The translations under genes and the position numbers were made by a program. Positions 1 through 64,000 of a stretch of DNA of 64,000 nucleotides are shown in pieces. Each line of letters opens with the position of its first letter. Within the stretch, counting starts at the first letter, position 1. Origin of the DNA: Marispirochaeta sp. (lineage in GTDB: Bacteria > Spirochaetota > Spirochaetia > JC444 > Marispirochaetaceae); NCBI GenBank assembly GCA_963676835.2, contig CAXXFF010000001.1, positions 32,001 through 96,000 on the forward strand, read 5' to 3'. Below the pieces are notes generated by a model, which was not told where the DNA came from, did not search any database, and saw only the letters and a program-made list of their open reading frames with translations.

Positions 1-57
1 TTCATAAATGGAGTACGAGACCTCGAAGGCGCAATACTCGGAGGAACCAATGCTTAA
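1..57 (+). CDS. fmt: 3' end of probable methionyl-tRNA formyltransferase (partial)
   Basis: Frame 1 reads FINGVRDLEGAILGGTNA*; F-x-NG-x-R is typical of the Fmt C-terminus, and the PASTA-rpe context fits. Confidence 0.55.
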   Translation, partial: FINGVRDLEGAILGGTNA

Positions 58-1081
58 ATTCCTTGCTAAAATAAAGACTCTTCTGCCAAGTGAATACGAT
101 TCGCCGGAACATCGTTACTTCAAGACAGTAATTTTCCTTGCGTTCGGCGCAATATTTCTTATGTTGCTCGCAGGCTTTATCGCCTTTACCGTTTCGATTC
201 AGGGCAATGAACAGACAATGGTACCGAATATGATCGGCAACGACCTTGAAAACGCACTGGTTTCACTGCAGGAAAAAGAGCTTTACCCCCATGTTCAGCT
301 GAGATACAGTTCCACCCCTGCAGACAAGGGTACTGTTCTTGAACAGGATCCCAATCCCGGAGCCATTGTTCGTGTAAAATCAAAGATTGTTCTGAAAGTC
401 AGCAAAGGATCAATAATAGACCGGGTTGACAATTACATTGGCTGGAATATTGATGATCTCGAAATACATCTTAAGAGTCTGGTATCTGTACACGGGCCTC
501 TGCTTAAAATTAAAGACCCCATTCAGCGGGTATTCAACGATCTGCCCGCAGGAACTATTATTTCTCAGACACCGGAACCGGGTACGGAGATAGCAGCAGA
601 AACAGATCTTGAACTGATTGTCAGCCGCGGTCCCCAGACCGGAACAATAACTGTGCTGGATTATACGGACATGCCCTATATGGATGCTGTTAACAGCCTT
701 ATCCGACAGGAGCTCTATTTTACCGTCAGCGCGAGGGATGCGGACAGTAATGAAGAACCCGGGATAGTTGCCAGCCAGAATCCGGCTCCTGAAACAGATG
801 TCCCCAGAGGTTCTCTCCATCAGATTGTTATTACCAGACCGGAAGATATACCGGAAGGGTATGTGTTCGGTATTCTTGAAAAAAGTCTTCCCAATTATGC
901 AGTACCGGCGTTGATTACAATTGATGCGGTCTCACCTGAAGGAAAGCGGGAAACACACTTGCAGCTGAAACACCAGGGAGGTCTCCTCTCAGTGCCGTAT
1001 CTGGAACCGGAGAACTCGGTACTGCTGGTGCTTATCGAAGGAACCGAAAAAATACGATTTACTGTAAAAAAGGAGCAGTAG
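50..1081 (+). CDS. PASTA domain-containing membrane protein
   Basis: One N-terminal TM helix, then three PASTA-like repeats (GTVLEQDP, GTIISQTP, GIVASQNP). ATG at 50 follows GGAGGA. Confidence 0.85.
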   Translation: MLKFLAKIKTLLPSEYDSPEHRYFKTVIFLAFGAIFLMLLAGFIAFTVSIQGNEQTMVPNMIGNDLENALVSLQEKELYPHVQLRYSSTPADKGTVLEQDPNPGAIVRVKSKIVLKVSKGSIIDRVDNYIGWNIDDLEIHLKSLVSVHGPLLKIKDPIQRVFNDLPAGTIISQTPEPGTEIAAETDLELIVSRGPQTGTITVLDYTDMPYMDAVNSLIRQELYFTVSARDADSNEEPGIVASQNPAPETDVPRGSLHQIVITRPEDIPEGYVFGILEKSLPNYAVPALITIDAVSPEGKRETHLQLKHQGGLLSVPYLEPENSVLLVLIEGTEKIRFTVKKEQ

Positions 1082-1084
1082 CAC

Positions 1085-1735
1085 ATGATACCCAAAATTG
1101 CGCCCTCAATACTGGCTGCTGATTTTACCAATATAAAAAAAGCAGTTGAGGATATCGAAGCCTCAGGTGCCGAATGGATTCATCTCGATGTAATGGACGG
1201 ATCTTTTGTCCCACCCATTACGTTTGGAAGTCAGATGGTACACGCCATAAGAAAGATTACAAAACTTCCCCTGGATGTTCATCTTATGATCAATGATCCG
1301 GATAAACATGTAGATGCATTTGCTGAAGCAGGTTCTGATTATATTACCGTACATGCCGAAGCAACCGTCCACCTGCACCGCGAACTTCAGAGAATTCGTT
1401 CCCTGGGTATCAAATCAGGCCTGTCAATTGTACCTTCAACACCGGTTGAAAGTATAATTGAAGTACTACCGGAAGTAGACCTCGTTCTGGTTATGTCGGT
1501 AAACCCGGGATACGGCGGACAGAAGCTTATCCCTGCCTGCGTAGAGAAGGTCAGAAAACTCGCATCTCTTAGAGAAGAACATGGGTATACATATGAAATA
1601 TCCATCGACGGCGGAGTAAACCGGGCCACCGTGTCCGAAATACGCAAGGCCGGGGCAGATGTTCTTGTAGCGGGGAGTGCTTTTTTCAATGCCGCTGATA
1701 AGACAGAAGAGGTAAACGCACTTAAAGGTGTGTAG
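1085..1735 (+). CDS. rpe: ribulose-phosphate 3-epimerase
   Basis: IAPSILAAD, IHLDVMDG, LDVHLMI, MSVNPGYGGQ and IDGGVN motifs. Confidence 0.97.
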   Translation: MIPKIAPSILAADFTNIKKAVEDIEASGAEWIHLDVMDGSFVPPITFGSQMVHAIRKITKLPLDVHLMINDPDKHVDAFAEAGSDYITVHAEATVHLHRELQRIRSLGIKSGLSIVPSTPVESIIEVLPEVDLVLVMSVNPGYGGQKLIPACVEKVRKLASLREEHGYTYEISIDGGVNRATVSEIRKAGADVLVAGSAFFNAADKTEEVNALKGV

Positions 1736-1795
1736 ACACTAATATCACTCATGACTTAAGAGGTTTATGTCGAAAAGTATAGCGGGGGTTTATAG

Positions 1796-2767
1796 GTGCC
1801 TAAGTTCTTACGAAACAGCTTTTTACTGCTTCTATTACTCATTGTTTTTTCCCGGGGAACAATACTCATAGCGGAAGTTCCGACTGCCCTGCGCGATGGT
1901 ATAGGAGCATATCAGAAAGGAGATTACGAACAGGCTCTCCGCGACTTTAGATCCCTGATTACCGGTTCGGTTTCCGACAGATATCAGGGAGAGGCTTATT
2001 TCTGGGTAGGAAAAACATATCTGGCCATGGATGCATACGATGATGCTGCAGGGAATATAGAGTATTTCCTGTCTGCATACCCAGACAGTTTTCTTCAGGC
2101 AGAAGGTCTGTATCAGAAAGGCCGGCTGCATTACCTTCAGGGAGATTTTGAACCGGCAGTTCAGGTTCTTTATCTCTACGTAAAGGATTACCCCGAAGAT
2201 GTCTTTGTCCCTAACGCCTTTTTCTGGATCGGAGAATCTCTCTATAGTCTTGGGCGTTTCGAGGAAGCAGAGAAGGTTTTTCAGCATATAATAGAGACCT
2301 ATCCCGGCAGCTATAAAATTGAAGGAGCGAGATTCCGCCTTCAACTTATTCAGTTCAAGTACAGAGAAGATGAACTTGTAAGGCTGTTGAAAATCAGTCA
2401 TGAAGAGTACCTCGATACGGTCGAAGAGTTTATTCAGAGAGAAAAAGCCTACGAACAGGCCCTTATGGAATACCAGAAAAGACTGGCTGTGGTTCTCTCG
2501 GAAGACATGCAGGCAGAACTTGATGACCTCACTGCCCTGATAAAAGAGAAGAATATCGAAATCAGTCAGCTCGAAAGTGCCAACAGCCAACTGCGAAAAC
2601 AGCTTGAAGATGCCGGTGAAGCAGCCTCGGTTCAAGCCCAGCCTGCCGCCCGGATATCGCCGACCGATACAGACAGCGTGATGCAGCTTTTGGAGCTGAA
2701 AGCAGACGCATTGGAACTGAAAGAATTCTATCTTGGATTGATTGAGAACAGGGGAGCCGGAAAATGA
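1796..2767 (+). CDS. exported TPR protein (CpoB/YbgF/BamD-like) with C-terminal coiled coil
   Basis: Signal peptide, TPR-like repeats (AYFWVG, NAFFWIGESLY, YPGS) and a heptad-rich C-terminus. Confidence 0.75.
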   Translation: MPKFLRNSFLLLLLLIVFSRGTILIAEVPTALRDGIGAYQKGDYEQALRDFRSLITGSVSDRYQGEAYFWVGKTYLAMDAYDDAAGNIEYFLSAYPDSFLQAEGLYQKGRLHYLQGDFEPAVQVLYLYVKDYPEDVFVPNAFFWIGESLYSLGRFEEAEKVFQHIIETYPGSYKIEGARFRLQLIQFKYREDELVRLLKISHEEYLDTVEEFIQREKAYEQALMEYQKRLAVVLSEDMQAELDDLTALIKEKNIEISQLESANSQLRKQLEDAGEAASVQAQPAARISPTDTDSVMQLLELKADALELKEFYLGLIENRGAGK

Positions 2768-3828
2768 CAAAAAAGATCCTGCTTTCATGTATCCTGTTCT
2801 TCACTTTTTCTTTAACCATTCCTCTCGCTGCGGAAGGAGTTAAAAACGGTCGGATTTCCATAAATTTTGCAGAAAAATATAAAAGTTTCACCTTTTCCTG
2901 GCTGAAGGAACTGGGAGGCCGTAGTTATTTGCCCCTTCTTTTTCCCGATGATCCACGGACAAGCAAATTCGACCTGCTTGTTAATAACCAGGTACATACA
3001 CCATCGGAAGATTATCAGTACTCGCCGGCATACAACCGGACAGAAAATGGCGGAAATTATACCTGGACGTCAAAGCAGCTGTTGGTAAATGAAAAGATTG
3101 AATTTCTTACAGCCCAGGGTTCACCTTTGTCAGATGGGCTTCTCATAACTTTTACTATAAAAAACATCAGTTCACAAAGACTGGTCCTCGGTTTGCGATA
3201 CCTACTGGATACCTATTTGGGTGAAGATGGTGATGTGCACTTTTTCGATGAATTCGGTTCTGCCATTAACAGCGAAACCGGTTATACCGCAGCAAACGCG
3301 CCCCGCTATCTCTTAAGTCCCTACCAGGGAAGCCGTACGGATGGGCTCATGATTATGCTCCGAAGCCCGGGGATAACCCTCCCTGATCAGATAACTCTCG
3401 CCAACTGGAAAAGAATCAGCGACAGCGCCTGGGAATATCAGATCAACACCACCAGGAACTTTTCACGTCCTCCATACAGTATTAATGATTCTGCTGTTCT
3501 GCTTTCTTACAAATCCCAGCCTGTTAATCCTGGCAGTACCCGGACTATAACCATAGCCATGGGGTATTATGCCCAGGGCGGATTCAGCCCTGAACTCAAC
3601 GAGGGCACTGAAAAGATCGGAAACCTGGTTGCAAGTCTTTCTGAAAACGAAACAGATGGCTCTTCTTCCGGAAGCACGCCGGAAGAAGAACTTGCTGCAG
3701 TCCGCGAGCTGATCAAGCAGATAGATGATATCCTTGAATTAGGTGAAGATATTCCTGAAGAGAAGATGATTTTACTCCATCAGCTAATGGACACGCTGAA
3801 ATCCAGGCAAGAGAACTTTATAGATTAG
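2764..3828 (+). CDS. exported hypothetical protein
   Basis: 354-aa ORF with a signal peptide, overlapping the upstream stop (ATGA). Confidence 0.7.
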   Translation: MTKKILLSCILFFTFSLTIPLAAEGVKNGRISINFAEKYKSFTFSWLKELGGRSYLPLLFPDDPRTSKFDLLVNNQVHTPSEDYQYSPAYNRTENGGNYTWTSKQLLVNEKIEFLTAQGSPLSDGLLITFTIKNISSQRLVLGLRYLLDTYLGEDGDVHFFDEFGSAINSETGYTAANAPRYLLSPYQGSRTDGLMIMLRSPGITLPDQITLANWKRISDSAWEYQINTTRNFSRPPYSINDSAVLLSYKSQPVNPGSTRTITIAMGYYAQGGFSPELNEGTEKIGNLVASLSENETDGSSSGSTPEEELAAVRELIKQIDDILELGEDIPEEKMILLHQLMDTLKSRQENFID

Positions 3829-3837
3829 GCCCGTAAA

Positions 3838-4917
3838 ATGGATTCTATAATTTCCGGCGCAGAGAAACTCTTTCTACGCGGTAAATACTCCAAAGTACTT
3901 CGCATGCTGGAACCACAGGTTTTCCAGTATCGGGACAGTTACCGTTTTTATCTTCTTTTAGGCTATTCCTGCCTTTATACAGGAGATTTCGGTGGAGCAT
4001 ATTCCTATCTTCGCAGGGCAGAACAGTTGAGCCATGGTGACATTCCAGCAAATCTCGGTATAGCCCTTATACATTCCAAAAGGGGGGAGACCGAATCTGC
4101 TATTCGTATCTGGCTGGATATTCTCGAGCGGAACAATAACTCCCGTGAAGCTCAACGGGGCTTGAAACTTATCCGTGAATCAAGAGATTTCTCAGAAATA
4201 TCCCTTCGACTTGAAGATGGAAAACTCGACAGATTCCTTTACTATCCCCGCAGAAAAAAAACAGCCCGATATATGGCCGCTGCTGTAATTATTATTGTTA
4301 TTATTACAGCGGGCCTGTTCTATTTTCGCCCCTGGGATTTTAGAAAACCCGCACTTAAACGTCCGGAAATTGCACGAATCAATTTTTATGAAAACAGCGA
4401 TAATCAGGAATCCACCGCCGGTGTTTTAGTTCTCGACGAAAACGAAGTTGAAAAACTCACAGTAACTATTCTTGAGTTAATGGACGCCTACCGTGATAAT
4501 CTTGCCATGGTGGAAATAAACAGGCTGCTTTTGTCCAATGCACCGGATAATGTAAAAGATAAAGCCCTCTACCTCTCAGGCTTAATGAAGCCTCCGGATT
4601 TCGCAAACTTAAAAGACAACTTCAGTTATCGGGAAGTTGCAATGAACCCGCGGCTCTATTCACAATGTTATGTAATATGGCGGGGCAAGCCGGCAAACAT
4701 CAATATTCAGGAAGATACGATTACCTTTGACCTTCTGGTCGGATACGAGTCAGAAACCATTCTGGAAGCTATTGTACCGGTGATTCTTGATTTTCCCATT
4801 GAATTAACGGAAAACAGATCGCTTGAAATTCTTGGGCAAATAGAACTTCTGAACTCATCTACCTACGAATCTCCTGTTTCATTAAAAGGAATTTCAGTTC
4901 ACCAGCTTCTCAATTAA
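3838..4917 (+). CDS. TPR-containing single-pass membrane protein
   Basis: N-terminal TPR-like helices and a central hydrophobic segment. Confidence 0.7.
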   Translation: MDSIISGAEKLFLRGKYSKVLRMLEPQVFQYRDSYRFYLLLGYSCLYTGDFGGAYSYLRRAEQLSHGDIPANLGIALIHSKRGETESAIRIWLDILERNNNSREAQRGLKLIRESRDFSEISLRLEDGKLDRFLYYPRRKKTARYMAAAVIIIVIITAGLFYFRPWDFRKPALKRPEIARINFYENSDNQESTAGVLVLDENEVEKLTVTILELMDAYRDNLAMVEINRLLLSNAPDNVKDKALYLSGLMKPPDFANLKDNFSYREVAMNPRLYSQCYVIWRGKPANINIQEDTITFDLLVGYESETILEAIVPVILDFPIELTENRSLEILGQIELLNSSTYESPVSLKGISVHQLLN

Positions 4918-4942
4918 AACCTATACTGGAAAGAAAAGATAA

Positions 4943-5392
4943 ATGCGGGCAGTTATACAACGGGTAAGTAATGCAGAAGTTAAAGTCTCAGGGGAAATTT
5001 CAGGACAGATAGATGAGGGTTTACTTGTTTATCTTGGGATCTGCAAGGGTGACTCTGAAGCTGATGCAGTCTATCTTGCAGAAAAAATAGCAGGTCTGAG
5101 GATATTTAAAGATTTAGAGGGCCGTATGAATCTGTCTGTTACCGATGTCGGAGGCAGTGCTTTGGTAGTTTCTCAGTTCACCCTCTGTGCTGACATACGT
5201 AAAGGAAAACGTCCTTCGTACAATATGGCTGCTGAGAATAATCTTGCCCGAAGTCTTTATACATTTTTCCTCGATCAGATTAAACTGCATATTGAAAATG
5301 TTCAGACCGGTATTTTTCAGGCTGATATGGAGGTAAACTCCATGAATGATGGTCCCGTCACAATCCTTGCAGATTCAAAAAAGGAATTTTGA
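4943..5392 (+). CDS. dtd: D-aminoacyl-tRNA deacylase
   Basis: MRAVIQRV, VSQFTL and NDGPVT motifs. Confidence 0.97.
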   Translation: MRAVIQRVSNAEVKVSGEISGQIDEGLLVYLGICKGDSEADAVYLAEKIAGLRIFKDLEGRMNLSVTDVGGSALVVSQFTLCADIRKGKRPSYNMAAENNLARSLYTFFLDQIKLHIENVQTGIFQADMEVNSMNDGPVTILADSKKEF

Positions 5393-5429
5393 CTATTCTC
5401 ATTACACCGTTTTCGCATAATACCTTAGC

Positions 5430-5458
5430 TTGACGATAAAATAAGCTCCATATACTAT
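5430..5458 (+). promoter_or_regulatory. putative sigma70 promoter of recA
   Basis: TTGACG-17 bp-TACTAT upstream of recA. Confidence 0.5.
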
Positions 5459-5510
5459 TGTTGAAATCAGAACGCAGCTTTCCCGGTTGTTATATCATGA
5501 GGAGGACTCA

Positions 5511-6674
5511 ATGGCAAAAAGATCATTACCTGAAACTAAACCGGCTCCGACCAACAGCGAAGAGCGACAAAAAGCGCTCGAAGCAGCCAGGCTCCAGATT
5601 GAAAAACAGTTTGGCAAGGGCTCACTTATGCAGCTGGGAAAAGAGAGACAAGACCTTAACATCGAGGCGATCCCTTCGGGGTCGATACTGCTGGACGATG
5701 CCCTTGGAGTAGGCGGGTACCCCAAGGGAAGAATCATTGAAATATACGGGCCCGAATCCTCAGGAAAAACTACACTTGCGCTCCATGGAATTGCAGAAGC
5801 TCAAAAAAAGGGCGGTATAGCAGCTTTTATCGATGCTGAGCATGCCCTTGATCCTGGTTATGCCCGCAATTTAGGGGTGAATATTGACGAACTATGGGTA
5901 TCACAGCCCGATACAGGAGAGCAGGCTCTGGAAATCGCAGAGTCACTGGTAAGATCCGGTGCGGTAGATATTATTGTAGTGGATTCCGTAGCTGCTCTTA
6001 CACCCCAGGCTGAAATTGAAGGTGAGATGGGTGATTCTCATATGGGATTGCAAGCCCGGCTCATGAGTCAGGCTTTGAGAAAACTTACCGCTACCATATC
6101 AAAATCAAATAGCTGTCTTATTTTCATTAACCAGATCCGTATGAAAATAGGTGTCATGTTCGGAAATCCGGAAACCACTACCGGCGGAAAGGCTCTGAAA
6201 TTCTACTCGTCAATGAGACTTGAAGTTCGTAAAATTGAAACCATTGCCAAGGGAACGGAAGATGCAATCGGAAACCGGGTGAGGGTAAAGGTTGTTAAAA
6301 ACAAGGTAGCTCCACCTTTCAGGAAAGCCGAACTTGAAATAATGTTCGGTAAGGGAATATCAGGTTCCGGCAGTCTTCTTGATGCAGCCCTTAAATTTGA
6401 GATGATCGAGAAAAGCGGAAGCTGGTACAGCTATGGAGAAGAGAGAATCGGTCAGGGACGGGAGAATGCAAAACTATTCCTAGAAAACAACCCGGACATA
6501 GCCAACGAACTGGAAACAAAATTAAGAAGCATACTGTTCCCTTCAAAAGATTTAACCGCTGCTCCAAAGGACGATAAAAAAACATCTGAACCTGCAGCAG
6601 GGAAAACGACAGATAAAGGGAACACCGGCGATAAAGCAGAAAAGAAAGGCGATTCCGGAGACGAACTCTTTTAA
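5511..6674 (+). CDS. recA: recombinase RecA
   Basis: GPESSGKTT Walker [30 protein letters not shown] at 5511 follows GAGGAGG. Confidence 0.99.
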
Positions 6675-6699
6675 ATATTTTTCGGGAGTTTAACTCAGA

Positions 6700-7224
6700 A
6701 TGGTAACAATACACCTGGGTATCGGGGGAAATATTGGAGATACAGAAGCCGAGATAGCTCGTGCATTTGAATTTCTGCAACTGTACCTGCATAATCCGCA
6801 AATATCCGGGATGTACCGTACCCTTCCCAGAGATGATATAGATCAGGCCCCTTTTATCAATGCAGTCATAAAAGGGGAGACAGAAAAAAGCCCTGAGCAA
6901 CTGCTTGATCTTCTTCAGCACGCCGAGAAAGTTTCCGGACGCGTCCGTGACCCCTTAAGGCCGAAAGGACCGAGATCACTGGATATAGATATGCTGCTTT
7001 TCGGACGCTCAGTTATTGAGACAAGCAGGCTTACAGTCCCTCATCCGAGGATGAACTTAAGAAAATTTGTACTGGTACCGCTTCTTGAGTTGACACCTGA
7101 TTTATCCGACCCGGCGACGGGAAAATATTACGCATCCATGCTTCAGAATCTGCCCGATCAGGGTATTTACTTCCTTACCATGAATGAATATAGTGGTAGC
7201 TTGTCCTGGGGGGATATAAGATAA
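6700..7224 (+). CDS. folK: 2-amino-4-hydroxy-6-hydroxymethyldihydropteridine diphosphokinase
   Basis: LGIGGNIG, FINAV, GPRSLDIDML, PHP, RKFVLVPL. Confidence 0.95.
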   Translation: MVTIHLGIGGNIGDTEAEIARAFEFLQLYLHNPQISGMYRTLPRDDIDQAPFINAVIKGETEKSPEQLLDLLQHAEKVSGRVRDPLRPKGPRSLDIDMLLFGRSVIETSRLTVPHPRMNLRKFVLVPLLELTPDLSDPATGKYYASMLQNLPDQGIYFLTMNEYSGSLSWGDIR

Positions 7225-7228
7225 TTTG

Positions 7229-8071
7229 ATGGAAACGCAGGCTGAAACTGAAAAACAGCAACAAAAGGATGACGGCTACAAGTTCAAACTCAATCAGTTT
7301 GAAGGCCCCCTTGATCTGCTGTTATTTCTGATTAAAAAATCCGAAATAAATATCTACGATATCCCTATATCAGAAATAACCGAACAGTATCTTGAGTTTA
7401 TTGAATATGCAGCCCAGGTCAATCTTGACAACATTTCCGAGTTCTATGTAATGGCAGCAACCCTGCTTTATATAAAATCACGCATGCTGCTCCCGGTGGA
7501 AGTCGATTTCGAAGATGAACTGGAAGACCCTCGTCAGGAACTGGTTAACCGACTGATAGAGTATCAGAAGTTTAAGAAAATCTCTGATCTTATGATGGAT
7601 AAGGAAGAAGAAAACGAATGGGCTATTGAAAGGAAAAAAAAGCAGCGTATTCTTCCCTTCGACGAACAGGAAGATATGTGGGACCAGATTGACGTCTGGG
7701 AGCTCCTGAAAACATTTTCCTCCCTTATTTCATCGATTTCTTCAGAACGGGTAATCGATCTCTATGAAGAAGTTTCCATAAATGAGAAAATCAGCCTGAT
7801 AAATGAATTGCTTGAGGACAAGGAATATTGCCTTTTCACCGAACTGATTATCAAGGAACAGTCCATCATGGAGGTGGTTTGTGCATTCCTTGCTATTCTT
7901 GAAATGGTTAAGATGAAACGGATTAAAATCTATCAAAACAGAATGTTCGGTGATATCCGTATTTCTCCCCATCCAACCGGCCTGGCCGACGCATACGTTG
8001 AAGGTGAAGAGGCAGATTACGATACTGACAATCAGACAGAGGAGCCGGAAGGAGATGAATCTGGAACGTGA
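7229..8071 (+). CDS. scpA: segregation/condensation protein A
   Basis: FEGPLDLLLFLI, IKSRMLLP, FLAILEM. Confidence 0.96.
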   Translation: METQAETEKQQQKDDGYKFKLNQFEGPLDLLLFLIKKSEINIYDIPISEITEQYLEFIEYAAQVNLDNISEFYVMAATLLYIKSRMLLPVEVDFEDELEDPRQELVNRLIEYQKFKKISDLMMDKEEENEWAIERKKKQRILPFDEQEDMWDQIDVWELLKTFSSLISSISSERVIDLYEEVSINEKISLINELLEDKEYCLFTELIIKEQSIMEVVCAFLAILEMVKMKRIKIYQNRMFGDIRISPHPTGLADAYVEGEEADYDTDNQTEEPEGDESGT

Positions 8072-8597
8072 AGCCGCTATAGTCGAAGCCATACTCTTTC
8101 TTGAATCAGACCCGGTGGAAGTTAAAACCCTGGCAAAGATAAGCAGGCTCGATAAGGATATAATTGAAGGTGCCCTTGAGTACCTTGAGAAGCACTATAA
8201 TGAAGATGGACACGGTCTCTCTCTCCGTGAAATTGGCGGCGGATACCTTCTCAGTCCCAAAGAAGACCTGTGGGAGGACCTGAAAGAGCGTTACGGAAAA
8301 AAGAATGATGCCAGGTTATCCCGGGCTGCCATGGAAACACTTTCAATTATTGCCTATTCACAGCCTATTACCAGAGGTGAAATTGAAGGAATCCGCGGAG
8401 TAAGTGCCGACGGAATGATAAAACTTCTCCTGAGCCGAAACCTGGTAAAAGAGGTAGGTAAAAAAGACGCTCCGGGCCGACCGGTTCAGTACGGTACAAC
8501 CCGGGAATTCCTAAAAGTTTTCAGGCTGAGCAGCATCAGCGATCTGCCGAAGCTGGATGAATTAAATCAGGACAGGTTTGAACTTGATGGAAGATAA
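8055..8597 (+). CDS. scpB: segregation/condensation protein B
   Basis: LSRAAMETLSIIAYSQPITR, IRGV, PGRP-x-x-YGTT. ATG at 8055 follows GAAGGAG. Confidence 0.95.
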   Translation: MNLEREAAIVEAILFLESDPVEVKTLAKISRLDKDIIEGALEYLEKHYNEDGHGLSLREIGGGYLLSPKEDLWEDLKERYGKKNDARLSRAAMETLSIIAYSQPITRGEIEGIRGVSADGMIKLLLSRNLVKEVGKKDAPGRPVQYGTTREFLKVFRLSSISDLPKLDELNQDRFELDGR

Positions 8598-9327
8598 AAA
8601 AGACGACGAAGTTCGTTTGCAGGTATTTCTTGCCCGATCAGGGGCAGGCTCACGGCGCGGATGTGAAGAAATAATCCGCCAGGGTCGGGTAAAGGTTAAC
8701 GGCCGCGTAATTAAAGAGATGGGCCAGAAGGTCAGTAGTGATGACATTATCGAAGTGGATCATAAAAGGGTTTATCCCGATCGACGTTTTATCTACCTGG
8801 CATTGAATAAGCCCAAATTTGTTGTATCAGCAATGAATGATCCGGACGGACGTAAAACAATTGATTTCTTTATCAAAGGAAAATTTCCTTTCCGTCTGTT
8901 TCATGTCGGACGTCTTGACTACCTCTCCACAGGGCTCATGTTTCTTACCAATGATGGGAATTTCAGTAAACACATAACAGACCCTGCCCGGGGTGTTGAG
9001 AAGGAATACAAGGTAGATGTATCCCGTACTCTCTCTCCAGAGATGCTGGACGGTTTTGTCCGGGGGGTAGTGATTGACGGCGAAAAACTTTCTATCGATT
9101 CTTACCGTCTCACCGGCGAAAAGAGCGTGCATATAATCCTCAAAGAAGGTAAAAACAGGGAAATCCGCCGACTTTTTAATCACAACAAGATACGGATCAA
9201 GAAACTTCATCGCATCAGAATCGGCGGCATCCAGCTGAAAGGTATGGTACCGGGAGAGTACCGTGTCATGAACAGCAGAGATCTTGCACAGCTCGGATAC
9301 AAGGCAGAGGGGCGTATATGGTCATAG
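8587..9327 (+). CDS. rluB: rRNA pseudouridine synthase, RsuA/RluB family
   Basis: S4 domain, LNKP, VGRLD, EGKNREIRR; follows scpB. Confidence 0.85.
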   Translation: MEDKKDDEVRLQVFLARSGAGSRRGCEEIIRQGRVKVNGRVIKEMGQKVSSDDIIEVDHKRVYPDRRFIYLALNKPKFVVSAMNDPDGRKTIDFFIKGKFPFRLFHVGRLDYLSTGLMFLTNDGNFSKHITDPARGVEKEYKVDVSRTLSPEMLDGFVRGVVIDGEKLSIDSYRLTGEKSVHIILKEGKNREIRRLFNHNKIRIKKLHRIRIGGIQLKGMVPGEYRVMNSRDLAQLGYKAEGRIWS

Positions 9328-9989
9328 CTCTCGACGGCCCCGCCGGTGTCGGGAAAAGTACAGTATCCCGGAAACTTGCTGAATTGGCGGGTTTTCATAA
9401 TCTTAATTCAGGTAATTTTTATCGTGCTGTTACCTGGGGGGCCCTCAATAACAGTATTAATACGTCAGATGAAGATGAGCTTGCCGAGTATGCAGGGAAG
9501 ATTCCCCTTGAATACACCGACGGCCGGTTAAGTATCAATGGTGAGGACATTACTTCACATCTTCATTCCGACGGTGTAGATAAAAACGTGGCCCAGGTAT
9601 CTTCTGTGCGTAAGGTGCGTCTCTTTGTTAACGAATGGCTGCGCAAAGTTGCCATGAATACAGATATCGTAATTGAGGGACGTGACATAAGTACGGTGGT
9701 TTTTCCCGATGCAGAACTTAAGGTTTTTCTCGATGCATCTCCAGAAATTCGTGCCAGAAGACGCTTTGATCAAGGTGTAAGTGATCTCAGTGTTGAGGAG
9801 ATCGCCGATTCCATTCGAAAGCGGGATGAGATCGACAGGAACAAGGAATGGGGTAGTCTTAAATGTCCTGAGGATGCCTTTTATCTGGACACATCGGGCT
9901 TGACCATAGAAGAAGTTTGTGACAAAGTATTACGTAAAATTCGAGAGATAAAGCAGACGACCGAGGAGACCAAGTCAGATAATGAGTGA
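9318..9989 (+). CDS. cmk: cytidylate kinase
   Basis: IALDGPAGVGKST, EGRDI, VVFPDA. Confidence 0.96.
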   Translation: MVIALDGPAGVGKSTVSRKLAELAGFHNLNSGNFYRAVTWGALNNSINTSDEDELAEYAGKIPLEYTDGRLSINGEDITSHLHSDGVDKNVAQVSSVRKVRLFVNEWLRKVAMNTDIVIEGRDISTVVFPDAELKVFLDASPEIRARRRFDQGVSDLSVEEIADSIRKRDEIDRNKEWGSLKCPEDAFYLDTSGLTIEEVCDKVLRKIREIKQTTEETKSDNE

Positions 9990-11682
9990 TCGAGAGCCCA
10001 GCAACGGAGAGATGATGCAATCCGAACTCCAGGAAGAATATCTTAAGAGCCTCGATGAATTAGAAGAGGGCCAGCTTGTTGAAGGTACGGTGATTGAAAT
10101 CGGCCCTGAGCAGGTGTTTATAGATGTTGGATACAAATCAGAAGGGAAAATTCCTACTGATGAATTTGATGAAAAACCTGCGATTGGTGACACGGTTTCT
10201 GTAGTGCTCGTCAGCAAGGAAGGTAAAGGCGGACAGGTAGTTGTTTCCAAACGCCGGGCGGACATGATGTCCTTCTGGAAAGACCTGAAAAATGCATTTA
10301 CCGAAAAAGAACCTGTAGAAGGTACCTTTATCAAGGCTATCAAGGGCGGTTATGAAGTTGACCTTGGATACGGTATTACCGCATTCAACCCCCTTAGTCA
10401 GACAGATGTGCGCAGGGTCGAAGAACCTGAAACATTTGTTGGACAGAAATCCAAATTTCTCATAGAGCGTTTTCAGCGTGAGAAACGGGCAAGAATTGTA
10501 CTTTCCCGCCGTTCATGGCTGGAAAGAGAAATAGAGAGCAGTAAGGAAAACTTTTTCAACTCCGTTAATGAAGGAGACGAAGTTGAAGGTAAAGTAAAGT
10601 CATTTACCTCTTTTGGTGCATTCGTTGACCTCGGCGGATTTGACGGCCTTCTGCATATCAATGACATGAGCTGGGGACATGCAACCAGGCCCAAGGATTA
10701 TGTCAAAAAAGATCAGGACATTAAGGTTAAGGTCATCAAGATTGAGCCTGAAACCAAGAAGATAAATCTTTCCCTCAAACATCTTACCCCAGACCCCTGG
10801 ACAATATTTGAAAGCAAATATCATGTCGACGATGTGGTTAAAGGTAAGGTTACCAAGCTTGCAGATTTCGGTGCCTTTATCGAAATTGAAGAGGGAATCG
10901 AAGGCCTTGCCCACGTTTCAGAACTCTCATGGGTAAAACGGGTGAAACACCCGAAAGAGGTCCTCGCTATCGGTGACGAAGTTGAAGTAAAAATCCTCGA
11001 CTACGATCTGGAATCCGGCCGTGTTTCTCTTGGTCTCAAACAGGTTCTTCCCAATCCCTGGGACTCTATCGAAGAGCAGTATCCTGTAGGCAAGCGGATG
11101 ACCCTTACGGTTAAAAAGCTGACCAATGCTGGAGCATTTCTTGAGATTGAAGCGGGTATTGACGGCTATCTCAGCGTGGATGACCTTTCCTGGACCAAGA
11201 AGATCCGCAACCCCTCTGCAATGCTCAAAGAAGGCGATGAAGTTGAGGTTTCTGTTATTGAGCTTAACAAGGAAGACCACCGCATAAGACTCGGTGTAAA
11301 ACAGCTCAGCGACGATCCATGGCAGGCGCTCAAAACAGCTTTCCCCAAGGGAAGCAAGATTGAAGGTCCCGTTACCGGAATTACCGACTTCGGTGTGTTC
11401 GTTAAAGTACAGGGTGATATCGAAGGCCTTATTCCCCGGGCGCACTGTTTCGGCCCTGGCGAAGAACCGGTTGAAGATCTCAATACCGTCTTTAAAGAGG
11501 GGGACAAGGTTACTGCAGCAGTGATTGAAGTCAATACATCAACTCAGAGACTTGGTCTTTCCATCCGCGATCTGAAAAAGAAACAGCAGCGCAAGGAAAT
11601 GGCAAAATACATCCACGATGAAGAAGAAGAGTCTACCTTTACTCTTGGAGATTTTCTCAAAGATAAGGGAATTGATTCTTAA
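9982..11682 (+). CDS. rpsA: 30S ribosomal protein S1
   Basis: Repeated S1 domains (FGAFV...GLLH); follows cmk. Confidence 0.97.
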   Translation: MSDREPSNGEMMQSELQEEYLKSLDELEEGQLVEGTVIEIGPEQVFIDVGYKSEGKIPTDEFDEKPAIGDTVSVVLVSKEGKGGQVVVSKRRADMMSFWKDLKNAFTEKEPVEGTFIKAIKGGYEVDLGYGITAFNPLSQTDVRRVEEPETFVGQKSKFLIERFQREKRARIVLSRRSWLEREIESSKENFFNSVNEGDEVEGKVKSFTSFGAFVDLGGFDGLLHINDMSWGHATRPKDYVKKDQDIKVKVIKIEPETKKINLSLKHLTPDPWTIFESKYHVDDVVKGKVTKLADFGAFIEIEEGIEGLAHVSELSWVKRVKHPKEVLAIGDEVEVKILDYDLESGRVSLGLKQVLPNPWDSIEEQYPVGKRMTLTVKKLTNAGAFLEIEAGIDGYLSVDDLSWTKKIRNPSAMLKEGDEVEVSVIELNKEDHRIRLGVKQLSDDPWQALKTAFPKGSKIEGPVTGITDFGVFVKVQGDIEGLIPRAHCFGPGEEPVEDLNTVFKEGDKVTAAVIEVNTSTQRLGLSIRDLKKKQQRKEMAKYIHDEEEESTFTLGDFLKDKGIDS

Positions 11683-11693
11683 GCAATCATGGT

Positions 11694-13220
11694 ATGTTCA
11701 ATAAGACGATTGATGCGGGTAAGTTTGAAACTTTCATTGAAATAAATACTCTTATCAACTCCGATTATTCGGACCCGAAAGCTCTGTTAACCCGGATTCT
11801 TGAATCCGCAACGCGCCTCACCAATGGTGAGGCGTCTTCATTATTGCTGGTTAATCCGGACAACAACAAGCTCTATTTCGAAATTGCCACAGGATCGAAG
11901 GGAGCTGAAGTCAAAAGATTTTCCCTCAATATGGGAGAAGGCATAGCCGGCTGGGTCGCACAGAATAATCGCAGCCTTATAGTCAACGATGCAGAAAATG
12001 ATGAGCGACATTTCGGTGACATCAGCAAACAGGTGGGCTATCATACCCGTTCCATCCTTGCGGTGCCCATGAGGGTCAAAGATAAATGTATCGGTGTAAT
12101 AGAGATCCTGAACAAAAAAAATGTCAGTCTCTTTGAACAGGAAGACCTTGAATGGCTGGAAATATTTTCCAATCAGGCGGCATTAGCTGTTGCTAACGCT
12201 AAAAGTCTCCAGAAAGTTCAGGAAGAGGTGGTTGAGCTCCGGGACCGGATTGATCAGAAAGAGTACAGTACCTTTATCGGTATTAGCCGGGAAATCGGGA
12301 TATGCCTTGATATTGCTTCCAAAGCAGCGCTTACTGACAGTTCCGTTCTGATTACCGGAGAAAGCGGTGTCGGTAAGGAACTCATAGCAGAACAGGTTCA
12401 TAAAAAATCCGGCCGAAGCAGTGGACCGTTTATCAGGGTTAACTGTGCTGCACTGCCGGAAGGTATAATTGAGAGCGAGCTTTTCGGTCATGTGAAGGGA
12501 GCCTTTACGGATGCGGCTCAGGACCGGCGTGGTCGTTTTGAACTGGCCGATGGAGGAACCATATTTCTCGATGAAATCGGGGAAGTTCCCCTGCCCATAC
12601 AGGCAAAGTTGTTAAGAGTACTGCAAAACCGCGTATTTGAACGGGTAGGGTCTTCGGAACCAAGAAAGGCGGATGTACGAATAATAGCTGCAACCAACCG
12701 GGATCTTGTTACAGGTATAGAAAAAGGGGAGTTTCGTCAGGATCTGTTTTACCGCCTGAACGTACTGCCCATCAATGTACCGCCCCTCAGATCGAGACCG
12801 GAAGATATACAGCCTCTGGCCGACCATTTTCTTAAGGTTTATGCCAAAGAGACCAAAAAGAAAATAAGCGGTTTGTCCCCGGAAGCTATGGATATACTGA
12901 TGCGTTATGAATGGCCCGGCAACGTACGGGAGCTGCAGAATGTTATTGAGAGAGCTGTCGTTCTTTCTACAAACAGCCTGCTTTCTCCGGTGGACCTGAT
13001 GCTTAATAACGGGCAGGATGACGGTTCTACCATTTATCGCGGAAGATCTCTGAAAGAAGCGATAAATCTGTTTAAACGGCACTTTGTCATAGATACATTA
13101 AGACGTTATAATGGTGTCCAGACTAAGGCTGCTGAAGAACTGAATATCCAGCGGACATACCTTTCAAGATTGATTAAAGAGTTAAACATAGATACGTCTA
13201 ACGTAAAAGAGGAGTACTAA
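11694..13220 (+). CDS. GAF-domain sigma54-dependent activator (AAA+, Fis HTH)
   Basis: N-terminal GAF, GESGVGKE, GAFTDA, FLDEIG, WPGNVREL and a C-terminal HTH. Confidence 0.92.
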   Translation: MFNKTIDAGKFETFIEINTLINSDYSDPKALLTRILESATRLTNGEASSLLLVNPDNNKLYFEIATGSKGAEVKRFSLNMGEGIAGWVAQNNRSLIVNDAENDERHFGDISKQVGYHTRSILAVPMRVKDKCIGVIEILNKKNVSLFEQEDLEWLEIFSNQAALAVANAKSLQKVQEEVVELRDRIDQKEYSTFIGISREIGICLDIASKAALTDSSVLITGESGVGKELIAEQVHKKSGRSSGPFIRVNCAALPEGIIESELFGHVKGAFTDAAQDRRGRFELADGGTIFLDEIGEVPLPIQAKLLRVLQNRVFERVGSSEPRKADVRIIAATNRDLVTGIEKGEFRQDLFYRLNVLPINVPPLRSRPEDIQPLADHFLKVYAKETKKKISGLSPEAMDILMRYEWPGNVRELQNVIERAVVLSTNSLLSPVDLMLNNGQDDGSTIYRGRSLKEAINLFKRHFVIDTLRRYNGVQTKAAEELNIQRTYLSRLIKELNIDTSNVKEEY

Positions 13221-13898
13221 ATGGATAATACTGAAGAAAAACAGGCACAAGGCATCAATAATGCCATTGCAGCATGGATTCAGAAAAACCGGAAAATTAT
13301 TATTATAGGATCACTCATTGTGCTGGCTGTGCTTATTATTCTTGGATTATTTTCCTTGTTTGGAAATTCAAAGAATGATAAAGCCACTGCGATGCTGACA
13401 GATTTTGAAGAAGCATATTACGAGTGGAGTTCTGTGGATGAAGCTGAAAAGGAAGCAAAAGTTACCGATCTCAAGACTATTTTCAGTAATCTTGAATCAG
13501 GTTACAGTTCCACCTATGCCTATCAGCGGGCTCTTTTTCTCATGGGTGATTTCTATTACTACAACGAAGAGTGGGATGATTCCATCTCATCTTTCACTAA
13601 AACAGCAGAACTGTTTCCTAAAAGCTACCTTGCACCAATAGCTCTTTTTAATGCAGCGGCAGCACGTGAAGAGACCGGAAACAGCAGTGACGTACTGACT
13701 CTCTATCTGTCCATAGCCGAAAAATATACTGAAAGCTCTCTCGCGCCCAGAGCCCTGTTCAGTGCAGGAAGAATCTCTGAAGGTGAAGGAAACGAAAAGG
13801 CATTGACTATGTATAACAGTCTCATAGAGGAGTATCCCTCAAGCAGTTGGACAAAGCTTGCCAGGAACCGTATAATTAAGCTTCAGACAGGCAAATAA
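13221..13898 (+). CDS. membrane-anchored TPR protein (YfgM-like)
   Basis: N-terminal TM helix followed by TPR repeats. Confidence 0.7.
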   Translation: MDNTEEKQAQGINNAIAAWIQKNRKIIIIGSLIVLAVLIILGLFSLFGNSKNDKATAMLTDFEEAYYEWSSVDEAEKEAKVTDLKTIFSNLESGYSSTYAYQRALFLMGDFYYYNEEWDDSISSFTKTAELFPKSYLAPIALFNAAAAREETGNSSDVLTLYLSIAEKYTESSLAPRALFSAGRISEGEGNEKALTMYNSLIEEYPSSSWTKLARNRIIKLQTGK

Positions 13899-13918
13899 TA
13901 TTTGATCAGAGGTTTGGT

Positions 13919-16321
13919 ATGAAAAAAGACAGGAAGAGATTAAAGATTTTTGAAACGAAGTATTTCGGTCTTATCATCGGTCTTATTCTTTTCCTGCTTT
14001 TCTTTTTTATAAATGAGACAACTTCGGTATTTGAAAATATCGAAGAAAAAATGCTTGATGTCCATTTCAGCTTCAAGAACATCTCACAGAAAAAAAGTAT
14101 ACAGGAAGGGGTTAGTCAGGAAGTTCGCAACCCTAAGATTTCAGACGACATTCTTATTGTCGGTATAGATACCAATTCACTGACAAGATTCGGTAAGTGG
14201 CCTTTTCCACGATACCGCGAAGCAGATCTCCTTAACTCTCTGGCAAGAATAAAGGATCAGAATCAACGGGAAAGGTCAGTTTTTCTTGATATCTTTTTCA
14301 TTGAACCCGATGAAAAGGCCTACGATGATGTCCTTCTCCTTGATGCAATAGGGAAAAACGACCGGGTTTTTCTGGAAACTGTCCTGTCTGAATTTGCACC
14401 ATCATCCGGCAACTATGATGATTTCTTTGATAGGCAGGGTGCGCTGTATGAAACCTGGGGTAAAATTGAAAATATTCGCGGTGAATGGCAGAATATCCCG
14501 GCCTTTTATGGACTTGAACCGCCTTTAAAGCCCTTCGCTGAGGCTACCCGGGGTTACGGGCATGCCAATTTCAACACAGATACCGACAACATATACAGAC
14601 GTCAGCAGCTGATTGCAAAATCTTCACGTCTGCTTGATCTGTACCGGCTCAAGGACTTGAGTAATAAACTTCCCGTGGATGAATCTGTTTTCGAACGGCT
14701 TGAATGGGTAGATAAAAATGAACTATCCCATACAATACCTGCAGATCTCTCTGCAGAAGAGTTTGATGCTCTTAAAAAGAAAATTGCCGCAGAGGCACCC
14801 CTTAAATCTCTGGATACAGACAATGACGGTAAGGTTGATGATACCTTCTATCTTATCAGGAAGTATCAGGACAGTTTTATTCCCTCTATTACCTTAGCTC
14901 TTGCTCTGGACTATTTAAACAAAACCCCCGATGACATAGATGTTGTGCTCGGGGAATATATCCTTATTCCGGAACCAGAACAGTTTGACGTTGAAACAGG
15001 AAGCTGGAAGCCCTACAGCATTGTAGAAGTACCGGCAGAATACGATAAAGACGGGGCAGTTGTCAGCAAAGCTGAAATGCGTGTTCTTAAAGAAATACGC
15101 ATACCCATAGATAAAAACGGTAATATGCTTATTAATTTTATGGGTCCCAAATCTTTTGCAGATCCGGAAGGCCGAAAAACATATCCTGTCCGCTCTTTTT
15201 CCGGATATGCGGCCAATCCTCCCGGCATAGATCCCACGAGCTGGCCTGCAACTAAAGCCCTGGGCAATAAAATTGTCATGGTAGGGGCGTTTGCCCGAGG
15301 TATTGCCGATGATGAACGGCCGACTCCATTCGGGCTGATGTACGGAGTTGAGATTCACGCCAACGCTCTAAACACGATCTTAATGGACAATTTCCTTTAT
15401 TACGCCCCGGCCTGGCTTAATTATGCCATTTTGTTCGGTGTAATAATGATCATCTCATTCTTTACTTCGCGGACTCAAACACTCTGGGCTCTGGTTATTC
15501 TACTTGCAGGGATACTCGGGCTGTTCCTTACTATCTCAGTGCTTTTCGAGTCACAGAATACGGTCATTGATTTCAGTCCTCCAGCCTTCGCTGCCATAAT
15601 GGCCTTTCTCTCCATTGTTGCCTACCGGGTAATGACCGAAGAGCGGGATAAGCGAATGATACGCAACATGTTCGGTAAATATGTTTCTCCCGGTGTAGTT
15701 GATCACCTGATGAACTTTCCGCCGGAACTTGGAGGAGTAGATAAACAGCTAACCGTATTCTTTTCTGACATACGGGGATTTACCACATTATCGGAGAGTA
15801 TGACACCACAGGAACTGCTGAATCATCTGAATGTCTATTTCACCCGCATGACGGATATTATCCTCGATTACAAAGGAACCCTGGATAAATACGTGGGTGA
15901 TGAAATAATGTGCTTCTGGGGTGCTCCGCTTCCTCAGGAAGAGCATGCACTGCTTGCCTGTCAATGTGCCCTGAAGCAGCAGCAGGCCCTTGATGAACTT
16001 AATTCCACCTGGCCTGAGAATCGCCGGATTAATATCGGAATTGGTATAAATTCAGGCATTATGACTGTTGGCAATGTAGGCTCTGAAGGAAGAATGAATT
16101 ATACCCTCATGGGTGATCCGGTAAACCTCGGAGCACGCCTTGAGGGTACCAATAAGCAGTACGGCACCACCATTATTATCAGCGAATTTACCTATGGTCT
16201 TGTTCGTGACAGAGTCACCGTAAGAGAACTGGATAATATCCGTGTTAAGGGTAAAAACAAACCGGTACTTATCTATGAACTTGTGGACTGTGAAGATACT
16301 GTGCTGCCCGGCGACCAGTAG
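13919..16321 (+). CDS. CHASE2-domain class III adenylate cyclase
   Basis: CHASE2 motifs (VGID...GKWPFPR; GVEIHA), three TM helices, cyclase motifs FSDIRGFT, DKYVGD, YTLMGDPVNLGARLE. Confidence 0.93.
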   Translation: MKKDRKRLKIFETKYFGLIIGLILFLLFFFINETTSVFENIEEKMLDVHFSFKNISQKKSIQEGVSQEVRNPKISDDILIVGIDTNSLTRFGKWPFPRYREADLLNSLARIKDQNQRERSVFLDIFFIEPDEKAYDDVLLLDAIGKNDRVFLETVLSEFAPSSGNYDDFFDRQGALYETWGKIENIRGEWQNIPAFYGLEPPLKPFAEATRGYGHANFNTDTDNIYRRQQLIAKSSRLLDLYRLKDLSNKLPVDESVFERLEWVDKNELSHTIPADLSAEEFDALKKKIAAEAPLKSLDTDNDGKVDDTFYLIRKYQDSFIPSITLALALDYLNKTPDDIDVVLGEYILIPEPEQFDVETGSWKPYSIVEVPAEYDKDGAVVSKAEMRVLKEIRIPIDKNGNMLINFMGPKSFADPEGRKTYPVRSFSGYAANPPGIDPTSWPATKALGNKIVMVGAFARGIADDERPTPFGLMYGVEIHANALNTILMDNFLYYAPAWLNYAILFGVIMIISFFTSRTQTLWALVILLAGILGLFLTISVLFESQNTVIDFSPPAFAAIMAFLSIVAYRVMTEERDKRMIRNMFGKYVSPGVVDHLMNFPPELGGVDKQLTVFFSDIRGFTTLSESMTPQELLNHLNVYFTRMTDIILDYKGTLDKYVGDEIMCFWGAPLPQEEHALLACQCALKQQQALDELNSTWPENRRINIGIGINSGIMTVGNVGSEGRMNYTLMGDPVNLGARLEGTNKQYGTTIIISEFTYGLVRDRVTVRELDNIRVKGKNKPVLIYELVDCEDTVLPGDQ

Positions 16322-16351
16322 GAAGCAGGGGAGCTTTGTTTTAATAATTCT

Positions 16352-17053
16352 ATGACTCGCGGCTTACTTTGTTTAATCTCTATGCTAATTTCTCTTCTGT
16401 ATACCTCCTGTGGTATACCATCAGATGCATATTTGTATCCGCCGACTGCAACAACAAACTTTGGACTTGAAGATGATTTAATGAAGTTCAAAAATTCCAC
16501 AGACAATGATTCAATGGATATCGAATTTGTAGGCTTCCTGCTTTTTTACCGCATGTACTCAGGGACATCCGAACTTGACCAGGATGAATATCAGGATTAC
16601 GGAGAGACATACCTAAGCAGCTCAATTATTAATAACTATTTTGACATTGAAAATGAGCAGGGAATATACAGTTCACAACGTATTTCACTGTTTAAAGTTA
16701 TAGAGGTTAACAATACATATGAAGATGAAGATTTTGTTGTTACCCTTGATTTTCAGGATATAGCAGCAAACAGTGGTGCCGACAATGATCTTACACTAGC
16801 TTATTCAGGTGGTGATGTCGTACTCAATCCGCTTTACCGCTCCTTTAAACGTTCCGATAGTTGGCAGATAGACTATTATTTCAATAATACCTTATCTGAC
16901 TACCAGTCCGGCGATACTGATCTTCCATCAGATTTTGCCAGCAATATGCGCTGTGTAATGTGGGTTGTAGGTTATGGTTATAATCTTTCAGAAAGTATCC
17001 AAAACATATATAGTGAACCAGTATACATTGGTAATTTTGATATAACTTTCTAA
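16352..17053 (+). CDS. putative lipoprotein
   Basis: Hydrophobic leader ending LYTS-C; acidic mature region. Confidence 0.65.
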   Translation: MTRGLLCLISMLISLLYTSCGIPSDAYLYPPTATTNFGLEDDLMKFKNSTDNDSMDIEFVGFLLFYRMYSGTSELDQDEYQDYGETYLSSSIINNYFDIENEQGIYSSQRISLFKVIEVNNTYEDEDFVVTLDFQDIAANSGADNDLTLAYSGGDVVLNPLYRSFKRSDSWQIDYYFNNTLSDYQSGDTDLPSDFASNMRCVMWVVGYGYNLSESIQNIYSEPVYIGNFDITF

Positions 17054-17079
17054 TTTTTTCAGTAAAGGAAAATCATCAG

Positions 17080-17373
17080 ATGTTCAGTTACTACTTTAAT
17101 ATCGCTCTTGTCTATCTGATTATAGGTTTTATAACAGCCGTTTTTTTCTACTTCTTTTTAAAGAAAGAGATATTCGGCAAATTCTGGGGAGCCTTGCTTG
17201 TAGCCTTTATCGGTTCCTTTGCCGGCGGGGTATTCGGCTATCTGTTTGATGACATAATAAAAACCTTAACCCGGATAAACGGTACGGTTAATATATTCCC
17301 GCCGCTCATTACAGCTTTTATCTGCATCTGGGTCTTTTCAAACCTCAGTGAAAAACAGAAGAAAGATGATTGA
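17080..17373 (+). CDS. small three-TM membrane protein
   Basis: Three hydrophobic, Gly-rich segments. Confidence 0.7.
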   Translation: MFSYYFNIALVYLIIGFITAVFFYFFLKKEIFGKFWGALLVAFIGSFAGGVFGYLFDDIIKTLTRINGTVNIFPPLITAFICIWVFSNLSEKQKKDD

Positions 17374-17436
17374 ACCCACGACCACAACTTCCGATAATGT
17401 ATATTCTGTCTACCTGAATGTGTAAGGATTTTTTGT

Positions 17437-18216
17437 ATGGAAAAATATCCCGACTCTTTTGATGGTCTTTATTCTATTGTAAGCAGATTACGTTCGCCCG
17501 AAGGCTGTCCCTGGGACCGGAAACAGACTTTGGACAGTGTGACCAGTGCCCTGGTTGAAGAAAGCTATGAAACCATTACATCCATCCATGAAGATGACTC
17601 ACCTGGAATATGTGAGGAGATCGGCGATGTTATGCTTATTGTTTCCATGCTTATGCGAATAGCGGAAGAGTCTGAAATCTTCAATCCTCAGGATGTTTTC
17701 AAAGGTATTAACGAAAAACTTATCCGGCGCCATCCTCACGTATTCGGGGAAGAATCAATTTCAGATGCTGATGATGTAAAAAAACGCTGGGATGAAATTA
17801 AAGAGACTGTAGAGGGACGCAAAAAGAAAAGCGGCCCGCATTCCGTATCACCCGGCTTCCCTCCCCTGGAAAGAAGTTTTAAAATCCAGAAGAAAGCGGC
17901 AAAGTTAGGTTTTGACTGGCCTGATACTGAAGGCCCCTATGAAAAAATCAAAGAAGAGATAATCGAAATCAAAGATGCGGTACAGAACGATCCGGATTCC
18001 GTTGAGGCAGAAATTGGTGATCTCCTGTTTTCCGTGGTGAACCTGTCCCGAAAATTAAAAATTGATCCTGCCACAGCGCTTCATCGAAGTAACGAAAAAT
18101 TTCTCAAGCGGTTTTCTTTCGTAGAAAAAGAGATGGAAAAAACCAATAAAGATATGCACCGGGATAATCTAACCCTTATGGATGAATATTGGAATCTGGC
18201 AAAGAGCAAAGAATAG
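17437..18216 (+). CDS. mazG: nucleoside triphosphate pyrophosphohydrolase
   Basis: GCPWDRKQT, EEIGD, KLIRRHPHVFG, GFDW, EIGDLLF. Confidence 0.96.
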   Translation: MEKYPDSFDGLYSIVSRLRSPEGCPWDRKQTLDSVTSALVEESYETITSIHEDDSPGICEEIGDVMLIVSMLMRIAEESEIFNPQDVFKGINEKLIRRHPHVFGEESISDADDVKKRWDEIKETVEGRKKKSGPHSVSPGFPPLERSFKIQKKAAKLGFDWPDTEGPYEKIKEEIIEIKDAVQNDPDSVEAEIGDLLFSVVNLSRKLKIDPATALHRSNEKFLKRFSFVEKEMEKTNKDMHRDNLTLMDEYWNLAKSKE

Positions 18217-20677
18217 AATCTTTTTCCTTGTCATTATTCTTATCCATGAAATAGCTTTTTATCCGCTCTATCTCAATGGCTTCCAGGATGTCCGGATAAT
18301 TATCCCTTATCAGACGGCTAATTCCTTTGATTTCATTAAGACCATCTGGATAATAAAATGTATATGAAATATAATTATCTTTATGAATTGCAGCCCCCAG
18401 AAAGTCTTTAAAGAGCTCTTCAAGTTTCGTCCCAACATTTTTTATTCTGAATGTTTCTGTGTCCACCTTCAAACTGTAATCCGAGCCTGCATAATACGCC
18501 ATTATCGATTTAATCCCTTTCGGGAATTGTATAAACTCAGCACCGTTAATGTTCATACCTTCCGGCATGGAGCCGTTGCAGAGTTCTATGAATGTCTCCG
18601 GCAAGGCAGTTTCAGGAAGATAAATCATAGCTACCTCATGGAGAGATGAAACGCCAAGGGAAAGCGGGTTGGCAAACTCCATTTTGGGTTTGGGGTTGAA
18701 ACCTTCGGTATAACGGAGATCAATTTTCTGACGGGTGAATAATCGCTGAAATACTCCCACAAGGTTTTTATGGCTTAAAAACCTTGATGGACCTGTTTTG
18801 GTAAAACTGAAAACAAAGGGCAGATATACCATTTCTTCAGTTTCTTTATTCTCCAGACGCTGGTTAGCCGAATCGGATGGGTCTTTGAATTCATCGCTCT
18901 CTGTGCCTTGTTTTTTTCCATCAGCGAAATGTACTTGGGTATCGTCGTTACAGGCTCCGCAGTTGTGGCTGCAGGCGTCTTCACATGGGCTGGTAAGCTC
19001 ACCTTTTTCGGATTTGCGTTCTTCAGCTTTTGTGTAGCTTTTCCGGACCCCCATATCAACGCTATCCCAGGGAAGCTCTTCTTCCTGGCTGCGTTTCCTT
19101 GTAGCCAATGAGATGGGATCCCAGCTTTCGCTTTCCAGAATGGTGCGCCACATATCTCGGTCAAGGTGTTCCTCCCATGCGTCAAGGCGTGCGCCCTGGT
19201 TATAGGCCTTTAAAATAATGTCGCCTACCCTTTCGTCTCCGCGACTTATTACACCTTCGAGGATGGACGCAAAGGGTGAATGAAACCCGAACTTATACTG
19301 TCCTTTTTTCAGGTTGTTCTTAATGGAGTAGATGCGTTCAAGGGCATCCTGTTCGCTCAGCTGAAACGATCTTTCATATGGAGTATGCGGTTTGGGGATA
19401 AAGGTGTTCACCGTAAGGTGTATACGTATATTCGTGGCTTTTCTAATCTCTTCAAGGTAATCTACAATAGCTGCGGATGTATTTTCAGTATCGGTGGGAA
19501 GCCCCTGCATGAAATAGAATTTAGCATTTCGCCAACCATACTCTTTTGCTTCTCTGAGAATCTCGATGATGCGCCCTACAGGTACTTCCTTGTTTACTCC
19601 AAGCTGACTCTGCGTTTCCGGTGTCTCCACCGCAAAGGTAAGACCGCTTTTACGGACTTCGGAGATTTTATTCAGAATAGGCAGATTAAAACTGTTAACC
19701 CTCAAAGATGGAAGGCTGAAGGATATATGTCTTGATGAGAACTTGTTAGTGAGCCGGTTGACCAGTTCAGGTAATCTTGAATAATCTCCGGTGGAAAGAC
19801 TTGAAAGTGTAATCTCTCTGTACCCGTAATTCTGCCATAGCCAGTCTGCTTCCTGTTCAATATATGCTATCTCTTTTTCTCTGTGTGGACGGTAAATTAC
19901 ACCGGCATGACAGAAACGGCATCCATTGGGACATCCCCGCATAATTTCAATCACACCATGATCCTGTACTGCTGTCAAACCAGGCAGAGGATATTGCATC
20001 TTAAACGCTGAACAGGAAAAATCCTGCCAGACAGCTCTCCTTGCGGGGACAGATTTTCCGGGATACCAGATATGAGGGTTCTGATGTAATACCTCCATTA
20101 GCGACGATCTGTCTGCACCATTTTTTTTCATTTCTGCCATTTGAACAGATAAACGAAGCCATTCTCCCTCAGCTTCGCCAATAAACACCGCATCAAGAAA
20201 CTGTGAGAAGGGTGCCGGATTGGTTATGGCGCTTCCTCCGGCAATAACTATAGGATCAGCGTTGCTCCTCTCGGATGCAATCAAAGGAATCCCTGAGCTA
20301 TCAAGAACTGATAAAATACCCGTTGCGCTGAGTTCATATCCGACAGTAAAAGCAAGAATATCGAAATCTTTAACTGCAATGCCGTTTTCAAGGCTGTACA
20401 GCAGCTCTCCTTTATCCTTCAGCAGATTCTCAAAATCACCGGCGGGTGCGAAAACTCTTTCGCAGGAGATATCAGTTAGATTATTAAGCCTGGTATATAG
20501 AATACGCATGGCATAATTAGACATGCCGATTTCATATAAATCCGGAAACGATAAAGCAATCCGAAATCTGGTATCTACCGGTTTACGAACGATACCGTAT
20601 TCTCCGCCTGTATACCTTGCTGGTTTTTCAACACTGAGAAGAGAATTTCCCAAACGCTTAACTGGTTCGATAGTCAA
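18176..20677 (-). CDS. radical SAM protein (TIGR03960-like) fused to radical SAM-linked domain (TIGR03936-like)
   Basis: VEKPARYTGGE, FPDLYEIGMS, CxxxCxxC (CPNGCRFC); C-terminal RFLSH...YTEGFNPKPK...PLSLG. Confidence 0.88.
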   Translation of the reverse strand: MTIEPVKRLGNSLLSVEKPARYTGGEYGIVRKPVDTRFRIALSFPDLYEIGMSNYAMRILYTRLNNLTDISCERVFAPAGDFENLLKDKGELLYSLENGIAVKDFDILAFTVGYELSATGILSVLDSSGIPLIASERSNADPIVIAGGSAITNPAPFSQFLDAVFIGEAEGEWLRLSVQMAEMKKNGADRSSLMEVLHQNPHIWYPGKSVPARRAVWQDFSCSAFKMQYPLPGLTAVQDHGVIEIMRGCPNGCRFCHAGVIYRPHREKEIAYIEQEADWLWQNYGYREITLSSLSTGDYSRLPELVNRLTNKFSSRHISFSLPSLRVNSFNLPILNKISEVRKSGLTFAVETPETQSQLGVNKEVPVGRIIEILREAKEYGWRNAKFYFMQGLPTDTENTSAAIVDYLEEIRKATNIRIHLTVNTFIPKPHTPYERSFQLSEQDALERIYSIKNNLKKGQYKFGFHSPFASILEGVISRGDERVGDIILKAYNQGARLDAWEEHLDRDMWRTILESESWDPISLATRKRSQEEELPWDSVDMGVRKSYTKAEERKSEKGELTSPCEDACSHNCGACNDDTQVHFADGKKQGTESDEFKDPSDSANQRLENKETEEMVYLPFVFSFTKTGPSRFLSHKNLVGVFQRLFTRQKIDLRYTEGFNPKPKMEFANPLSLGVSSLHEVAMIYLPETALPETFIELCNGSMPEGMNINGAEFIQFPKGIKSIMAYYAGSDYSLKVDTETFRIKNVGTKLEELFKDFLGAAIHKDNYISYTFYYPDGLNEIKGISRLIRDNYPDILEAIEIERIKSYFMDKNNDKEKDSILCSLPDSNIHP

Positions 20678-20702
20678 AATACAATTCCTGTAGAAGTATT
20701 GT

Positions 20703-22016
20703 TCAGAAGTGATAACGGCGCTGATGAATGTTCAGCAGTATACCAATGGAAATCATTGCATTGAGCATAGCTGAACCACCGTAAGAAACAAAAAGCAGAG
20801 GAATGCCGGTAATAGGCATAATTCCCATGGTCATTCCGATATTAACAATCATATGAAAAAATATCATACCCAATATTCCGGCACCGACGATCATACCGTA
20901 TCGGTCCCTGGCTGTCCATATTATATATATTCCACGAAGCAATATAACCAGAAAAAGAGAGAGAATCAAAAAGCCGCCAAGAAATCCCCACTCTTCAGCT
21001 ATAATAGAAAAAATAAAATCGGTACTCTGCTGCGGAAGGAAACGATAATGGCTTTGTGTTCCCTGTAAAAATCCTTTACCGCTGAAACCGCCGGATCCGA
21101 CGGCCGTTATCGACTGAATAATGTGCCAGCCTGCTCCACGGGCATCAATTTCCGGATCCAGAAAAACAATCAACCGCATAATCTGGTAGTCTTTAAGTAC
21201 CTTCTGCATCAGAAAAGCTCCGATGAAAGAGAGCAGCAGGGCAACTGTAAAAAAAGCTATCCAGTAAAAATAGCTTCGCTTATATGAGATATAACCGATC
21301 ACAGCCAGCATGGCTATGATAAATATAACCATAAGAATGTAAGGCCAAAAATTGATATCGGTTAAAATCCTTAAAATAATAGAATCGCCATGAATAATGT
21401 AACTGTTCCATGCGGGTAATATTCCAAGCAGGATAGTACCGCTGCCGGCAAGGAAAAGAAACAGCAAAAAATTAAATGGGACCCCTGCGAGAAGACTGAT
21501 AAAGAAATATATGGGCAGATACACCAGAGCAGTTCCCATATCCGGCTGTACCAGAATAAGCAGCATAGGCAATGCTACTATGCCCAGGCTCATTCCCAGA
21601 GTGAGCACTTTATTGAGACTGTTCATATGGGTATCGTAAAAACGCGAAAGGTAGAGAATTGTAAATATTTTCATCAATTCACTGGGCTGTCCTAAATGTA
21701 CAGGCCCAATGGAAATCCATGACTTCGCACCGTTTACCAGTTTACCGAAAAAGAGTGTATAAATAAGAATAAAAACACCGGTAAGATAAAAATATATTGA
21801 CCATTCCCCGAGTCTGGAATAATTACCGAAACTGAACACAAGGCATAAAACAAGGCCGATACTGATGGATATTATCTGCTTGATATATTCCCGGGAAAAA
21901 ACAATACCGGCTGACGAAACTCCGGAACTGTAAATAAAGAGCACTCCGATAGTTAAAAGAGAAACTACCGCAAGAAAAATGAAAATATCAAAACCAAGAA
22001 AAGAACGTAGTTTCAT
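20703..22016 (-). CDS. rodA: rod shape-determining SEDS protein RodA
   Basis: QPSELMK, QPDMGT, AVGSGG, TDFIFS, EEWGF, MPITGIPL, SYGGS; ATG overlaps the mrdA stop. Confidence 0.95.
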   Translation of the reverse strand: MKLRSFLGFDIFIFLAVVSLLTIGVLFIYSSGVSSAGIVFSREYIKQIISISIGLVLCLVFSFGNYSRLGEWSIYFYLTGVFILIYTLFFGKLVNGAKSWISIGPVHLGQPSELMKIFTILYLSRFYDTHMNSLNKVLTLGMSLGIVALPMLLILVQPDMGTALVYLPIYFFISLLAGVPFNFLLFLFLAGSGTILLGILPAWNSYIIHGDSIILRILTDINFWPYILMVIFIIAMLAVIGYISYKRSYFYWIAFFTVALLLSFIGAFLMQKVLKDYQIMRLIVFLDPEIDARGAGWHIIQSITAVGSGGFSGKGFLQGTQSHYRFLPQQSTDFIFSIIAEEWGFLGGFLILSLFLVILLRGIYIIWTARDRYGMIVGAGILGMIFFHMIVNIGMTMGIMPITGIPLLFVSYGGSAMLNAMISIGILLNIHQRRYHF

Positions 22017-23887
22017 CGACGGAATTCCTCGCGTAGATCGGGAAACATCCATTGCCATCTGAGAGCTTTAACAGCTTCGATAAAATTCTGATTGGCAAAA
22101 ATCCCCTGGTAGATAATATTGGCAGCCTTGGGTGCCCACCATTCCCATTCGTTAACCGCCTCGACATTCACAACAACTACCACCTGATCCTCTACGGGAC
22201 CATTATATGGCGCATATGATGCAAACCATGAACTCCACTGGTCAACATAACCTACTTCCCCGGTACCTGTTTTACCGGCAACTTCCGTAGCTTCTGTCGT
22301 CAATACAACCTTTGCAGTACCGTCAACTATTACCGTACGCAAAAAATCCTGCACCTGATCAAATACATTCGGGTTTATTCCACTGCGGTGAAGAACCTCG
22401 GGTTCAATTTTTCTGGTAACCAGACCGGAAACCGGATCACGTGTTTCTTTCAGAACATGGGGCTTATAGATGATTCCACCGTTGGAAACCATGGCAATCA
22501 TATTTGCCATTTGAAGCGGAGTAACCAGCAGGTCCCCCTGTCCGATACTTATATTGAGGGTATCACCCCCAACCCATTTCTGGTTGTATGTCTCTTCCTT
22601 CCATTGGGGAGTTGGAATAAGCCCGGCTGTTTCCCCTGGAAGGTCAATTCCTGTAGTTGTCCCGAGACCAAACTGCTGGGAAAAATCAACAATTAAATCG
22701 ACTCCAAGATAATTAAGACCGACAGTCCAGAAATAGACATCACAGGATTCTGCAAGGCCGTGTTCAAGATCCAGCGGACCATGGCCGGTCTTTTTATGAC
22801 AGTTAAAAGTACGATCTCCGGCCCTGAGGTATCCGGGGCAGTCAATTGTTTTATCTGCAGGAAAGGCGTCTTCCTCAAGTACTGCAGTGGTTAGAATTGT
22901 TTTAAACGTAGATGCCGGAGCATAACTTGACTGAACAGCCCTGTTTAAAAAAGGAAAGGTAGGATCAAGACTTACCCGGCGGTATTCCTCCACATTACGT
23001 TCTGTACCGAAAATATTGGGGTTGTACCAGGGATATGAAACCATTGCCAGCACTTCTCCGGTTGCAGGTTTAAGAACCACAACAGATCCGATCCGTTCGC
23101 CAAGAGCATCTTCACACAGCTTCTGTATGCGCCTGTCAATGGTCAGGACAAGGTTTTGTCCGGATTCCGGTGGCTGCTCCTGGGCTACAGGCTGGTTGAT
23201 TTTACGTCCTTTTACATCGACAGTGGAAAACCGTACACCCTCTGTACCACGAAGAATATCATCATAGATCTTTTCCACCCCGTTTTTCCCGAGGGAGGAA
23301 TAATTTGAGTATCCCTGATTATACAGTACCTGAAGTTCTTCCCGGGTTATATCACCGACATAGCCGATTATATGTGATAAAGATCCCGGGATCGTGTATG
23401 AGCGTATAGACTTATTGTTCCAGCTCACCCCGGGGAAATCCTGAATATGCTCTGCAATATAACTGATTTTTTTAAGATCAATCCCGCTGGCAATTTCTAC
23501 CGGCTGATAAAGATGGTTATATTCCGGAGGCAGTTTTTTTCTGATCTCATCTGTACTGACTTCGAGTATTTGAGCGATTCGCGGAAACATCTCTTCTTTC
23601 TGATCATCACTCAATTCCGCCGGTACCACATTTACGGCAAATGATGGAATGTTAATAGCAAGAGGGACATCAAAGTGGCGATCATAGATTTCACCTCTTT
23701 GTGCCGGAATTACCGAACTTCGCTGTGTAACCTCCACAGCTTTCTGCATGAATTCCGTGCCCCGGACGACCTGAAGATTGAATAGAATGAGCAGATAAGC
23801 GGCAACAGCTGCGATGGAGATAGCACCGAGAAGCAACACCCTGAAACGAATAGAGGTCTCTTTGCGTTCTGTGAAGCCGGTCTTCAC
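22013..23887 (-). CDS. mrdA: penicillin-binding protein 2
   Basis: RGEIYDR, SxxK (STFK), SxD (SCD), KTGT; lies between mreD and rodA. Confidence 0.95.
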   Translation of the reverse strand: MKTGFTERKETSIRFRVLLLGAISIAAVAAYLLILFNLQVVRGTEFMQKAVEVTQRSSVIPAQRGEIYDRHFDVPLAINIPSFAVNVVPAELSDDQKEEMFPRIAQILEVSTDEIRKKLPPEYNHLYQPVEIASGIDLKKISYIAEHIQDFPGVSWNNKSIRSYTIPGSLSHIIGYVGDITREELQVLYNQGYSNYSSLGKNGVEKIYDDILRGTEGVRFSTVDVKGRKINQPVAQEQPPESGQNLVLTIDRRIQKLCEDALGERIGSVVVLKPATGEVLAMVSYPWYNPNIFGTERNVEEYRRVSLDPTFPFLNRAVQSSYAPASTFKTILTTAVLEEDAFPADKTIDCPGYLRAGDRTFNCHKKTGHGPLDLEHGLAESCDVYFWTVGLNYLGVDLIVDFSQQFGLGTTTGIDLPGETAGLIPTPQWKEETYNQKWVGGDTLNISIGQGDLLVTPLQMANMIAMVSNGGIIYKPHVLKETRDPVSGLVTRKIEPEVLHRSGINPNVFDQVQDFLRTVIVDGTAKVVLTTEATEVAGKTGTGEVGYVDQWSSWFASYAPYNGPVEDQVVVVVNVEAVNEWEWWAPKAANIIYQGIFANQNFIEAVKALRWQWMFPDLREEFRR

Positions 23888-24390
23888 CTGTTATCTTCCC
23901 TGATATACTGGGGAACAATCCCGGATAAGCGTAACAAGCCGTAGCCGACCGGCGCAATAATGGCATTCATGAACAGCTGAATAAGCAGCCGGGTTGAGAA
24001 AATGGTTACAGATGTTTCTATACTGAAGAGAGAGAATATAAAAACACTTATCACCGAAAAGATAAAACTGGTAACTACCGCAAGAAGCATTGGTACAAAT
24101 ATGGGGTCAACAAATATTTTACCCCGCAGACTGCCCAGGATAAAACCAATGATACTGAGCCCGATTGATGTAACTCCGAGAGGAGAAACAGAAATAAAAT
24201 CAACTGCGAGGCCGAGGAAAAAACCGGTAACAATGCCGGAGATATCTTTCTGTGAATACGCAATAAATATAAAAAAGACAAAATAGATCGAAGGCCTGGC
24301 ATCCATGAAACTTATATTCTTGAGAAAGGTTGTTTCGGCAAGTAAAATCACCACCAGAAGTATGGTTTGTATAACAGGGTTTTTAATCAT
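23884..24390 (-). CDS. mreD: rod shape-determining protein MreD
   Basis: Hydrophobic 168-aa ORF between mreC and mrdA. Confidence 0.85.
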   Translation of the reverse strand: MIKNPVIQTILLVVILLAETTFLKNISFMDARPSIYFVFFIFIAYSQKDISGIVTGFFLGLAVDFISVSPLGVTSIGLSIIGFILGSLRGKIFVDPIFVPMLLAVVTSFIFSVISVFIFSLFSIETSVTIFSTRLLIQLFMNAIIAPVGYGLLRLSGIVPQYIREDNR

Positions 24391-25258
24391 TATCGCCGCC
24401 TGTTTTTTCCAGACCGGGAAGGTTATCTTTCAACACTACAACATACTGAAGTCTACTGAAATCCACGATAGGTTCAATTGAAAGTTCGAGATCCGGTTCC
24501 CACTCCCGACTGCCGATTGAGCGCACGCGTCCTACAAATATTCCCGAGGGGTATATGGAATCCATTCCTGAAGTCTCAATAAGATCTCCAAACTGGATAT
24601 CTTCTTTGGCGGTCTTTACCACGTAGCGCATCAATACAGGAGTATGAATACCTCCGCCTCCCTGAACAAGCCCTTCGTACATTGAACTTTGCAGCCGTGT
24701 GGCTATGAAACAATTGGCAGAGATTACCGGCAGTACTTTTGAGGTGTTAGGCCCGGCCTCAAGGATTTTTCCGACCACCCCCTGAAAGCCGTTCTGATAC
24801 GCTATGACGGGCATATTATTGCGAACACCGTTTCTGGTTCCTTTATCTATTGTAAAGGACAAAAAATAGGCCGATGGATCCTTGGCAATTATCTGTGATG
24901 TTACATGGGTATACGGAAGCTCTCTGGTAAAACCTATCAGTTTCTTCAGTCTCTCATTTTCACGTTTAAGATCAACAATATCCCGTTGTATAATCTGGTA
25001 CTCTTCTATCTTTTTCTGAAGGGCATTGTATTCAGTTTTGAGCTTTTTCAGCTCTGCAACGGAATTTACCGTGTTGCCGACAAGGTTGCCCACCGCACTG
25101 AATCCGCCCTGAAAGGTTGAAAAAACAGCAGAGCCTATCTTGGCGGGATTGAGCAAATACGCCCTGGTATCGATAACAAGAAGAAGTGTACTTAAAAGAA
25201 GCGCCGCAAAGAGGGTTACCCCCTTCCGGCGCTTGTATATAAAACTGTGTTCGTTCAT
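24383..25258 (-). CDS. mreC: rod shape-determining protein MreC
   Basis: TM helix, coiled coil, IDKG, TSG..IYPSGIFVG. Confidence 0.93.
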   Translation of the reverse strand: MNEHSFIYKRRKGVTLFAALLLSTLLLVIDTRAYLLNPAKIGSAVFSTFQGGFSAVGNLVGNTVNSVAELKKLKTEYNALQKKIEEYQIIQRDIVDLKRENERLKKLIGFTRELPYTHVTSQIIAKDPSAYFLSFTIDKGTRNGVRNNMPVIAYQNGFQGVVGKILEAGPNTSKVLPVISANCFIATRLQSSMYEGLVQGGGGIHTPVLMRYVVKTAKEDIQFGDLIETSGMDSIYPSGIFVGRVRSIGSREWEPDLELSIEPIVDFSRLQYVVVLKDNLPGLEKTGGDND

Positions 25259-25261
25259 TAT

Positions 25262-26305
25262 TTACGAGTTAAGATTATTGTAGATAGTCTGGCTGCTTGC
25301 CATATCCTTGGTATGCTGAAAATACATTCCCGCACCGTTGGCCACACACAAGAGAGGATCTTCAGCAAGAATAACCGGGACGCCGGTCTCTTTGCTGATT
25401 AACTTCGGCAGGCCTTTCAAAAGAGAGCCGCCACCGGTCATAACAATACCACGCTCTACAATATCGGCAGCAAGCTCAGGAGGAGTTTGACCGAGGGTTC
25501 GTTTAATCTCCTCTATAACCGCGTTTATCGGCTCCTGAAGCGCTTCACGCACCTCGACTGAGTCTATTTCCAGCCTTCGCGGCAGGCCTGTTATAGCGTC
25601 GGTTCCCTTGATTTCCATTTTTTCAATTTTTTTATCAGCAATTGCATTACCGATTTTTATTTTAAGATTTTCCGAGGTTTGTTCACCTACAATGAGGTTA
25701 TGAACATTTCTGACATGCTTGATGATCGCCTCGTCAAACTCATCGCCGCCTATTCTGATAGCCTTGCTGACAACCATTCCGCCCAGTGAAATAACAGAAA
25801 TTTCAGTTGTTCCGCCGCCGATATCACAAATCATATGCCCTGCGGGTTCAAAAATAGGAATCTGTGCGCCGATGGCAGCAGCGAGGGATTCTTCAATTAC
25901 CTTGACCTCCCGGGCACCGGCTTTATAGGCCGCCTCTTCTACCGCTCTTCTCTCTACCTCGGTAATACAGGTAGGAACACCGATAACCATCCGCGGTTTG
26001 ACAAACCAGCGGCGGGGAATTACCTTGTTTATAAAATAACGGATCATTTTTTCCGTTGTTTCAAGATCGGCTATTACTCCGTCACGAAGAGGACGAATTG
26101 CAATAATATCACCTGGGGTTTTCCATAACATTCTTTTCGCTTCAACCCCAACGGCAACCACTTTTTTTGTGCCCCGTTCTACGGCAACAACGGAGGGTTC
26201 GGAAATAACTATCCCTTTCCCGCGAACATATATAAGGGTGTTACACGTTCCAAGATCTATTCCGATCTCAGTAGAAAAAGCATCAACTATATTTTTTACT
26301 CCCAT
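25262..26305 (-). CDS. mreB: rod shape-determining protein MreB
   Basis: [38 protein letters not shown]. Confidence 0.98.
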
Positions 26306-26320
26306 TAGGAATCCTCCGCA

Positions 26321-27274
26321 CTAGTTGTATAATTTTTGACGCGCACCATGGTGCGTCGGATCAATTTCCAGGGCTTTTCGCCATTCTGCCCGTGCCTTGA
26401 TATTATCATTCAATTCAGCATATATCGACCCCAAATAGTAATGAGAATCTGCTGACCTCTGATTTTTTTTCAGAATTTCCAGATACTGATCTTCCGCTTT
26501 AAGAAACTCACCCCGGTTAAAATAAATGCGCCCTAACAGAAACCTGGCCTTCTGCAAGGTTCCGGGGTCATCCCCTGCGTTAATGCAGCGCATAAGTGTT
26601 TCCTCTGCCTTTACAAAATCTTCCATGGTAAAATAAGTCTGGCCAAGAACCAGGTACAGAGTGTCAGATTGTTTCTCTTCCAGAGCTTTTTCAAAATAGA
26701 TAACACTGTTTTCATATTCTGCCAATTCGGAATATGCAAGACCCAGGTACTCATAGCTGTCCTCGCCAAGATAACCAAGCTCTATAGCACTCAGCATGTA
26801 CTCTACAGACAGATCGGCATAGTATCTCCCTTTATGATAATAGGCTTTTGAAAGAATATATCTGACACTGCCTTTCAAGGGATAATCATCAGCGATATCT
26901 GCTTTACGAAGATTTTCTACGGCGAGGTTAAACAACGGGATTTTGTCTTCAAGGGTGAACTTTGCAATACCACGATAAAAATATGAGAAGCCGTTAAAGA
27001 TAAGAGCTTCCCGGTTGAGGGGCTTTTCCAGAAGAACAGGTTCAATTATCCGGTTTATACCTTCATAATCCATCTGACTCCACAATGTTGTCAGCTGCTC
27101 ATGCACGGTAACTTCAGAATCATTAACCTTTACAATCCGCAGAACAGAAAATACACCGATTGCTATGGAGAGAAAAATTACAAGAAAGGATACGATATAT
27201 TTACTGCGGCTTTTACTTCTGCCGTACCCCTGGTTTGAACGGGAAAAATGAAAACGGTCTTTTGGTAATAACAT
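26321..27274 (-). CDS. membrane-anchored TPR protein
   Basis: N-terminal TM helix and multiple TPRs. Confidence 0.75.
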   Translation of the reverse strand: MLLPKDRFHFSRSNQGYGRSKSRSKYIVSFLVIFLSIAIGVFSVLRIVKVNDSEVTVHEQLTTLWSQMDYEGINRIIEPVLLEKPLNREALIFNGFSYFYRGIAKFTLEDKIPLFNLAVENLRKADIADDYPLKGSVRYILSKAYYHKGRYYADLSVEYMLSAIELGYLGEDSYEYLGLAYSELAEYENSVIYFEKALEEKQSDTLYLVLGQTYFTMEDFVKAEETLMRCINAGDDPGTLQKARFLLGRIYFNRGEFLKAEDQYLEILKKNQRSADSHYYLGSIYAELNDNIKARAEWRKALEIDPTHHGARQKLYN

Positions 27275-27297
27275 TTCCGCCCCGGATTAATTTAAAA

Positions 27298-27661
27298 GAA
27301 GCAGACCTGTAAGCCGGATTCTGTCTTGGACAGTCATCTATCTCAATTGCTCCTTGCAGAACAACTCAAGCAGCCTACCCGCAGAAATCGGGCGAACAAC
27401 CCTTCTGCTGTCTGGCTTTGCTCCGGATGAGGTTTACCATGCCTTTTGGATTTCTCCAAAAGCGGTGGTCTCTTACACCACCTTTTCACCCTTACCCAGC
27501 TACTAAATCAAAGATTTAATAGCTGGGCGGTCTGTTTTCTGCGGCACTTTCTGTGGCCACTGCCTCATAGAGGCAAAGGTCCCCGGGCGTTACCCGGCAT
27601 CCTGTTCTATGGAGCCCGGACTTTCCTCCGTAGGTTATACGGCGACTATCTGGTCTGCTTC
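27298..27661 (-). ncRNA. rnpB: RNase P RNA (class A)
   Basis: Minus strand begins GAAGCAGACC...GAGGAAAGTCCGGGCTCC and ends GACAGAATCCGGCTTACAGGTCTGCTTC; the two ends pair as P1. Confidence 0.96.
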
Positions 27662-27668
27662 AAATATT

Positions 27669-28454
27669 TTATTCTTCAGAATCAATGAGATCAGCCAGAC
27701 TACCGGCATCCTCATCCTGGAAAAAATATGCATCTTCAGCAACATCTGCTTCTGCATAAAAAAGAATACGGCTGCAGTAGGGACAAAACAGAATAGACTC
27801 CCCGTTGCGGACATCGTTAACAAACTGTGCCGGAAGCTGCATGTGACAGCCGGTACAGACAGAAGATTTAACCGGGACTATACCAACACCGGATTTTGAA
27901 CGGATAATACGCTCAAACTTAAAAAGAATATCCTCGTCCAATCCAGGGATTACATCCTTTTCTTCCGACTCAAGCTGCTTTAAAACTGTCTCTTTAGCGG
28001 CACTTTCATTTTTGATCTTTTCCTGCTCGGCAGAAAGCTCTTCTTCCTGAATGCTGATCATGCTCTCTTCACGCTCAAGGGTTGCATTGATCTCTTCAAG
28101 ATCTTTTTCCTCGCGGATAATATCTTTTCTAAGCTGCTGTTCTTTTTCAGTAGCGTCACGGATTTCTTTATCCAGAGCTTCGTATTCCCTCTGGGTAGTA
28201 ATCTGGTCCATCTGCTTTTCATAATTCTCACGCTGGGTTTCAGCATCGGAAAGCTTTATCCGCAGAGATTTTATTTTGTCATTAATCCGTTCCCGCTTGG
28301 AGTTTTTCTCCACATAGGATTTCTTTAAACGGTTCAGAAGCTCCGTCTTGGTGGTAAGAGCCTTGGGAATATCATGAATCTCCTGCTCTATCTCATACTT
28401 CTGAGAAAGAATATCCTGAAGAGTCCTTAATTTGTCAAAAACCTCTGTCATCAT
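27669..28454 (-). CDS. coiled-coil protein with C4 zinc ribbon (DUF164-like)
   Basis: Long coiled coil, then CTGCH...CPYCSRILF. Confidence 0.88.
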   Translation of the reverse strand: MMTEVFDKLRTLQDILSQKYEIEQEIHDIPKALTTKTELLNRLKKSYVEKNSKRERINDKIKSLRIKLSDAETQRENYEKQMDQITTQREYEALDKEIRDATEKEQQLRKDIIREEKDLEEINATLEREESMISIQEEELSAEQEKIKNESAAKETVLKQLESEEKDVIPGLDEDILFKFERIIRSKSGVGIVPVKSSVCTGCHMQLPAQFVNDVRNGESILFCPYCSRILFYAEADVAEDAYFFQDEDAGSLADLIDSEE

Positions 28455-28487
28455 CTGCGTAATTTCCCCACTAATATATAAGCTGTA

Positions 28488-30458
28488 TTAATTATCAATG
28501 TAGTCTTTCAACCTGCGGCTTCTTTTAGGATGCCGCAAGCGCCTTAATGCCTTCGCTTCAATCTGCCGGATACGTTCTCTGGTAACATTAAAATAGAGTC
28601 CAACCTCTTCGAGGGTAAGACTGTACCCGTCTTCAAGACCAAAACGCATCTTCAGAACTTCCTGCTCTCTCGGAGGAAGTGTATAAAGAACATCCTGCAG
28701 CTGTTCCTGCAGAAGTTTGAATGCAGTCTGATTGGCAGGATTTTCAATGTCCTTGTCTTCAATAAAATCCCCGAGGAGTGAATCCTCTTCTTCTCCGATA
28801 GGGGTTTCCAGAGATATCGGCTCTCTGGCCACATTTTTAACAGATTTTACCCTTGCAACAGACCAGCCGAGACGATCTGCAACTTCCTCATCAGAAGGTT
28901 CCCTTCCCAGAATCTGCATAAGCTGCCGTGATTCGCGCACAACCTTATTGATCTGTTCAATCATGTGTACAGGAACACGGATTGTTCTGGCCTGATCAGA
29001 GATAGAACGTGTTATTGCCTGCCTGATCCACCAGGTGGCATAGGTAGAGAACTTGTATCCTTTACGGTACTCAAACTTTTCAACCGCTTTTATGAGACCG
29101 ATATTCCCTTCCTGCACAAGGTCAAAGAAGTGGAGTCCCCTGTTGGTGTATTTTTTTGCAATACTTACAACAAGACGAAGGTTGGCCTGAATCAGACGGT
29201 CCTTTGCTCCTTTCATCATATGCTGCCCTTTGGAAATACGGTCAGCATGCTCAAGGATAGACTCAATGCTCTCTTCAAAATCTATTTCAAGGGTTTTAAG
29301 TTTTTTCTCGTTTATCTGTATCTGCCTGATTTTCTCTTTGATCTCATCAGCAGAAAGCTCCAGTTCCTCTTCGATTTTCCGGCGCTGATCAGGAGTAGCA
29401 AGACCCCGGCCCATGGTGCGGAGTTCCCTGGAACTGTTTACCCTCAACCGGCGTTCAATCTTCTGCTGTTCCTTCCGATACCGTTTTATCTTTCTTTCCG
29501 CATTGGAAAATTTATCAGACAACAGAAGGATCTCTTCCTGATGCAGATCAATATCCGCTATTTTTTTAATCAAGACCTTCCGTTTATCATCAAGATCCTG
29601 ACTTTCAAGTACATTTTCGCCGAGATTAACAAGCTTCTGCTTTGCATCCATGTATTGACGGATCGTCGGGGCAAGATTTTTCAGAGGTTCACGGTAGAAC
29701 TGATTAAGTCTTCTCCGTTCAGCTAAAAGTTCGGAAATTTCCTTTTTGGAAAGATCCATCTCACGGGGATCAACCTTGGAAAAGGTCTTCTGAATGAGAT
29801 AGAAAATTTCAGGGATTATAAGCCCTGAGGCTTTTACCACCTGTTTGATGATATTCTCGCCTTCTTCCATCCGTTTGGAGAGTTCAACTTCCTGCTCAGC
29901 GGTGAGAAGGTTTTCTTTTCCGATTTCTCGGAGATAAAGACGAATAGGATCATCAACGGCAGAGTCCTTATCACCAAGGACAACACGTTTCTTACTTAAA
30001 CCTTTTGGTTTCTCTTCTTCGGCCTCTTCTTCATCAGAATCGTCTTCATCATCTTCTTCATCTTCTTCGTCTGAATCTTCATCATCTTCCAGATCATCAT
30101 CTTCCAGATCATCGTCATCATCAGAGGAGTCATCGTCATCATCGAGATTGTCATCGGAAGGGCCATCTTCTTCAAAGGCTTCTATTTCATCATCCGAGTC
30201 TTCGTCGCTGACGACTTCATCATCAACGTCTTCATCGTCTGTGTCGTCCTCGTCGGGCATGGGTCCGCCCATTTCAATGTTATCTTCTTCTATAACGACA
30301 TTGTTCTTTTCAAGAAGAGAAAATACATCTTCGATTTTCTCTGAGTTAACAATGTCTTCAGTAAGGAAGTCATTTACCTCTTCATAGGTAATTTTCTTCT
30401 TTTTCTTAGCATAATCCAATAGCTTGCTTACAGCAGGATCATTAAGCAGCTCCGTCAT
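28488..30458 (-). CDS. rpoD: RNA polymerase primary sigma factor
   Basis: [46 protein letters not shown]. Confidence 0.98.
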
Positions 30459-32209
30459 TTGCGCCCCACCCTCAGTTTCTGCAATTCCTCGGTCAAGTAC
30501 ATTTTTTCAGTCAGTATATCTCGCAGCGTTTCGCCGGCAGCCCCGTTACGTTCTGCCCTCTTCAACTGTATTGAAACAGCCTTCTGCCGCTTCTCAAGAG
30601 AAGCAAGCCGGACAGCACGGAGAACATCTTTTATAACGCCCGCAGGATCTTCTCCAAACTCCCCGGAAAAAGCTTTTTCCAGTACCAGTTGACGTACATT
30701 CTCATTATCGACCTTTTGGACAATACTATTCATATCCAATTCATCCCGGCGGAAAGCATTTTCCAGTATAATATACAATTCCCGGGATCTCGGATCCACC
30801 AGATCGTCAGCAGTGATGTAGCTGCGGATGTTCTTAAACTGATCCGGATAAGCAGCAGCTCCTAACATGAGGAAAAGATCCGGACCTATCTGTTCCGGAT
30901 CTGAAACGTTTTCTCTAACGTGCTGAGTGCGAATAGTCTGGTTTGAAAGATCAGCTGTTATGGCTGTAACGTTTACCTCCAGGGTTTCTGAAAGACGCTT
31001 CATATATCCTTCCCGTTTAATCGCAGAGTCCTGGATTTCTATAAACGGTGAAAGTTCCTTTAATATACGATGCTTCCCTTCGGGAGTACCGGCATTAAAG
31101 CGCCCCATAGCCTTTTCAACAAGATAATCAAAGCTATTTATATTATATTTAAGGGAGTTTTGCAACGCCTCTTTGCCCTCTTTTTGCAGTATCTCTGCAG
31201 GGTCTTTTCCTCCCTCGGGTCTAACAACAAAAGTTTCCGTTCCCGCCTTTGCACAAATCATGATAGCCTTCTCCGCAGCCCGCTGTCCGGCTTCATCGGC
31301 ATCAAACAGCAGCATACCTTTATCGGCATACCGTTTTAAAAGCACCGCCTGTTCCGAGGTAAAAGAGGTTCCCAGGGGAGCAATGGCACTCTTAATGTCC
31401 GCCTGATGCAAAGCAATAACATCCATATATCCTTCACAAAGATAGAACTGACGCTCCTGGCGAATAGTTCTGGAGGCAAAGTTGAAACCGTATAGGGTTT
31501 TGCTTTTCTTGAATATTGGCGTTTCCGGACTATTCAGGTATTTCGGGCCGTCACCATTCAGCAGGCGACCACCGAAAGCTATAACCCTGCCCTGTGATGA
31601 ATAGATAGGGATCATCAGCCTGTCCCGGAATAAGGGAAAAGTATTGTTTCGTCTGCTGAAAAGACCGGATTGATTGAGAAAATCCGCTGAATACCCTTTT
31701 TTTCTTAAAAAAGAGAAGAGCCAGTCAGGGTCATCCGGTGCGTAGCCCAGGTTAAACTGTTTTATGGATTCTTCGCTAATACCCCGGTTGATCAGATACT
31801 GCAGGGCTCCTGTTCCGGAACGGCTTCGGGTAAGAAGATAGTTAAAGGTACCGCTCACTCTTTCGTACAGTTCATACAGGGCTGTAAGCTGGCTGTTCTG
31901 CCGTGATTCCTCTTCATTTTCAATAATTTCTATGCCGGCTTTCTGCCCCAGGAATTTAACCGATTCCGCGAAGGAGAGGCTTTCCACATCCATTATAAAC
32001 TGAAAAAGGTTACCACCCTTATGGCAGCCGAAACAGTAATACAGTTTTTTGTCCTCATCCACGGAAAATGAAGGGGTTTTTTCCGAGTGGAAGGGACAGA
32101 TGCCAGTGAAACCGTTTCCTGAAGGCTTGAGGCTTGTATACTGATTTACAATTTCAACCATTGAGGTACGGTCGGAAATCTCCTGTATTTTGGATTGTGG
32201 TATCGCCAT
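30455..32209 (-). CDS. dnaG: DNA primase
   Basis: CPFH..CFGC zinc finger, [21 protein letters not shown]. Confidence 0.98.
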
Positions 32210-32224
32210 TAAGCTGTCTGTTAC

Positions 32225-33247
32225 CTACTTTGCCTTTATGTAGAGTCTTTTTGCGGCATTATGCTCGTACAGGGTTTCTGAAAATTTATGATTTCCCGCC
32301 TGTGGATCCTCGAGAACAAAATAAAGGTATGGACTTTTTTCCGGATTAAACGCTGCCCCAAGGGCGATCTCACCGGGATTGCATATCGGGCCCGGAGGCA
32401 GACCGTAATGCTGATAGGTGTTGTAGTCAGAATCAATTTCAAGATCCCGGTAGGTAAGATAGGCAGGGTGTTCTTTCCCCTGCAGCTCTGTAATAACATA
32501 TACCACAGTTGCACAGGACTGCAGGGGCATATTAATATCAAGGCGGTTATAAAAAACAGAGGCAATCAGGGGCGCTTCAGAAGGCTGCCTGTATTCACGT
32601 TCGATTATACTGGCAAGAATAACCCGGCGATGCAGCTCTTCCGGCTTAATGCCGGTCAGATCAATATTGTTCCGTTCCAGGGTATTTTTAAAGGTTGAAA
32701 CCATGTGCCGGAGAACCATTTCAGCCGGGGTCTCAAGGGCCATCCTGTATGTATCCGGATATATGTAACCCTCTGCGGAATCTGCAGGAATTCCCAGTTC
32801 ATCAAGGAGTTCCCCGTTTTTCGCCGCTGCAAGAAAATCAGATGATGAAACTATACCGTTTTTTTCAAGAATGTCTGCTGCCTGATGAAGGGTATATCCT
32901 TCGGGTATGGTGAGAGTAACCAGATACTGTTTTCCCGTTAAAAGGAGATCATGGACCTCAACAAGGCCCGCCCCCTCGGGCACAGTATAATATCCGGTCT
33001 GAAGATTTCCTTCGGTCTTCATCAGGCGGGCATAGATTTTTAGAGCCATTGCAGAGCGGATAATGCCTTTATCTTCCAGCATAGAAGCAATACCGCTGAC
33101 GGTCTCACCTCTTTTTACCTGAAAGAAAAGATCATCGGCGGCGGTTTCCGGGGCCCTTGTATAGGTATAGGCAGCCCAGCCTGCAGCGCCCGCTCCCATT
33201 AATAGCAGAAGCAGCAGACCGGAAAAGATGTATATAGCTTTTCTCAT
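32225..33247 (-). CDS. mltG: endolytic transglycosylase
   Basis: TIPEG, EGYIYPDTY, LASIIERE, YNTY...GLPPGPICNPG, YLYFV. Confidence 0.95.
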   Translation of the reverse strand: MRKAIYIFSGLLLLLLMGAGAAGWAAYTYTRAPETAADDLFFQVKRGETVSGIASMLEDKGIIRSAMALKIYARLMKTEGNLQTGYYTVPEGAGLVEVHDLLLTGKQYLVTLTIPEGYTLHQAADILEKNGIVSSSDFLAAAKNGELLDELGIPADSAEGYIYPDTYRMALETPAEMVLRHMVSTFKNTLERNNIDLTGIKPEELHRRVILASIIEREYRQPSEAPLIASVFYNRLDINMPLQSCATVVYVITELQGKEHPAYLTYRDLEIDSDYNTYQHYGLPPGPICNPGEIALGAAFNPEKSPYLYFVLEDPQAGNHKFSETLYEHNAAKRLYIKAK

Positions 33248-36200
33248 TTCTCCAGGATGAACTCCACTCGTCTGTTTTTCCAGTTAACATCCCTGTCGGC
33301 GGGGTCAGCAATCGTTCGGGTTCCTCCCAGGCCTGTAACCTGAAGTCTGCCGGGATGTATACCCCGCTCGATAAGAGAATCCCTTACCGCCGCCGCCCTG
33401 TCTCTGGACAATGGTGCAAGTTCTTCCTGTTCTTCCTTTGGTCCCCGCACCGGATCTCCAGCGTATACAGGGTTTGCATGGCCTTCGATGGTTATACGAT
33501 AGTTTCTGTATTTATTCAGGATTTCGGCGATCCGGTCCAGTACAAACATATTCTTATCTGCAGTTTGTTGGTCCCGCTGGCTAAATTTCGCACTGTTCGG
33601 TTCGAAAACTATTGAAGCTATCTGAATTTTAAGCTTATCCCCTTCACGAATAACCAGAACATCAATGGGCAGACTGCCGTTAACCATGCTGGTGTTGCCA
33701 AGGTCATCCTCAATACTGAATCTGAAAGGATAATCTTCAGCAGCTATTACCAGTTCGCCGTTATTAGCACGACCGTCCCAGATAATATTGCTTTTGGGAG
33801 TTCCTTCCCCGGAAAAGGTGTTAAAAGGATTCATCTGCCGATCGAAAATTTCAAGCTTCCAGTTTTTTATCGGGCTCAGATCATCCACACTGATAGAGAA
33901 ATTCAGTTCATCATCGATACCGTCATTATCGGGGCTGAAAGGCAGGGGTGTCGCATTCATTGAGACGACGGGACTGCTGGCATCTACACGCAAGGGTTTA
34001 AGTTCTGCAGTGGGGGTATCTCCTTTCAGATAGTTAACCGTAAGCCCGGGAGTATACATTCCGTCACGGACAAATCCTTCATTATCAGCACCGTTCCACA
34101 CTATTTCTTCAGGCACAGTTCCATCACCGGAGAAAACGGCATAGTTTTTTACTGCCGTGTCTTTTATTGTCAAAGTCCAGTCACGAATACCGTCACTCAA
34201 AGCAACAATGGGATAGAAAGTTATGGTATCGAATGCCCCGTCATTATTGGGGGAGATCTTGCCCGAATCAGACGTAAGATAAGCTGCGGTATCCCTGTTA
34301 TCGATTCTCAACCCTTCGAGACTGATTGAAGTACTGTTTCCGGCTGGATCTTCAGCACTGAGCTGGTATGTGTATTCACCGTCGACAGCTATATTTCCTG
34401 CTTCATCCCTTCCATGCCAGAGAAAGCTTTCGGGGATTCCTTTCCACCGGTAACTGCGGACAACAGCCCCCTTGCTGTCTTTAACAATGCCCTGCCAGAG
34501 CAGTTCACTGCTTCCACTTTGTACAATGCGAACCTGATCTTTGCTATTATCACCGTTTGGAGAGAAAAGAAGATAATCGGTTTTTATTTCAGCCTTCGGG
34601 GCTACCCGGTCCAGAATAAATGACTGGGAAACTGATTCGGCTCCCGTACCGTTTCTGTCAACAAGTGAAATTCGCGCTTTATACTCACCATCTGCAGCAC
34701 GCTGGCCATCATCGCCGATGCCGTCCCACCGGTATACATCAGAGAGATTTCCGCCTCCGCTGTACTTTTTAACTACATTAGACTGACCGTCTACAATCTG
34801 TATGGTATAGCTTTCTACCCCTTCAGCTACTTTAATCTGCGGTTTAAGTAGAAGTTCATCTTTTTTACCGTCCCCGTTGGGAGAAAAAGCTTCTTTGTCC
34901 GGAAACAGGGCAACCACAGTCTCCCCGGTGGAGACACGGATAGTACGTGTTTCCAGTGAAAAGCTGTTTCCCGCCCGGTCGACAGAAGTCAGGATATACC
35001 TGTAGTCACCATCAGCGGCAATTTCGCCATTGGCGCTGGTTCCATTCCAGACAACTTCAGGGTCAGGCGTTTCGATCCAGCGATATTCACGTACTGTATT
35101 GCCGCCGGCATCCACAATTCTGCTGATCCACTCGGGTTCGATGGAGGTATCCTGGGTTATGACAGAAACATCCCTGTTGCCGTCACCGTTGGGAGAGAAA
35201 ATCAACGGGGATGCGGAGACAGACGCCTTTGGAGGTGTTATATCCAGGGTAAACTCCGGAGAAATGCTGAATGGATTGTTTCCGTTACTGTAACGGGCTT
35301 CGATACGGGCGGTATATGTACCTTCGGGCAGAACAGTGCCACTGTCCGCCTTACCGGTAAATACGAGCGGCCCTGGCGCTTGCGTTGTTCCGGACTGCTG
35401 CCATCTTACCGTACCGGCAGCATCCAGTACCGATATGGACCAGGTACGCAGGGTTTCGGGAGAAGGGACTCCGGGGCTCAAAGTAACCGTATCCTGAACA
35501 TCATCTCCATTGGGAGAAAACCAGGCATTACTGATATTTATGGTAACAGGTCTCGGCCTGGTATCAATAATAAGATTATCCACCGACTTACTGGCGTTGT
35601 TCCCTGCCCGGTCTGCAGCACTTATTGTATAGGTATACACCCCGTCTGCGACCAGGTCCCCATTACGGTTGCGGCCGTCCCAGACAAAATCCGAGGGTTC
35701 TGCATCGGAGATCTTTTTACGGAAAACCTCCCGGCCGCCGTGAGCGGTAATCGCAATGGTCCAGGTCTCTTCCAGGGAGCCGTCCTGCTCTATAAGAACA
35801 GTATCTTTACTTCCGTCATCGTCAGGACTGAAGATAAGCTCCAGGGGCTTTTTTTCTGTTATTTCAATCTCCGGAGGCCGGGTATCAATAACAATTGAAT
35901 ACCTTGGAGATTCTGAACGGTTATTATTGTCATCCCATGCAATAACCCGAAAGCTGTATTCTCCGTCTGCGGCTACTGCACCTTCTTCGGTGGTACCATC
36001 CCAGCGCAGGGTATCGGGAACGGGTATCCCGCTTTTGGTTTTAAACACCCGGGAGAACATATCCTTGAAACTGAAAGATTCCGGCCGTTCTTCCTTGTTA
36101 CCAATGGAACGGACCAGATTTCCTGCGGCATCGTAAATTTCAAGTGCATAGCCTTTTATATACCTGGTATCGTTGAGTTTAAAGGGGAAAACCAGTTCAT

Positions 36201-37500
36201 CCCTGGTGCCGTCATTATTGGGAGAAAGGTAAACTGCACCATCAATCTTAATCAGCTCATTGGGTACTTTAACACCGTCGGATGAACCAGACTGATCCTT
36301 GCTGCTGTCCTGTACAAGAAGCTGTGTTCCATGTGATTTTTCACCAGACTTAAAAGCAGCACCTTTTATAGCGGCTGCAGGGCTCACAGGAGAAACAGGG
36401 AAAGGAGAACCAAGGCTCACCGGTACGTTTTCAGTTTCAGACTCTCCTTCTTCAACCGGTGTATAAGGCAGATCTCCAAGATCGATTTCTATTTCCGGTG
36501 GTGTTTTGTCGATTATTCCAAGAGGCAGGCTTACCCCCGCACCGATTCCCCAGGCACCGCCGGCAAGAGGGGCCATGCCAAACTGGGGCTGAATATCACC
36601 CTGGGCATAGCCTTTACTGGAAAAATCAACAATCTTGCTGCTGCTTAAATTTGTCTGAAAGCTGAAACGAAGACCGAAGGAGGGGATAAAACGGTATGTA
36701 TCAAAATCACCGTCAATTACATCATCGAAATCAACCGCCTCGGAGAGGCCAATCTGCAGGTTCTGCCCGATGTTAGCCTGAAGCCCTGCAGTGAGTCTCA
36801 GGTTCTGCATAGAGGCAAGTGCCGCATCGGCGTTTACGTCCAGGGTAAATCCTTCCTTTACCAGAGGAGTAAAAGCGCCACCAAGCTGAAGAGTAAACGG
36901 TGACGGAATGGAAGAATAATTGTCTGAAGGGTTATACCAGAGGCCGAAATCCTTGGCGGTAAGACCCCAGCGAAAATCGTTCAGGAGCTGGTATTTACCA
37001 AGAAAGTGAATAAAACCGGCATCGAGGGTGGCTCCGTAATCAAAAAAATCGTTGGACCCCAGATAGATGTTCAGGCCGCCGCCTACATAAAGGTTCTCAT
37101 ACACATCCTTGGCAAAGCCGCCGTTAGCCATGAAGGTACTGCCAAGATCAAGCCCTTCGTAATCGGCAGAAAGGAAATGACCGCCCCAGGTAAACACCCC
37201 GGTTTTACTGGGATGCGAACCTGACAGGCTCATGGAGTGGCCGGCTATTCCCTGATCATATTCACTGTCATAGATTGCGACATAACCGAGATCGAAGGTT
37301 GGGCGTTGTGTACCTGCTGCGGCAGCGGGGTTCCAGGCCGCTGCCGCAGGAGCATCGGTAGAAACGACAGAAGTTCCACGTCCAAGCATCCATGGAGATA
37401 AGAGCCTGAAATAGCTTTCTTCTCCGGCGGGTGGATTATATTGCGCAAATGCAGACCCGGTAAAAATCAGTATAAGAGCAATAAAGAAAAATTTTCTCAT
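33244..37500 (-). CDS. large exported protein: putative N-terminal beta-barrel, 8 FlgD/CHU_C-like Ig repeats, C-terminal OmpA-like domain
   Basis: Signal peptide, WNPA motif, eight [FLI]SP[ND]xD repeats with W-x-G motifs, C-terminal IEGHA...NRRVEF. Confidence 0.8.
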   Translation of the reverse strand: MRKFFFIALILIFTGSAFAQYNPPAGEESYFRLLSPWMLGRGTSVVSTDAPAAAAWNPAAAAGTQRPTFDLGYVAIYDSEYDQGIAGHSMSLSGSHPSKTGVFTWGGHFLSADYEGLDLGSTFMANGGFAKDVYENLYVGGGLNIYLGSNDFFDYGATLDAGFIHFLGKYQLLNDFRWGLTAKDFGLWYNPSDNYSSIPSPFTLQLGGAFTPLVKEGFTLDVNADAALASMQNLRLTAGLQANIGQNLQIGLSEAVDFDDVIDGDFDTYRFIPSFGLRFSFQTNLSSSKIVDFSSKGYAQGDIQPQFGMAPLAGGAWGIGAGVSLPLGIIDKTPPEIEIDLGDLPYTPVEEGESETENVPVSLGSPFPVSPVSPAAAIKGAAFKSGEKSHGTQLLVQDSSKDQSGSSDGVKVPNELIKIDGAVYLSPNNDGTRDELVFPFKLNDTRYIKGYALEIYDAAGNLVRSIGNKEERPESFSFKDMFSRVFKTKSGIPVPDTLRWDGTTEEGAVAADGEYSFRVIAWDDNNNRSESPRYSIVIDTRPPEIEITEKKPLELIFSPDDDGSKDTVLIEQDGSLEETWTIAITAHGGREVFRKKISDAEPSDFVWDGRNRNGDLVADGVYTYTISAADRAGNNASKSVDNLIIDTRPRPVTINISNAWFSPNGDDVQDTVTLSPGVPSPETLRTWSISVLDAAGTVRWQQSGTTQAPGPLVFTGKADSGTVLPEGTYTARIEARYSNGNNPFSISPEFTLDITPPKASVSASPLIFSPNGDGNRDVSVITQDTSIEPEWISRIVDAGGNTVREYRWIETPDPEVVWNGTSANGEIAADGDYRYILTSVDRAGNSFSLETRTIRVSTGETVVALFPDKEAFSPNGDGKKDELLLKPQIKVAEGVESYTIQIVDGQSNVVKKYSGGGNLSDVYRWDGIGDDGQRAADGEYKARISLVDRNGTGAESVSQSFILDRVAPKAEIKTDYLLFSPNGDNSKDQVRIVQSGSSELLWQGIVKDSKGAVVRSYRWKGIPESFLWHGRDEAGNIAVDGEYTYQLSAEDPAGNSTSISLEGLRIDNRDTAAYLTSDSGKISPNNDGAFDTITFYPIVALSDGIRDWTLTIKDTAVKNYAVFSGDGTVPEEIVWNGADNEGFVRDGMYTPGLTVNYLKGDTPTAELKPLRVDASSPVVSMNATPLPFSPDNDGIDDELNFSISVDDLSPIKNWKLEIFDRQMNPFNTFSGEGTPKSNIIWDGRANNGELVIAAEDYPFRFSIEDDLGNTSMVNGSLPIDVLVIREGDKLKIQIASIVFEPNSAKFSQRDQQTADKNMFVLDRIAEILNKYRNYRITIEGHANPVYAGDPVRGPKEEQEELAPLSRDRAAAVRDSLIERGIHPGRLQVTGLGGTRTIADPADRDVNWKNRRVEFILEK

Positions 37501-37532
37501 TGGATCCTCCGTTTGATTACATGGGGGTAAAT

Positions 37533-37742
37533 TTATTGATTTTGTTTAAGAACATCAATGTTTCTGGAATAAAGCTCAGATAATTTCTCCAACTCATCAA
37601 TGGATAGGTTATCATAAAGCCGTTCAGAAATCCGCTTCAGCAGGTTTTCCATAACAGAATCAAGCTCTTTGCTGCCGTCGTTTAAATGAAGATATAGGGC
37701 TACAATTTCCCGTGAACTTAATTCGAATCCGGCATTCTTCAT
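37533..37742 (-). CDS. small hypothetical protein
   Basis: 69-aa ORF with an ATGA overlap to the upstream MBL gene. Confidence 0.6.
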   Translation of the reverse strand: MKNAGFELSSREIVALYLHLNDGSKELDSVMENLLKRISERLYDNLSIDELEKLSELYSRNIDVLKQNQ

Positions 37743-38683
37743 AAGCTGAACTCTTTTCCTTCAACGGCCAACTCGATCTGCAGATCACGGCTTTTCTGAT
37801 GATGCATGTACCACCGGGCAGATTGTTCAATACCGTACAGTTTCTTGTCGTCATAATGCGGTTCATGATGAAACAGAAAAAGCCTCTTAACCTTCCAGGC
37901 AGCCGCAAAGTCAACGGCAAGACTATATGACGAATGACCCCAGTCATATTTTTCGATTGCTTCGTCCAGGGTATATTGACTGTCCATGATTAAAGCATCG
38001 GCATTACTGTAAAAACGAATATTATCTTCTGTGTGTATGAAGTCATCCTGTACAAGTTCGGTATCGGTGGAAAAAATAACCGACTTGCCCTCTTCTGTAA
38101 CTTTATAGGAGACAGAACTTCCGGGATGTTTCATTTTTCTCCAGGATATCCGTGATGTTCCAAGGCGAATTTCTTTAGCCTTCAGATGATGAAAACTAAT
38201 GGCAGCATTCATACTCTCCATACCAATGGGGAAAAAGGGCTGCTGCATCTGTTTTTCGAGGATACTTTTCAGGTTTTCAACGGGGCTGTAAAAATGTATT
38301 TCACAGCGGCTGTCGTACACCTGGGGAGCAAAAAAAGGCAGCCCCTGAAGATGATCCCAGTGAAAGTGGGTAAAGAAGATATGATATACACGGATATGCT
38401 TGTCCTGGCGTCGCAGCTGATTACCAAGCTCTCGGATACCGGATCCGGCATCGATAATAATCATGGTATCGTCGGACAGGTTTATTTCCAGACAGGTGGT
38501 GTTTCCCCCGACTGTTCCCATAATGTATTCCGGCAGTTCTGATAGAAACTTCTCTCTGGAAGCCATCGATTCAAGATGATACGGCTCTATACGCTGAACC
38601 GCAGCGGCAATCCTGCTTTGAATCTGGGCAGAACTCAAAGGTGTTGGAATCGACCCGCGAACCCCCCAGAAACGAACCCTCAT
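37739..38683 (-). CDS. MBL-fold metallo-hydrolase (phosphodiesterase-like)
   Basis: FWGVRGSIP, GGNTTC, IDAGSG, THFHWDH, WGHS, LFHHEP. Confidence 0.9.
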   Translation of the reverse strand: MRVRFWGVRGSIPTPLSSAQIQSRIAAAVQRIEPYHLESMASREKFLSELPEYIMGTVGGNTTCLEINLSDDTMIIIDAGSGIRELGNQLRRQDKHIRVYHIFFTHFHWDHLQGLPFFAPQVYDSRCEIHFYSPVENLKSILEKQMQQPFFPIGMESMNAAISFHHLKAKEIRLGTSRISWRKMKHPGSSVSYKVTEEGKSVIFSTDTELVQDDFIHTEDNIRFYSNADALIMDSQYTLDEAIEKYDWGHSSYSLAVDFAAAWKVKRLFLFHHEPHYDDKKLYGIEQSARWYMHHQKSRDLQIELAVEGKEFSL

Positions 38684-39126
38684 TCATCACCTTCCAGAAG
38701 TGGTTCCTCCACTCTCTGCTGAAGCCGGTCTTTAATTTCACGCATGGAGTACAAACGGCCTCTGTTTGCGCCTGGACACAGCCTGGCAAGATGATTCCAG
38801 TCATCTTTGGAACCAAGATTATTGCTCCAGAAAGGGTACGTGCTGCACTGCACAGGCCGGGCTTTATATACTGAACATCCGCCCTCTTCCCAGAATATAC
38901 AGTCGTAATTATCCTTTTCCTTAAGGCTAAGACGGCTGAATCCGCCTATATTCACAGAACGGCAGTACTTTTTCCGGAATTCACCATTACGCAGGCCTAA
39001 AGCATCTGAGAGTTTTAAGAGATCTGTTCTGGTAAGAAATACATATCCGGGTTCATGTCTGCAGCAGCTGGAACAGCCGGTACATTCAAAACGAAGACCA
39101 TTTACATAGAACGGTTCCGTACTCAC
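38680..39126 (-). CDS. YkgJ family cysteine cluster protein
   Basis: FECTGCSSCC...CIF...CSVYKARPVQCSTYPFW...CPG. GTG at 39126 follows GGAGG. Confidence 0.9.
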   Translation of the reverse strand: MSTEPFYVNGLRFECTGCSSCCRHEPGYVFLTRTDLLKLSDALGLRNGEFRKKYCRSVNIGGFSRLSLKEKDNYDCIFWEEGGCSVYKARPVQCSTYPFWSNNLGSKDDWNHLARLCPGANRGRLYSMREIKDRLQQRVEEPLLEGDE

Positions 39127-39202
39127 ATAAACCTCCCGGCACAATCGCCTAAAAGTTACTTTAAGGTACCTCAAAAACTACTGTTTGAGAATTCATGTAA
39201 AT

Positions 39203-39244
39203 AAAAAAAGGCTCTCCAGCTGTACAGCTTTGGAGAGCCTTTTT
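39203..39244 (-). terminator. intrinsic terminator after tRNA-Tyr
   Basis: Inverted repeat AAAAAGGCTCTCCA/TGGAGAGCCTTTTT with a T run on the minus strand. Confidence 0.8.
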
Positions 39245-39325
39245 GGGGAGAGAAGGATTCGAACCTTCGAAGGCTGAGCCAACAGATTTACAGTCTGCCC
39301 CCTTTGGCCACTCGGGAACCTCCCC
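39244..39325 (-). tRNA. tRNA-Tyr (GTA)
   Basis: Cloverleaf: acceptor GGGGAGG/TCTCCCC, anticodon arm GCAGA-CTGTAAA-TCTGT, long variable arm, GGTTCGAATCC. CCA is not encoded. Confidence 0.97.
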
Positions 39326-39336
39326 AGGTAGGCAGG

Positions 39337-39365
39337 ATATTAACAAAGCCTGTAAAACATGTCAA
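39337..39365 (-). promoter_or_regulatory. sigma70 promoter of tRNA-Tyr
   Basis: Minus strand TTGACA-17 bp-TAATAT, 11 nt upstream of the tRNA. Confidence 0.75.
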
Positions 39366-39371
39366 TAAGTT

Positions 39372-40124
39372 TTATTTAAAAACTCTGCCTGCATCCACAA
39401 TTAAACTCTGTCCGGTAATACTGTCGTTTTTCACGAACATAACAACCGCATCGGTTACATCATCTTTGTCTGCGGCACGCTTTAAAACACTTAAATCAAC
39501 AGAGCTTTTTCTGTGAGAGTCGGTCAGATTTCCGGTCATTCTGGTCCCTTCCATAAGTCCCGGCGCTACATCGTTTACCAGGATGTTATCCGGCGCAAGA
39601 CCGACTGCAAGACAGCGGGACAGGTGCTGAAGCCCTGCTTTGGAAACAGAGTATGCAATGCTGCTGGAATTGGGAATATTACCACCAATGGATGAAATGG
39701 TAACGATACGCCCTCCTCCCCTTTTTTTCATATAAGAAGCAGCCTGCCGTGCTGCGACATAGGGAGAAAGAAGGTTGAAATGGAGAATATACTCAAACTT
39801 TTCCGGTGTAAGTGTTTCCAGATCGGAAAATGCAATCGCCTCGTTATAGGCAGCATCAAGAACAAGAATATCAATACCGCCGAATGCATCGGCTGCCGCC
39901 TTGAGCATGGAAGCTGTGCCTTCTTCGCTGGTAACATCCGCCTGAGTGATGATAGCCTCTGCACCCATGGCTTTAATTTCCGCCAGATAGCCTTCGGCCT
40001 TCTCTTTTGAACGGCCGTAAACCATGCACAGTTTAGCTCCCTCTTCAGCAAGACGTCGGCAGATTCTCCAGCCGAGTCCGCCTGTGGCTCCTGTGACCAC
40101 TGCAACCTTATCTTTAATATCCAT
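39372..40124 (-). CDS. SDR family oxidoreductase
   Basis: VTGATGGLG, YxxxK (YSVSK), VAPG. Confidence 0.93.
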   Translation of the reverse strand: MDIKDKVAVVTGATGGLGWRICRRLAEEGAKLCMVYGRSKEKAEGYLAEIKAMGAEAIITQADVTSEEGTASMLKAAADAFGGIDILVLDAAYNEAIAFSDLETLTPEKFEYILHFNLLSPYVAARQAASYMKKRGGGRIVTISSIGGNIPNSSSIAYSVSKAGLQHLSRCLAVGLAPDNILVNDVAPGLMEGTRMTGNLTDSHRKSSVDLSVLKRAADKDDVTDAVVMFVKNDSITGQSLIVDAGRVFK

Positions 40125-40252
40125 AGTAACTCCTTGTCAGCTGTAATACGTTTAATGCGATATTGCTGTCATTCTATTTCATTATGGCTATGGTGAAAAG
40201 ATGCTATAGCAATACTTTCCTCTTTTGAACTTTAAACTTTTGCGGGAAAACG

Positions 40253-40287
40253 AAAAAAACCCTGCAGCATGAGAGCCTGCAGGGTTT
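40253..40287 (-). terminator. intrinsic terminator after the amidohydrolase gene
   Basis: AAACCCTGCAG/CTGCAGGGTTT hairpin followed by T7 on the minus strand. Confidence 0.75.
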
Positions 40288-40319
40288 AAATAAAACATGT
40301 ACGAAACAGAGCAGAATTC

Positions 40320-41057
40320 TCAACTCAAGTTAAAGACCTTCTCTGCTGTTCCTGCAAAGCACATTTCCAGAGCATCGTCGGAGAGCCCGATTGCCCGGTA
40401 TTTTGCAAGTTCCACAGGAACATTCGCAAGCAGATCCGACCCGAACATCATTCTGTCCGGTCCGACTCCGCCTACCATAGCTTTAAGATCGTAAACGGTA
40501 GCCCAGCTGGTTTCCAGATATACATTGCTGCATTCCTGAGCAACGATAACTGCTTCTGATCCGAAAACACCGCCTCCGGAATGTGCCATAACAATGGTAA
40601 GATCCGGGTACTTTCGCGCCACCGGGATTATCAGTGACGGCAGCGCAACCGGCATTCCGGTGCCGGTATGTATCATAACCGGCACACCCAGCTCCAGGGC
40701 TGTTCGGTAAATCTTATCCGCCCCGGGATGGGTTGGGGCCATACAGAAGGCATAAGGCTGCAGCTTTAGTGCAACAAATCCAAGATCATTCACTGCCCAA
40801 CGCACCGATTCGATATAACTCTTCTCGTCCATATAGGGGTTGAAACAGGTCAGGCCATAGGCCCGGCCGGGATTGTCATCCACAAAACGTTTAATACGTT
40901 CATGGGCTTTTACCGGATCATTGGTAACCATTCCGGGCTGAACAATCTGGGCTGTGAGGCCGTTTTCCTCCATTGACTTCAGCAGCTCCTGTTCCGTATC
41001 GTCCGTAAGAAACATAAGATCCTCACCAAGGTGCATATGGGCATCGATAATCTTCAT
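40320..41057 (-). CDS. amidohydrolase_2 family metal-dependent hydrolase
   Basis: IIDAHMH, IHTG, MAHSG, YLETS, MFGSD. Confidence 0.9.
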   Translation of the reverse strand: MKIIDAHMHLGEDLMFLTDDTEQELLKSMEENGLTAQIVQPGMVTNDPVKAHERIKRFVDDNPGRAYGLTCFNPYMDEKSYIESVRWAVNDLGFVALKLQPYAFCMAPTHPGADKIYRTALELGVPVMIHTGTGMPVALPSLIIPVARKYPDLTIVMAHSGGGVFGSEAVIVAQECSNVYLETSWATVYDLKAMVGGVGPDRMMFGSDLLANVPVELAKYRAIGLSDDALEMCFAGTAEKVFNLS

Positions 41058-41107
41058 AATTCTATGCTACTCCTGTTTCGCCTTCTTCTCTAACTTACCC
41101 TGTTTTC

Positions 41108-42085
41108 CTATTTTTCCATTGCGGGAAATACGTTTTCGATGAGGGTATCCATGGAAGCTTCAACTGTTTCCTTGGTTACCAGGAATGTGGGTACACTGAC
41201 TTTTTTGGCAGGAGTCTTCCCGTTCAGGTAATCAACTGCTGCACGCAGTGCTTCACGTCCCATGAGTACACCCTGCTGTATTGCCATGGCACCAACTTTT
41301 CCGTCTTTCATGGCACCGATGGATTCGGGGCTGCCGTCAAAACCGGCAAGAACCATTTCGTTAGTCCGCCCGACATTCTCGATTGCAACCATGGCTCCGA
41401 GAGTTCCTTCATCGTATCCGGTAAAAATACCGCGCAGATTCGGGTGTGCTACGAGCAGATCCTGAGCATACTTCATTGCTTCCGCCCGGGTATAGTTCTT
41501 GGCTTCAAGTACAGCAACAACCTTGGAACCGGCTTTTTCTACTGCATCTTTCATTCCCGCAAGACGATCTTTTCCGTTCTGTCTGGTAAGAGAGATATTG
41601 ATCATGGCCACATCGCCGCCTTTCCAGCCATTGGCTTCCATCTGCTGCGCGATGTATTCACCGGCAGCATTAGCTCCGCCGTAGTTATCGGAGATAACAA
41701 AAGAGACATACTCACCGGAATCAGTTCCGATATCGCAGACAACCACAGGGACATTGGCTTGTGCAGCAAGCTCAAGAACCGGAGGACATGATGCACTGTC
41801 AGTGGGAGAAATGATAATAGCATCAACACCCGCGGTGATCAGGTCCTGAACATTCTTAAGCTGAGTAGACGCGCTGTTACGGGAATCTGAATCGATAATC
41901 TTCACACCAAGTTTATCTGCTTCAGCATGAATACCGCCGGCCAGATCCCGCCAGAACGGAATATCCAGGCCGGGAGTCACATAAGCGATCCGGGTCTGGC
42001 CACCATCGGCCTCCTGCCCACCTTTTGCCATAAGTGACACTCCGCAGAGCATCACTATAAGAACAATAAGTCCAAGTTTTTTCAT
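41108..42085 (-). CDS. sugar ABC transporter substrate-binding protein (RbsB-like)
   Basis: Signal peptide, PFW, GVDAIIISP, SDNYGG, GFDG. Confidence 0.92.
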   Translation of the reverse strand: MKKLGLIVLIVMLCGVSLMAKGGQEADGGQTRIAYVTPGLDIPFWRDLAGGIHAEADKLGVKIIDSDSRNSASTQLKNVQDLITAGVDAIIISPTDSASCPPVLELAAQANVPVVVCDIGTDSGEYVSFVISDNYGGANAAGEYIAQQMEANGWKGGDVAMINISLTRQNGKDRLAGMKDAVEKAGSKVVAVLEAKNYTRAEAMKYAQDLLVAHPNLRGIFTGYDEGTLGAMVAIENVGRTNEMVLAGFDGSPESIGAMKDGKVGAMAIQQGVLMGREALRAAVDYLNGKTPAKKVSVPTFLVTKETVEASMDTLIENVFPAMEK

Positions 42086-42144
42086 AATCTTTCCTCCTTA
42101 TTGGTTATGAAAAAGTGCTTTTGAAAATATGTCATCATCCCCGT

Positions 42145-43110
42145 CTAACGACGGCGACGAAGCATCCTGTCCAGCATTACAGATACAATAATTACCGCAC
42201 CGACGGCACTGCCCTGCCAGAACGGAGAAACCCCGATCAGGTTAAGTCCGTTATGAAGCACAGTAATAAGCAGTACTCCGATGAATGTACCAACCAGAGA
42301 CCCCTTTCCGCCGGCAAGGCTGCATCCACCGATTACAACTGCCGCTATTGTATCAAGCTCTATCCCGAGACCGGTATCCGGGTCTATGGCTCCAAGTCTT
42401 GATGTAAGAATAATGACCGCTACGGCACATAAAAATCCGGTGACAGCATACGCCATGGCCTTGTACAGCCTGACATTGACCCCGGCTAAGCGTGAAGCCT
42501 CTTCGTTACTGCCGATGGCATACCAGAAACGGCCGACTTTTGTACGGGTCAGCACAATATGACCGATAACAAAGAGCCCAATTAGAATTACCGTATAGAT
42601 GGGTATACCCATTATTTTTTCATAGCTGAAAAATCGGTAGCTTTGAGGTAGTCCGGTAACCGAATGTCCGTTTGTACTTACATAGGTAAGGGAACGGCTT
42701 ATGGACATTACGCCCAGGGTAACTATAAAAGGAGCAAGCTGGGCATACGCTATAAGCATTCCGTTTACCAGTCCAACCATTGTCCCGGTTATAAGAATTG
42801 TAACTACACCGGCTATCATTCCGTGGTTAAGCATGACGATTCCGCCGAACATTGCACTAATACCTGCAATGGCACCTACAGAAAGGTCTATTCCGAAAGT
42901 AAGAATTATAAATGTCTGACCAATGGCTATAATACCTACCATGGTTGCCTGCCAGAACAGGTTTCCGATATTTCCGATAGTCAGGAAACGGGGGGCAAGA
43001 ATACTTAAAAAGGCACATAATAGAAGAAATGCCGCAAGCATTGCCATCTCGACCCTGTATTCCCCGAGAAAAACCTTTGATTTTTGTTTTAAACTGCTAT
43101 TTATCACCAT
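42145..43110 (-). CDS. sugar ABC transporter permease (RbsC-like)
   Basis: GIDLSVG, PFIVTLG, AIGSNEEASRLAG, ELDTIAAVVIGG. ATG at 43110 follows AAGGAG. Confidence 0.93.
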   Translation of the reverse strand: MVINSSLKQKSKVFLGEYRVEMAMLAAFLLLCAFLSILAPRFLTIGNIGNLFWQATMVGIIAIGQTFIILTFGIDLSVGAIAGISAMFGGIVMLNHGMIAGVVTILITGTMVGLVNGMLIAYAQLAPFIVTLGVMSISRSLTYVSTNGHSVTGLPQSYRFFSYEKIMGIPIYTVILIGLFVIGHIVLTRTKVGRFWYAIGSNEEASRLAGVNVRLYKAMAYAVTGFLCAVAVIILTSRLGAIDPDTGLGIELDTIAAVVIGGCSLAGGKGSLVGTFIGVLLITVLHNGLNLIGVSPFWQGSAVGAVIIVSVMLDRMLRRRR

Positions 43111-44608
43111 TTGCTCCTTGTGCACAATATGTAAGTATTATCTCTTCACTTGCCTCATGATGTTGCATCTCTTTAACAATTCTCCCTTCCCGCATTACAA
43201 GAATACGATCTGAAAGTGCAAGAATTTCCGGAAGTTCAGATGATACAAGAATGATGGCGACACCGCCGGCTGCAAGTTTATCGATCAGGTTATAGATTTC
43301 AAACTTGGCTCCGATATCTATACCCCTGGTAGGCTCATCGAGAATAAGCACATCCGGTTTGTTGGCCAGCCACTTTCCGATAACGACCTTCTGCTGATTT
43401 CCGCCGCTTAAAGACTCAACAGCAGAATTGGCAGTATCGGTCTTTATTTTAAGATCTTTGACCATCTGATTAACAATGCTGTTTTCAGTACCTTTGTTTA
43501 TCCAGAAATGTTTATCCCTGGTAAAATAGGAAAGGGTTATATTGTTTCTTACCGGCAGCTTTATCAGAACACCATGGTTCTTCCGATCTTCCGGCACCAT
43601 TGCAATCCCGGCCTTTACAGCCTCAGCGGGTGATTTAAAATCAACCTCCCGGTCCATAACTGTTACTGTGCCGCTGTCCGGTTTATCTGCACCGAAGAGA
43701 AGGCGGACAAGTTCGGTGCGCCCTGCACCTACAAGGCCGGACAGACCGAGAATTTCCCCCCTGCTTACATGCAGGGAACAGTCTATAACCCGGTCTCCCC
43801 TGTTAAGGTTGGCAGCTTTAACCAGTACCTCACCTGCTTCATTCCGGTTGCGGATACTGAACATATTACCGATATCCCGTCCAACCATGGCGGTAATCAG
43901 CTCGTCTGCAGTGGTGTTGTCTTTAATAAACTCTTTAACCTTCTTTCCATCCCGCAAAACGACAATCCTGTCGCTTATCTCCATGATTTCCTCAAGACGA
44001 TGGCTGACAAAGATTATGGTTACCCCTTCCGCTTTCAGCTTTCGCAGCAGACCAAACAGCTTTGCAGTTTCCGAACTGGTCAGAGTGGCGGTCGGCTCAT
44101 CAAGAATAAGAAGTTTGGATGAAACAGAAACCGCCTTTGCGACTTCCACGAGCTGCTGTTCCGCGACAGAAAGAGATTCAACCTTGCGTGCGGGATCAAG
44201 ATGAAGATCGATATCCACCTTGTCAAAAAGCTCTTTTGTATTTTTATTAATCCGTTTTCTGTTAAGCCAGACACCACCTGAATAGGTCTCTTTGTCGGTA
44301 AGAAAAATGTTTTCGGCAATACTGAGATGCGGCACAAAACTGAATTCCTGAAGCACAATGGATATTCCTGCGTGTACCGCATCCCTGATACTCCTGAAAT
44401 GTACTTCATTGCCGTCAAAAATAACGGTTCCATTATCCCGTCCGATTATTCCGGAAATTATTTTTGCCAGGGTAGATTTACCTGCCCCGTTTTCACCGAT
44501 CAACGCAAGTACTTCGCCTTTTTTAACTTCCACACTGACAGAATCCAGCGCCTGAATCCCTCCGAAGCTTTTACTTACATCTTTTATGCTTAATAGATTC
44601 TCGTCCAA
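43097..44608 (-). CDS. sugar ABC transporter ATPase, two NBDs (RbsA-like)
   Basis: GENGAGKST, LDEPT, GLVGAGRTE, LSGGNQQK, DEPTRGID. TTG start at 44608 chosen because the longer ORF start abuts the sigma54 promoter. Confidence 0.95.
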   Translation of the reverse strand: MDENLLSIKDVSKSFGGIQALDSVSVEVKKGEVLALIGENGAGKSTLAKIISGIIGRDNGTVIFDGNEVHFRSIRDAVHAGISIVLQEFSFVPHLSIAENIFLTDKETYSGGVWLNRKRINKNTKELFDKVDIDLHLDPARKVESLSVAEQQLVEVAKAVSVSSKLLILDEPTATLTSSETAKLFGLLRKLKAEGVTIIFVSHRLEEIMEISDRIVVLRDGKKVKEFIKDNTTADELITAMVGRDIGNMFSIRNRNEAGEVLVKAANLNRGDRVIDCSLHVSRGEILGLSGLVGAGRTELVRLLFGADKPDSGTVTVMDREVDFKSPAEAVKAGIAMVPEDRKNHGVLIKLPVRNNITLSYFTRDKHFWINKGTENSIVNQMVKDLKIKTDTANSAVESLSGGNQQKVVIGKWLANKPDVLILDEPTRGIDIGAKFEIYNLIDKLAAGGVAIILVSSELPEILALSDRILVMREGRIVKEMQHHEASEEIILTYCAQGANGDK

Positions 44609-44644
44609 ACTTTCTCTCCCGGCGTTTGACTTATATCTGTTCAA

Positions 44645-44661
44645 TGCAGGATCAATGCCAA
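44645..44661 (-). promoter_or_regulatory. sigma54 (-24/-12) promoter of the ABC operon
   Basis: Minus strand TTGGCATTGATCCTGCA, with GG-N10-GC spacing. Confidence 0.8.
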
Positions 44662-44747
44662 TACCAAAGTGATTAATGTAATTTGTATAATGCCAATGAA
44701 TTATAGTTTAAGCTCAGTTCCAGAGCTGCCGGTGAGTAACTGGTATT

Positions 44748-44795
44748 GGGAATACATTTACCCGGAAACGGGAACCTGCGGGTAAATTTTTACCC
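44748..44795. promoter_or_regulatory. two candidate enhancer (UAS) palindromes
   Basis: GGGAATACATTTACCC (44748-44763) and GGGTAAATTTTTACCC (44780-44795), 32 bp apart. Confidence 0.65.
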
Positions 44796-44841
44796 ACATA
44801 TTTTTCTTGACGGCCTGTGTCCAGCGTACAATACTATTGTG

Positions 44842-46155
44842 ATGATTTTTCGTATTCTGATAGTTGATGATGAGCCTGAAGTATGCAGTTCCTTATGTGA
44901 AATATTAGCCGAAAACGGCTATGACACTGATTATCTTACCAACCCCACCCTGGTTTTCGCCTATTTGCAGGAAAACCGGATAGATCTGATTCTTCTGGAT
45001 ATAAGGATGCCCGGCATTGGTGGTATAGACCTTCTGGAACAGATCCGCGGAAATCATCCGGATACAGGTATAATTGTAATTTCCGGTTTCGCCACAGTTG
45101 AACATGCGGTTAAAGCCATGAAATACGGCGCCATAAATCTTCTTACCAAACCACTTAAGATATCAACCTTACTGATTGAAATTCAGCAGTTTTTCAGCAG
45201 CAGAATTATCCGGTCAAAAGTGAGCGATGAAAACTCCATAGTAACGGCGGACCCTGCGGTAAATAGTATAGTTTCCCAGGTTAAAGTTGCCGCATCCACG
45301 CCGGCACCGGTACTTATTCAGGGTGAAAGCGGAACCGGCAAGGAACTTATTGCAGAAATGCTGCACCGGCACAGCAAGCGCGCCGCAAACCCGCTTACAA
45401 AAATCAATTGTGCAGCCATTCCTGAACACCTTCTCGAAAGTGAACTGTTCGGCTACGAAAAAGGGGCATTTACCGACGCGAAAGAGAAGAAAACCGGACT
45501 GCTTGAGTATGCAGACAAGGGAACTGTGTTTCTTGATGAAATCGGTGATATGAGCATTCACACCCAGGCAAAAATGCTGAGAGTACTTCAGGATAAGCAG
45601 TTTACCCGGGTTGGCGGAATTCACCCCATACAGAGTGACTTCAGGATCATTGCCGCTACCAATAAAAATCTCAAAGAAGAGGTTGCCAGAGGCAACTTCC
45701 GCAAAGATCTTTATTACCGACTCACGGTAGTAGAGATCAATATGCCGCCCTTGCGTGAACGATCCGGAGATATACTGCTTCTGGTAAATCACTTTATTAA
45801 ATATTTCAACAGCGTATACGAAAAAAACATACTCAACATAGGCCCCCGGGCACAGAAGGCTCTTGAGCAGCATATCTGGCCGGGAAACATACGGGAGCTT
45901 AAAAACGTCGTGGAACGGGCGGTTATTTTCAGCCCGGGGAACACTATTGATTTATCATGCCTGCCGGAACAATACCGGAGCATATTCAGCTCACCGGAAA
46001 CAGAGGAGTTCTCAAACCGTTACGATTCTGTCAGCAGAGAGATAATTATGGATGCCCTCTCCCGCTCCAATGGAGTCCGTCAGGAAGCGGCCAGACTTCT
46101 GCATATAAGCCGTAAAACGCTGTACAACCGTATGCGCAGACTTAATATACAATGA
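44842..46155 (+). CDS. NtrC-type sigma54 response regulator
   Basis: Receiver domain (ILIVDDE, LLDIRMP, KP), GESGTGKE, GAFTDA, WPGNIREL, Fis HTH. Confidence 0.95.
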   Translation: MIFRILIVDDEPEVCSSLCEILAENGYDTDYLTNPTLVFAYLQENRIDLILLDIRMPGIGGIDLLEQIRGNHPDTGIIVISGFATVEHAVKAMKYGAINLLTKPLKISTLLIEIQQFFSSRIIRSKVSDENSIVTADPAVNSIVSQVKVAASTPAPVLIQGESGTGKELIAEMLHRHSKRAANPLTKINCAAIPEHLLESELFGYEKGAFTDAKEKKTGLLEYADKGTVFLDEIGDMSIHTQAKMLRVLQDKQFTRVGGIHPIQSDFRIIAATNKNLKEEVARGNFRKDLYYRLTVVEINMPPLRERSGDILLLVNHFIKYFNSVYEKNILNIGPRAQKALEQHIWPGNIRELKNVVERAVIFSPGNTIDLSCLPEQYRSIFSSPETEEFSNRYDSVSREIIMDALSRSNGVRQEAARLLHISRKTLYNRMRRLNIQ

Positions 46156-47984
46156 ACAGGTCTGCCCCCACAGCCAATACGCCTCTGCTGAAAATGCGCA
46201 ATATTCATGTTTCCTATGGCTCTTTAAAGGCCTTGAACGGTGTGGACTTCGACCTCTACCGTGGAGAAATCCATGCACTTATGGGCGAGCACAGAGCAGG
46301 AAAATCCACCCTGGTAAAACTGCTCTCCGGCGCAGAAAAACGCGATCGGGGGGAAATATTCATAAAAGGTAAATCCTGCGGTCATCTTAGTCCGGAAAGC
46401 TCCATGAAGCATGGCATCGGCATTGTTTATCAGAATCTGATGGTCATACCGGATTTGAATACAATAGAGAATATCTTTTCTCCCAACCTGAAGATCAACA
46501 GATTCGGTCTCCTTGATCAACAGTCAATGCTCAAGACTACTGCATCCCTGCTGGAACGTCTGGACTGCCGTTTTGACTGCAGGATACCCCTTAACCGTCT
46601 GACAGTTGGTAATCAGCTTATGGTTGAGTTTGCCAGGGCACTTCGTATCAATCCTGCTATCCTGATTCTGGATGAAATTTCCAACAAGCTGACACCCCAG
46701 GAAATGAAAAGTGTCTACCGTATAATGTTTGATCTGAAACACAGCGGCACCAGCATTATCTACATCAGCCACGATATGGATGAGATTCAGCGAATTGCAG
46801 ACCGGGTCACAATTCTTAAAAACGGATACCGCAGAGAAACCGAAATGGTCCGCAACCTCAGTCAATTGCGACTGGTACAGATGACATATTCCTTTTCTGC
46901 AAAACAGGAAAGGCTTGATCAGCATGATGAAAGTTTTGCCCAGGTTAAAAAACATTTTGAAAGTGTCATACAGGACTTCCCCGCTGGAATTCTTCTAATC
47001 GATAGACAGAAAAAAGTTCAGCTTATGAATTTTGAAGCGGTGAATATAATCGGCCTTCCTCAAAAAAGATTTGAAGATTTTCCCATCTCCGATCTTTCCT
47101 TTCTGCGTGAACCGATGCTTTCGCAACTGATAGAGGCGATAGACAATCAGGAGCAGTGGTCTTCCGGTGAAACAGAAACAAGTGATGGTAAAAATCTCAG
47201 CCTGAAAACTTTTCCTATTCGCAACGATGAACAGCAGTTTATAGGAACTACCCTCCTCATTCAGGACGAATCTCTGACAAAATGTATTGATGACTACCTG
47301 ATTCAGACCGAGAAAATGGCCTCGGTTGCAGAAGTTGCGGTGGGGGTGGCCCATGAAATTAATAACCCTCTCTGCATAATCCAGAATTACATAGAGTTAA
47401 TACGGGGAAGAAACAGCGACGATGACACGTTGTTAAAAATAAGCAAGATAGAAAACGAACTGGAGCGTATAGTATCCATAATTTCCAGTCTTCTTTCGTT
47501 CAGCAGGATACAGGCACTGCCGGGAAACATGATTGATGTTGGTTCGGTATTGAATGAGGTACTGCTCCTGCTGGGCCATTCCCTGAATGACAAGCGGGTT
47601 GAGTTAGAGTGGAAACCACCCAGGACCGCCTACTATGTCGCAGGCAATGAGAATAAACTGAAACAGGTATTTATGAACCTTATTATGAACAGTCTTGAAG
47701 CAGTCCTGGATAGCGGCAGAATTGAGGTCAGGATTAAAAGTTCCAGAAGCAATGAATTCGTGGATATATTTATTCAGGACACTGGAGCCGGTATTCCCGA
47801 AGAAATTGCTGAAAACATTTTTAATCCGTTTTATACCACGAAAATAAGCAGAAAAAACAGCGGCTTAGGGCTGTCGATATGCAGGCATATAGTTGAGGAG
47901 CATAAGGGAACAATAGGCTTTAAAAGCACCCCGGGAGAATCTACGGTTTTTACTGTGAGGTTGCCTCTGGCGAGAACCTCTTAA
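46152..47984 (+). CDS. histidine kinase with N-terminal sugar-ABC ATPase domain and PAS-like domain
   Basis: GEHRAGKST, IGIVYQ, ILILDE, YISH; then PAS-like (FPAGILLID...MN); then AHEINNPL, QVFMNLIMNS, DTGAGI, FNPFYTTK, GLGL. No TM segment. Confidence 0.9.
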   Translation: MNRSAPTANTPLLKMRNIHVSYGSLKALNGVDFDLYRGEIHALMGEHRAGKSTLVKLLSGAEKRDRGEIFIKGKSCGHLSPESSMKHGIGIVYQNLMVIPDLNTIENIFSPNLKINRFGLLDQQSMLKTTASLLERLDCRFDCRIPLNRLTVGNQLMVEFARALRINPAILILDEISNKLTPQEMKSVYRIMFDLKHSGTSIIYISHDMDEIQRIADRVTILKNGYRRETEMVRNLSQLRLVQMTYSFSAKQERLDQHDESFAQVKKHFESVIQDFPAGILLIDRQKKVQLMNFEAVNIIGLPQKRFEDFPISDLSFLREPMLSQLIEAIDNQEQWSSGETETSDGKNLSLKTFPIRNDEQQFIGTTLLIQDESLTKCIDDYLIQTEKMASVAEVAVGVAHEINNPLCIIQNYIELIRGRNSDDDTLLKISKIENELERIVSIISSLLSFSRIQALPGNMIDVGSVLNEVLLLLGHSLNDKRVELEWKPPRTAYYVAGNENKLKQVFMNLIMNSLEAVLDSGRIEVRIKSSRSNEFVDIFIQDTGAGIPEEIAENIFNPFYTTKISRKNSGLGLSICRHIVEEHKGTIGFKSTPGESTVFTVRLPLARTS

Positions 47985-48020
47985 CTGCCTGGAAACTCAG
48001 CAAAAACCTGTTTTTCCATC

Positions 48021-48929
48021 TTATTTGTCAGACTTCTTACTATCTATTCGTTCGACTTCCACCGGTAGTCTTTCCGGAGGATGTACCTCAAGCAGGCCGG
48101 ATCCTCTTCTATGAAAGAGGGACACTATTCCACAGTCCCATTTCAGATGCTTTCTAATATACAACTCCACATCATAACGCGTTCTATCGTGAAGTCCTCT
48201 ATGAACGGTAACGATTGTGTCGGTATGGTTTACTATCGGGCATATCCTATCCAGGGATTCAAGTGTTATATCCTGATCATAGGGGATCTCCGGAGGCAAT
48301 TCCAACGCAACAAGTATCGCACAATTATGTTCTCTTGCACTCTCCTGCAGAAGCCGAATCTTTTCTACAATATTTGTATCACGTACAGTCAAACCATCAA
48401 TAATAACAAGTTTTACATCCTGAATATCTTTCACAGGGTCTTCTGACCCGGGAGGTAAATAGTAGAACGCTTCACCAACCTCGGGCATAAACGGATTGTG
48501 AATCACATTAAAAGAATTGACGGAGATAACGGTCATGGGCGCACCAGCTATATGATTTGCTGCTTTCTCCAAGACCTCTTCATCATAATCACTGGCGGAA
48601 AACGGAATCCCTGCCAATTCCCGCACAAACAATTCTAATTGGTACTCTATATCCGAGTGGCTACTTACAAGGCTGACAGGTATACGCTTTAATACACTTA
48701 ATCGATACAGAATAGTCCTTAGAACCGTACTTTTACCCACCCTGGCTGCCCCAGCCAACAGGTGCAGCCCTGATTTAGTAAATCCACCGCCGAATGCTTT
48801 ATCGAGGGTTTTTAATCCGGTTCTTAAAAATGGAGTATATGAATCATCATCGATAGAATGCTGAATCCGCCGGACAGCTTCCTTAACAGCATCATCTATA
48901 TCGATATTCACAACACCATCTTTGCACAT
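48021..48929 (-). CDS. degenerate DnaB C-terminal (RecA-fold) ATPase-like protein
   Basis: TGLKTLDKAFGGGF, Walker A AGAARVGKST, Walker B LVIIDGL. No DnaB N-terminal domain. GGAGG RBS. Confidence 0.75.
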   Translation of the reverse strand: MCKDGVVNIDIDDAVKEAVRRIQHSIDDDSYTPFLRTGLKTLDKAFGGGFTKSGLHLLAGAARVGKSTVLRTILYRLSVLKRIPVSLVSSHSDIEYQLELFVRELAGIPFSASDYDEEVLEKAANHIAGAPMTVISVNSFNVIHNPFMPEVGEAFYYLPPGSEDPVKDIQDVKLVIIDGLTVRDTNIVEKIRLLQESAREHNCAILVALELPPEIPYDQDITLESLDRICPIVNHTDTIVTVHRGLHDRTRYDVELYIRKHLKWDCGIVSLFHRRGSGLLEVHPPERLPVEVERIDSKKSDK

Positions 48930-49113
48930 GGTTTACCTCCATTAATCTGAATTGAAAAACTACTGATCGCCTTAGGGTTAACGTTTCGGCAATAATCACC
49001 TGAATTTGCCGATAAAATGGTCTTTCGCTCTGCCGATATATCTTCGACAAATACTTTGCAGTCACTTCGCCATAAGCTGATTCTTTTCATGTTATAGATG
49101 TTATGTTCGGTCC

Positions 49114-49130
49114 ACGTCATATTATGTCGT
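49114..49130. promoter_or_regulatory. candidate WYL-regulator operator 1
   Basis: CGTCA-TATTA-TGTCG between the divergent DnaB-like and WYL genes. Confidence 0.6.
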
Positions 49131-49171
49131 TTATATTTTTTTATTGTGCTTCCAGGTAAAATATAAGTACA

Positions 49172-50167
49172 ATGGGCGATATGAGTTTCAGAGCACAAAT
49201 AACCCGCATAAATTATATTGATCAACGTTTACGCAACATGAAAGACTACCCTTCCTCCAATCAGCTTCTTCAGGGGCTTCTGGATGCAACCGGTGAAACT
49301 GTCTGCAAACGAACAATGCAGCGGGATATTACCTGGATGCGGGATGAGGGTGCTCCTATAGAATATGACAGCCGCAACAGAGGCTATTACTACTCCCACG
49401 AAAACTGGCAGATGCCGGCCATCAGCATGACAGAAGGAGACCTGCTTGCACTTCTGGTGGCAGACCGGGCCTTGTCAGGTTACCGAAACAGCCCCTATTA
49501 CGATAAATTGAAGCAGGTTTTCGAGCGACTGACACACCTCCTGCCGGAGAAGGTAACGGTTGCCTCCGAGGACCTGGCAGCGGGTGTATCGGTTGTCAGC
49601 GATCCTGTTACTAGAATCTACCCGGAAATATGGGACCTGATTCGGGAAGGAATGGACAGCCGCAAATCGGTCGGCATACAGTACCAGAGCCCCGGGTATT
49701 CCGAAGCGGTGGAAAGGACTATCGACCCCCTGCATATCGTTGGCCACCGGGGCGAGTGGTATGTACTGGGCTGGTGCCACAGGAAGGAGCAGGTACGTAT
49801 CTATGCCTTTGCCAGAATCAAGTACTGCAAGGTAACCGGAAAATCATTTCAGCCGCCGGAAGGGTTTAAAGCGGAAAACTATATTGACCCAAACATCGGT
49901 ATTTTTGTCAGCGAAGAGTCTGTGGATATGCTTATCCGCTTTAAAAATGAGGCGGCGGTAAAAATTCAGGAACGGAGATGGCATCCGGACCAGCAGATTA
50001 CAAAAAACCCCGACGGCAGCATAACCCTATCCTTCAACACAAATCAGCAGTCTCAAATTCTCTTCTGGGTATCCCAGTGGGGACCGGATGCGGAGATTCT
50101 GAAACCTGAAGGGCTGCGGCAAAGAGCGAAGGAACGGTTTGAGGCGATGGCAGCGTTGTACAGGTAG
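49172..50167 (+). CDS. wHTH-WYL-WCX transcriptional regulator
   Basis: RTMQRDI-x-x-MR wHTH, IEYD...RGYYY, RTIDPLHI...WYVLGWC...RIY..ARI, C-terminal WG..AEILKP..LR. Confidence 0.93.
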   Translation: MGDMSFRAQITRINYIDQRLRNMKDYPSSNQLLQGLLDATGETVCKRTMQRDITWMRDEGAPIEYDSRNRGYYYSHENWQMPAISMTEGDLLALLVADRALSGYRNSPYYDKLKQVFERLTHLLPEKVTVASEDLAAGVSVVSDPVTRIYPEIWDLIREGMDSRKSVGIQYQSPGYSEAVERTIDPLHIVGHRGEWYVLGWCHRKEQVRIYAFARIKYCKVTGKSFQPPEGFKAENYIDPNIGIFVSEESVDMLIRFKNEAAVKIQERRWHPDQQITKNPDGSITLSFNTNQQSQILFWVSQWGPDAEILKPEGLRQRAKERFEAMAALYR

Positions 50168-50176
50168 AATTTCAGC

Positions 50177-50270
50177 CTAGTCAACAGCCCAGCCTTCGAA
50201 TATGATAGCGTCTACTGATGTATATTCCCATTGATCATCACCATCCATATTGTTGAAAACAATCGGATCA
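50177..50270 (-). pseudogene. 3' remnant of a paralog of the 50986-51249 gene
   Basis: Reads DPIVFNNMDGDDQWEYTSVDAIIFEGWAVD* versus DPIVIHNMDGDDQWEYTSVNAIIYDGWAVD*; 38-bp identical core. Confidence 0.85.
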
Positions 50271-50318
50271 ACAATAAAATAGTAATCCCTTATAATTAAT
50301 AATTGCTTGAAAAGCAGA

Positions 50319-50358
50319 CTCCGATGTGTATATTATAACCATTATATACACATCGGAG
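50319..50358. promoter_or_regulatory. vapBC operator-like inverted repeat
   Basis: Perfect 15-bp arms CTCCGATGTGTATAT/ATATACACATCGGAG with a 10-nt spacer, overlapping the promoter region and RBS. Confidence 0.7.
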
Positions 50359-50366
50359 GCAGGCAT

Positions 50367-50561
50367 ATGCGAACAAATATCGTGATTGATGATAGTTTAA
50401 TGAATCAAGCCATTGAATTATCCGGATATAAAACAAAGAAGGAAACTGTCGAAGAAGCATTACGTATGCTGATCAAATTCAAACAGCAGAATGCTATAAG
50501 ATCATTAAGGGGAAAATTAAAATGGGAAGGTGATCTTGATGCAATGAGAAATGATAAATGA
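50367..50561 (+). CDS. vapB: VapB family antitoxin
   Basis: MRTNIVIDDSL...KTKKETVEEAL...LRGKLKWEGDL; ATGA overlap with the PIN toxin gene. Confidence 0.9.
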   Translation: MRTNIVIDDSLMNQAIELSGYKTKKETVEEALRMLIKFKQQNAIRSLRGKLKWEGDLDAMRNDK

Positions 50562-50950
50562 TTGTTGTGGATACATCAGCCTGGATAGACTATTTTAACG
50601 GAAAAACAGCTCCTCATACAGATAGATTGGATAAAGATTTAGGAATAGAAAGAGTAATTATAGGAGATTTGATAATTACAGAATTACTGCAGGGATTTAA
50701 AAACGACACAGAGTATGGAATAGCCAAGAAATTATTAGAAAGTCTGGAATATAGAGATTTCGTAGGTAAAAAAATCGCAATCCAGGCAGCAGATAATTAT
50801 AGATATTTACGAAAAACGGGAGTAACTGTTAGAAAAACAATAGATGTTATAATAGCTACTTTTTGTATAGAAAATGAATACGAACTAATCCATAACGACA
50901 AAGATTTCGACCCATTTGAAGAATATCTCGGGTTAAAGATTAGAAATTAA
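50558..50950 (+). CDS. vapC: VapC family PIN toxin
   Basis: VVDTSAWI, TELLQG, RKTIDVIIA, HNDKDF. Confidence 0.93.
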   Translation: MIVVDTSAWIDYFNGKTAPHTDRLDKDLGIERVIIGDLIITELLQGFKNDTEYGIAKKLLESLEYRDFVGKKIAIQAADNYRYLRKTGVTVRKTIDVIIATFCIENEYELIHNDKDFDPFEEYLGLKIRN

Positions 50951-50985
50951 AAATCTTAGTCTGAGAGCTTAATCTGCCCGCCTGC

Positions 50986-51249
50986 TCAGTCGACAGCCCA
51001 TCCATCGTAGATGATGGCATTAACTGATGTATATTCCCATTGATCATCACCATCCATATTATGGATAACAATAGGGTCATCGGTTTTTCGGGTCATATAG
51101 GAAGGGTCGTTTTCTATATAGCCATAGATACGTCCATCGTCCTTTCGTTTCTTAAGAATGCATTTGGGCCCGGGGAAACCGCCATCAAGCATATCTTCCA
51201 GTGTTTTCCGGCTCATTTCAGTTAATTCATCAGACCAGCTATTTTTCAT
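50986..51249 (-). CDS. small hypothetical protein
   Basis: 87-aa ORF with an AAGGAG RBS; the paralog remnant differs largely at third codon positions. Confidence 0.75.
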   Translation of the reverse strand: MKNSWSDELTEMSRKTLEDMLDGGFPGPKCILKKRKDDGRIYGYIENDPSYMTRKTDDPIVIHNMDGDDQWEYTSVNAIIYDGWAVD

Positions 51250-51305
51250 ATAAAATCTCCTTGTAATGTTTATTGCATCTGCCTACCAAAGAAGCATCCA
51301 TAGAT

Positions 51306-51611
51306 TCAAAACAGGCCCATCTGTTCATAGTGCCTTCGGTTCTTAGGTAATTCATCCATGTCCTCAGACCATCCTTCTTCATGCAGATCATCAACAATGT
51401 GCTGCAGTGCTGCAGCCCTGGACTCTTCGCCAAAGATTTTTACTGCTTCTTCAATACCGGAGAGATGATGCCGTACCTTTCGATGCCGCATTCCATATTC
51501 TTTGGAACCGGCGAATTCATCCAGCCATACATGTATTTCCGTATAGGGTTTGCCGAATTGTTCGATGCTGTGTTTTTCATGGTCAGAGAGCTTAATAATC
51601 AACCTCCACAA
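51306..51611 (-). CDS. His-rich small protein (DUF6915-like); start uncertain
   Basis: H...IH-x-WLD...RHR-x-x-RHH-x-x-GI...QH-x-x-DD pattern; family assignment from memory. Confidence 0.65.
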   Translation of the reverse strand: MWRLIIKLSDHEKHSIEQFGKPYTEIHVWLDEFAGSKEYGMRHRKVRHHLSGIEEAVKIFGEESRAAALQHIVDDLHEEGWSEDMDELPKNRRHYEQMGLF

Positions 51612-51658
51612 AGGTGTGATCCTCTAATACAAATCATTTTTAGTTTATTCACAGGTAT

Positions 51659-51675
51659 ACGACATAAATTGTCGC
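51659..51675. promoter_or_regulatory. candidate WYL-regulator operator 2
   Basis: Perfect CGACA-TAAAT-TGTCG between divergent genes. Confidence 0.65.
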
Positions 51676-51742
51676 GGTCAGGGAATTACTATCTTTTTAT
51701 GAATATTGAATCATTCGAGAAAATGATGGTAGCGTTGCATAT

Positions 51743-52207
51743 ATGAAAACAGTTTTTAAACGAAAAAGACTACCCTACCATGGAGCCGGAGTGTTGATCT
51801 GGCGTGAAGGTAATAATGGTATTCCTGAAATCCTGTTAGGCAAACGATCACAGAATGTCGGACATGGAGCCGGGAAATGGAGTACTTTCGGCGGCAAACA
51901 GGAGCGCCACGAAAGCGTTTACCGGTGCGCTATGCGGGAAGCAGCGGAAGAGACCGGCCTGCAATCTGAGGTTCTATTGGATCAGGAATTCTTTATCTTC
52001 AACCCGCGACCTTTTAAGAAAAGGACTATCCCTTTTGTCTATTCATTTACCTACTACTCCTGCGAAGCTATAAAGGCGCCGAAGGGATGGCCGCGCAAAA
52101 ACCGGGAACACACTGAAATAGGCTGGTTTTCTGTACAGCAACTGCCGGAGCCGCTTCACAGGGAAGCTCGGAGGGTAATAAAACGATGGATAAGAAACAA
52201 CAAATAA
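51743..52207 (+). CDS. NUDIX hydrolase
   Basis: Nudix box GGKQERHESVYRCAMREAAEETGL; EHTEIGWF...LPEPLH. Confidence 0.92.
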   Translation: MKTVFKRKRLPYHGAGVLIWREGNNGIPEILLGKRSQNVGHGAGKWSTFGGKQERHESVYRCAMREAAEETGLQSEVLLDQEFFIFNPRPFKKRTIPFVYSFTYYSCEAIKAPKGWPRKNREHTEIGWFSVQQLPEPLHREARRVIKRWIRNNK

Positions 52208-53139
52208 AAGGCGGCATCCTTGGACTTGCTGTCGGTGATGCCCTGGGGGTACCGGTAGAGTTCAGCAGCAGAGAAGCGCGTGACATGGCCCCGGTTACGA
52301 CCATGCAGGGATGGGGTACTCACAATCAACCGCCGGGGACCTGGTCGGATGATACATCCATGGCACTTTGCGTACTTGAGTCAATTATCGAAAATGAATG
52401 GGACTTTGAGGACCAAGGAGAGCGTTTTACTCGCTGGCTTGATAATGCTCATCTTACTGCGCACGATGAAGTGTTTGATGTCGGGATTGCAACAACCAAA
52501 GCGATAAATCGGCTCCGCACCGGAACGCCGGCGGCTCAGGCCGGAGGCGACAGCGAATATTCCAACGGGAACGGTTCCTTAATGCGGAATCTTCCCGCCG
52601 CCATCTATTGTTCCCTTTCTGTAACAGATGAAGAGCTGGTGACTATGATCGGCGAGTCCTCATCCATTACCCATGCCCATCCCCGCAGCCGACTGGGTTG
52701 TATTATCCATGCTATTATTGTATCAGAGCTGCTTCAGAGCAGGGATATTATGCAGGCTGTCGAACAGTCCCGAAAGCGCCTGGATGTTCTCATAGAGCGT
52801 AATATTCTGATGGATGATCTGAAACAGGAACTTTCGGCATATGGTCGCCTGCTAAATAGCAATATCCATATTCTTGAACGCCATGAGATTTCATCATCAG
52901 GCTACGTTGTCTCCACGCTGGAAGCGGCTGTCTGGTGCCTGGCAACCAGCAGTTCCTTTGAAGAGTGCCTGTTAAAGGCAGTCAATCTGGGAGATGACAC
53001 CGATACCGTAGGAGCCGTTGCCGGGGGGCTTGCCGGGCTCTATTGGGGAATAGAGGGTATTCCGGCAGAATGGCTTGAGGCTTTGGCAAAGGGCGAGATA
53101 ATTTTCTCAATGGTTGAGTGGTTTATCGGGTTGGTTTAG
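52186..53139 (+). CDS. ADP-ribosylglycohydrolase (ARH/DraG family)
   Basis: GLAVGDALGVPVEF, GTWSDDT, NGNGSLMR, THAH, NLGDDTDT. Confidence 0.95.
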   Translation: MDKKQQIKGGILGLAVGDALGVPVEFSSREARDMAPVTTMQGWGTHNQPPGTWSDDTSMALCVLESIIENEWDFEDQGERFTRWLDNAHLTAHDEVFDVGIATTKAINRLRTGTPAAQAGGDSEYSNGNGSLMRNLPAAIYCSLSVTDEELVTMIGESSSITHAHPRSRLGCIIHAIIVSELLQSRDIMQAVEQSRKRLDVLIERNILMDDLKQELSAYGRLLNSNIHILERHEISSSGYVVSTLEAAVWCLATSSSFEECLLKAVNLGDDTDTVGAVAGGLAGLYWGIEGIPAEWLEALAKGEIIFSMVEWFIGLV

Positions 53140-53406
53140 CAGTTTTTCAGGGTTCCCCACCCTTGCGAACAGTCTGTCTGCTAAAGTAATTGCAGGCAGC
53201 TTTCATTCTGCAGACCGGTCCGCAGTTCGGGCGGAAGATTCGTTTGTACTCTTCAACTGTGTAGACACTGAAGTTCACATCAGTAATGTCCCACGAATTA
53301 TACAGCTTCTTATAATTCCCGCCGCTATACACTTTTTTGGCTCTTCGGACTTTCCGGTTTGCCATTTGTTTATGCAGCTTCCTTCCTCTTTGTTTAGGGA
53401 ATTTGA
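52625..53406 (+). repeat. ~780-bp direct repeat, copy 1
   Basis: Matches 56086-56867 at a constant offset of 3461 bp; near-identical except the first ~90 bp. Confidence 0.92.
53147..53406 (-). pseudogene. 5'-truncated copy of the small basic gene at 56608-56943
   Basis: Same frame (...MANRKVRRAKK...) but the upstream part is replaced by the primase fragment. Confidence 0.65.
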
Positions 53407-53965
53407 TGGCTGAAAGTCTTGATTCAGGAATACAGAATGATTTTTCTCCCTGGCTCTTTTCTGCAATGGGAGAGCAATGAGATTCCCGGATCCTCCCTTG
53501 GGGAGGGTATCCTGATTGGGAAAGAAACGGTCGAATGAGTCCAGCCCTATTTCCGGTCGCTGGTCCAGGGATTTCGTTAATAAGGCGGATCCCAGACTCC
53601 GAGCCAGCCGGGCCGAAACGACTTCATCAAAGAAGATCCAGATATGTCCGCCGTTGCCGGATCTCGACCGTTCCAGATAGGCCGGGATTCCTTCTGTCTC
53701 ACAGGTTTTCATAAAAGCCGCTGTATCCTGCTCCCAATTCTCTTTGTCAAAATCCAAAGCCAGGAAATAACAGGTTTCATCCGGTAGAAGCGGATAAATC
53801 CCCATAACAAAGGGCTGAGGTTCCCCTTTTGGATAGGTGGATGGAGATTCTCCTTTCAGATGATAGGATATGATTTCGTTTGTTACGGGCAGAAACTGTC
53901 TATTGGAACAGACGGCACATTTTACTTCCGGTTTTCCACAAAGCCCCGGCTGCCATTCGTTTATA
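53407..53965 (-). pseudogene. fragment of an archaeo-eukaryotic primase domain (TOTE conflict-system type)
   Basis: NEW..GLC.KP.VKC..C, GIYPLL, LALDFD, ERSRSGNGGH, DRFFPNQD, GNLIALPLQ. Both termini appear to be missing. Confidence 0.75.
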
Positions 53966-54004
53966 CGGGGCGTTTTGGCCGGCTTCTTTTCTTCAACATC
54001 ACTT

Positions 54005-54535
54005 CTATTCTTCTTCTGCGTCCTCATAATGTTCATATACAAGACTCGCGATTTCATCATGAAACCCCCAGCCTATGCCTTCGGTTTCATCTATAAAACC
54101 GAAACACTGATCCTTGTATTTCTTCAGCAGGTCATTTTCACTTATATGCACAAGAAACCGTTCCAATGATTTTACAATATTTTCGTAAAACCGTTCATCA
54201 ATGTCTCCGTATTCATTGGTAAAATCTATTCCGCATCTGACATGTGTAAAAAGAAGTTCTGCCATGTAACCGGAATCTTTTGATATTTTATTGAATTTTG
54301 TAATGGCCTCTCGGATATTAGCATACCGAAGCTTACCTAATCCCTTTTCAGGGAAGAATTCATCGATAATCTGCTTTTTGTATTTCTGAAAGATAATATC
54401 AGGATTTGTATAACCGTAGCTCTCATCAAGAATTTCTTTGGCAAGTGGGACTTTTCTGTATAAATCTATGATTATTGCCATCAATTCGTTTTTTTGCATG
54501 GAGTTTATTTCTTTCTTTAATTCTCTTATTCCCAT
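54005..54535 (-). CDS. hypothetical helical protein (DUF6155-like)
   Basis: FTNEYGDIDERFY...GIGWGF pattern; family assignment from memory. Confidence 0.65.
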   Translation of the reverse strand: MGIRELKKEINSMQKNELMAIIIDLYRKVPLAKEILDESYGYTNPDIIFQKYKKQIIDEFFPEKGLGKLRYANIREAITKFNKISKDSGYMAELLFTHVRCGIDFTNEYGDIDERFYENIVKSLERFLVHISENDLLKKYKDQCFGFIDETEGIGWGFHDEIASLVYEHYEDAEEE

Positions 54536-54536
54536 T

Positions 54537-55592
54537 TTATTCCTTTTCAGCCTTCTTTTTTTCTATCATCTTTTTGATTTCCTTATCGAAATCAGATTCG
54601 ATCTTCTGGATTTTATTAAATTCATCATACTCGGAATAGGCTTTTTTCTCAGCAATTCTGTGAGAAACAGATCCTTTCCCTTCAAGAATCCTGTACTCAT
54701 TAAAATCAAGGAATTTGTTCACTGATTCTGTTAAAGATTCCATGGTAAAAGTAGTTCTGTTTTCGATAAGCCGTTCAATATAATCAAAATAACCGGTTAT
54801 AGCCCGTTCCAGCTTTTTAATCTCATCTTCTTTAAGGTAATTCTTTGCAACAACTGTGTCAGATTTGAGGATACGCCCGTCAGGAGCATTCTTCCATGTT
54901 GTCATTCCCATAAAAGGCTTGTCTTTATCGGCTTTAGAATGCACAATTTCTGCAGATGTCTGGCCAGTAATTGCGAAATGAAATTTATTCTGGATCATTG
55001 CATAGAATGATTTAGTAATATCCGATTTCGGGTCATAGTCAATGGTACATTCAGCAAAAATATCAGTAATCTGCTGATATATTCGCCTTTCACTGCTGCG
55101 AATTGAGCGGACTCTTTCAAGTAACTCTTGGAAATAATCCTGACCAAAGAAACGGCCGTTCTTTAGCCGTTCATCATCCATAACAAAACCTTTGATAATA
55201 TATTCCTTTAGGGTGTTAGTCGCCCAAATACGGAATTGTGTGGCTTGTCGAGAATTTACTCTATAACCCACAGAAAGCACAGCATCAAGATTAAAGTATT
55301 TGACTAGTTTTTTTTGAGTTTTACCCTCTATTGCACCATGCTGAGTGGTATTTTCCAAAATGGAAACAACCACTTTTTCATCAAGTTCCCCACTTTCAAA
55401 AATGTTCTTCAGGTGTTTAGATATAGCGGCTATACCAACTCCGAACAGTTCGGCCATTCGCTTTTGAGTCAACCAGATCGTCTCATTATTGAGAAAGACT
55501 TCTACCTTTACATTTCCGTCGTCAGCGGTATATAACAGGAATTCAGTAAGTTCGTCTCTTGTAGAGAGTGGCTTTTTTCGTTCTTTACCCAT
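54537..55592 (-). CDS. RhuM family protein
   Basis: TIWLTQK.MAELF, SVGYRVNS, TQFRIWAT, KGFVMDDERLK, IRSSERR.YQ, QNKFHFA, AKNYL. Confidence 0.92.
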   Translation of the reverse strand: MGKERKKPLSTRDELTEFLLYTADDGNVKVEVFLNNETIWLTQKRMAELFGVGIAAISKHLKNIFESGELDEKVVVSILENTTQHGAIEGKTQKKLVKYFNLDAVLSVGYRVNSRQATQFRIWATNTLKEYIIKGFVMDDERLKNGRFFGQDYFQELLERVRSIRSSERRIYQQITDIFAECTIDYDPKSDITKSFYAMIQNKFHFAITGQTSAEIVHSKADKDKPFMGMTTWKNAPDGRILKSDTVVAKNYLKEDEIKKLERAITGYFDYIERLIENRTTFTMESLTESVNKFLDFNEYRILEGKGSVSHRIAEKKAYSEYDEFNKIQKIESDFDKEIKKMIEKKKAEKE

Positions 55593-55861
55593 CAGATACA
55601 ACCTCCTGAACAGGATCCTATGGTGATGTTATTATGTTGAACTGTTTCCATTTTAGAAATAGTTGCTTCCCGGTTGAGTTGCCCCTCTTCGAATATGTTT
55701 TTCAAGTGCTTTGATATTGCGGAAACATTAACCCCGAAAAGTTCAGCCATTGCATTCTGGTGGTGCCAGATAGTTTCATTTTGTAAGATAGTATCGACTT
55801 TGTTGTCGCCTTCCGGGGTGGTGTACAGGAGTATTTGGGATTGGGTGGAATGTTCCTTCAT
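55592..55861 (-). pseudogene. N-terminal fragment of a second RhuM-like gene
   Basis: ILLYTT...ETIW..Q.AMAELFGV..SAISKHLKNIFEEG.L; similarity ends after ~75 aa. Confidence 0.8.
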
Positions 55862-56085
55862 GGATTCTTTTCCTATTGCCCTTCACTTTCCTTAATCACT
55901 TTGCTTAGCACGGCACGGACTTGGTGCGATTCGATAAGCACCAATGGATTCCTGGGCGCGGGGATTGTAAGACTGTATTTGTTTATTTATATCATATATT
56001 TAACCAGATAGACACGGAGTTGCCTATAATGTTCCGCGAATATACGAGGTTGGCAGAAGGCAAATTTGGTTAAAGTAAAGCAGAT

Positions 56086-56867
56086 CGGATGACAATCTGG
56101 CAACGATGATCAGCGAGACTTCATCCATTATTCACGGCCAGCCCCGCAGCCGGATGGGTTGTATTATCCATTCTTTTATTGTATCAGAACTGCTTCAGAG
56201 CAGGGATATTATGCAGGCTGTCGAGCAGTCCCGAAAGCGCCTGGATGTTCTCAAAGAGCGTAATATTCTGATGAATGATCTGCAACAGGAACTTTCGGCA
56301 TATGGTCGCCTGCTAAATAGCAATATCGATATTCTTGAACGCCATGAGATTTCATCATCAGGCTACGTTGTCTCCACACTGGAAGCGGCTGTCTGGTGCC
56401 TTGCTACCAGCGGTTCCTTTGAAGAATGCCTGTTAAAGGCAGTCAATCTGGGAGATGACACCGATACCGTAGGAGCCGTTGCCGGGGGGCTTGCCGGGCT
56501 CTATTGGGGAATAGAGGGTATTCCGGCAGAATGGCTTGAGGCTTTGGCTAAGGGCGAGATGATTTTCTCAATGGTTGAGAGGTTTATCGGGTTGGTTTAG
56601 CAGTTTTTCAGGGTTCCCCACCCTTGCGAACAGTCTGTCTGCTAAAGTAATTGCAGGCAGCTTTCATTCTGCAGACCGGGCCGCAATTCGGGCGGAAGAT
56701 TCGTTTGTACTCTTCAACGGTGTAGACACAGAAGTTCACATCAGTAATGTCCCACGAATTATACAGCTTCTTATAATTCCCGCCGCTATAACCTTTTTTG
56801 GCTCTTCGGACTTTCCGGTTTGCCATTTGTTTTTGCAGCTTCCTTCCTCTTTGTTTAGGGAATTTGA
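56086..56867 (+). repeat. ~780-bp direct repeat, copy 2
   Basis: Matches 52625-53406. Confidence 0.92.
56106..56600 (+). pseudogene. 5'-truncated ADP-ribosylglycohydrolase
   Basis: C-terminal half only; lacks the GDALG and SDDT motifs. Confidence 0.88.
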
Positions 56868-56943
56868 CAGATGGGTATTTTTTCCAGGTCTTGCTGTTTT
56901 TTCTAACTCCGTATCAGGTTGTTAGAAACAGGGCATATTTCAT
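56608..56943 (-). pseudogene. small basic protein gene with in-frame TGA at codon 10 (or a leader peptide plus gene)
   Basis: AAAGGAGG RBS and ATG at 56943: MKYALFLTT*YGVRKNSKTWKKYP...ANRKVRR...YKKLYNSWDI. Confidence 0.55.
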
Positions 56944-56997
56944 GCAGGACCTCCTTTGTGGGTTTGTTTGCTATGATTGGATGGTAGCATTTTTAGG

Positions 56998-57014
56998 GCG
57001 TCATGGGATGTCGC
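56998..57014. promoter_or_regulatory. candidate WYL-regulator operator 3
   Basis: CGTCA-TGGGA-TGTCG about 55 bp upstream of the ATG at 56943. Confidence 0.6.
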
Positions 57015-57262
57015 TGGTTATGAATGAATTCTCTATAGTGGTACGGTTTATAGGACTATGTCGCAGGTATGAAGTATTCCTGATAGATATTCTTGTACCA
57101 ATACGAGGCATAACTTGATACCCACTTATATCAAGTAAATAGAAAAAATAGGCGAAAACACCTAAAGTGCGTCACACCTTGCCATCAACACAAAACTACA
57201 CCACATATAGTGCCTACACCCAGAATAGCCCAATGATGCGCAAATGGGCGAAAACACAGTAT

Positions 57263-57840
57263 CTATTCGCTAGATACACTCCAAAACGGAACATACGATG
57301 TATCCCTTCTTGATTCGGATAAGCTAGAGTTGATTATCAGTCCAGCTCCAACCGTAGAGTTAATCACCCTGGTCACGATCGATCCTTTATCTTCTGGTAG
57401 TCCAAACCGCTCTCGTAAGCTTTTATTTGTCATCTTCTCTCTATTCACAAACTGTAGACATGCATGAAGGTAACAAGCCCGGATGCGGTCATCTTTGTTC
57501 ATTTCATCAAAATCTAAAGGCGCAAACAAGGTTGCCTTTGTAAAACCATTCGGGATTTCAAATAATGGTGCTGGTAACTGGAAAAGCTCCGTTTGGTAAA
57601 CAACCTTATCTATTCCACTTCCGCGCTCTTCACAAATCCCGAAACGCCTCATCAAGGAGGCCAACTTCTCGTTTCGTGATTTAGGCGGACTATCAAGAAA
57701 TCGTTGAGTCTCTATCAAGGGACTACCAGGATTGGTTATCTCAATACGATCATCAAATATTTCGATCATAGGTCCTGTCCCATGCTCAAAGAAATCTTGA
57801 TGAATAACAGCATTTGCAATCAATTCTCTCACTGCCAATT
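57263..57840 (-). pseudogene. C-terminal part of an ATP-binding/HTH protein (HATPase_c_4 / RecG-C-like), truncated by IS
   Basis: AVRELIANAVIHQD, DRIEITNPG, RNEKLA, CEERGSGIDK; the frame is cut at the IS left end. Confidence 0.85.
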
Positions 57841-57897
57841 TGGAATTCCCCCAAAATTGTCGACACCTGTTATGCTTAGAATCTAAGGAGAAATCAG

Positions 57898-58185
57898 GTG
57901 TCTAAGAGTCCATATTCGGAAGAATTTAAGGCAGAAACTATCAAGCAAATCATGGAAGAAGGCGTTGGCGTTTTGGCTGTTGCCAAGGCAACCGGTGTTA
58001 GCGACGTCACCTTATACAAGTGGCTCAAAGTTGCCGGGTGGAAATCAGGCGAGTCAAAAGACAAAAAGAAAATTACTGAAGCTGACCAGGAAATAAAGGC
58101 GCTTAAGGCAGAGCTTAAGCAGGTCAAAATGGAGCGTGACATCCTAAAAAAGGCCGCAGCGTACTTTGCCGGGGAGTCCCTGTAA
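57898..58185 (+). CDS. IS3 transposase OrfA
   Basis: YSEEFK...HTH...ERDILKKAAAYF; A6G slippery site at 58146-58152. Confidence 0.92.
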   Translation: MSKSPYSEEFKAETIKQIMEEGVGVLAVAKATGVSDVTLYKWLKVAGWKSGESKDKKKITEADQEIKALKAELKQVKMERDILKKAAAYFAGESL

Positions 58186-58223
58186 AGTACGCATTTATCA
58201 AAGAACATCGTAGCACTTACCCG

Positions 58224-59042
58224 GTGCGACAGATGTGCAGGGCCATGAAAGTCCATCCATCAGGCTTCTATCGGTGGATTAAGAACCCAGAATCCAAACG
58301 AGCCATCCAAAACCGGGTAATAACCCAAGAGATCCGCCATTATTGGGAAGAAAGTGGAGGCACTTACGGAAGTCCCAATATTCATCAGGATTTCAAGGAG
58401 GCTGGCTATTCTTACAGTGTTAACCGTATTGCGCGACTTATGAAAGAAGCAGGTATACAGGGTGCTCACCGCCGCAAAAAGCATCCTTACATTCCTCCAG
58501 AAGGACCTGTACACAGTCTTAATCAGCTCAATCGTGAGTTCACTGTTAGCGATCCTAATCGTGTCTGGTGTATCGACATAACATATATTCGAACCTGTGA
58601 GGGCTGGCTGTACCTGGCAGTTGTCATAGATCTGTTCAGCAGGCGAATAGTTGGATGGTCTATGAAGAGTAACCAGAAAACAGCCTTGGTCATGGATGCT
58701 TTGTTTATGGCAGTCAAACGAAGACGGCCAAAACAGACAGTTCTAATTCACTCCGATCAAGGTACCCAGTTCACCAGCTATGAATGGGATAGCTTCTGTG
58801 AGTTCCACAATTTGGATCCGAGTATGAGTCGAAGAGGCAATTGCTGGGATAATGCCGTTGTTGAATCCTTCTTCTCCAGCTTGAAAAAAGAACGGGTAAA
58901 GAAAAAAATCTACAAAAACAGGGAGGTAGCACGCAAAGATATTTTCAATTACATAGAGTTATTTTACAATCCTAAAAGGCGGCATAGCCATTTGGACCGT
59001 CGAAGTCCGGCTCAATTCGAAGCTATGTATTTAACCCCGTAA
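58224..59042 (+). CDS. IS3 transposase OrfB (DDE); likely joined to OrfA by -1 frameshift
   Basis: WCIDITY, HSDQG and NAVVESFF catalytic motifs. Confidence 0.93.
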   Translation: MRQMCRAMKVHPSGFYRWIKNPESKRAIQNRVITQEIRHYWEESGGTYGSPNIHQDFKEAGYSYSVNRIARLMKEAGIQGAHRRKKHPYIPPEGPVHSLNQLNREFTVSDPNRVWCIDITYIRTCEGWLYLAVVIDLFSRRIVGWSMKSNQKTALVMDALFMAVKRRRPKQTVLIHSDQGTQFTSYEWDSFCEFHNLDPSMSRRGNCWDNAVVESFFSSLKKERVKKKIYKNREVARKDIFNYIELFYNPKRRHSHLDRRSPAQFEAMYLTP

Positions 59043-59103
59043 AGTGTCGACAGAATCGGGGGAATTCCATGCCGCATATTCGACATATGTTTAAACCAGA
59101 GCA

Positions 59104-59256
59104 TTACATGTCTCTCGTATAACGATTCTGTTCACCATTTCGGCAAACATTGCAAAGCCGCAGTTTGTCGTCCTTGCCGTCTTTGATACGAATAACAACC
59201 GCCCGACATTCCGGATTTGAGCAAATATACTTAATCAGATTCGGGTTATTTTTCAT
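59104..59256 (-). CDS. 50-aa zinc-ribbon protein (below the ORF-track cutoff)
   Basis: MKNNPNLIKYICSNPECRAVVIRIKDGKDDKLRLCNVCRNGEQNRYTRDM*; overlaps the end of the upstream ORF. Confidence 0.6.
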   Translation of the reverse strand: MKNNPNLIKYICSNPECRAVVIRIKDGKDDKLRLCNVCRNGEQNRYTRDM

Positions 59257-59473
59257 GAGCCGGAATCCTCAATATGCCGGAGTCTATTAACTCCTGTAGT
59301 CGCTCTGCATCTGATAGCAATCGCTCCCGTTGGGAACGCTTATCTCTGCCCTCTTTTCGAGTGACCCATTCTTCAAATGCAATAAGCCCGAAAGCTGAGC
59401 GTAATTTTTCAGACGGAATATACCGTGCTGCCCTGTTCCATAGTTCGTCCGGTACCTGGAATTGAATTATCAA
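59246..59473 (-). CDS. small hypothetical protein, possibly ribbon-helix-helix
   Basis: TTG start after GGGAGG; IQFQVPDELW strand-helix pattern. Confidence 0.55.
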   Translation of the reverse strand: MIIQFQVPDELWNRAARYIPSEKLRSAFGLIAFEEWVTRKEGRDKRSQRERLLSDAERLQELIDSGILRIPAHEK

Positions 59474-59610
59474 AACGTCCTCCCTATCCGTTTTTTCGTA
59501 CTGCTTACCGGTACTTATTCGCTTTTCCTGTTTTCATTACAGGCCTGTACCGGATTACTTGCACACAGGGCTTATTGTTTGCCTGTCGTGCCTGTATTCT
59601 TCAATTTCTT

Positions 59611-60084
59611 CTATTGTTCCGGATTATTCTTCTTTTTCTTATGCGCACCTCCTTTCTCCCATCCGTATTTTAATGGGTTTTCCAAGATCCAAAGGTGACG
59701 CATGTTTGCAACATTCACGACATCACAATTCTTTGGATAGACTTCTATTGCATACTTATCACCACGACCCACCTGATCTTTAATTTGCTGAAGTTGTTCC
59801 CAGGTTAGCCGGTCAATATATTCAAGTTGAGTATTATATTCGGTACGACATATAGAGAGACGCTCAACATTCTCAGGTTCTTCGAAAACCTGTACTATAT
59901 ATTTTCTCGAATGCCAGACTTCTTTAAGGACTCGAGGTCCTTTCTTCCTCATAGCATCAGGCCATTCAGGTTTTGGTATTAAAGAAAGATTGTGTGGCCG
60001 AAGAGTATTTTCTCTACTGACAGCTTTCTTGTATTGTCTCCGTTGTTCACGGTTCATATTCTTTATGTTTGTTTTATTCTTCAT
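59611..60084 (-). CDS. phage-type hypothetical protein
   Basis: RLSI...TWEQLQQIK...AIEVYP....VN....RHLW pattern; start uncertain. Confidence 0.65.
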   Translation of the reverse strand: MKNKTNIKNMNREQRRQYKKAVSRENTLRPHNLSLIPKPEWPDAMRKKGPRVLKEVWHSRKYIVQVFEEPENVERLSICRTEYNTQLEYIDRLTWEQLQQIKDQVGRGDKYAIEVYPKNCDVVNVANMRHLWILENPLKYGWEKGGAHKKKKNNPEQ

Positions 60085-60211
60085 TTTCTCTATCAACCTC
60101 CGATTCCCGGTTTTCAATAAATGCGATTATTCCAAACACTAAAAGTCCTACCACGACTGCACCGACGCATCCACCAATAGACGCCCAGAAGCCAAACAGA
60201 AACGGGTTCAT
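60074..60211 (-). CDS. small single-TM protein
   Basis: GGAGG RBS, ATGA overlap, hydrophobic Gly-rich helix. Confidence 0.55.
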   Translation of the reverse strand: MNPFLFGFWASIGGCVGAVVVGLLVFGIIAFIENRESEVDRENEE

Positions 60212-60393
60212 ATTTCCTCCACTGAGGTTCGCCGGAAGGCAACCATTCTTTTTTCGCTTGAAGAATTTACTTCTCCACAACGGCCGTATTTTTTGCATCT
60301 GTTAGCACCGTCCTTCTTAATCCGGTAAGAACAGTTTCGTCCGTCACCACAATTTCCGCCGCCAAGATAATAGATACACTTCGATTCGCTCAT
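60208..60393 (-). CDS. small Cys-rich protein
   Basis: ATGA overlaps at both ends; five Cys residues. Confidence 0.55.
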   Translation of the reverse strand: MSESKCIYYLGGGNCGDGRNCSYRIKKDGANRCKKYGRCGEVNSSSEKRMVAFRRTSVEEI

Positions 60394-60665
60394 GCCGTAC
60401 CCCGTAACCGCTCAACCTTGTCGCATTTCTGAATTATCATGTGTGCATAATTGGCGATGTCAGCCGCTTCCAACCTGATTAGATCGGTGTCCTGGTGGTG
60501 ATTGTCTATTTCTTTTTCCAGCTCATTAAGCTCTTCCTGTAGCATGACAAAGAGCTGCCCGAACGAAAGGTTATTCCATCCTCCTTTCTCTTCATTCATT
60601 TTCAGCTTAACCAGCTGGGCTTGGTTGCCTGCTTTAAGCAGTTTTTCATAATTCCGCTTTTCCAT
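60390..60665 (-). CDS. MazG-like all-alpha NTP pyrophosphatase-like protein
   Basis: QEELNEL...LEAADIANYA (ExxE...ExxD) motif. Confidence 0.6.
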   Translation of the reverse strand: MEKRNYEKLLKAGNQAQLVKLKMNEEKGGWNNLSFGQLFVMLQEELNELEKEIDNHHQDTDLIRLEAADIANYAHMIIQKCDKVERLRGTA

Positions 60666-60826
60666 TCATTACTCCATAAATTGTATTTATCCATAATGCG
60701 AAGCATGGCCATATTCTCCGCGCGCGTTCTTTTCATTCCGCCGTCATATTCCATAATGGCGGCGCGTTCTTCGAGCTCTTCACGGTATCGCGGATACCGT
60801 TCAAGAAACTCGGTATACGTCATCAC
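60602..60826 (-). CDS. phage-type hypothetical protein
   Basis: EERAAIMEYDGGM-x-R-x-x-AE motif; ATGA overlap with the recombinase stop. Confidence 0.65.
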   Translation of the reverse strand: MMTYTEFLERYPRYREELEERAAIMEYDGGMKRTRAENMAMLRIMDKYNLWSNEWKSGIMKNCLKQATKPSWLS

Positions 60827-61797
60827 TCGTTGGTCCCTGATGATTCTCTTTTCGTTAACCGCTTTTCAAAATCGGGGATTTCTTCAAGTTTCACTGTTGT
60901 ATGGATGTACATGTCCGCGGTTAACTCTGTTTTTGCATGTCCGAGGTAGTCGCTTACTGCTTTCAGGTCTTTTCCGTTCTGCAGCATCATCATGGCAAAG
61001 GAATGCCGGAATACATGAGGCCCGATCTTGCGGTTTATAATGTCGACTGATAACTCTTGTATCTTTTTATAGATAAACTTGCGGTCAAGAATGGTCTTGT
61101 CCCGGGTGCAGAAAAGATAGTCATGCCCCTGATACAGTCTTTCTATACGGGTCCATAGGCTTTTAGTTATCTGAACATGCCGCTCTTTGTTGCCTTTTCC
61201 GGTAACGACAATATCAACGAAATCATCATGTACTGTTGCTGCGCTCCGCCGGCAGTTGGTCAGCTCAGATACCCGGCAACCAGTTGTAATAAGAAAAAGG
61301 ATAATCGCCTGAGTGTGCCTGTCTGCTTTTTTAAGAAATACGTCTACCTCATCCGGTGTCAGGTATCGCTCTCGCGGAATGCGCTTCGTCTGGATCCGCT
61401 TGGTTTTGATAGAGCGAAAAAGCCGGTCAATGAAGAATTGATCAAGACGGCTCCAGCGTTCCGGATTCTGTGCAATCAGTTCAGCAACTATCTTTTTAAC
61501 TGCACATTTTTTCCGGTTAAGTGTTTGGGCCCGTTCATCTGCAGCCGCCGCCAGCTCTATATACTGGATCAGGCTCAAGAGCGTGAACGGTCTGTTGAAT
61601 GCCTCAAGGTAGCTGATGATATGTGTATTGGTTGGAAGGTAGCTACCGAAGATCCGACTATTGAGTAGAAACCCCTGAACCTGCTCTAACGGGAAGATTT
61701 CCTGTTCCAGGCTACTGATATGCCTGATATCCTCCCCCATGGGCTCTAAATAGACAGAAGATTGATTCTGTATATTATTTTCTGTCGTTTTATTCAC
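60823..61797 (-). CDS. tyrosine recombinase (XerC/D-like catalytic domain)
   Basis: TGCRVSE, GKGNKER, PHVFRHSFA, LGHA, MY: the full R-K-H-R-H-Y set. Confidence 0.93.
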   Translation of the reverse strand: MNKTTENNIQNQSSVYLEPMGEDIRHISSLEQEIFPLEQVQGFLLNSRIFGSYLPTNTHIISYLEAFNRPFTLLSLIQYIELAAAADERAQTLNRKKCAVKKIVAELIAQNPERWSRLDQFFIDRLFRSIKTKRIQTKRIPRERYLTPDEVDVFLKKADRHTQAIILFLITTGCRVSELTNCRRSAATVHDDFVDIVVTGKGNKERHVQITKSLWTRIERLYQGHDYLFCTRDKTILDRKFIYKKIQELSVDIINRKIGPHVFRHSFAMMMLQNGKDLKAVSDYLGHAKTELTADMYIHTTVKLEEIPDFEKRLTKRESSGTNE

Positions 61798-62588
61798 GCA
61801 ATTTCACCACCGCGTTCAACCAGTAGATCAATTATTGCTTTAAAAGTTGATTCTTCAGCACAGTATACTTTCAGGTTTGAGTGGGTCCGGTCGAGCTTCA
61901 GGTAAAACATACCGATATCCTGTTTGCCGGCTTTCGATACCGTTTTTCCGTTTTTCCGTTTTTCCGTTATCTTCTTCTTTGGATCAACAATCTGTTCGCA
62001 GTATTCTTCGAGTTTATCCGGCATCCACCGTTTACCAAGTACGGCAGCAGACATCTTTAACCAGTATTTCTTTTCATGCCGAGTTACAATGCGCCCTATT
62101 TCAAGGGTCATCTGGTTAATTACATGAATGGGTATTTTCCCTGATTCAATCAGGTATGTGCGCAGGACATGGTATCCGATGCGGCGCTCTACCCAGATAT
62201 GTGCCCGGCCGAGTATTTGCCCGAGTCGTGTTTTTGATATATCCAGTTCCTGGAATAGCTCGAATACACATTTTGCCTCTTCATGCACAAGCATATTTGC
62301 ACGCTGCATATTCTCCGTAAGCTGTACGGCTTTAACATTTTTAAAGCTTTCCACTATCGCCGGGATCTTTTCCCAGCCCAAAGCTTTACAGGCGTTATAT
62401 CTTCTATGCCCTGCCACAAGGTGAAAATCTCCATCATTAACAGAAACAAGAATTGGCTGCAGCAGACCATGTGCTTCAATAGAGGCTTTTAGATCATCGA
62501 TATCGACTGAATCATCACGGATGTTTTTTACCTTGTGAATTTTTTCAATAGGAATGTGTTGAATGTCGTTCATCTTCTTCTCCTTCAT
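61794..62588 (-). CDS. ParB/Spo0J-like protein
   Basis: LKASI...GLLQPILV, VAGHRRYNA, ENMQR, then an HTH-like segment. Confidence 0.9.
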   Translation of the reverse strand: MKEKKMNDIQHIPIEKIHKVKNIRDDSVDIDDLKASIEAHGLLQPILVSVNDGDFHLVAGHRRYNACKALGWEKIPAIVESFKNVKAVQLTENMQRANMLVHEEAKCVFELFQELDISKTRLGQILGRAHIWVERRIGYHVLRTYLIESGKIPIHVINQMTLEIGRIVTRHEKKYWLKMSAAVLGKRWMPDKLEEYCEQIVDPKKKITEKRKNGKTVSKAGKQDIGMFYLKLDRTHSNLKVYCAEESTFKAIIDLLVERGGEIA

Positions 62589-62809
62589 GGCAGTACCATT
62601 AAATTCTCACCAGCTGCAGCACGGCGGGATAATTCTCGTTCCAGTGGTTCGACACTCTTGGACAGGAGTTTGTCGGTCTTTTCGTACAGCTCAATAATTA
62701 ATTTGGTATAGTCTACGGGAAGGTCATCGAATACATCACCAAGTTTCAAAAGATTCCGCCGCAGTTCATCGATGCGATACCATGTGGATGGATTTCTTAC
62801 TTCCGGCAT
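62585..62809 (-). CDS. small hypothetical protein
   Basis: ATG after GGGAGG; stop overlaps the ParB start. Confidence 0.6.
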   Translation of the reverse strand: MPEVRNPSTWYRIDELRRNLLKLGDVFDDLPVDYTKLIIELYEKTDKLLSKSVEPLERELSRRAAAGENLMVLP

Positions 62810-62991
62810 GCCTGTCCCTCCCTGCATTCAGAACATTTCAGTGTATGTATTCTTGTTTTGAGCTCTACGAACATCGGTGTAAGTTCAGAAGCAGGCTTTT
62901 TCTCCATGACCGATTTTCGCTGAATTGATGCCATATCATCGATGTATTGATACAATGCGTTTATTCCCTGGCTCATTGTGTAATCCTGCAA
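62797..62991 (-). CDS. small hypothetical protein
   Basis: Fits the overlapping gene chain; CxxC near the C-terminus. Confidence 0.5.
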   Translation of the reverse strand: MQDYTMSQGINALYQYIDDMASIQRKSVMEKKPASELTPMFVELKTRIHTLKCSECREGQACRK

Positions 62992-63740
62992 AAAAGAGAA
63001 GACTGTGAGTAGGTAAGTACTTTTTTATTTGCCAATTTGAAAAAGTCTTTTTTTATTTCAAATCCATAACCTCTGCGGTTAAGATTTTTAGCAGCAAGCA
63101 ATGAAACAGCGGATCCTGCCACCGGATCAATTACGACTTCATTTTCATCGGTGAATATTTCAATAAACCGTTCCAAGAGTCTTACCGGTTTTTGTGTCGG
63201 GTGTACTTTTGGTGTTTCATTATCACGCGGCCAGTCCATATTATTAAAAACCATATTTCCGTGGTTGTTGAATTTGGGCAGCTTGTCACGGTAAAACAGG
63301 ATTGCATATTCTGCATTCCCAACTATCCGCATATTGGCTTTTAATACCTGAGGTGAAAAATCTTTCTTAAAAACAAGGTTGATGAATTTCGGAAATCCGT
63401 GTTTCTTTGCTTCTTCGATCAATTCAAACTGCTGCTCAAATGCGCAGAAGACTATCATACAGCCGGCTTTACCGCGTTCTTTCGGTTCAGGCTTTAACAG
63501 CCTACCGCAGAAGTGAAAGAATTCTGGAATGCGGAAATCGTTGTCAGTATCGAAAAAAGCTTTCCCGGCAAGGTTACTTTCTCCGTTTTTATTATCACCA
63601 TCAATGTACCAAGAAGGATTACTGCCGTATGCATTAATCCCGACATTGTAAGGAATATCTGCAATGACCAGCTGGGCTTTCGGTATGTTGTAAAGCTTAT
63701 AGTTCTGGAAGTGATCATTGAACAGTTTGATTTTATCCAC
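62973..63740 (-). CDS. orphan N6A/N4C DNA methyltransferase (beta class)
   Basis: Motif IV IADIPY precedes HPTQKP and motif I VIDPVAGS; GFEI. GTG start at 63740 chosen. Confidence 0.9.
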   Translation of the reverse strand: MDKIKLFNDHFQNYKLYNIPKAQLVIADIPYNVGINAYGSNPSWYIDGDNKNGESNLAGKAFFDTDNDFRIPEFFHFCGRLLKPEPKERGKAGCMIVFCAFEQQFELIEEAKKHGFPKFINLVFKKDFSPQVLKANMRIVGNAEYAILFYRDKLPKFNNHGNMVFNNMDWPRDNETPKVHPTQKPVRLLERFIEIFTDENEVVIDPVAGSAVSLLAAKNLNRRGYGFEIKKDFFKLANKKVLTYSQSSLFCRITQ

Positions 63741-63925
63741 TATCTTTCCTTTACTTGTAATTACAGGGAGCAGGAGGAGTCGAACCTCCTTCCGGTGTAT
63801 GGACCGTCCACCAAGTCCCACGACGGTTTATCCAAAACCCTCCACAGATGGCGGAGCACCACACAACCCGGGACCCCCAAGATCGCCGGGCTTCCACCGA
63901 CTGCTCCGGACTTTTCCGGATCTGA

Positions 63926-63997
63926 TAGCGGGGGGCGGAATCGAACCGCCTACCTGGAGGATATGAGCCTCCCGAGCTGCCAATGCTCTACTCCACG
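63926..63997 (-). tRNA. initiator-like tRNA-Met (CAT), atypical
   Basis: CGTGGAG-TA-GAGC-ATTGGCA-GCTC-G-GGAGG-CTCATAT-CCTCC-AGGTA-GGCGG-TTCGATT-CCGCC-CCCCGCT-A. Confidence 0.8.
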
Positions 63998-64000
63998 ATG

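Follow-up and report, generated by a model that had tools for sequence, protein, structure and literature searches.

Among the cases compared, and as far as the accounts cited here describe them, transporter-coupled histidine kinases make contact through membrane helices (Bce), through an adaptor (PhoU) or by way of a fused carrier (CbrA). In the BceAB–BceS/BceR modules of Firmicutes, an ABC transporter is the co-sensor of a kinase controlling the transporter's own genes (PMC10314905, PMC6978683); BceS is a separate membrane kinase of peptide resistance that touches the permease through its TM helices and, in the parts of these papers available, has no ABC domain. The importer of the PstSCAB–PhoU–PhoR/PhoB system relays its substrate state to a kinase without a periplasmic sensor, and in the available part of PMC6978683 this requires both the adaptor PhoU and a working ATPase, PstB. 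In CbrA/CbrB and CrbS of Pseudomonas, a transporter part, described in the available text as a membrane SLC5 carrier with STAC, is covalently joined to the kinase (PMC13022988, PMC7096432, PMC5715377). KdpD carries an N-terminal ATP-binding Walker A/B domain and is encoded beside the pump that it controls; its domain has an atypical serine kinase fold, TM helices are part of the protein and the pump belongs to the P-type ATPases (PMC11018627, from the part available).

Within the window, the 64,000-nucleotide stretch of DNA analysed here, is a locus in which the kinase itself carries an ABC nucleotide-binding domain (NBD):

39372–40124, reverse strand: short-chain dehydrogenase, probable catabolic gene of the operon.
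40320–41057, reverse strand: Amidohydro_2 hydrolase, also a probable catabolic gene of the operon.
41108–42085, reverse strand: RbsB-like sugar-binding protein, under every named cut-off.
42145–43110, reverse strand: RbsC-type CUT2 permease, the proposed docking partner.
43097–44608, reverse strand: RbsA-type sugar ABC ATPase with two NBDs.
44645–44660, reverse strand: sigma-54 −24/−12 promoter TGGCAT-N5-CTGCA, facing the transporter operon.
44747–44764, no strand: weaker second copy of the palindrome that follows, 32 bp from it, as read from the sequence.
44779–44796, no strand: 18-bp palindrome CGGGTAAATTTTTACCCA, a candidate activator-binding enhancer.
44842–46155, forward strand: NtrC/AtoC-type sigma-54 activator (REC, AAA+ with GAFTDA, Fis HTH).
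46152–47984, forward strand: soluble histidine kinase of 610 aa (CUT2-derived ABC NBD, helical linker, PAS, HisKA, HATPase_c).

The sequence shows a soluble kinase, its catalytic motifs intact, encoded together with a sigma-54 activator; the sigma-54 promoter and candidate enhancer face a divergent operon for a CUT2 importer and predicted catabolic enzymes. The initial annotation had proposed that the kinase is translationally coupled to its NtrC-type regulator and divergent from a sigma-54-driven sugar ABC operon, and both proposals are supported: the activator stop and the kinase start overlap as ATGA at 46152–46155, and besides the −24/−12 site the genome has rpoN. With its REC–AAA+–HTH activator bearing a GAFTGA-like loop, the promoter and rpoN, it has the parts of an NtrC-type sigma-54 two-component circuit. 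The overlap of the genes and their matching similarity patterns across loci (rho 0.78) suggest that kinase and activator are a cognate pair. The partner in CbrA/CbrB is likewise linked to sigma-54.

The kinase gene is an uninterrupted ORF, in which domain searches recover the arrangement read earlier from the letters, ABC, PAS and HisKA/HATPase in one 610-aa frame. Pfam matches span ABC_tran (aa 28–176, E 1e-21), PAS (aa 268–367, 21.3 bits, slightly below the 22.6 cut-off), HisKA (aa 398–455) and HATPase_c (aa 498–607), the last two above cut-off. Its peak 19-residue hydropathy is 1.35, compared with 2.44 for the permease, and it is on this ground that the kinase is assigned no TM helix, as first annotated; hydropathy and domain scans found no TM or periplasmic sensor, and the Pfam and NCBIfam scans no fused membrane carrier domain of the SLC5–STAC type. 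The elements of the protein are as follows:

46182–46889, forward strand: ABC NBD (aa 11–246), from an RbsA/MglA-type first NBD.
46284–46310, forward strand: Walker A GEHRAGKST (aa 45–53), with Lys and Ser kept and His replacing the Asn of the transporter first NBD.
46599–46619, forward strand: degenerate signature motif LTVGNQL (aa 150–156).
46659–46694, forward strand: Walker B and rewired D-loop ILILDEISNKLT (aa 170–181).
46920–47267, forward strand: linker helix and PAS domain (aa 257–372).
47352–47354, forward strand: phospho-acceptor His401 (AHEINNP), a His in 134/134 representatives.

Residue conservation was counted over 134 cluster representatives (50% identity), with 105 transporter first NBDs as the comparison for motif loss. 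The class I histidine kinase motifs (H, N, G1, F and G2 boxes) are present, and His401, Asn509, Asn513, Asp543, Gly545, Gly547, Gly571 and Gly573 are kept in all 134. The C-terminal 370 residues and the AtoC/NtrC partner resemble AtoS/NtrB-type PAS–HisKA–HATPase systems, and automatic annotation frequently labels family members 'AtoS'; the AtoS model (NCBIfam PRK11360) scores 232.7 bits against a cut-off of 646 and covers aa 240–608 only, and the input of AtoS is a membrane sensor where that of the present kinase is an ABC domain. In the family alignment, PAS conservation is confined to about a dozen fold positions, the linkers have near-fixed lengths (Tyr246 to Pro277, 31 residues in 111/134; Asp372 to His401, 29 residues in 120/134), and the C-terminal helix of the ABC domain has newly conserved residues, Tyr246 (120/134) and Asp237 (114/134). 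Residues 250–256 form a low-confidence loop in the structure model, which counts against docking.

The kinase–ABC fusion is real and not an assembly artefact. The frameshift or chimera that might have undone the first reading is excluded by a full-length relative, 83% identical, set in an identical gene order in a genome assembled as one contig. One public contig, which may be the source itself, covers the stretch gap-free, and the sequence of a related strain, from a second study, runs across the junction (46736–46938) without gaps and with 14 letters changed. Full-length homologs of the architecture numbered 119 in one search, and the family comprises 134 full-length clusters at 50% identity; two of 38 fusion loci look broken inside the kinase part (L002, L141). 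A genome-collection scan, swamped by matches to the generic kinase pattern, listed 80 loci, of which 7 were fusions and the other 73 kinase loci were used as controls. A metagenome scan with the ABC domain gave no fusion in 80 loci, only ordinary transporter ATPases, which were taken as a comparison set. None of 2419 matching plasmid records spans 80% of the kinase, no RNA data set was listed as a holder, and no full-length member was found in 301 sampled genomes from the phylum of a Chloroflexia genome (G434), with four candidates scored in each. Foldseek and VIA matched the ABC and kinase domains separately, and the matches listed include no solved protein that combines them in this way. The literature searched holds no description of an ABC–PAS–HisKA–HATPase fusion, which supplementary tables or subscription papers could list; 'ABC' occurs nowhere in the main text of PMC4558063.

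The ABC domain has an ordinary ABC NBD fold, unlike the atypical serine kinase fold of KdpD, and matches LptB (Z 27.5, r.m.s.d. of 2.6 Å over 233 aligned residues). Its assignment to the RbsA/MglA-type first NBDs, already made in the initial annotation, is borne out by the top NCBIfam matches of aa 8–266 (the CUT2 sugar ATPases AlsA, YtfR, AraG and RbsA) and by a tree in which the ABC domains of the fusions form one clade (37/37, support 0.996), sister to RbsA-type first NBDs. With the first NBDs of RbsA, MglA, AraG and XylG it shares sequence, fold, the Walker A Lys and a degenerate signature, the last a trait common to RbsA-type first NBDs (PMC11466899, in the part of the source available). 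Unlike these ATPases, the kinase has no second NBD with an intact signature and is joined to a PAS-kinase; its ABC domain is 33% identical to the neighbouring ATPase, below some other paralogues.

The departures from the neighbouring ATPase that the first reading had picked out are exactly as described, GENGAGKST and DEPTATL in the transporter corresponding to GEHRAGKST and DEISNKL (aa 174–180) in the kinase. The accompanying statement that Q-loop and H-loop are kept is correct for the present protein (Q94, H207) but fails family-wide, the Q-loop residue being kept in 107/134 representatives and the H-loop His in 83/134, against 105/105 transporter first NBDs. The P-loop Asn, D-loop Pro-Thr and MVG linker of RbsA-type first NBDs are replaced by family-specific residues: the Asn occurs in 4/134 kinases versus 105/105 transporter domains, and Pro-Thr in about 3% versus 98% and 93% (103 and 98 of 105). 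The kinase has the ABC NBD fold, Walker A Lys and Walker B Asp-Glu of a CUT2 ATPase; the GENGAGKST P-loop and DEPT D-loop are lost in nearly the whole family, in which the H-loop His is not invariant. The Walker A Lys and Ser/Thr and the Walker B Asp are all kept together in 127/134 representatives, all six catalytic residues tested in 70/134, the present protein's type included, and GEHRAGKS is unchanged in 120/120 close relatives. SGG is found in the signature motif of none of the 134, and the single-NBD kinase has neither a second NBD nor an intact LSGGQ to complete a hydrolytic site; its NBD is without parts required for hydrolysis-driven transport. Transporter-consensus retention falls to 0.24 in the D-loop helix and 0.29 in the signature helix, which are the NBD–NBD closure surfaces, and is 0.62 in aa 81–111, the stretch presumed to face the permease; this is near the domain average of 0.55 and counts among the points against docking. 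With the ATP-binding residues kept but D-loop and P-loop Asn gone, and in many members the H-loop His as well, the kinase ABC domains probably bind ATP yet do not hydrolyse it in the usual cycle.

A CUT2 permease adjoins 36 of 38 fusion loci (35 of 37 distinct) compared with 1 of 73 control loci of related kinases without an ABC domain, and all five further loci left out of model building, giving 40 of 42 distinct loci. Where none was seen, the contig of L001 ends inside the ATPase, and for L139 an orthologous operon, 69–75% identical to that of L138, opens another contig of the same genome, and that contig shares the tandem repeat following L139's sigma-54 site. A sigma-54 site (at least 9/11) points towards the transporter in 29 of 31 divergent loci and towards the regulator in none; it is also found in 4 of 5 held-out loci. 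The check proposed in the initial annotation, whether homologs sit beside CUT2 transporters and sigma-54 regulators, comes out in favour across the family. Co-inheritance can explain part of this synteny. The neighbours are AraH-, XylF/GguB-, YtfQ/YtfT- or RbsB-like but always CUT2, and an ATPase gene is present at every locus with sufficient flank, so that nowhere need the kinase be the permease's sole NBD; apparent permeases without an ATPase at L114 and L004 were ruled out by six-frame search. At three loci (L115, L128 and L140) the ATPase has a single NBD, not the fused form.

Judged by sequence similarity, which follows neither the ATPase (rho 0.02–0.06) nor the binding protein (rho 0.12), the kinase module moves among CUT2 pumps of xylose-, arabinose-, galactofuranose- and ribose-like type without ever leaving CUT2. 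After partialling, the ABC domain tracks the permease weakly (r 0.25–0.27, permutation p 0.02–0.04; one of six partial tests, on 21–25 related loci); the kinase catalytic domain and the activator do not in such tests. The signal peaks in aa 10–44 (r 0.35) and is 0.24 in the Q-loop segment (aa 79–112), which, from other importers, we take to be permease-facing. Permeases 61% identical to the present one pair with kinases just 30% identical (L121, L122), so any docking interface must tolerate change. Co-variation hints weakly at docking on the permease.

Given the near-constant CUT2 neighbour, the kinase probably reads sugar through the membrane part of the pump. We favour a reading in which it docks on the permease as a motor subunit does and signals the presence of sugar-loaded binding protein; reading flux is less likely. 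On balance the locus would be a transporter-coupled two-component system assembled from transporter parts. Like the Bce module as described in the sources available, it would use an ABC transporter as co-sensor for a kinase regulating transporter genes; unlike BceS, the kinase is soluble, carries an NBD, has a sigma-54 activator as partner and serves sugar import, and the permease is BPD_transp_2, not BceB-type. It shares with PhoR, as described there, the missing periplasmic sensor and a proposed importer relay, but its NBD is built in and no PhoU-like gene was noticed at fusion loci. The PAS domain recurs in CbrA, in the accounts available, where the fused part is a membrane carrier; here it is a soluble ABC-importer motor domain, with the permease a separate gene.

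RbsA, with two fused NBDs, by inference fills both NBD seats that the dimeric permease offers, which means that a kinase dimer docking there would take the motor's place. Its two ABC domains would rest on the permease coupling helices at the cytoplasmic face, displacing RbsA and turning a fraction of permeases into non-transporting receptors. A sugar-loaded binding protein docking outside would shift the coupling-helix spacing, as in an importer, and move the ATP-bound, poorly hydrolysing ABC domains; the C-terminal helix of each and the fixed-length linker would relay this movement via PAS to the HisKA helix, with phosphorylation of the activator and induction of the operon as the outcome. 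Binding protein and permease, rather than the kinase, would set the sugar specificity. That the dimer is an alternative motor subunit making binding protein and permease a transmembrane receptor, any CUT2 specificity being gained by relocation, is put forward tentatively.

An alternative that we consider unlikely, but to be taken seriously, is sensing in the cytoplasm: the PAS domain would bind the sugar once imported, or one of its catabolites, the ABC domain would only gauge ATP/ADP or tether the kinase to the membrane, and the transporter would matter only by admitting the inducer. A PAS fold is indeed present, conservation within the ABC domain is highest at the ATP-binding residues, and KdpD shows that a sensor kinase can bear a regulatory Walker A/B domain at its N terminus (PMC11018627, in the part available). 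A soluble ligand-binding kinase could serve any sugar operon, yet the loci stay CUT2 through changes of partner and substrate; PAS conservation is limited to its fold, and the ABC domain alone tracks the permease. It is improbable that the kinase instead binds the working transporter through its ATPase, for instance the second NBD of RbsA with its intact LSGGNQQK signature, and reads turnover as a true flux sensor: the closure surfaces are those lost, kinase and ATPase do not correlate, and the single-NBD ATPases lack the fused form, even if a domain descended from a first NBD has the second as its natural partner, about half of the representatives (70/134) retain six catalytic residues and PstB–PhoU–PhoR, in the available part of PMC6978683, acts through the ATPase subunit.

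Very little weight falls on the ABC domain acting on the transporter, as a motor-displacing brake or a KdpD-like pump modifier, with kinase input elsewhere. The N-terminal Walker domain of KdpD phosphorylates and inhibits its own pump (PMC11018627, as far as the available text goes), and a hydrolysis-poor NBD on the permease would be expected to block transport, but the fixed linkers and conserved Tyr246 and Asp237 point to coupling towards the kinase, and the fold is not that of a serine kinase. A functionless accident, whether an assembly chimera or a local duplicate of the ATPase that became joined to a kinase, is barely credible: catalytic residues are eroded in many members and L002 and L141 look broken, but the ABC domains form one ancient clade, the neighbouring ATPase is not the closest paralogue, GEHRAGKS is invariant in close relatives and independent contigs are continuous. 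The full-length relatives, single clade and continuous contigs rule out an artefact.

If true, an ABC NBD that feeds a kinase would be a new kind of coupling device, in which the conversion of ABC-importer conformations into a signal could be tested with one soluble protein and a reporter. It would offer a probe for CUT2 permeases, of which the PDB copy searched holds no sequence relative, account for sugar regulation across many free-living spirochaetes and KSB3/Moduliflexus bacteria, and perhaps make a modular sugar biosensor possible. The kinase family would acquire receptors without a sensor domain of its own by moving beside new transporter operons.

The palindrome CGGGTAAATTTTTACCCA lies 136 bp upstream of the sigma-54 site and is the genome's only perfect copy. 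Scored on the sequences from which it was derived, the enhancer consensus is perfect at 6 of 30 loci and reaches at least 12 of 14 at 8 of 30, and the five held-out loci all score 11 or less; the palindrome is a subgroup feature, not a family-wide one. For the transporter ATPase, TTG 44608 is the probable start codon, since the TTG further upstream, at 44644, lies directly against the −12 element.

The kinase is encoded by an unbroken frame of 610 residues (46152–47984, forward strand), in which Pfam places the following domains:

Residues 28–176, ABC_tran
Residues 268–367, PAS, a weak match slightly under the cut-off
C-terminal part, HisKA and HATPase_c

In NCBIfam, residues 8–266 are matched best by CUT2 sugar ATPases and residues 240–608 by AtoS-like kinases, all below cut-off. 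In the AlphaFold2 model (140 input sequences, pLDDT 89, pTM 0.51), a complete nucleotide-binding domain (NBD, residues 11–246; aligned to LptB with a Z-score of 27.5 and r.m.s.d. of 2.6 Å over 233 residues) is followed by a short loop of uncertain placement (250–256) and a helix (257–273); a PAS fold is also modelled, and located on a single long helix (374–419) is His401. The NBD motifs described in the initial annotation are present at residues 45–53, 94, 174–180 and 207, and its statement that the protein has no transmembrane helix holds, the hydropathy maximum being 1.35 (values above 1.8 occur in 6 of 134 relatives). An assembly chimera near 46890, which the same annotation had considered, is excluded: a relative, 83% identical and with the same gene order, has the full-length frame in a one-contig genome, and the contig of a related strain from a separate study crosses the NBD–kinase junction without gaps. 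Another contig, possibly not independent of the window's own assembly, covers the whole stretch.

All 120 matches listed in a first search (one being the query) span 97–100% of the kinase at an identity of at least 46%, and GEHRAGKS is unchanged in each member of this partly redundant set. When representatives clustered at 50% identity were searched with a profile, 150 proteins were among the matches listed, of which 134 measure 570–660 residues and every one of these carries the NBD; full-length relatives of this architecture exist. Across the 134, the catalytic positions of the kinase part are invariant. Both linkers are near-constant in length, as expected if coupling is mechanical. Named fusion loci come from spirochaetes and candidate division KSB3, with three copies in each of two KSB3/Moduliflexus genomes and a single copy in the window's genome; the distribution is patchy, with the fusion in 14 of the 401 genomes sampled from the window's phylum (three candidates scored per genome) and in 13 of 41 relatives. 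Database names such as 'AtoS' and 'signal transduction histidine kinase/ABC-type ATPase' are automatic.

A midpoint-rooted FastTree phylogeny was built from 163 NBDs, omitting the duplicates L125 and L130. In it the 37 kinase NBDs group as a single clade (support 0.996) whose sister group is the first NBDs of two-domain CUT2 ATPases (support 0.911), a topology that points to one old fusion event and not to repeated local duplication. Two kinase subgroups are distinguished by GEHRAGKS with DE-x-SNKL, which includes the window protein, and GEHGAGKS with DE-x-LEKL. Other ABC_tran–HisKA architectures in the ESM Atlas, possibly independent fusions, are a 515-residue cluster and GAF-containing proteins of 826–852 residues, commonest in Actinomycetota; the longer ABC–GAF–kinase clusters score 0.84–0.85 and are leads only.

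Relative to 105 NBD1 domains from transporter ATPases, in which all five residues are invariant, the 134 kinases retain the Walker A Lys (132), Walker B Asp (129), Walker B-adjacent Glu (119), Q-loop Gln (107) and H-loop His (83). The P-loop Asn, present in 105/105 transporter domains, is kept in 4 kinases and is His in 95; the D-loop Pro and Thr occur in about 3% of kinases versus 98% and 93% of transporter domains, and just after these positions 102/134 kinases have gained a Lys or Arg. No SGG signature was found among the 134. Of the two sites of RbsA, one is degenerate and the other intact (PMC11466899), and the intact signature of transporter ATPases lies on NBD2, a domain absent from the kinase, so that a kinase homodimer would have no complete hydrolytic site. 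Judged by these residues, the kinase NBD would bind ATP with little or no turnover. At three loci (L115:4923–5750, L128:5303–6100, L140:2223–3011 and 5508–6353) the transporter has a one-NBD ATPase, not the fused two-domain form, with an intact or near-intact LSGGQ, which makes these loci well suited to studying mixed pairing of NBDs.

The fusion is real, conserved and well wired to a transporter operon. Among 38 fusion loci (37 distinct), which are related by descent and so are not independent trials, a CUT2 permease is present in 36, a CUT2 ATPase in 36 and a sigma-54 activator in 37; around related kinases without the NBD, a permease is present in 1 of 73 control loci (mean size 13.3 kb, against 16.5 kb for fusion loci). 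As the fusion loci themselves had supplied the neighbourhood profiles, five loci not used for these were examined, and permease, ATPase, binding protein and activator were found in 5/5, bearing out the proposed association with CUT2 transporters and sigma-54 regulators. Of the two loci without a permease, L001 is truncated by a contig end, and for L139 the orthologous operon opens a separate contig from that genome. This contig begins with a tandem repeat (L222:1–105), unit about 41 bp, that also lies 3' of the sigma-54 promoter of L139 (L139:6750–6825); the split is an assembly break or rearrangement at the repeat.

The activator is directly 5' of the kinase in 37 of 38 genes, the remaining one lying at a contig end, and 31 of these 37 loci have a divergent CUT2 gene within 2.2 kb. 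A −24/−12 site scoring at least 9/11 faces the transporter in 29 of the 31 and the regulator in none. In the window this site is:

44645–44660, −24/−12 site, facing the transporter

With rpoN present in the genome, it agrees with the sigma-54-driven divergent operon of the initial annotation. An 18-bp palindrome, occurring once in the genome, lies 136 bp 5' of the site. The window binding protein is RbsB-like, under every named cut-off. Elsewhere in this genome, a second CUT2 operon (L223:2317–11141) has ahead of it a sigma-54 activator and a membrane kinase of conventional type (694-residue frame, two hydrophobic stretches), with a probable binding-protein gene alongside, a parallel, ordinary answer to the same task.

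Co-variation was measured in 25 loci with a single unambiguous divergent operon (13 of 38 omitted). Co-variation is strong within the signalling module of kinase NBD, catalytic domain and activator (rho 0.76–0.81), the three transporter genes co-vary among themselves (rho 0.40–0.59), and the two modules are largely uncoupled. Since the neighbouring pumps are also varied (AraH-, XylF/GguB-, YtfQ/YtfT- and RbsB-like), the kinase module has been exchanged among sugars, yet kept with CUT2 pumps, the source class of its NBD. In two loci of the window's genus (L121, L122), the transporter is 51–62% identical to the window's, the kinase, about 30% identical, comes from the second subgroup, and a lactonase-like gene replaces the amidohydrolase, a module exchange inside one genus. 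At L003:1–13451, two kinase–activator modules stand back to back with CUT2 genes downstream of each, the binding proteins being XylF-like for one and RhaS-like for the other.

Phosphorylation of the adjacent activator by the kinase, switching on the importer, hydrolase and dehydrogenase operon, is predicted with high confidence. Physical coupling of kinase and transporter is likely. The lone cross-link between modules is NBD–permease (partial r 0.25–0.27, p 0.02–0.04; also in 21 less redundant loci), a weak signal among six partial tests on related loci that is not concentrated in the Q-loop segment; conservation is 0.62 in that segment against a domain average of 0.55, and is depleted in the signature (0.29) and D-loop (0.24) helices. 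In the same loci, the NBD has no partial correlation with ATPase or binding protein, and neither catalytic domain nor activator shows one with the permease. The NBD probably docks on the permease. RbsA, with its two fused NBDs, is expected to take up both NBD positions on the permease dimer, so a docked kinase dimer would replace the motor; tentatively, it may then read the sugar-loaded binding protein instead of flux.

That the kinase contacts the working ATPase is improbable. Cytoplasmic sensing via PAS, in which the NBD would gauge ATP or serve as a tether, is unlikely, if less so than contact with the ATPase. The NBD acting as a brake on the pump is very improbable, and a functionless accident is scarcely credible.

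In its proposed working the kinase resembles systems in which a transporter is co-sensor: BceAB–BceS (PMC10314905), PstSCAB–PhoU–PhoR (PMC6978683) and the CbrA transceptor (PMC13022988). KdpD is alike in having an N-terminal nucleotide domain (PMC11018627), although its input fold differs from an ABC NBD. Classification as Bce-type kinase, CbrA-type transceptor, AtoS or CUT2 ATPase was rejected, one tested defining feature of each being absent. The available portion of an article treating bacterial transceptors names no NBD–kinase fusion (PMC11109136), and no description of the architecture was found in searches of open-access article texts; it is on record in databases, yet apparently unstudied.

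Directly 3' of the kinase, 48021–61000 has mobile or defence-like gene content, with GC falling to 35–37% in places. At this position L112, an 83% identical locus, has other genes, so the region looks like an insertion site. Features here and in the remaining window include:

Within 48021–61000, DnaB-like fragment
49172–50167, WYL-domain regulator
50307–50950, small antitoxin and PIN-like toxin pair (by eye)
Within 48021–61000, NUDIX-like and ADP-ribosylglycohydrolase-like genes (by eye)
33244–37500, reverse strand, 1418-residue protein in which SPNGDG-type motifs recur many times, its C terminus OmpA-like (by eye)

Follow-up and report, generated by a model that had tools for sequence, protein, structure and literature searches.

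A 64,000-nt stretch of the Marispirochaeta sp. genome (hereafter the window) contains three intergenic palindromes of the form CGWCA-N5-TGWCG, one of them directly beside a gene for a WYL-domain regulator. This raises the question of whether the regulator reads these sites and, if so, what it does to the genes next to them. The first-pass annotation proposed that it activates, bidirectionally, a local and mostly uncharacterised regulon inducible by damage or phage. Based on the sequence comparisons described here, the adjacent WYL protein probably binds the palindromes and would act as a DriD-type activator of an island-local regulon. The features on which the analysis draws are as follows:

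48021..48929, minus strand: 302-aa DnaB_C-like gene with a RecA fold, predicted to be controlled from operator 1 (Pfam E 1e-5, below the cut-off)
48908..49090, minus strand: 60-codon ORF overlapping the start of the DnaB-like gene, its ATG at the start predicted from operator 1 (offset 24)
49098..49103, minus strand: -10 hexamer TAACAT, 11 nt from operator 1
49115..49129, no strand: operator 1, CGTCA-N5-TGTCG, in the region that separates the DnaB-like gene from the WYL gene; its minus side has profile rank 7 and its plus side rank 11 in the genome
49142..49147, plus strand: TATTGT, 12 nt from operator 1 on the WYL side, in a T-rich context
49168..49173, plus strand: TACAAT, a -10 hexamer of the family's leaderless type, 7 nt before the WYL ATG
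49181..50167, plus strand: wHTH-WYL-WCX regulator, 328 aa (Pfam WYL and WCX)
50986..51249, minus strand: 87-aa ORF downstream of the DUF6915 gene, without a known family
51306..51596, minus strand: His-rich DUF6915 gene of a phage-common family (Pfam; Atlas 0.96, top clusters 50-88% viral)
51642..51647, minus strand: -10 hexamer TAAACT, 12 nt from operator 2; top profile match in the genome (24.7 bits)
51660..51674, no strand: operator 2, CGACA-N5-TGTCG, between the divergent DUF6915 and Nudix genes
51687..51692, plus strand: -10 hexamer TACTAT, 12 nt from operator 2
51699..51746, plus strand: 15-codon ORF, its ATG at the predicted start (offset 24) and its stop codon overlapping the Nudix ATG
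51743..52207, plus strand: Nudix hydrolase (Pfam E 2e-17)
52186..53139, plus strand: ADP-ribosylglycohydrolase (Pfam E 2e-81), overlapping the Nudix gene
56608..56898, minus strand: small basic gene whose family has no name, with 48 relatives at E ≤0.001
56914..56943, minus strand: 9-codon ORF that follows a strong ribosome-binding site; it shares the frame of the basic gene and ends in TGA
56981..56986, minus strand: -10 hexamer TACCAT, 12 nt from operator 3; profile rank 2 (20.7 bits)
56999..57013, no strand: operator 3, CGTCA-N5-TGTCG, one-sided

All three palindromes reported in the first-pass annotation were confirmed: the exact pattern occurs three times in the window against 0.07 expected, and none of 100 shuffles contained three or more copies. 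When up to one mismatch was tolerated, no additional window site appeared and the excess was lost (3 against 3.5 expected). The genome-wide motif scan proposed in the annotation upheld the enrichment within the window and not across the genome, where six exact copies were found against 5.1 expected from half-site frequencies; none of the three copies outside the window had TA-N3-T at an operator-type offset. Within the window, TA-N3-T was found as claimed on all five gene-facing sides and not on the sixth, at 11 nt from the core on the minus side of 49115 and at 12 nt on the other four sides. By chance, 6% of local intergenic positions have TA-N3-T at either of the two offsets. Because the pattern was itself derived from the three window sites and its genome-wide count is at expectation, independent support comes from related loci. 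A profile trained without the window ranked its five sides 1, 2, 7, 8, and 11 genome-wide, with three of them scored below four matches elsewhere in the genome. Cores with a 4-nt spacer are also in excess in the genome (19), but only 1 of their 104 sides has a -10 hexamer; since spacers 4 and 7 are both elevated, we read this excess as a reading-frame effect. One sequencing run over the region showed no differing letters where it was covered; this run, which may derive from the source sample, is not independent.

Across 41 homologue loci, we found 37 cores with a 5-nt spacer, compared with 0 to 9 at other spacers. Of 72 sides beside the spirochaete relatives, 19 had TA-N3-T at offset 12 and no more than six had it at any other single offset; 16 of 36 cores had no -10 hexamer on either side. 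Of the 22 sides that have a -10 hexamer, 18 had an ATG at offset 24 or 25, versus 3 of the 50 sides that lack one and none of 52 sides at control spacers; at previously unseen sites, an ATG or GTG occupied the predicted start in 10 of 21. In the window, the predicted start sites 49090 and 51699 coincide with ATG codons. A -35 element matching at least 4 of 6 positions was found at none of the 22 operator promoters versus 17 of 32 WYL genes, and a canonical -35 was paired with none of the five operator-linked -10 hexamers of the window. The left half-site TGACA was considered as a -35 and rejected, as the spacer would be 22 nt. The reading of these palindromes as operators of the adjacent WYL protein at the -35 position is supported by the same core and 12-nt offset beside relatives, again with no -35. 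On this analysis, the layout is the geometry of a DriD-type activator that would drive leaderless mRNAs. Island genes tend to each have their own operator in this system, with eight operator sides at one related locus (L042).

The WYL protein has 103 homologues, many labelled Spirochaetota and many with an HTH_11 domain. Its closest solved structures are PafBC and chains read as DriD, with a full-length profile match; 7tb5, which we take to be CapW, is its weakest structural relative (E 4e-6). All 59 WYL sequences compared share R51, Y171, R182, Y197, R209, and R215, and position 47 is R in 44 and K in 14 of them. Based on an alignment reading against the ssDNA residues of DriD, the equivalents of Y168, R178, Y192, and R204 are invariant, W206 is replaced by Y, and Y240 by F. 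DriD also has R176 and R207, whereas the equivalents here are V and A; these two replacements suggest that the ligand may differ from that of DriD.

The leaderless -10 of the WYL gene is a family feature, with xA-N3-T at this position in 27 of 32 homologues. Its -35, TTGTGC (49144-49149), matches at only 3 of 6 positions, and the window WYL gene therefore fails the -35 test. No operator lies within 60 nt of any of 32 homologous WYL starts, and autoregulation as a family trait was rejected on this count. According to the excerpted text of PMC13004042, driD and the gene divergent from it are separated by a DriD site that activates only the latter, and operator 1 is placed likewise. Given the homologue count, the separate leaderless promoter, and the DriD precedent, the self-activation proposed in the annotation is doubtful: the hexamer TATTGT is there, but its role as a promoter is doubtful, with no ATG at offset 24 or 25, and operator 1 likely fires away from the WYL gene. 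Bidirectional activation as a rule was not supported, as TA-N3-T at 11 or 12 nt was present on both sides of none of 36 cores and none of 36 strict sites in relatives (overlapping sets); two two-sided cases were found in a separate scan. Because relatives' sites are almost always one-sided, operator 2 is plausibly the sole two-way site in the window.

DnaB_C genes led by an operator also occur in L026, L042, and L050, and the window DnaB-like protein aligns to that of L050 at 21% (E 4e-6). The 60-codon ORF that overlaps its start has no match in Pfam, NCBIfam, or PHROG. In the DUF6915 gene, alignment places an ATT at the family-start codon, 6 nt after GGAGG, and the 87-aa ORF is likely on the same transcript. 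DUF6915 homologues were found in 9 of 62 related loci and are operator-led in three of the nine; no paper on DUF6915 was found in the literature searched. Another Nudix gene is led by an operator in L092. The ADP-ribosylglycohydrolase, for which the Tri1 and DraG models fell below the cut-off, has a counterpart in none of the 62 related loci, and no transferase or phosphatase was found among the window ORFs scanned. The small basic protein has no match in Pfam, NCBIfam, PHROG, or PADLOC and only Atlas scores <0.8, and a word-indexed search returned only the protein itself; AAC stands at its family start, suggesting that the start codon has been lost.

Targets across loci are island cargo: phosphatase and double AAA ATPase genes, which are the commonest among relatives, together with DnaB-like, DUF6915, Nudix, and nuclease genes. 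In the window, two insertions with flanking duplications interrupt the module, and neither an attachment site nor resumed synteny was found at the right end of the island. Because the ATGs at the window start sites open short ORFs and two targets have no standard start codon, this copy may be decaying. The window includes recA, which has no profile match; recA, uvr, and ssb are absent among the targets scanned; and the genome encodes LexA. A global damage regulon in this genome was rejected on the basis of recA and LexA. The annotation's proposal that local, mostly uncharacterised genes are under activation is supported by the related-locus geometry and by the shared operator-led targets.

Among 61 genomes, the only clear enrichment was in the sole other genome with a close orthologue (59%), where six of eight strict sites lie within 70 kb of its WYL gene. 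Strict sites were found in none of five same-genus genomes without this WYL gene, and the remaining 59 genomes had 21 strict sites compared with 35 for a reversed control. The 28 orthologue-bearing genomes had 29 sites compared with 10 in the control; 14 of the 28 had no strict site, a group that comprises drafts and some clades with a G-type operator. An alignment search identified 37 related loci in genomes, eight in metagenomes, and none in viral contigs, and a single-protein locus search of genomes found nothing.

The outer base pair of the operator (C/T in Y-type sites, G in G-type sites) varies with the clade to which the neighbouring WYL protein belongs. Loci with an R-T-x-[QEH]-R-D helix had 19 Y-type and no G-type sites, and loci with other recognition helices had 17 G-type and 2 Y-type sites, although p-values for this pattern are overstated because kin are not independent. 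The switch is a single change on a quick tree that excludes rows shorter than 200 aa, including L042, and in which L013 has no helix call. The L002 row of this comparison, translated out of frame, is disregarded; the recognition helix of the L002 WYL protein is KRTVQRD. The window helix, RTMQRD, matches its operator type, and the second WYL protein of the genome has a different helix and its own palindrome.

These results bear on several other readings. It is very improbable that the sites are chance palindromes in AT-rich intergenic DNA: the pattern was chosen post hoc, the genome count equals expectation, and TA-N3-T is not rare locally, yet the spacer, phasing, and start-codon position are reproduced at independent loci and the same site recurs on shared targets. 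The sites could be real and read by another factor, namely the second WYL protein, LexA, or an alternative sigma factor. The genome encodes the first two, and WYL half-sites are alike across families; however, the sites cluster at this WYL gene and are missing from the five same-genus genomes without it, their type follows the adjacent WYL clade, and the window recA has no profile match, which makes this reading quite unlikely.

We also consider it unlikely that the same protein represses from the same sites, in the manner of BrxR/CapW, until released by a ligand such as ADP-ribose. Such WYL factors are treated as negative regulators in section 3.8 of PMC9503650, the site overlaps the -35 region, and the window has Nudix and ADP-ribosylglycohydrolase genes; however, a repressor would need a working promoter, whereas the operator promoters of relatives and window alike have no adequate -35, and it would need no exact phasing, whereas the observed offset peak is one base wide. 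The class A architecture with WCX, whose closest solved relatives are activators, also argues against repression. A possible, though not favoured, reading is that the family system is real and the window copy a decayed relic with largely non-functional output. The two insertions, the basic gene without its family start, the DUF6915 gene at ATT, the 9-codon ORF ending in TGA, and the missing phosphatase and AAA ATPase genes point that way; against it, the reading frames of the WYL, Nudix, ADP-ribosylglycohydrolase, and DUF6915 genes are unbroken and encode conserved residues, and three perfect cores have kept their phasing.

Under the preferred reading, activation by the adjacent WYL protein, the regulator would be expressed constitutively from the leaderless promoter of its own gene and, as a dimer, would read GTC half-sites via R47 and R51. 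Single-stranded nucleic acid in the WYL domain may switch it on; we lean slightly towards ssDNA as the ligand, with RNA or a nucleotide product otherwise. Positioned at -35, the protein would recruit housekeeping RNA polymerase to -10-only promoters, the putative outputs being the DnaB-like and DUF6915 units, the Nudix-ADP-ribosylglycohydrolase operon, and the basic gene, which is now degenerate. The regulon would be island-local and separate from the LexA response, and its predicted cargo resembles genes for phage conflict or for clean-up after damage. The same layout beside spirochaete relatives suggests that, much like known WYL activators, the WYL protein likely turns on a small gene cluster with predicted stress or anti-phage roles.

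More tentatively, these elements may combine into a mobile spirochaete WYL activator with plug-in cassettes, anti-phage targets, activation at ADP-ribose loci, and a two-way site at 51660, a picture that we regard as possible rather than probable. If true, variable island genes would each be wired to a nucleic-acid sensor by a 40-nt cassette made up of the operator, 12 nt of spacing, the -10 hexamer, and the start codon, and this cassette would mark candidate anti-phage genes (tyrosine-phosphatase fold, double AAA ATPase, DUF6915, DnaB-like, Nudix, ADP-ribosylglycohydrolase). WYL factors at ADP-ribose clean-up loci would activate, not repress, challenging the assumption of repressor WYL factors at ADP-ribosylglycohydrolase loci, and palindrome 51660 would drive two divergent promoters. 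The geometry offers a precise promoter code for an unstudied spirochaete WYL clade; with this code, co-regulated genes whose function is unknown can be listed as candidates for stress or anti-phage roles, and the natural C/T-versus-G operator switch between clades provides a handle on specificity.

Among known systems, the DdaA motif of Moraxellaceae is CGWCA-N5-TGWCG (PMC12392091; PMC13010146), identical to the window consensus. DdaA and the window WYL protein also share the wHTH-WYL-WCX architecture, R47 and R51 in the recognition helix, and, in the WYL beta4 motif, an Ala where the first Arg would stand. Whereas DdaA has a genome-wide damage regulon (recA, ssb, uvr, CRISPR, RM), the window regulon appears island-local and recA has no site; the DdaA site lies ~50 bp upstream of the start, compared with ~-39 to -25 for window-type sites, and the window genome has LexA, unlike the DdaA setting as compared. 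In the excerpted text of PMC12392091, ancestral DdaA is described as having putatively controlled genes close to its own locus, and the island-local state seen here matches what was inferred there as ancestral to the global damage regulon; the stem "spiroch" is absent from the main text of that paper.

The site of DriD from Caulobacter crescentus, CGAC-N7-GTCG, is nearly the same as the window motif (PMC9186387; PMC13004042), and both systems have a site over the -35 position, a fixed -10 distance, and no -35. The -10 hexamer lies 11 nt from the site in two DriD promoters compared and mostly 12 nt here; unlike those of DriD, most targets of the window system are island genes with leaderless transcripts. 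The mycobacterial activators PafBC and SiwR resemble the window system in a GTC half-site near -26, two arginines that read it, and a -10 without a -35 (PMC8635444; PMC10693628). The helix arginines are R47/R51 in DdaA and R46/R50 in PafB. SiwR is a homodimer activating adjacent genes in one operon. PafBC is a heterodimer with a one-sided TGTCGG-N10-TA-N3-T motif, offset 11, and ~150 targets, whereas the window locus has a single WYL gene and palindromic sites.

Features of class A WYL activators are present here, namely wHTH, WYL, and WCX domains at ~320-330 aa, two basic GTC-reading residues in HTH helix 3, and a GAC-N7-GTC palindrome at a set distance from a -10 with no -35, here at offset 12 and not 11; the BrxR/CapW arrangement, an operator over the canonical -35/-10 of a defence operon, is absent, as there is no -35. 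In ADP-ribosylglycohydrolase conflict systems, a WYL or Nudix regulator is linked, mostly together with a phosphatase and with no transferase alongside, and the WYL factor is predicted to be a repressor (PMC9503650, section 3.8), whereas the promoter geometry here points to activation. These systems resemble the window in having WYL beside ADP-ribosylglycohydrolase and Nudix, and resemble its relatives in having WYL beside a rhodanese-phosphatase-fold phosphatase and nucleases; since the related loci have no hydrolase and the window no phosphatase, the two halves never meet in one locus here. No paper on this spirochaete WYL system was found in the literature searched. The activation mechanism itself is already known from DriD, PafBC, SiwR, and DdaA, and the window system appears to be a spirochaete, island-local variant of this known activator system, with the WYL protein as its putative regulator.

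As judged from sequence, the operator near the WYL gene is real, and its putative regulon is conserved and island-local; regulation itself is predicted. The palindrome, CGWCA-N5-TGWCG, occurs three times in the window, at the coordinates first assigned to it:

49115-49129, operator 1, with sides facing the DnaB-like and WYL genes
49181-50167, forward strand, WYL gene (wHTH-WYL-WCX)
51660-51674, operator 2, with sides facing the DUF6915 and Nudix genes
56999-57013, operator 3, with a side facing the small basic gene
Other ORFs of the locus: DnaB_C-like, vapBC, DUF6915, Nudix, ADP-ribosylglycohydrolase, primase fragment, DUF6155, RhuM and a partial second hydrolase

These three exact matches compare with 0.07 expected; allowing one mismatch added no site in the window and removed the excess. 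The first-pass annotation correctly placed TA-N3-T hexamers 11 or 12 nt outward from the core on five of six sides. The genome-wide motif scan that it proposed, run on the 4.43-Mb genome, returned 6 matches against 5.1 expected, and the three copies outside the window lack the hexamer. The signal thus consists of local clustering and phasing, and an independent test was required. Genome-wide, the window's five sides ranked 1, 2, 7, 8 and 11 under a profile trained solely on relatives, with four matches elsewhere scoring above three of these sides.

The exact motif occurred 14 times in 41 loci around WYL orthologues (402,890 bases), compared with 0-5 times at other spacers; there was no excess with one mismatch, and the relaxed core YGWCA-N5-TGWCR occurred 37 times versus 0-9. 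TA-N3-T was found at offset 12 (nucleotides outward from the core) on 19 of the 72 sides of 36 distinct cores, and on at most 6 at any other offset. Of 22 sides with a -10, 18 had an ATG at the predicted start site (offset 24 or 25), compared with 3 of the 50 sides lacking a -10 and 0 of 52 sides at control spacers; start-codon position, which played no part in picking sites, thereby checks the -10 assignment. Related loci share kinship, so formal p-values overstate. Among 21 newly met sites, 10 had ATG or GTG there. None of the 22 operator promoters had a -35 matching at 4/6 or better. Operator-linked promoters are predicted to be leaderless.

Among 61 genomes, only G041 besides the source carries a close WYL orthologue (59%), and six of its eight strict sites lie ≤70 kb from the WYL gene. 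Two more sites, 240-510 kb away, precede duplicated units near DUF6915 genes. The region G041:C1:977931-1046491 and two orthologue loci (L042 and L050) are islands with 5-8 operators, almost one per gene. Strict sites were absent from five same-genus genomes and numbered 21 in the other 59 genomes versus 35 for the control; the 28 orthologue-bearing genomes had 29 versus 10, with 14 having zero. A target-anchored search identified a second operator type, GGACA-N5-TGTCC, with identical phasing. The 13 loci with an R-T-x-[QEH]-R-D helix in their WYL had 19 Y-type operators (outer base C or T), no G-type (outer base G) and 1 other, whereas other-helix loci (n=25, including L002, misclassed by a frame error) had 2, 17 and 9, respectively. 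On a quick tree, the window WYL falls in a clade of 14 rows (support 98), none of them G-type. These associations show operator type following the neighboring WYL, although the switch is a single evolutionary change and no proof of co-evolution.

The source genome also encodes LexA, RecA and a second WYL with a different helix and its own palindrome. Upstream of that gene (G000:C2:1530622-1530652) is a near-perfect 31-bp palindrome with GGAC/GTCC half-sites and TA-N3-T 11 nt out toward the divergent gene, an arrangement like the window's but built on another operator. Relatives of the window WYL are labeled Spirochaetota; more distant WYL genes in records labeled Planctomycetota, Pseudomonadota and Verrucomicrobia (L037, L038 and L040) have GGACA-N5-TGTCC sites with similar phasing, so the layout extends past spirochaetes.

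WYL genes of relatives carry a leaderless promoter of their own: among 32 starts, 27 have a -10, 17 a -35 and 4 a ribosome site, and no operator lies within 60 nt of any. The window WYL has its own -10, TACAAT, 7 nt 5' of the ATG at 49181, with a -35 of just 3/6. The self-activation from TATTGT proposed earlier is therefore doubtful, and we consider it improbable. At the DriD counterpart site, the divergent neighbor alone is described as activated (PMC13004042). Bidirectional activation failed as a rule: relatives' 36 cores had TA-N3-T on one side in 20, neither in 16 and both in 0. Operator 2, however, is flanked by a -10 in each direction, and toward Nudix an ATG stands at offset 24; a -10 with such an ATG is found at 0.3% of local positions, making two-way use of operator 2 plausible and slightly favored. 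There were two further two-sided cases.

In relatives, the operator leads a gene for a dual-specificity-phosphatase-fold protein, mostly directly 3' of the WYL gene, as well as genes for double AAA ATPase (weak IetA match), DnaB_C-like, DUF6915, Nudix, PD-(D/E)XK, PLD, UDG-family and DnaA-like proteins, numerous unknowns, and one protein matching the PADLOC candidate defence family PDC-S26. None of these genes was recA, uvr or ssb. Three window targets (DnaB-like, DUF6915 and Nudix) are also operator-led elsewhere; no ADP-ribosylglycohydrolase was found in 62 related loci. In the window, start-site ATGs open 60-codon and 15-codon ORFs overlapping the main genes' starts, the DUF6915 start codon is ATT, and the basic gene has AAC where the family start codon stands. 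Short ORFs head all four predicted target promoters (60, 12, 15 and 9 codons, at 49090-48908, 51637-51599, 51699-51746 and 56943-56914); all but the 9-codon one stop at the main gene's start or run into it. Such ORFs may couple a leaderless start to translation of the main gene, or they may mark decay. The 56608-56898 product belongs to a widespread unnamed small basic family (48 relatives, mostly 60-140 aa) lacking a Pfam, NCBIfam or PHROG model.

A same-genus genome aligns with the window as far as 47961 and no further, and at E≤1e-40 the WYL is missing from all five same-genus genomes compared; the WYL locus is thus an island. A 780-bp direct duplication (95%; 52627-53406 and 56088-56867), covering the hydrolase 3' half and most of the basic gene, flanks a 2.7-kb block of primase fragment, DUF6155, RhuM and RhuM fragment, so operator 3 likely adjoined the Nudix-hydrolase operon before insertion. 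A 92-bp duplication (85%; 50179-50270 and 50988-51079), a copy of an 87-aa ORF end, brackets the vapBC pair, whose own canonical promoter lies at 50307-50336. At 57898-63998, an IS3-family element is followed by phage-like genes (DUF7694, tyrosine recombinase, ParB and DNA methylase) and a tRNA-Met gene. Elsewhere in the source genome, a second ADP-ribosylglycohydrolase (60%; G000:C1:345498-352213) has RhuM fragments close by and no operator core in the 335-360 kb stretch of that contig.

By analogy with DriD, PafBC, SiwR and DdaA, a ligand bound to the WYL domain would activate a constitutively made WYL dimer, which would then occupy the palindrome (roughly -39 to -25) and recruit holoenzyme to -10-only promoters. 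Repression, as PMC9503650 proposes for WYL factors at ADP-ribosylglycohydrolase loci, fits this promoter geometry poorly. Among DriD ssDNA residues, four are invariant in the WYL family and two conservatively changed, whereas the counterparts of R176 and R207 are V and A, so the ligand may differ; DdaA has a similar Ala. No paper on a spirochaete WYL regulon appeared among the results of literature searches; the comparison drew on PMC13004042 and PMC9186387 for DriD, PMC8635444 and PMC10693628 for PafBC and SiwR, and PMC13010146 for DdaA. For DdaA, PMC12392091 also gives a motif identical to the window consensus and presents ancestral DdaA as a putative regulator of genes nearby. The DNA-reading arginines described for DdaA and PafB correspond to R47 and R51 of the window WYL. 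DdaA proper controls a global repair regulon, which the window system lacks; it is thus not DdaA proper. Activation remains our preferred reading: at the sequence level the system agrees with class A activators, and it is predicted to work like DriD or DdaA.
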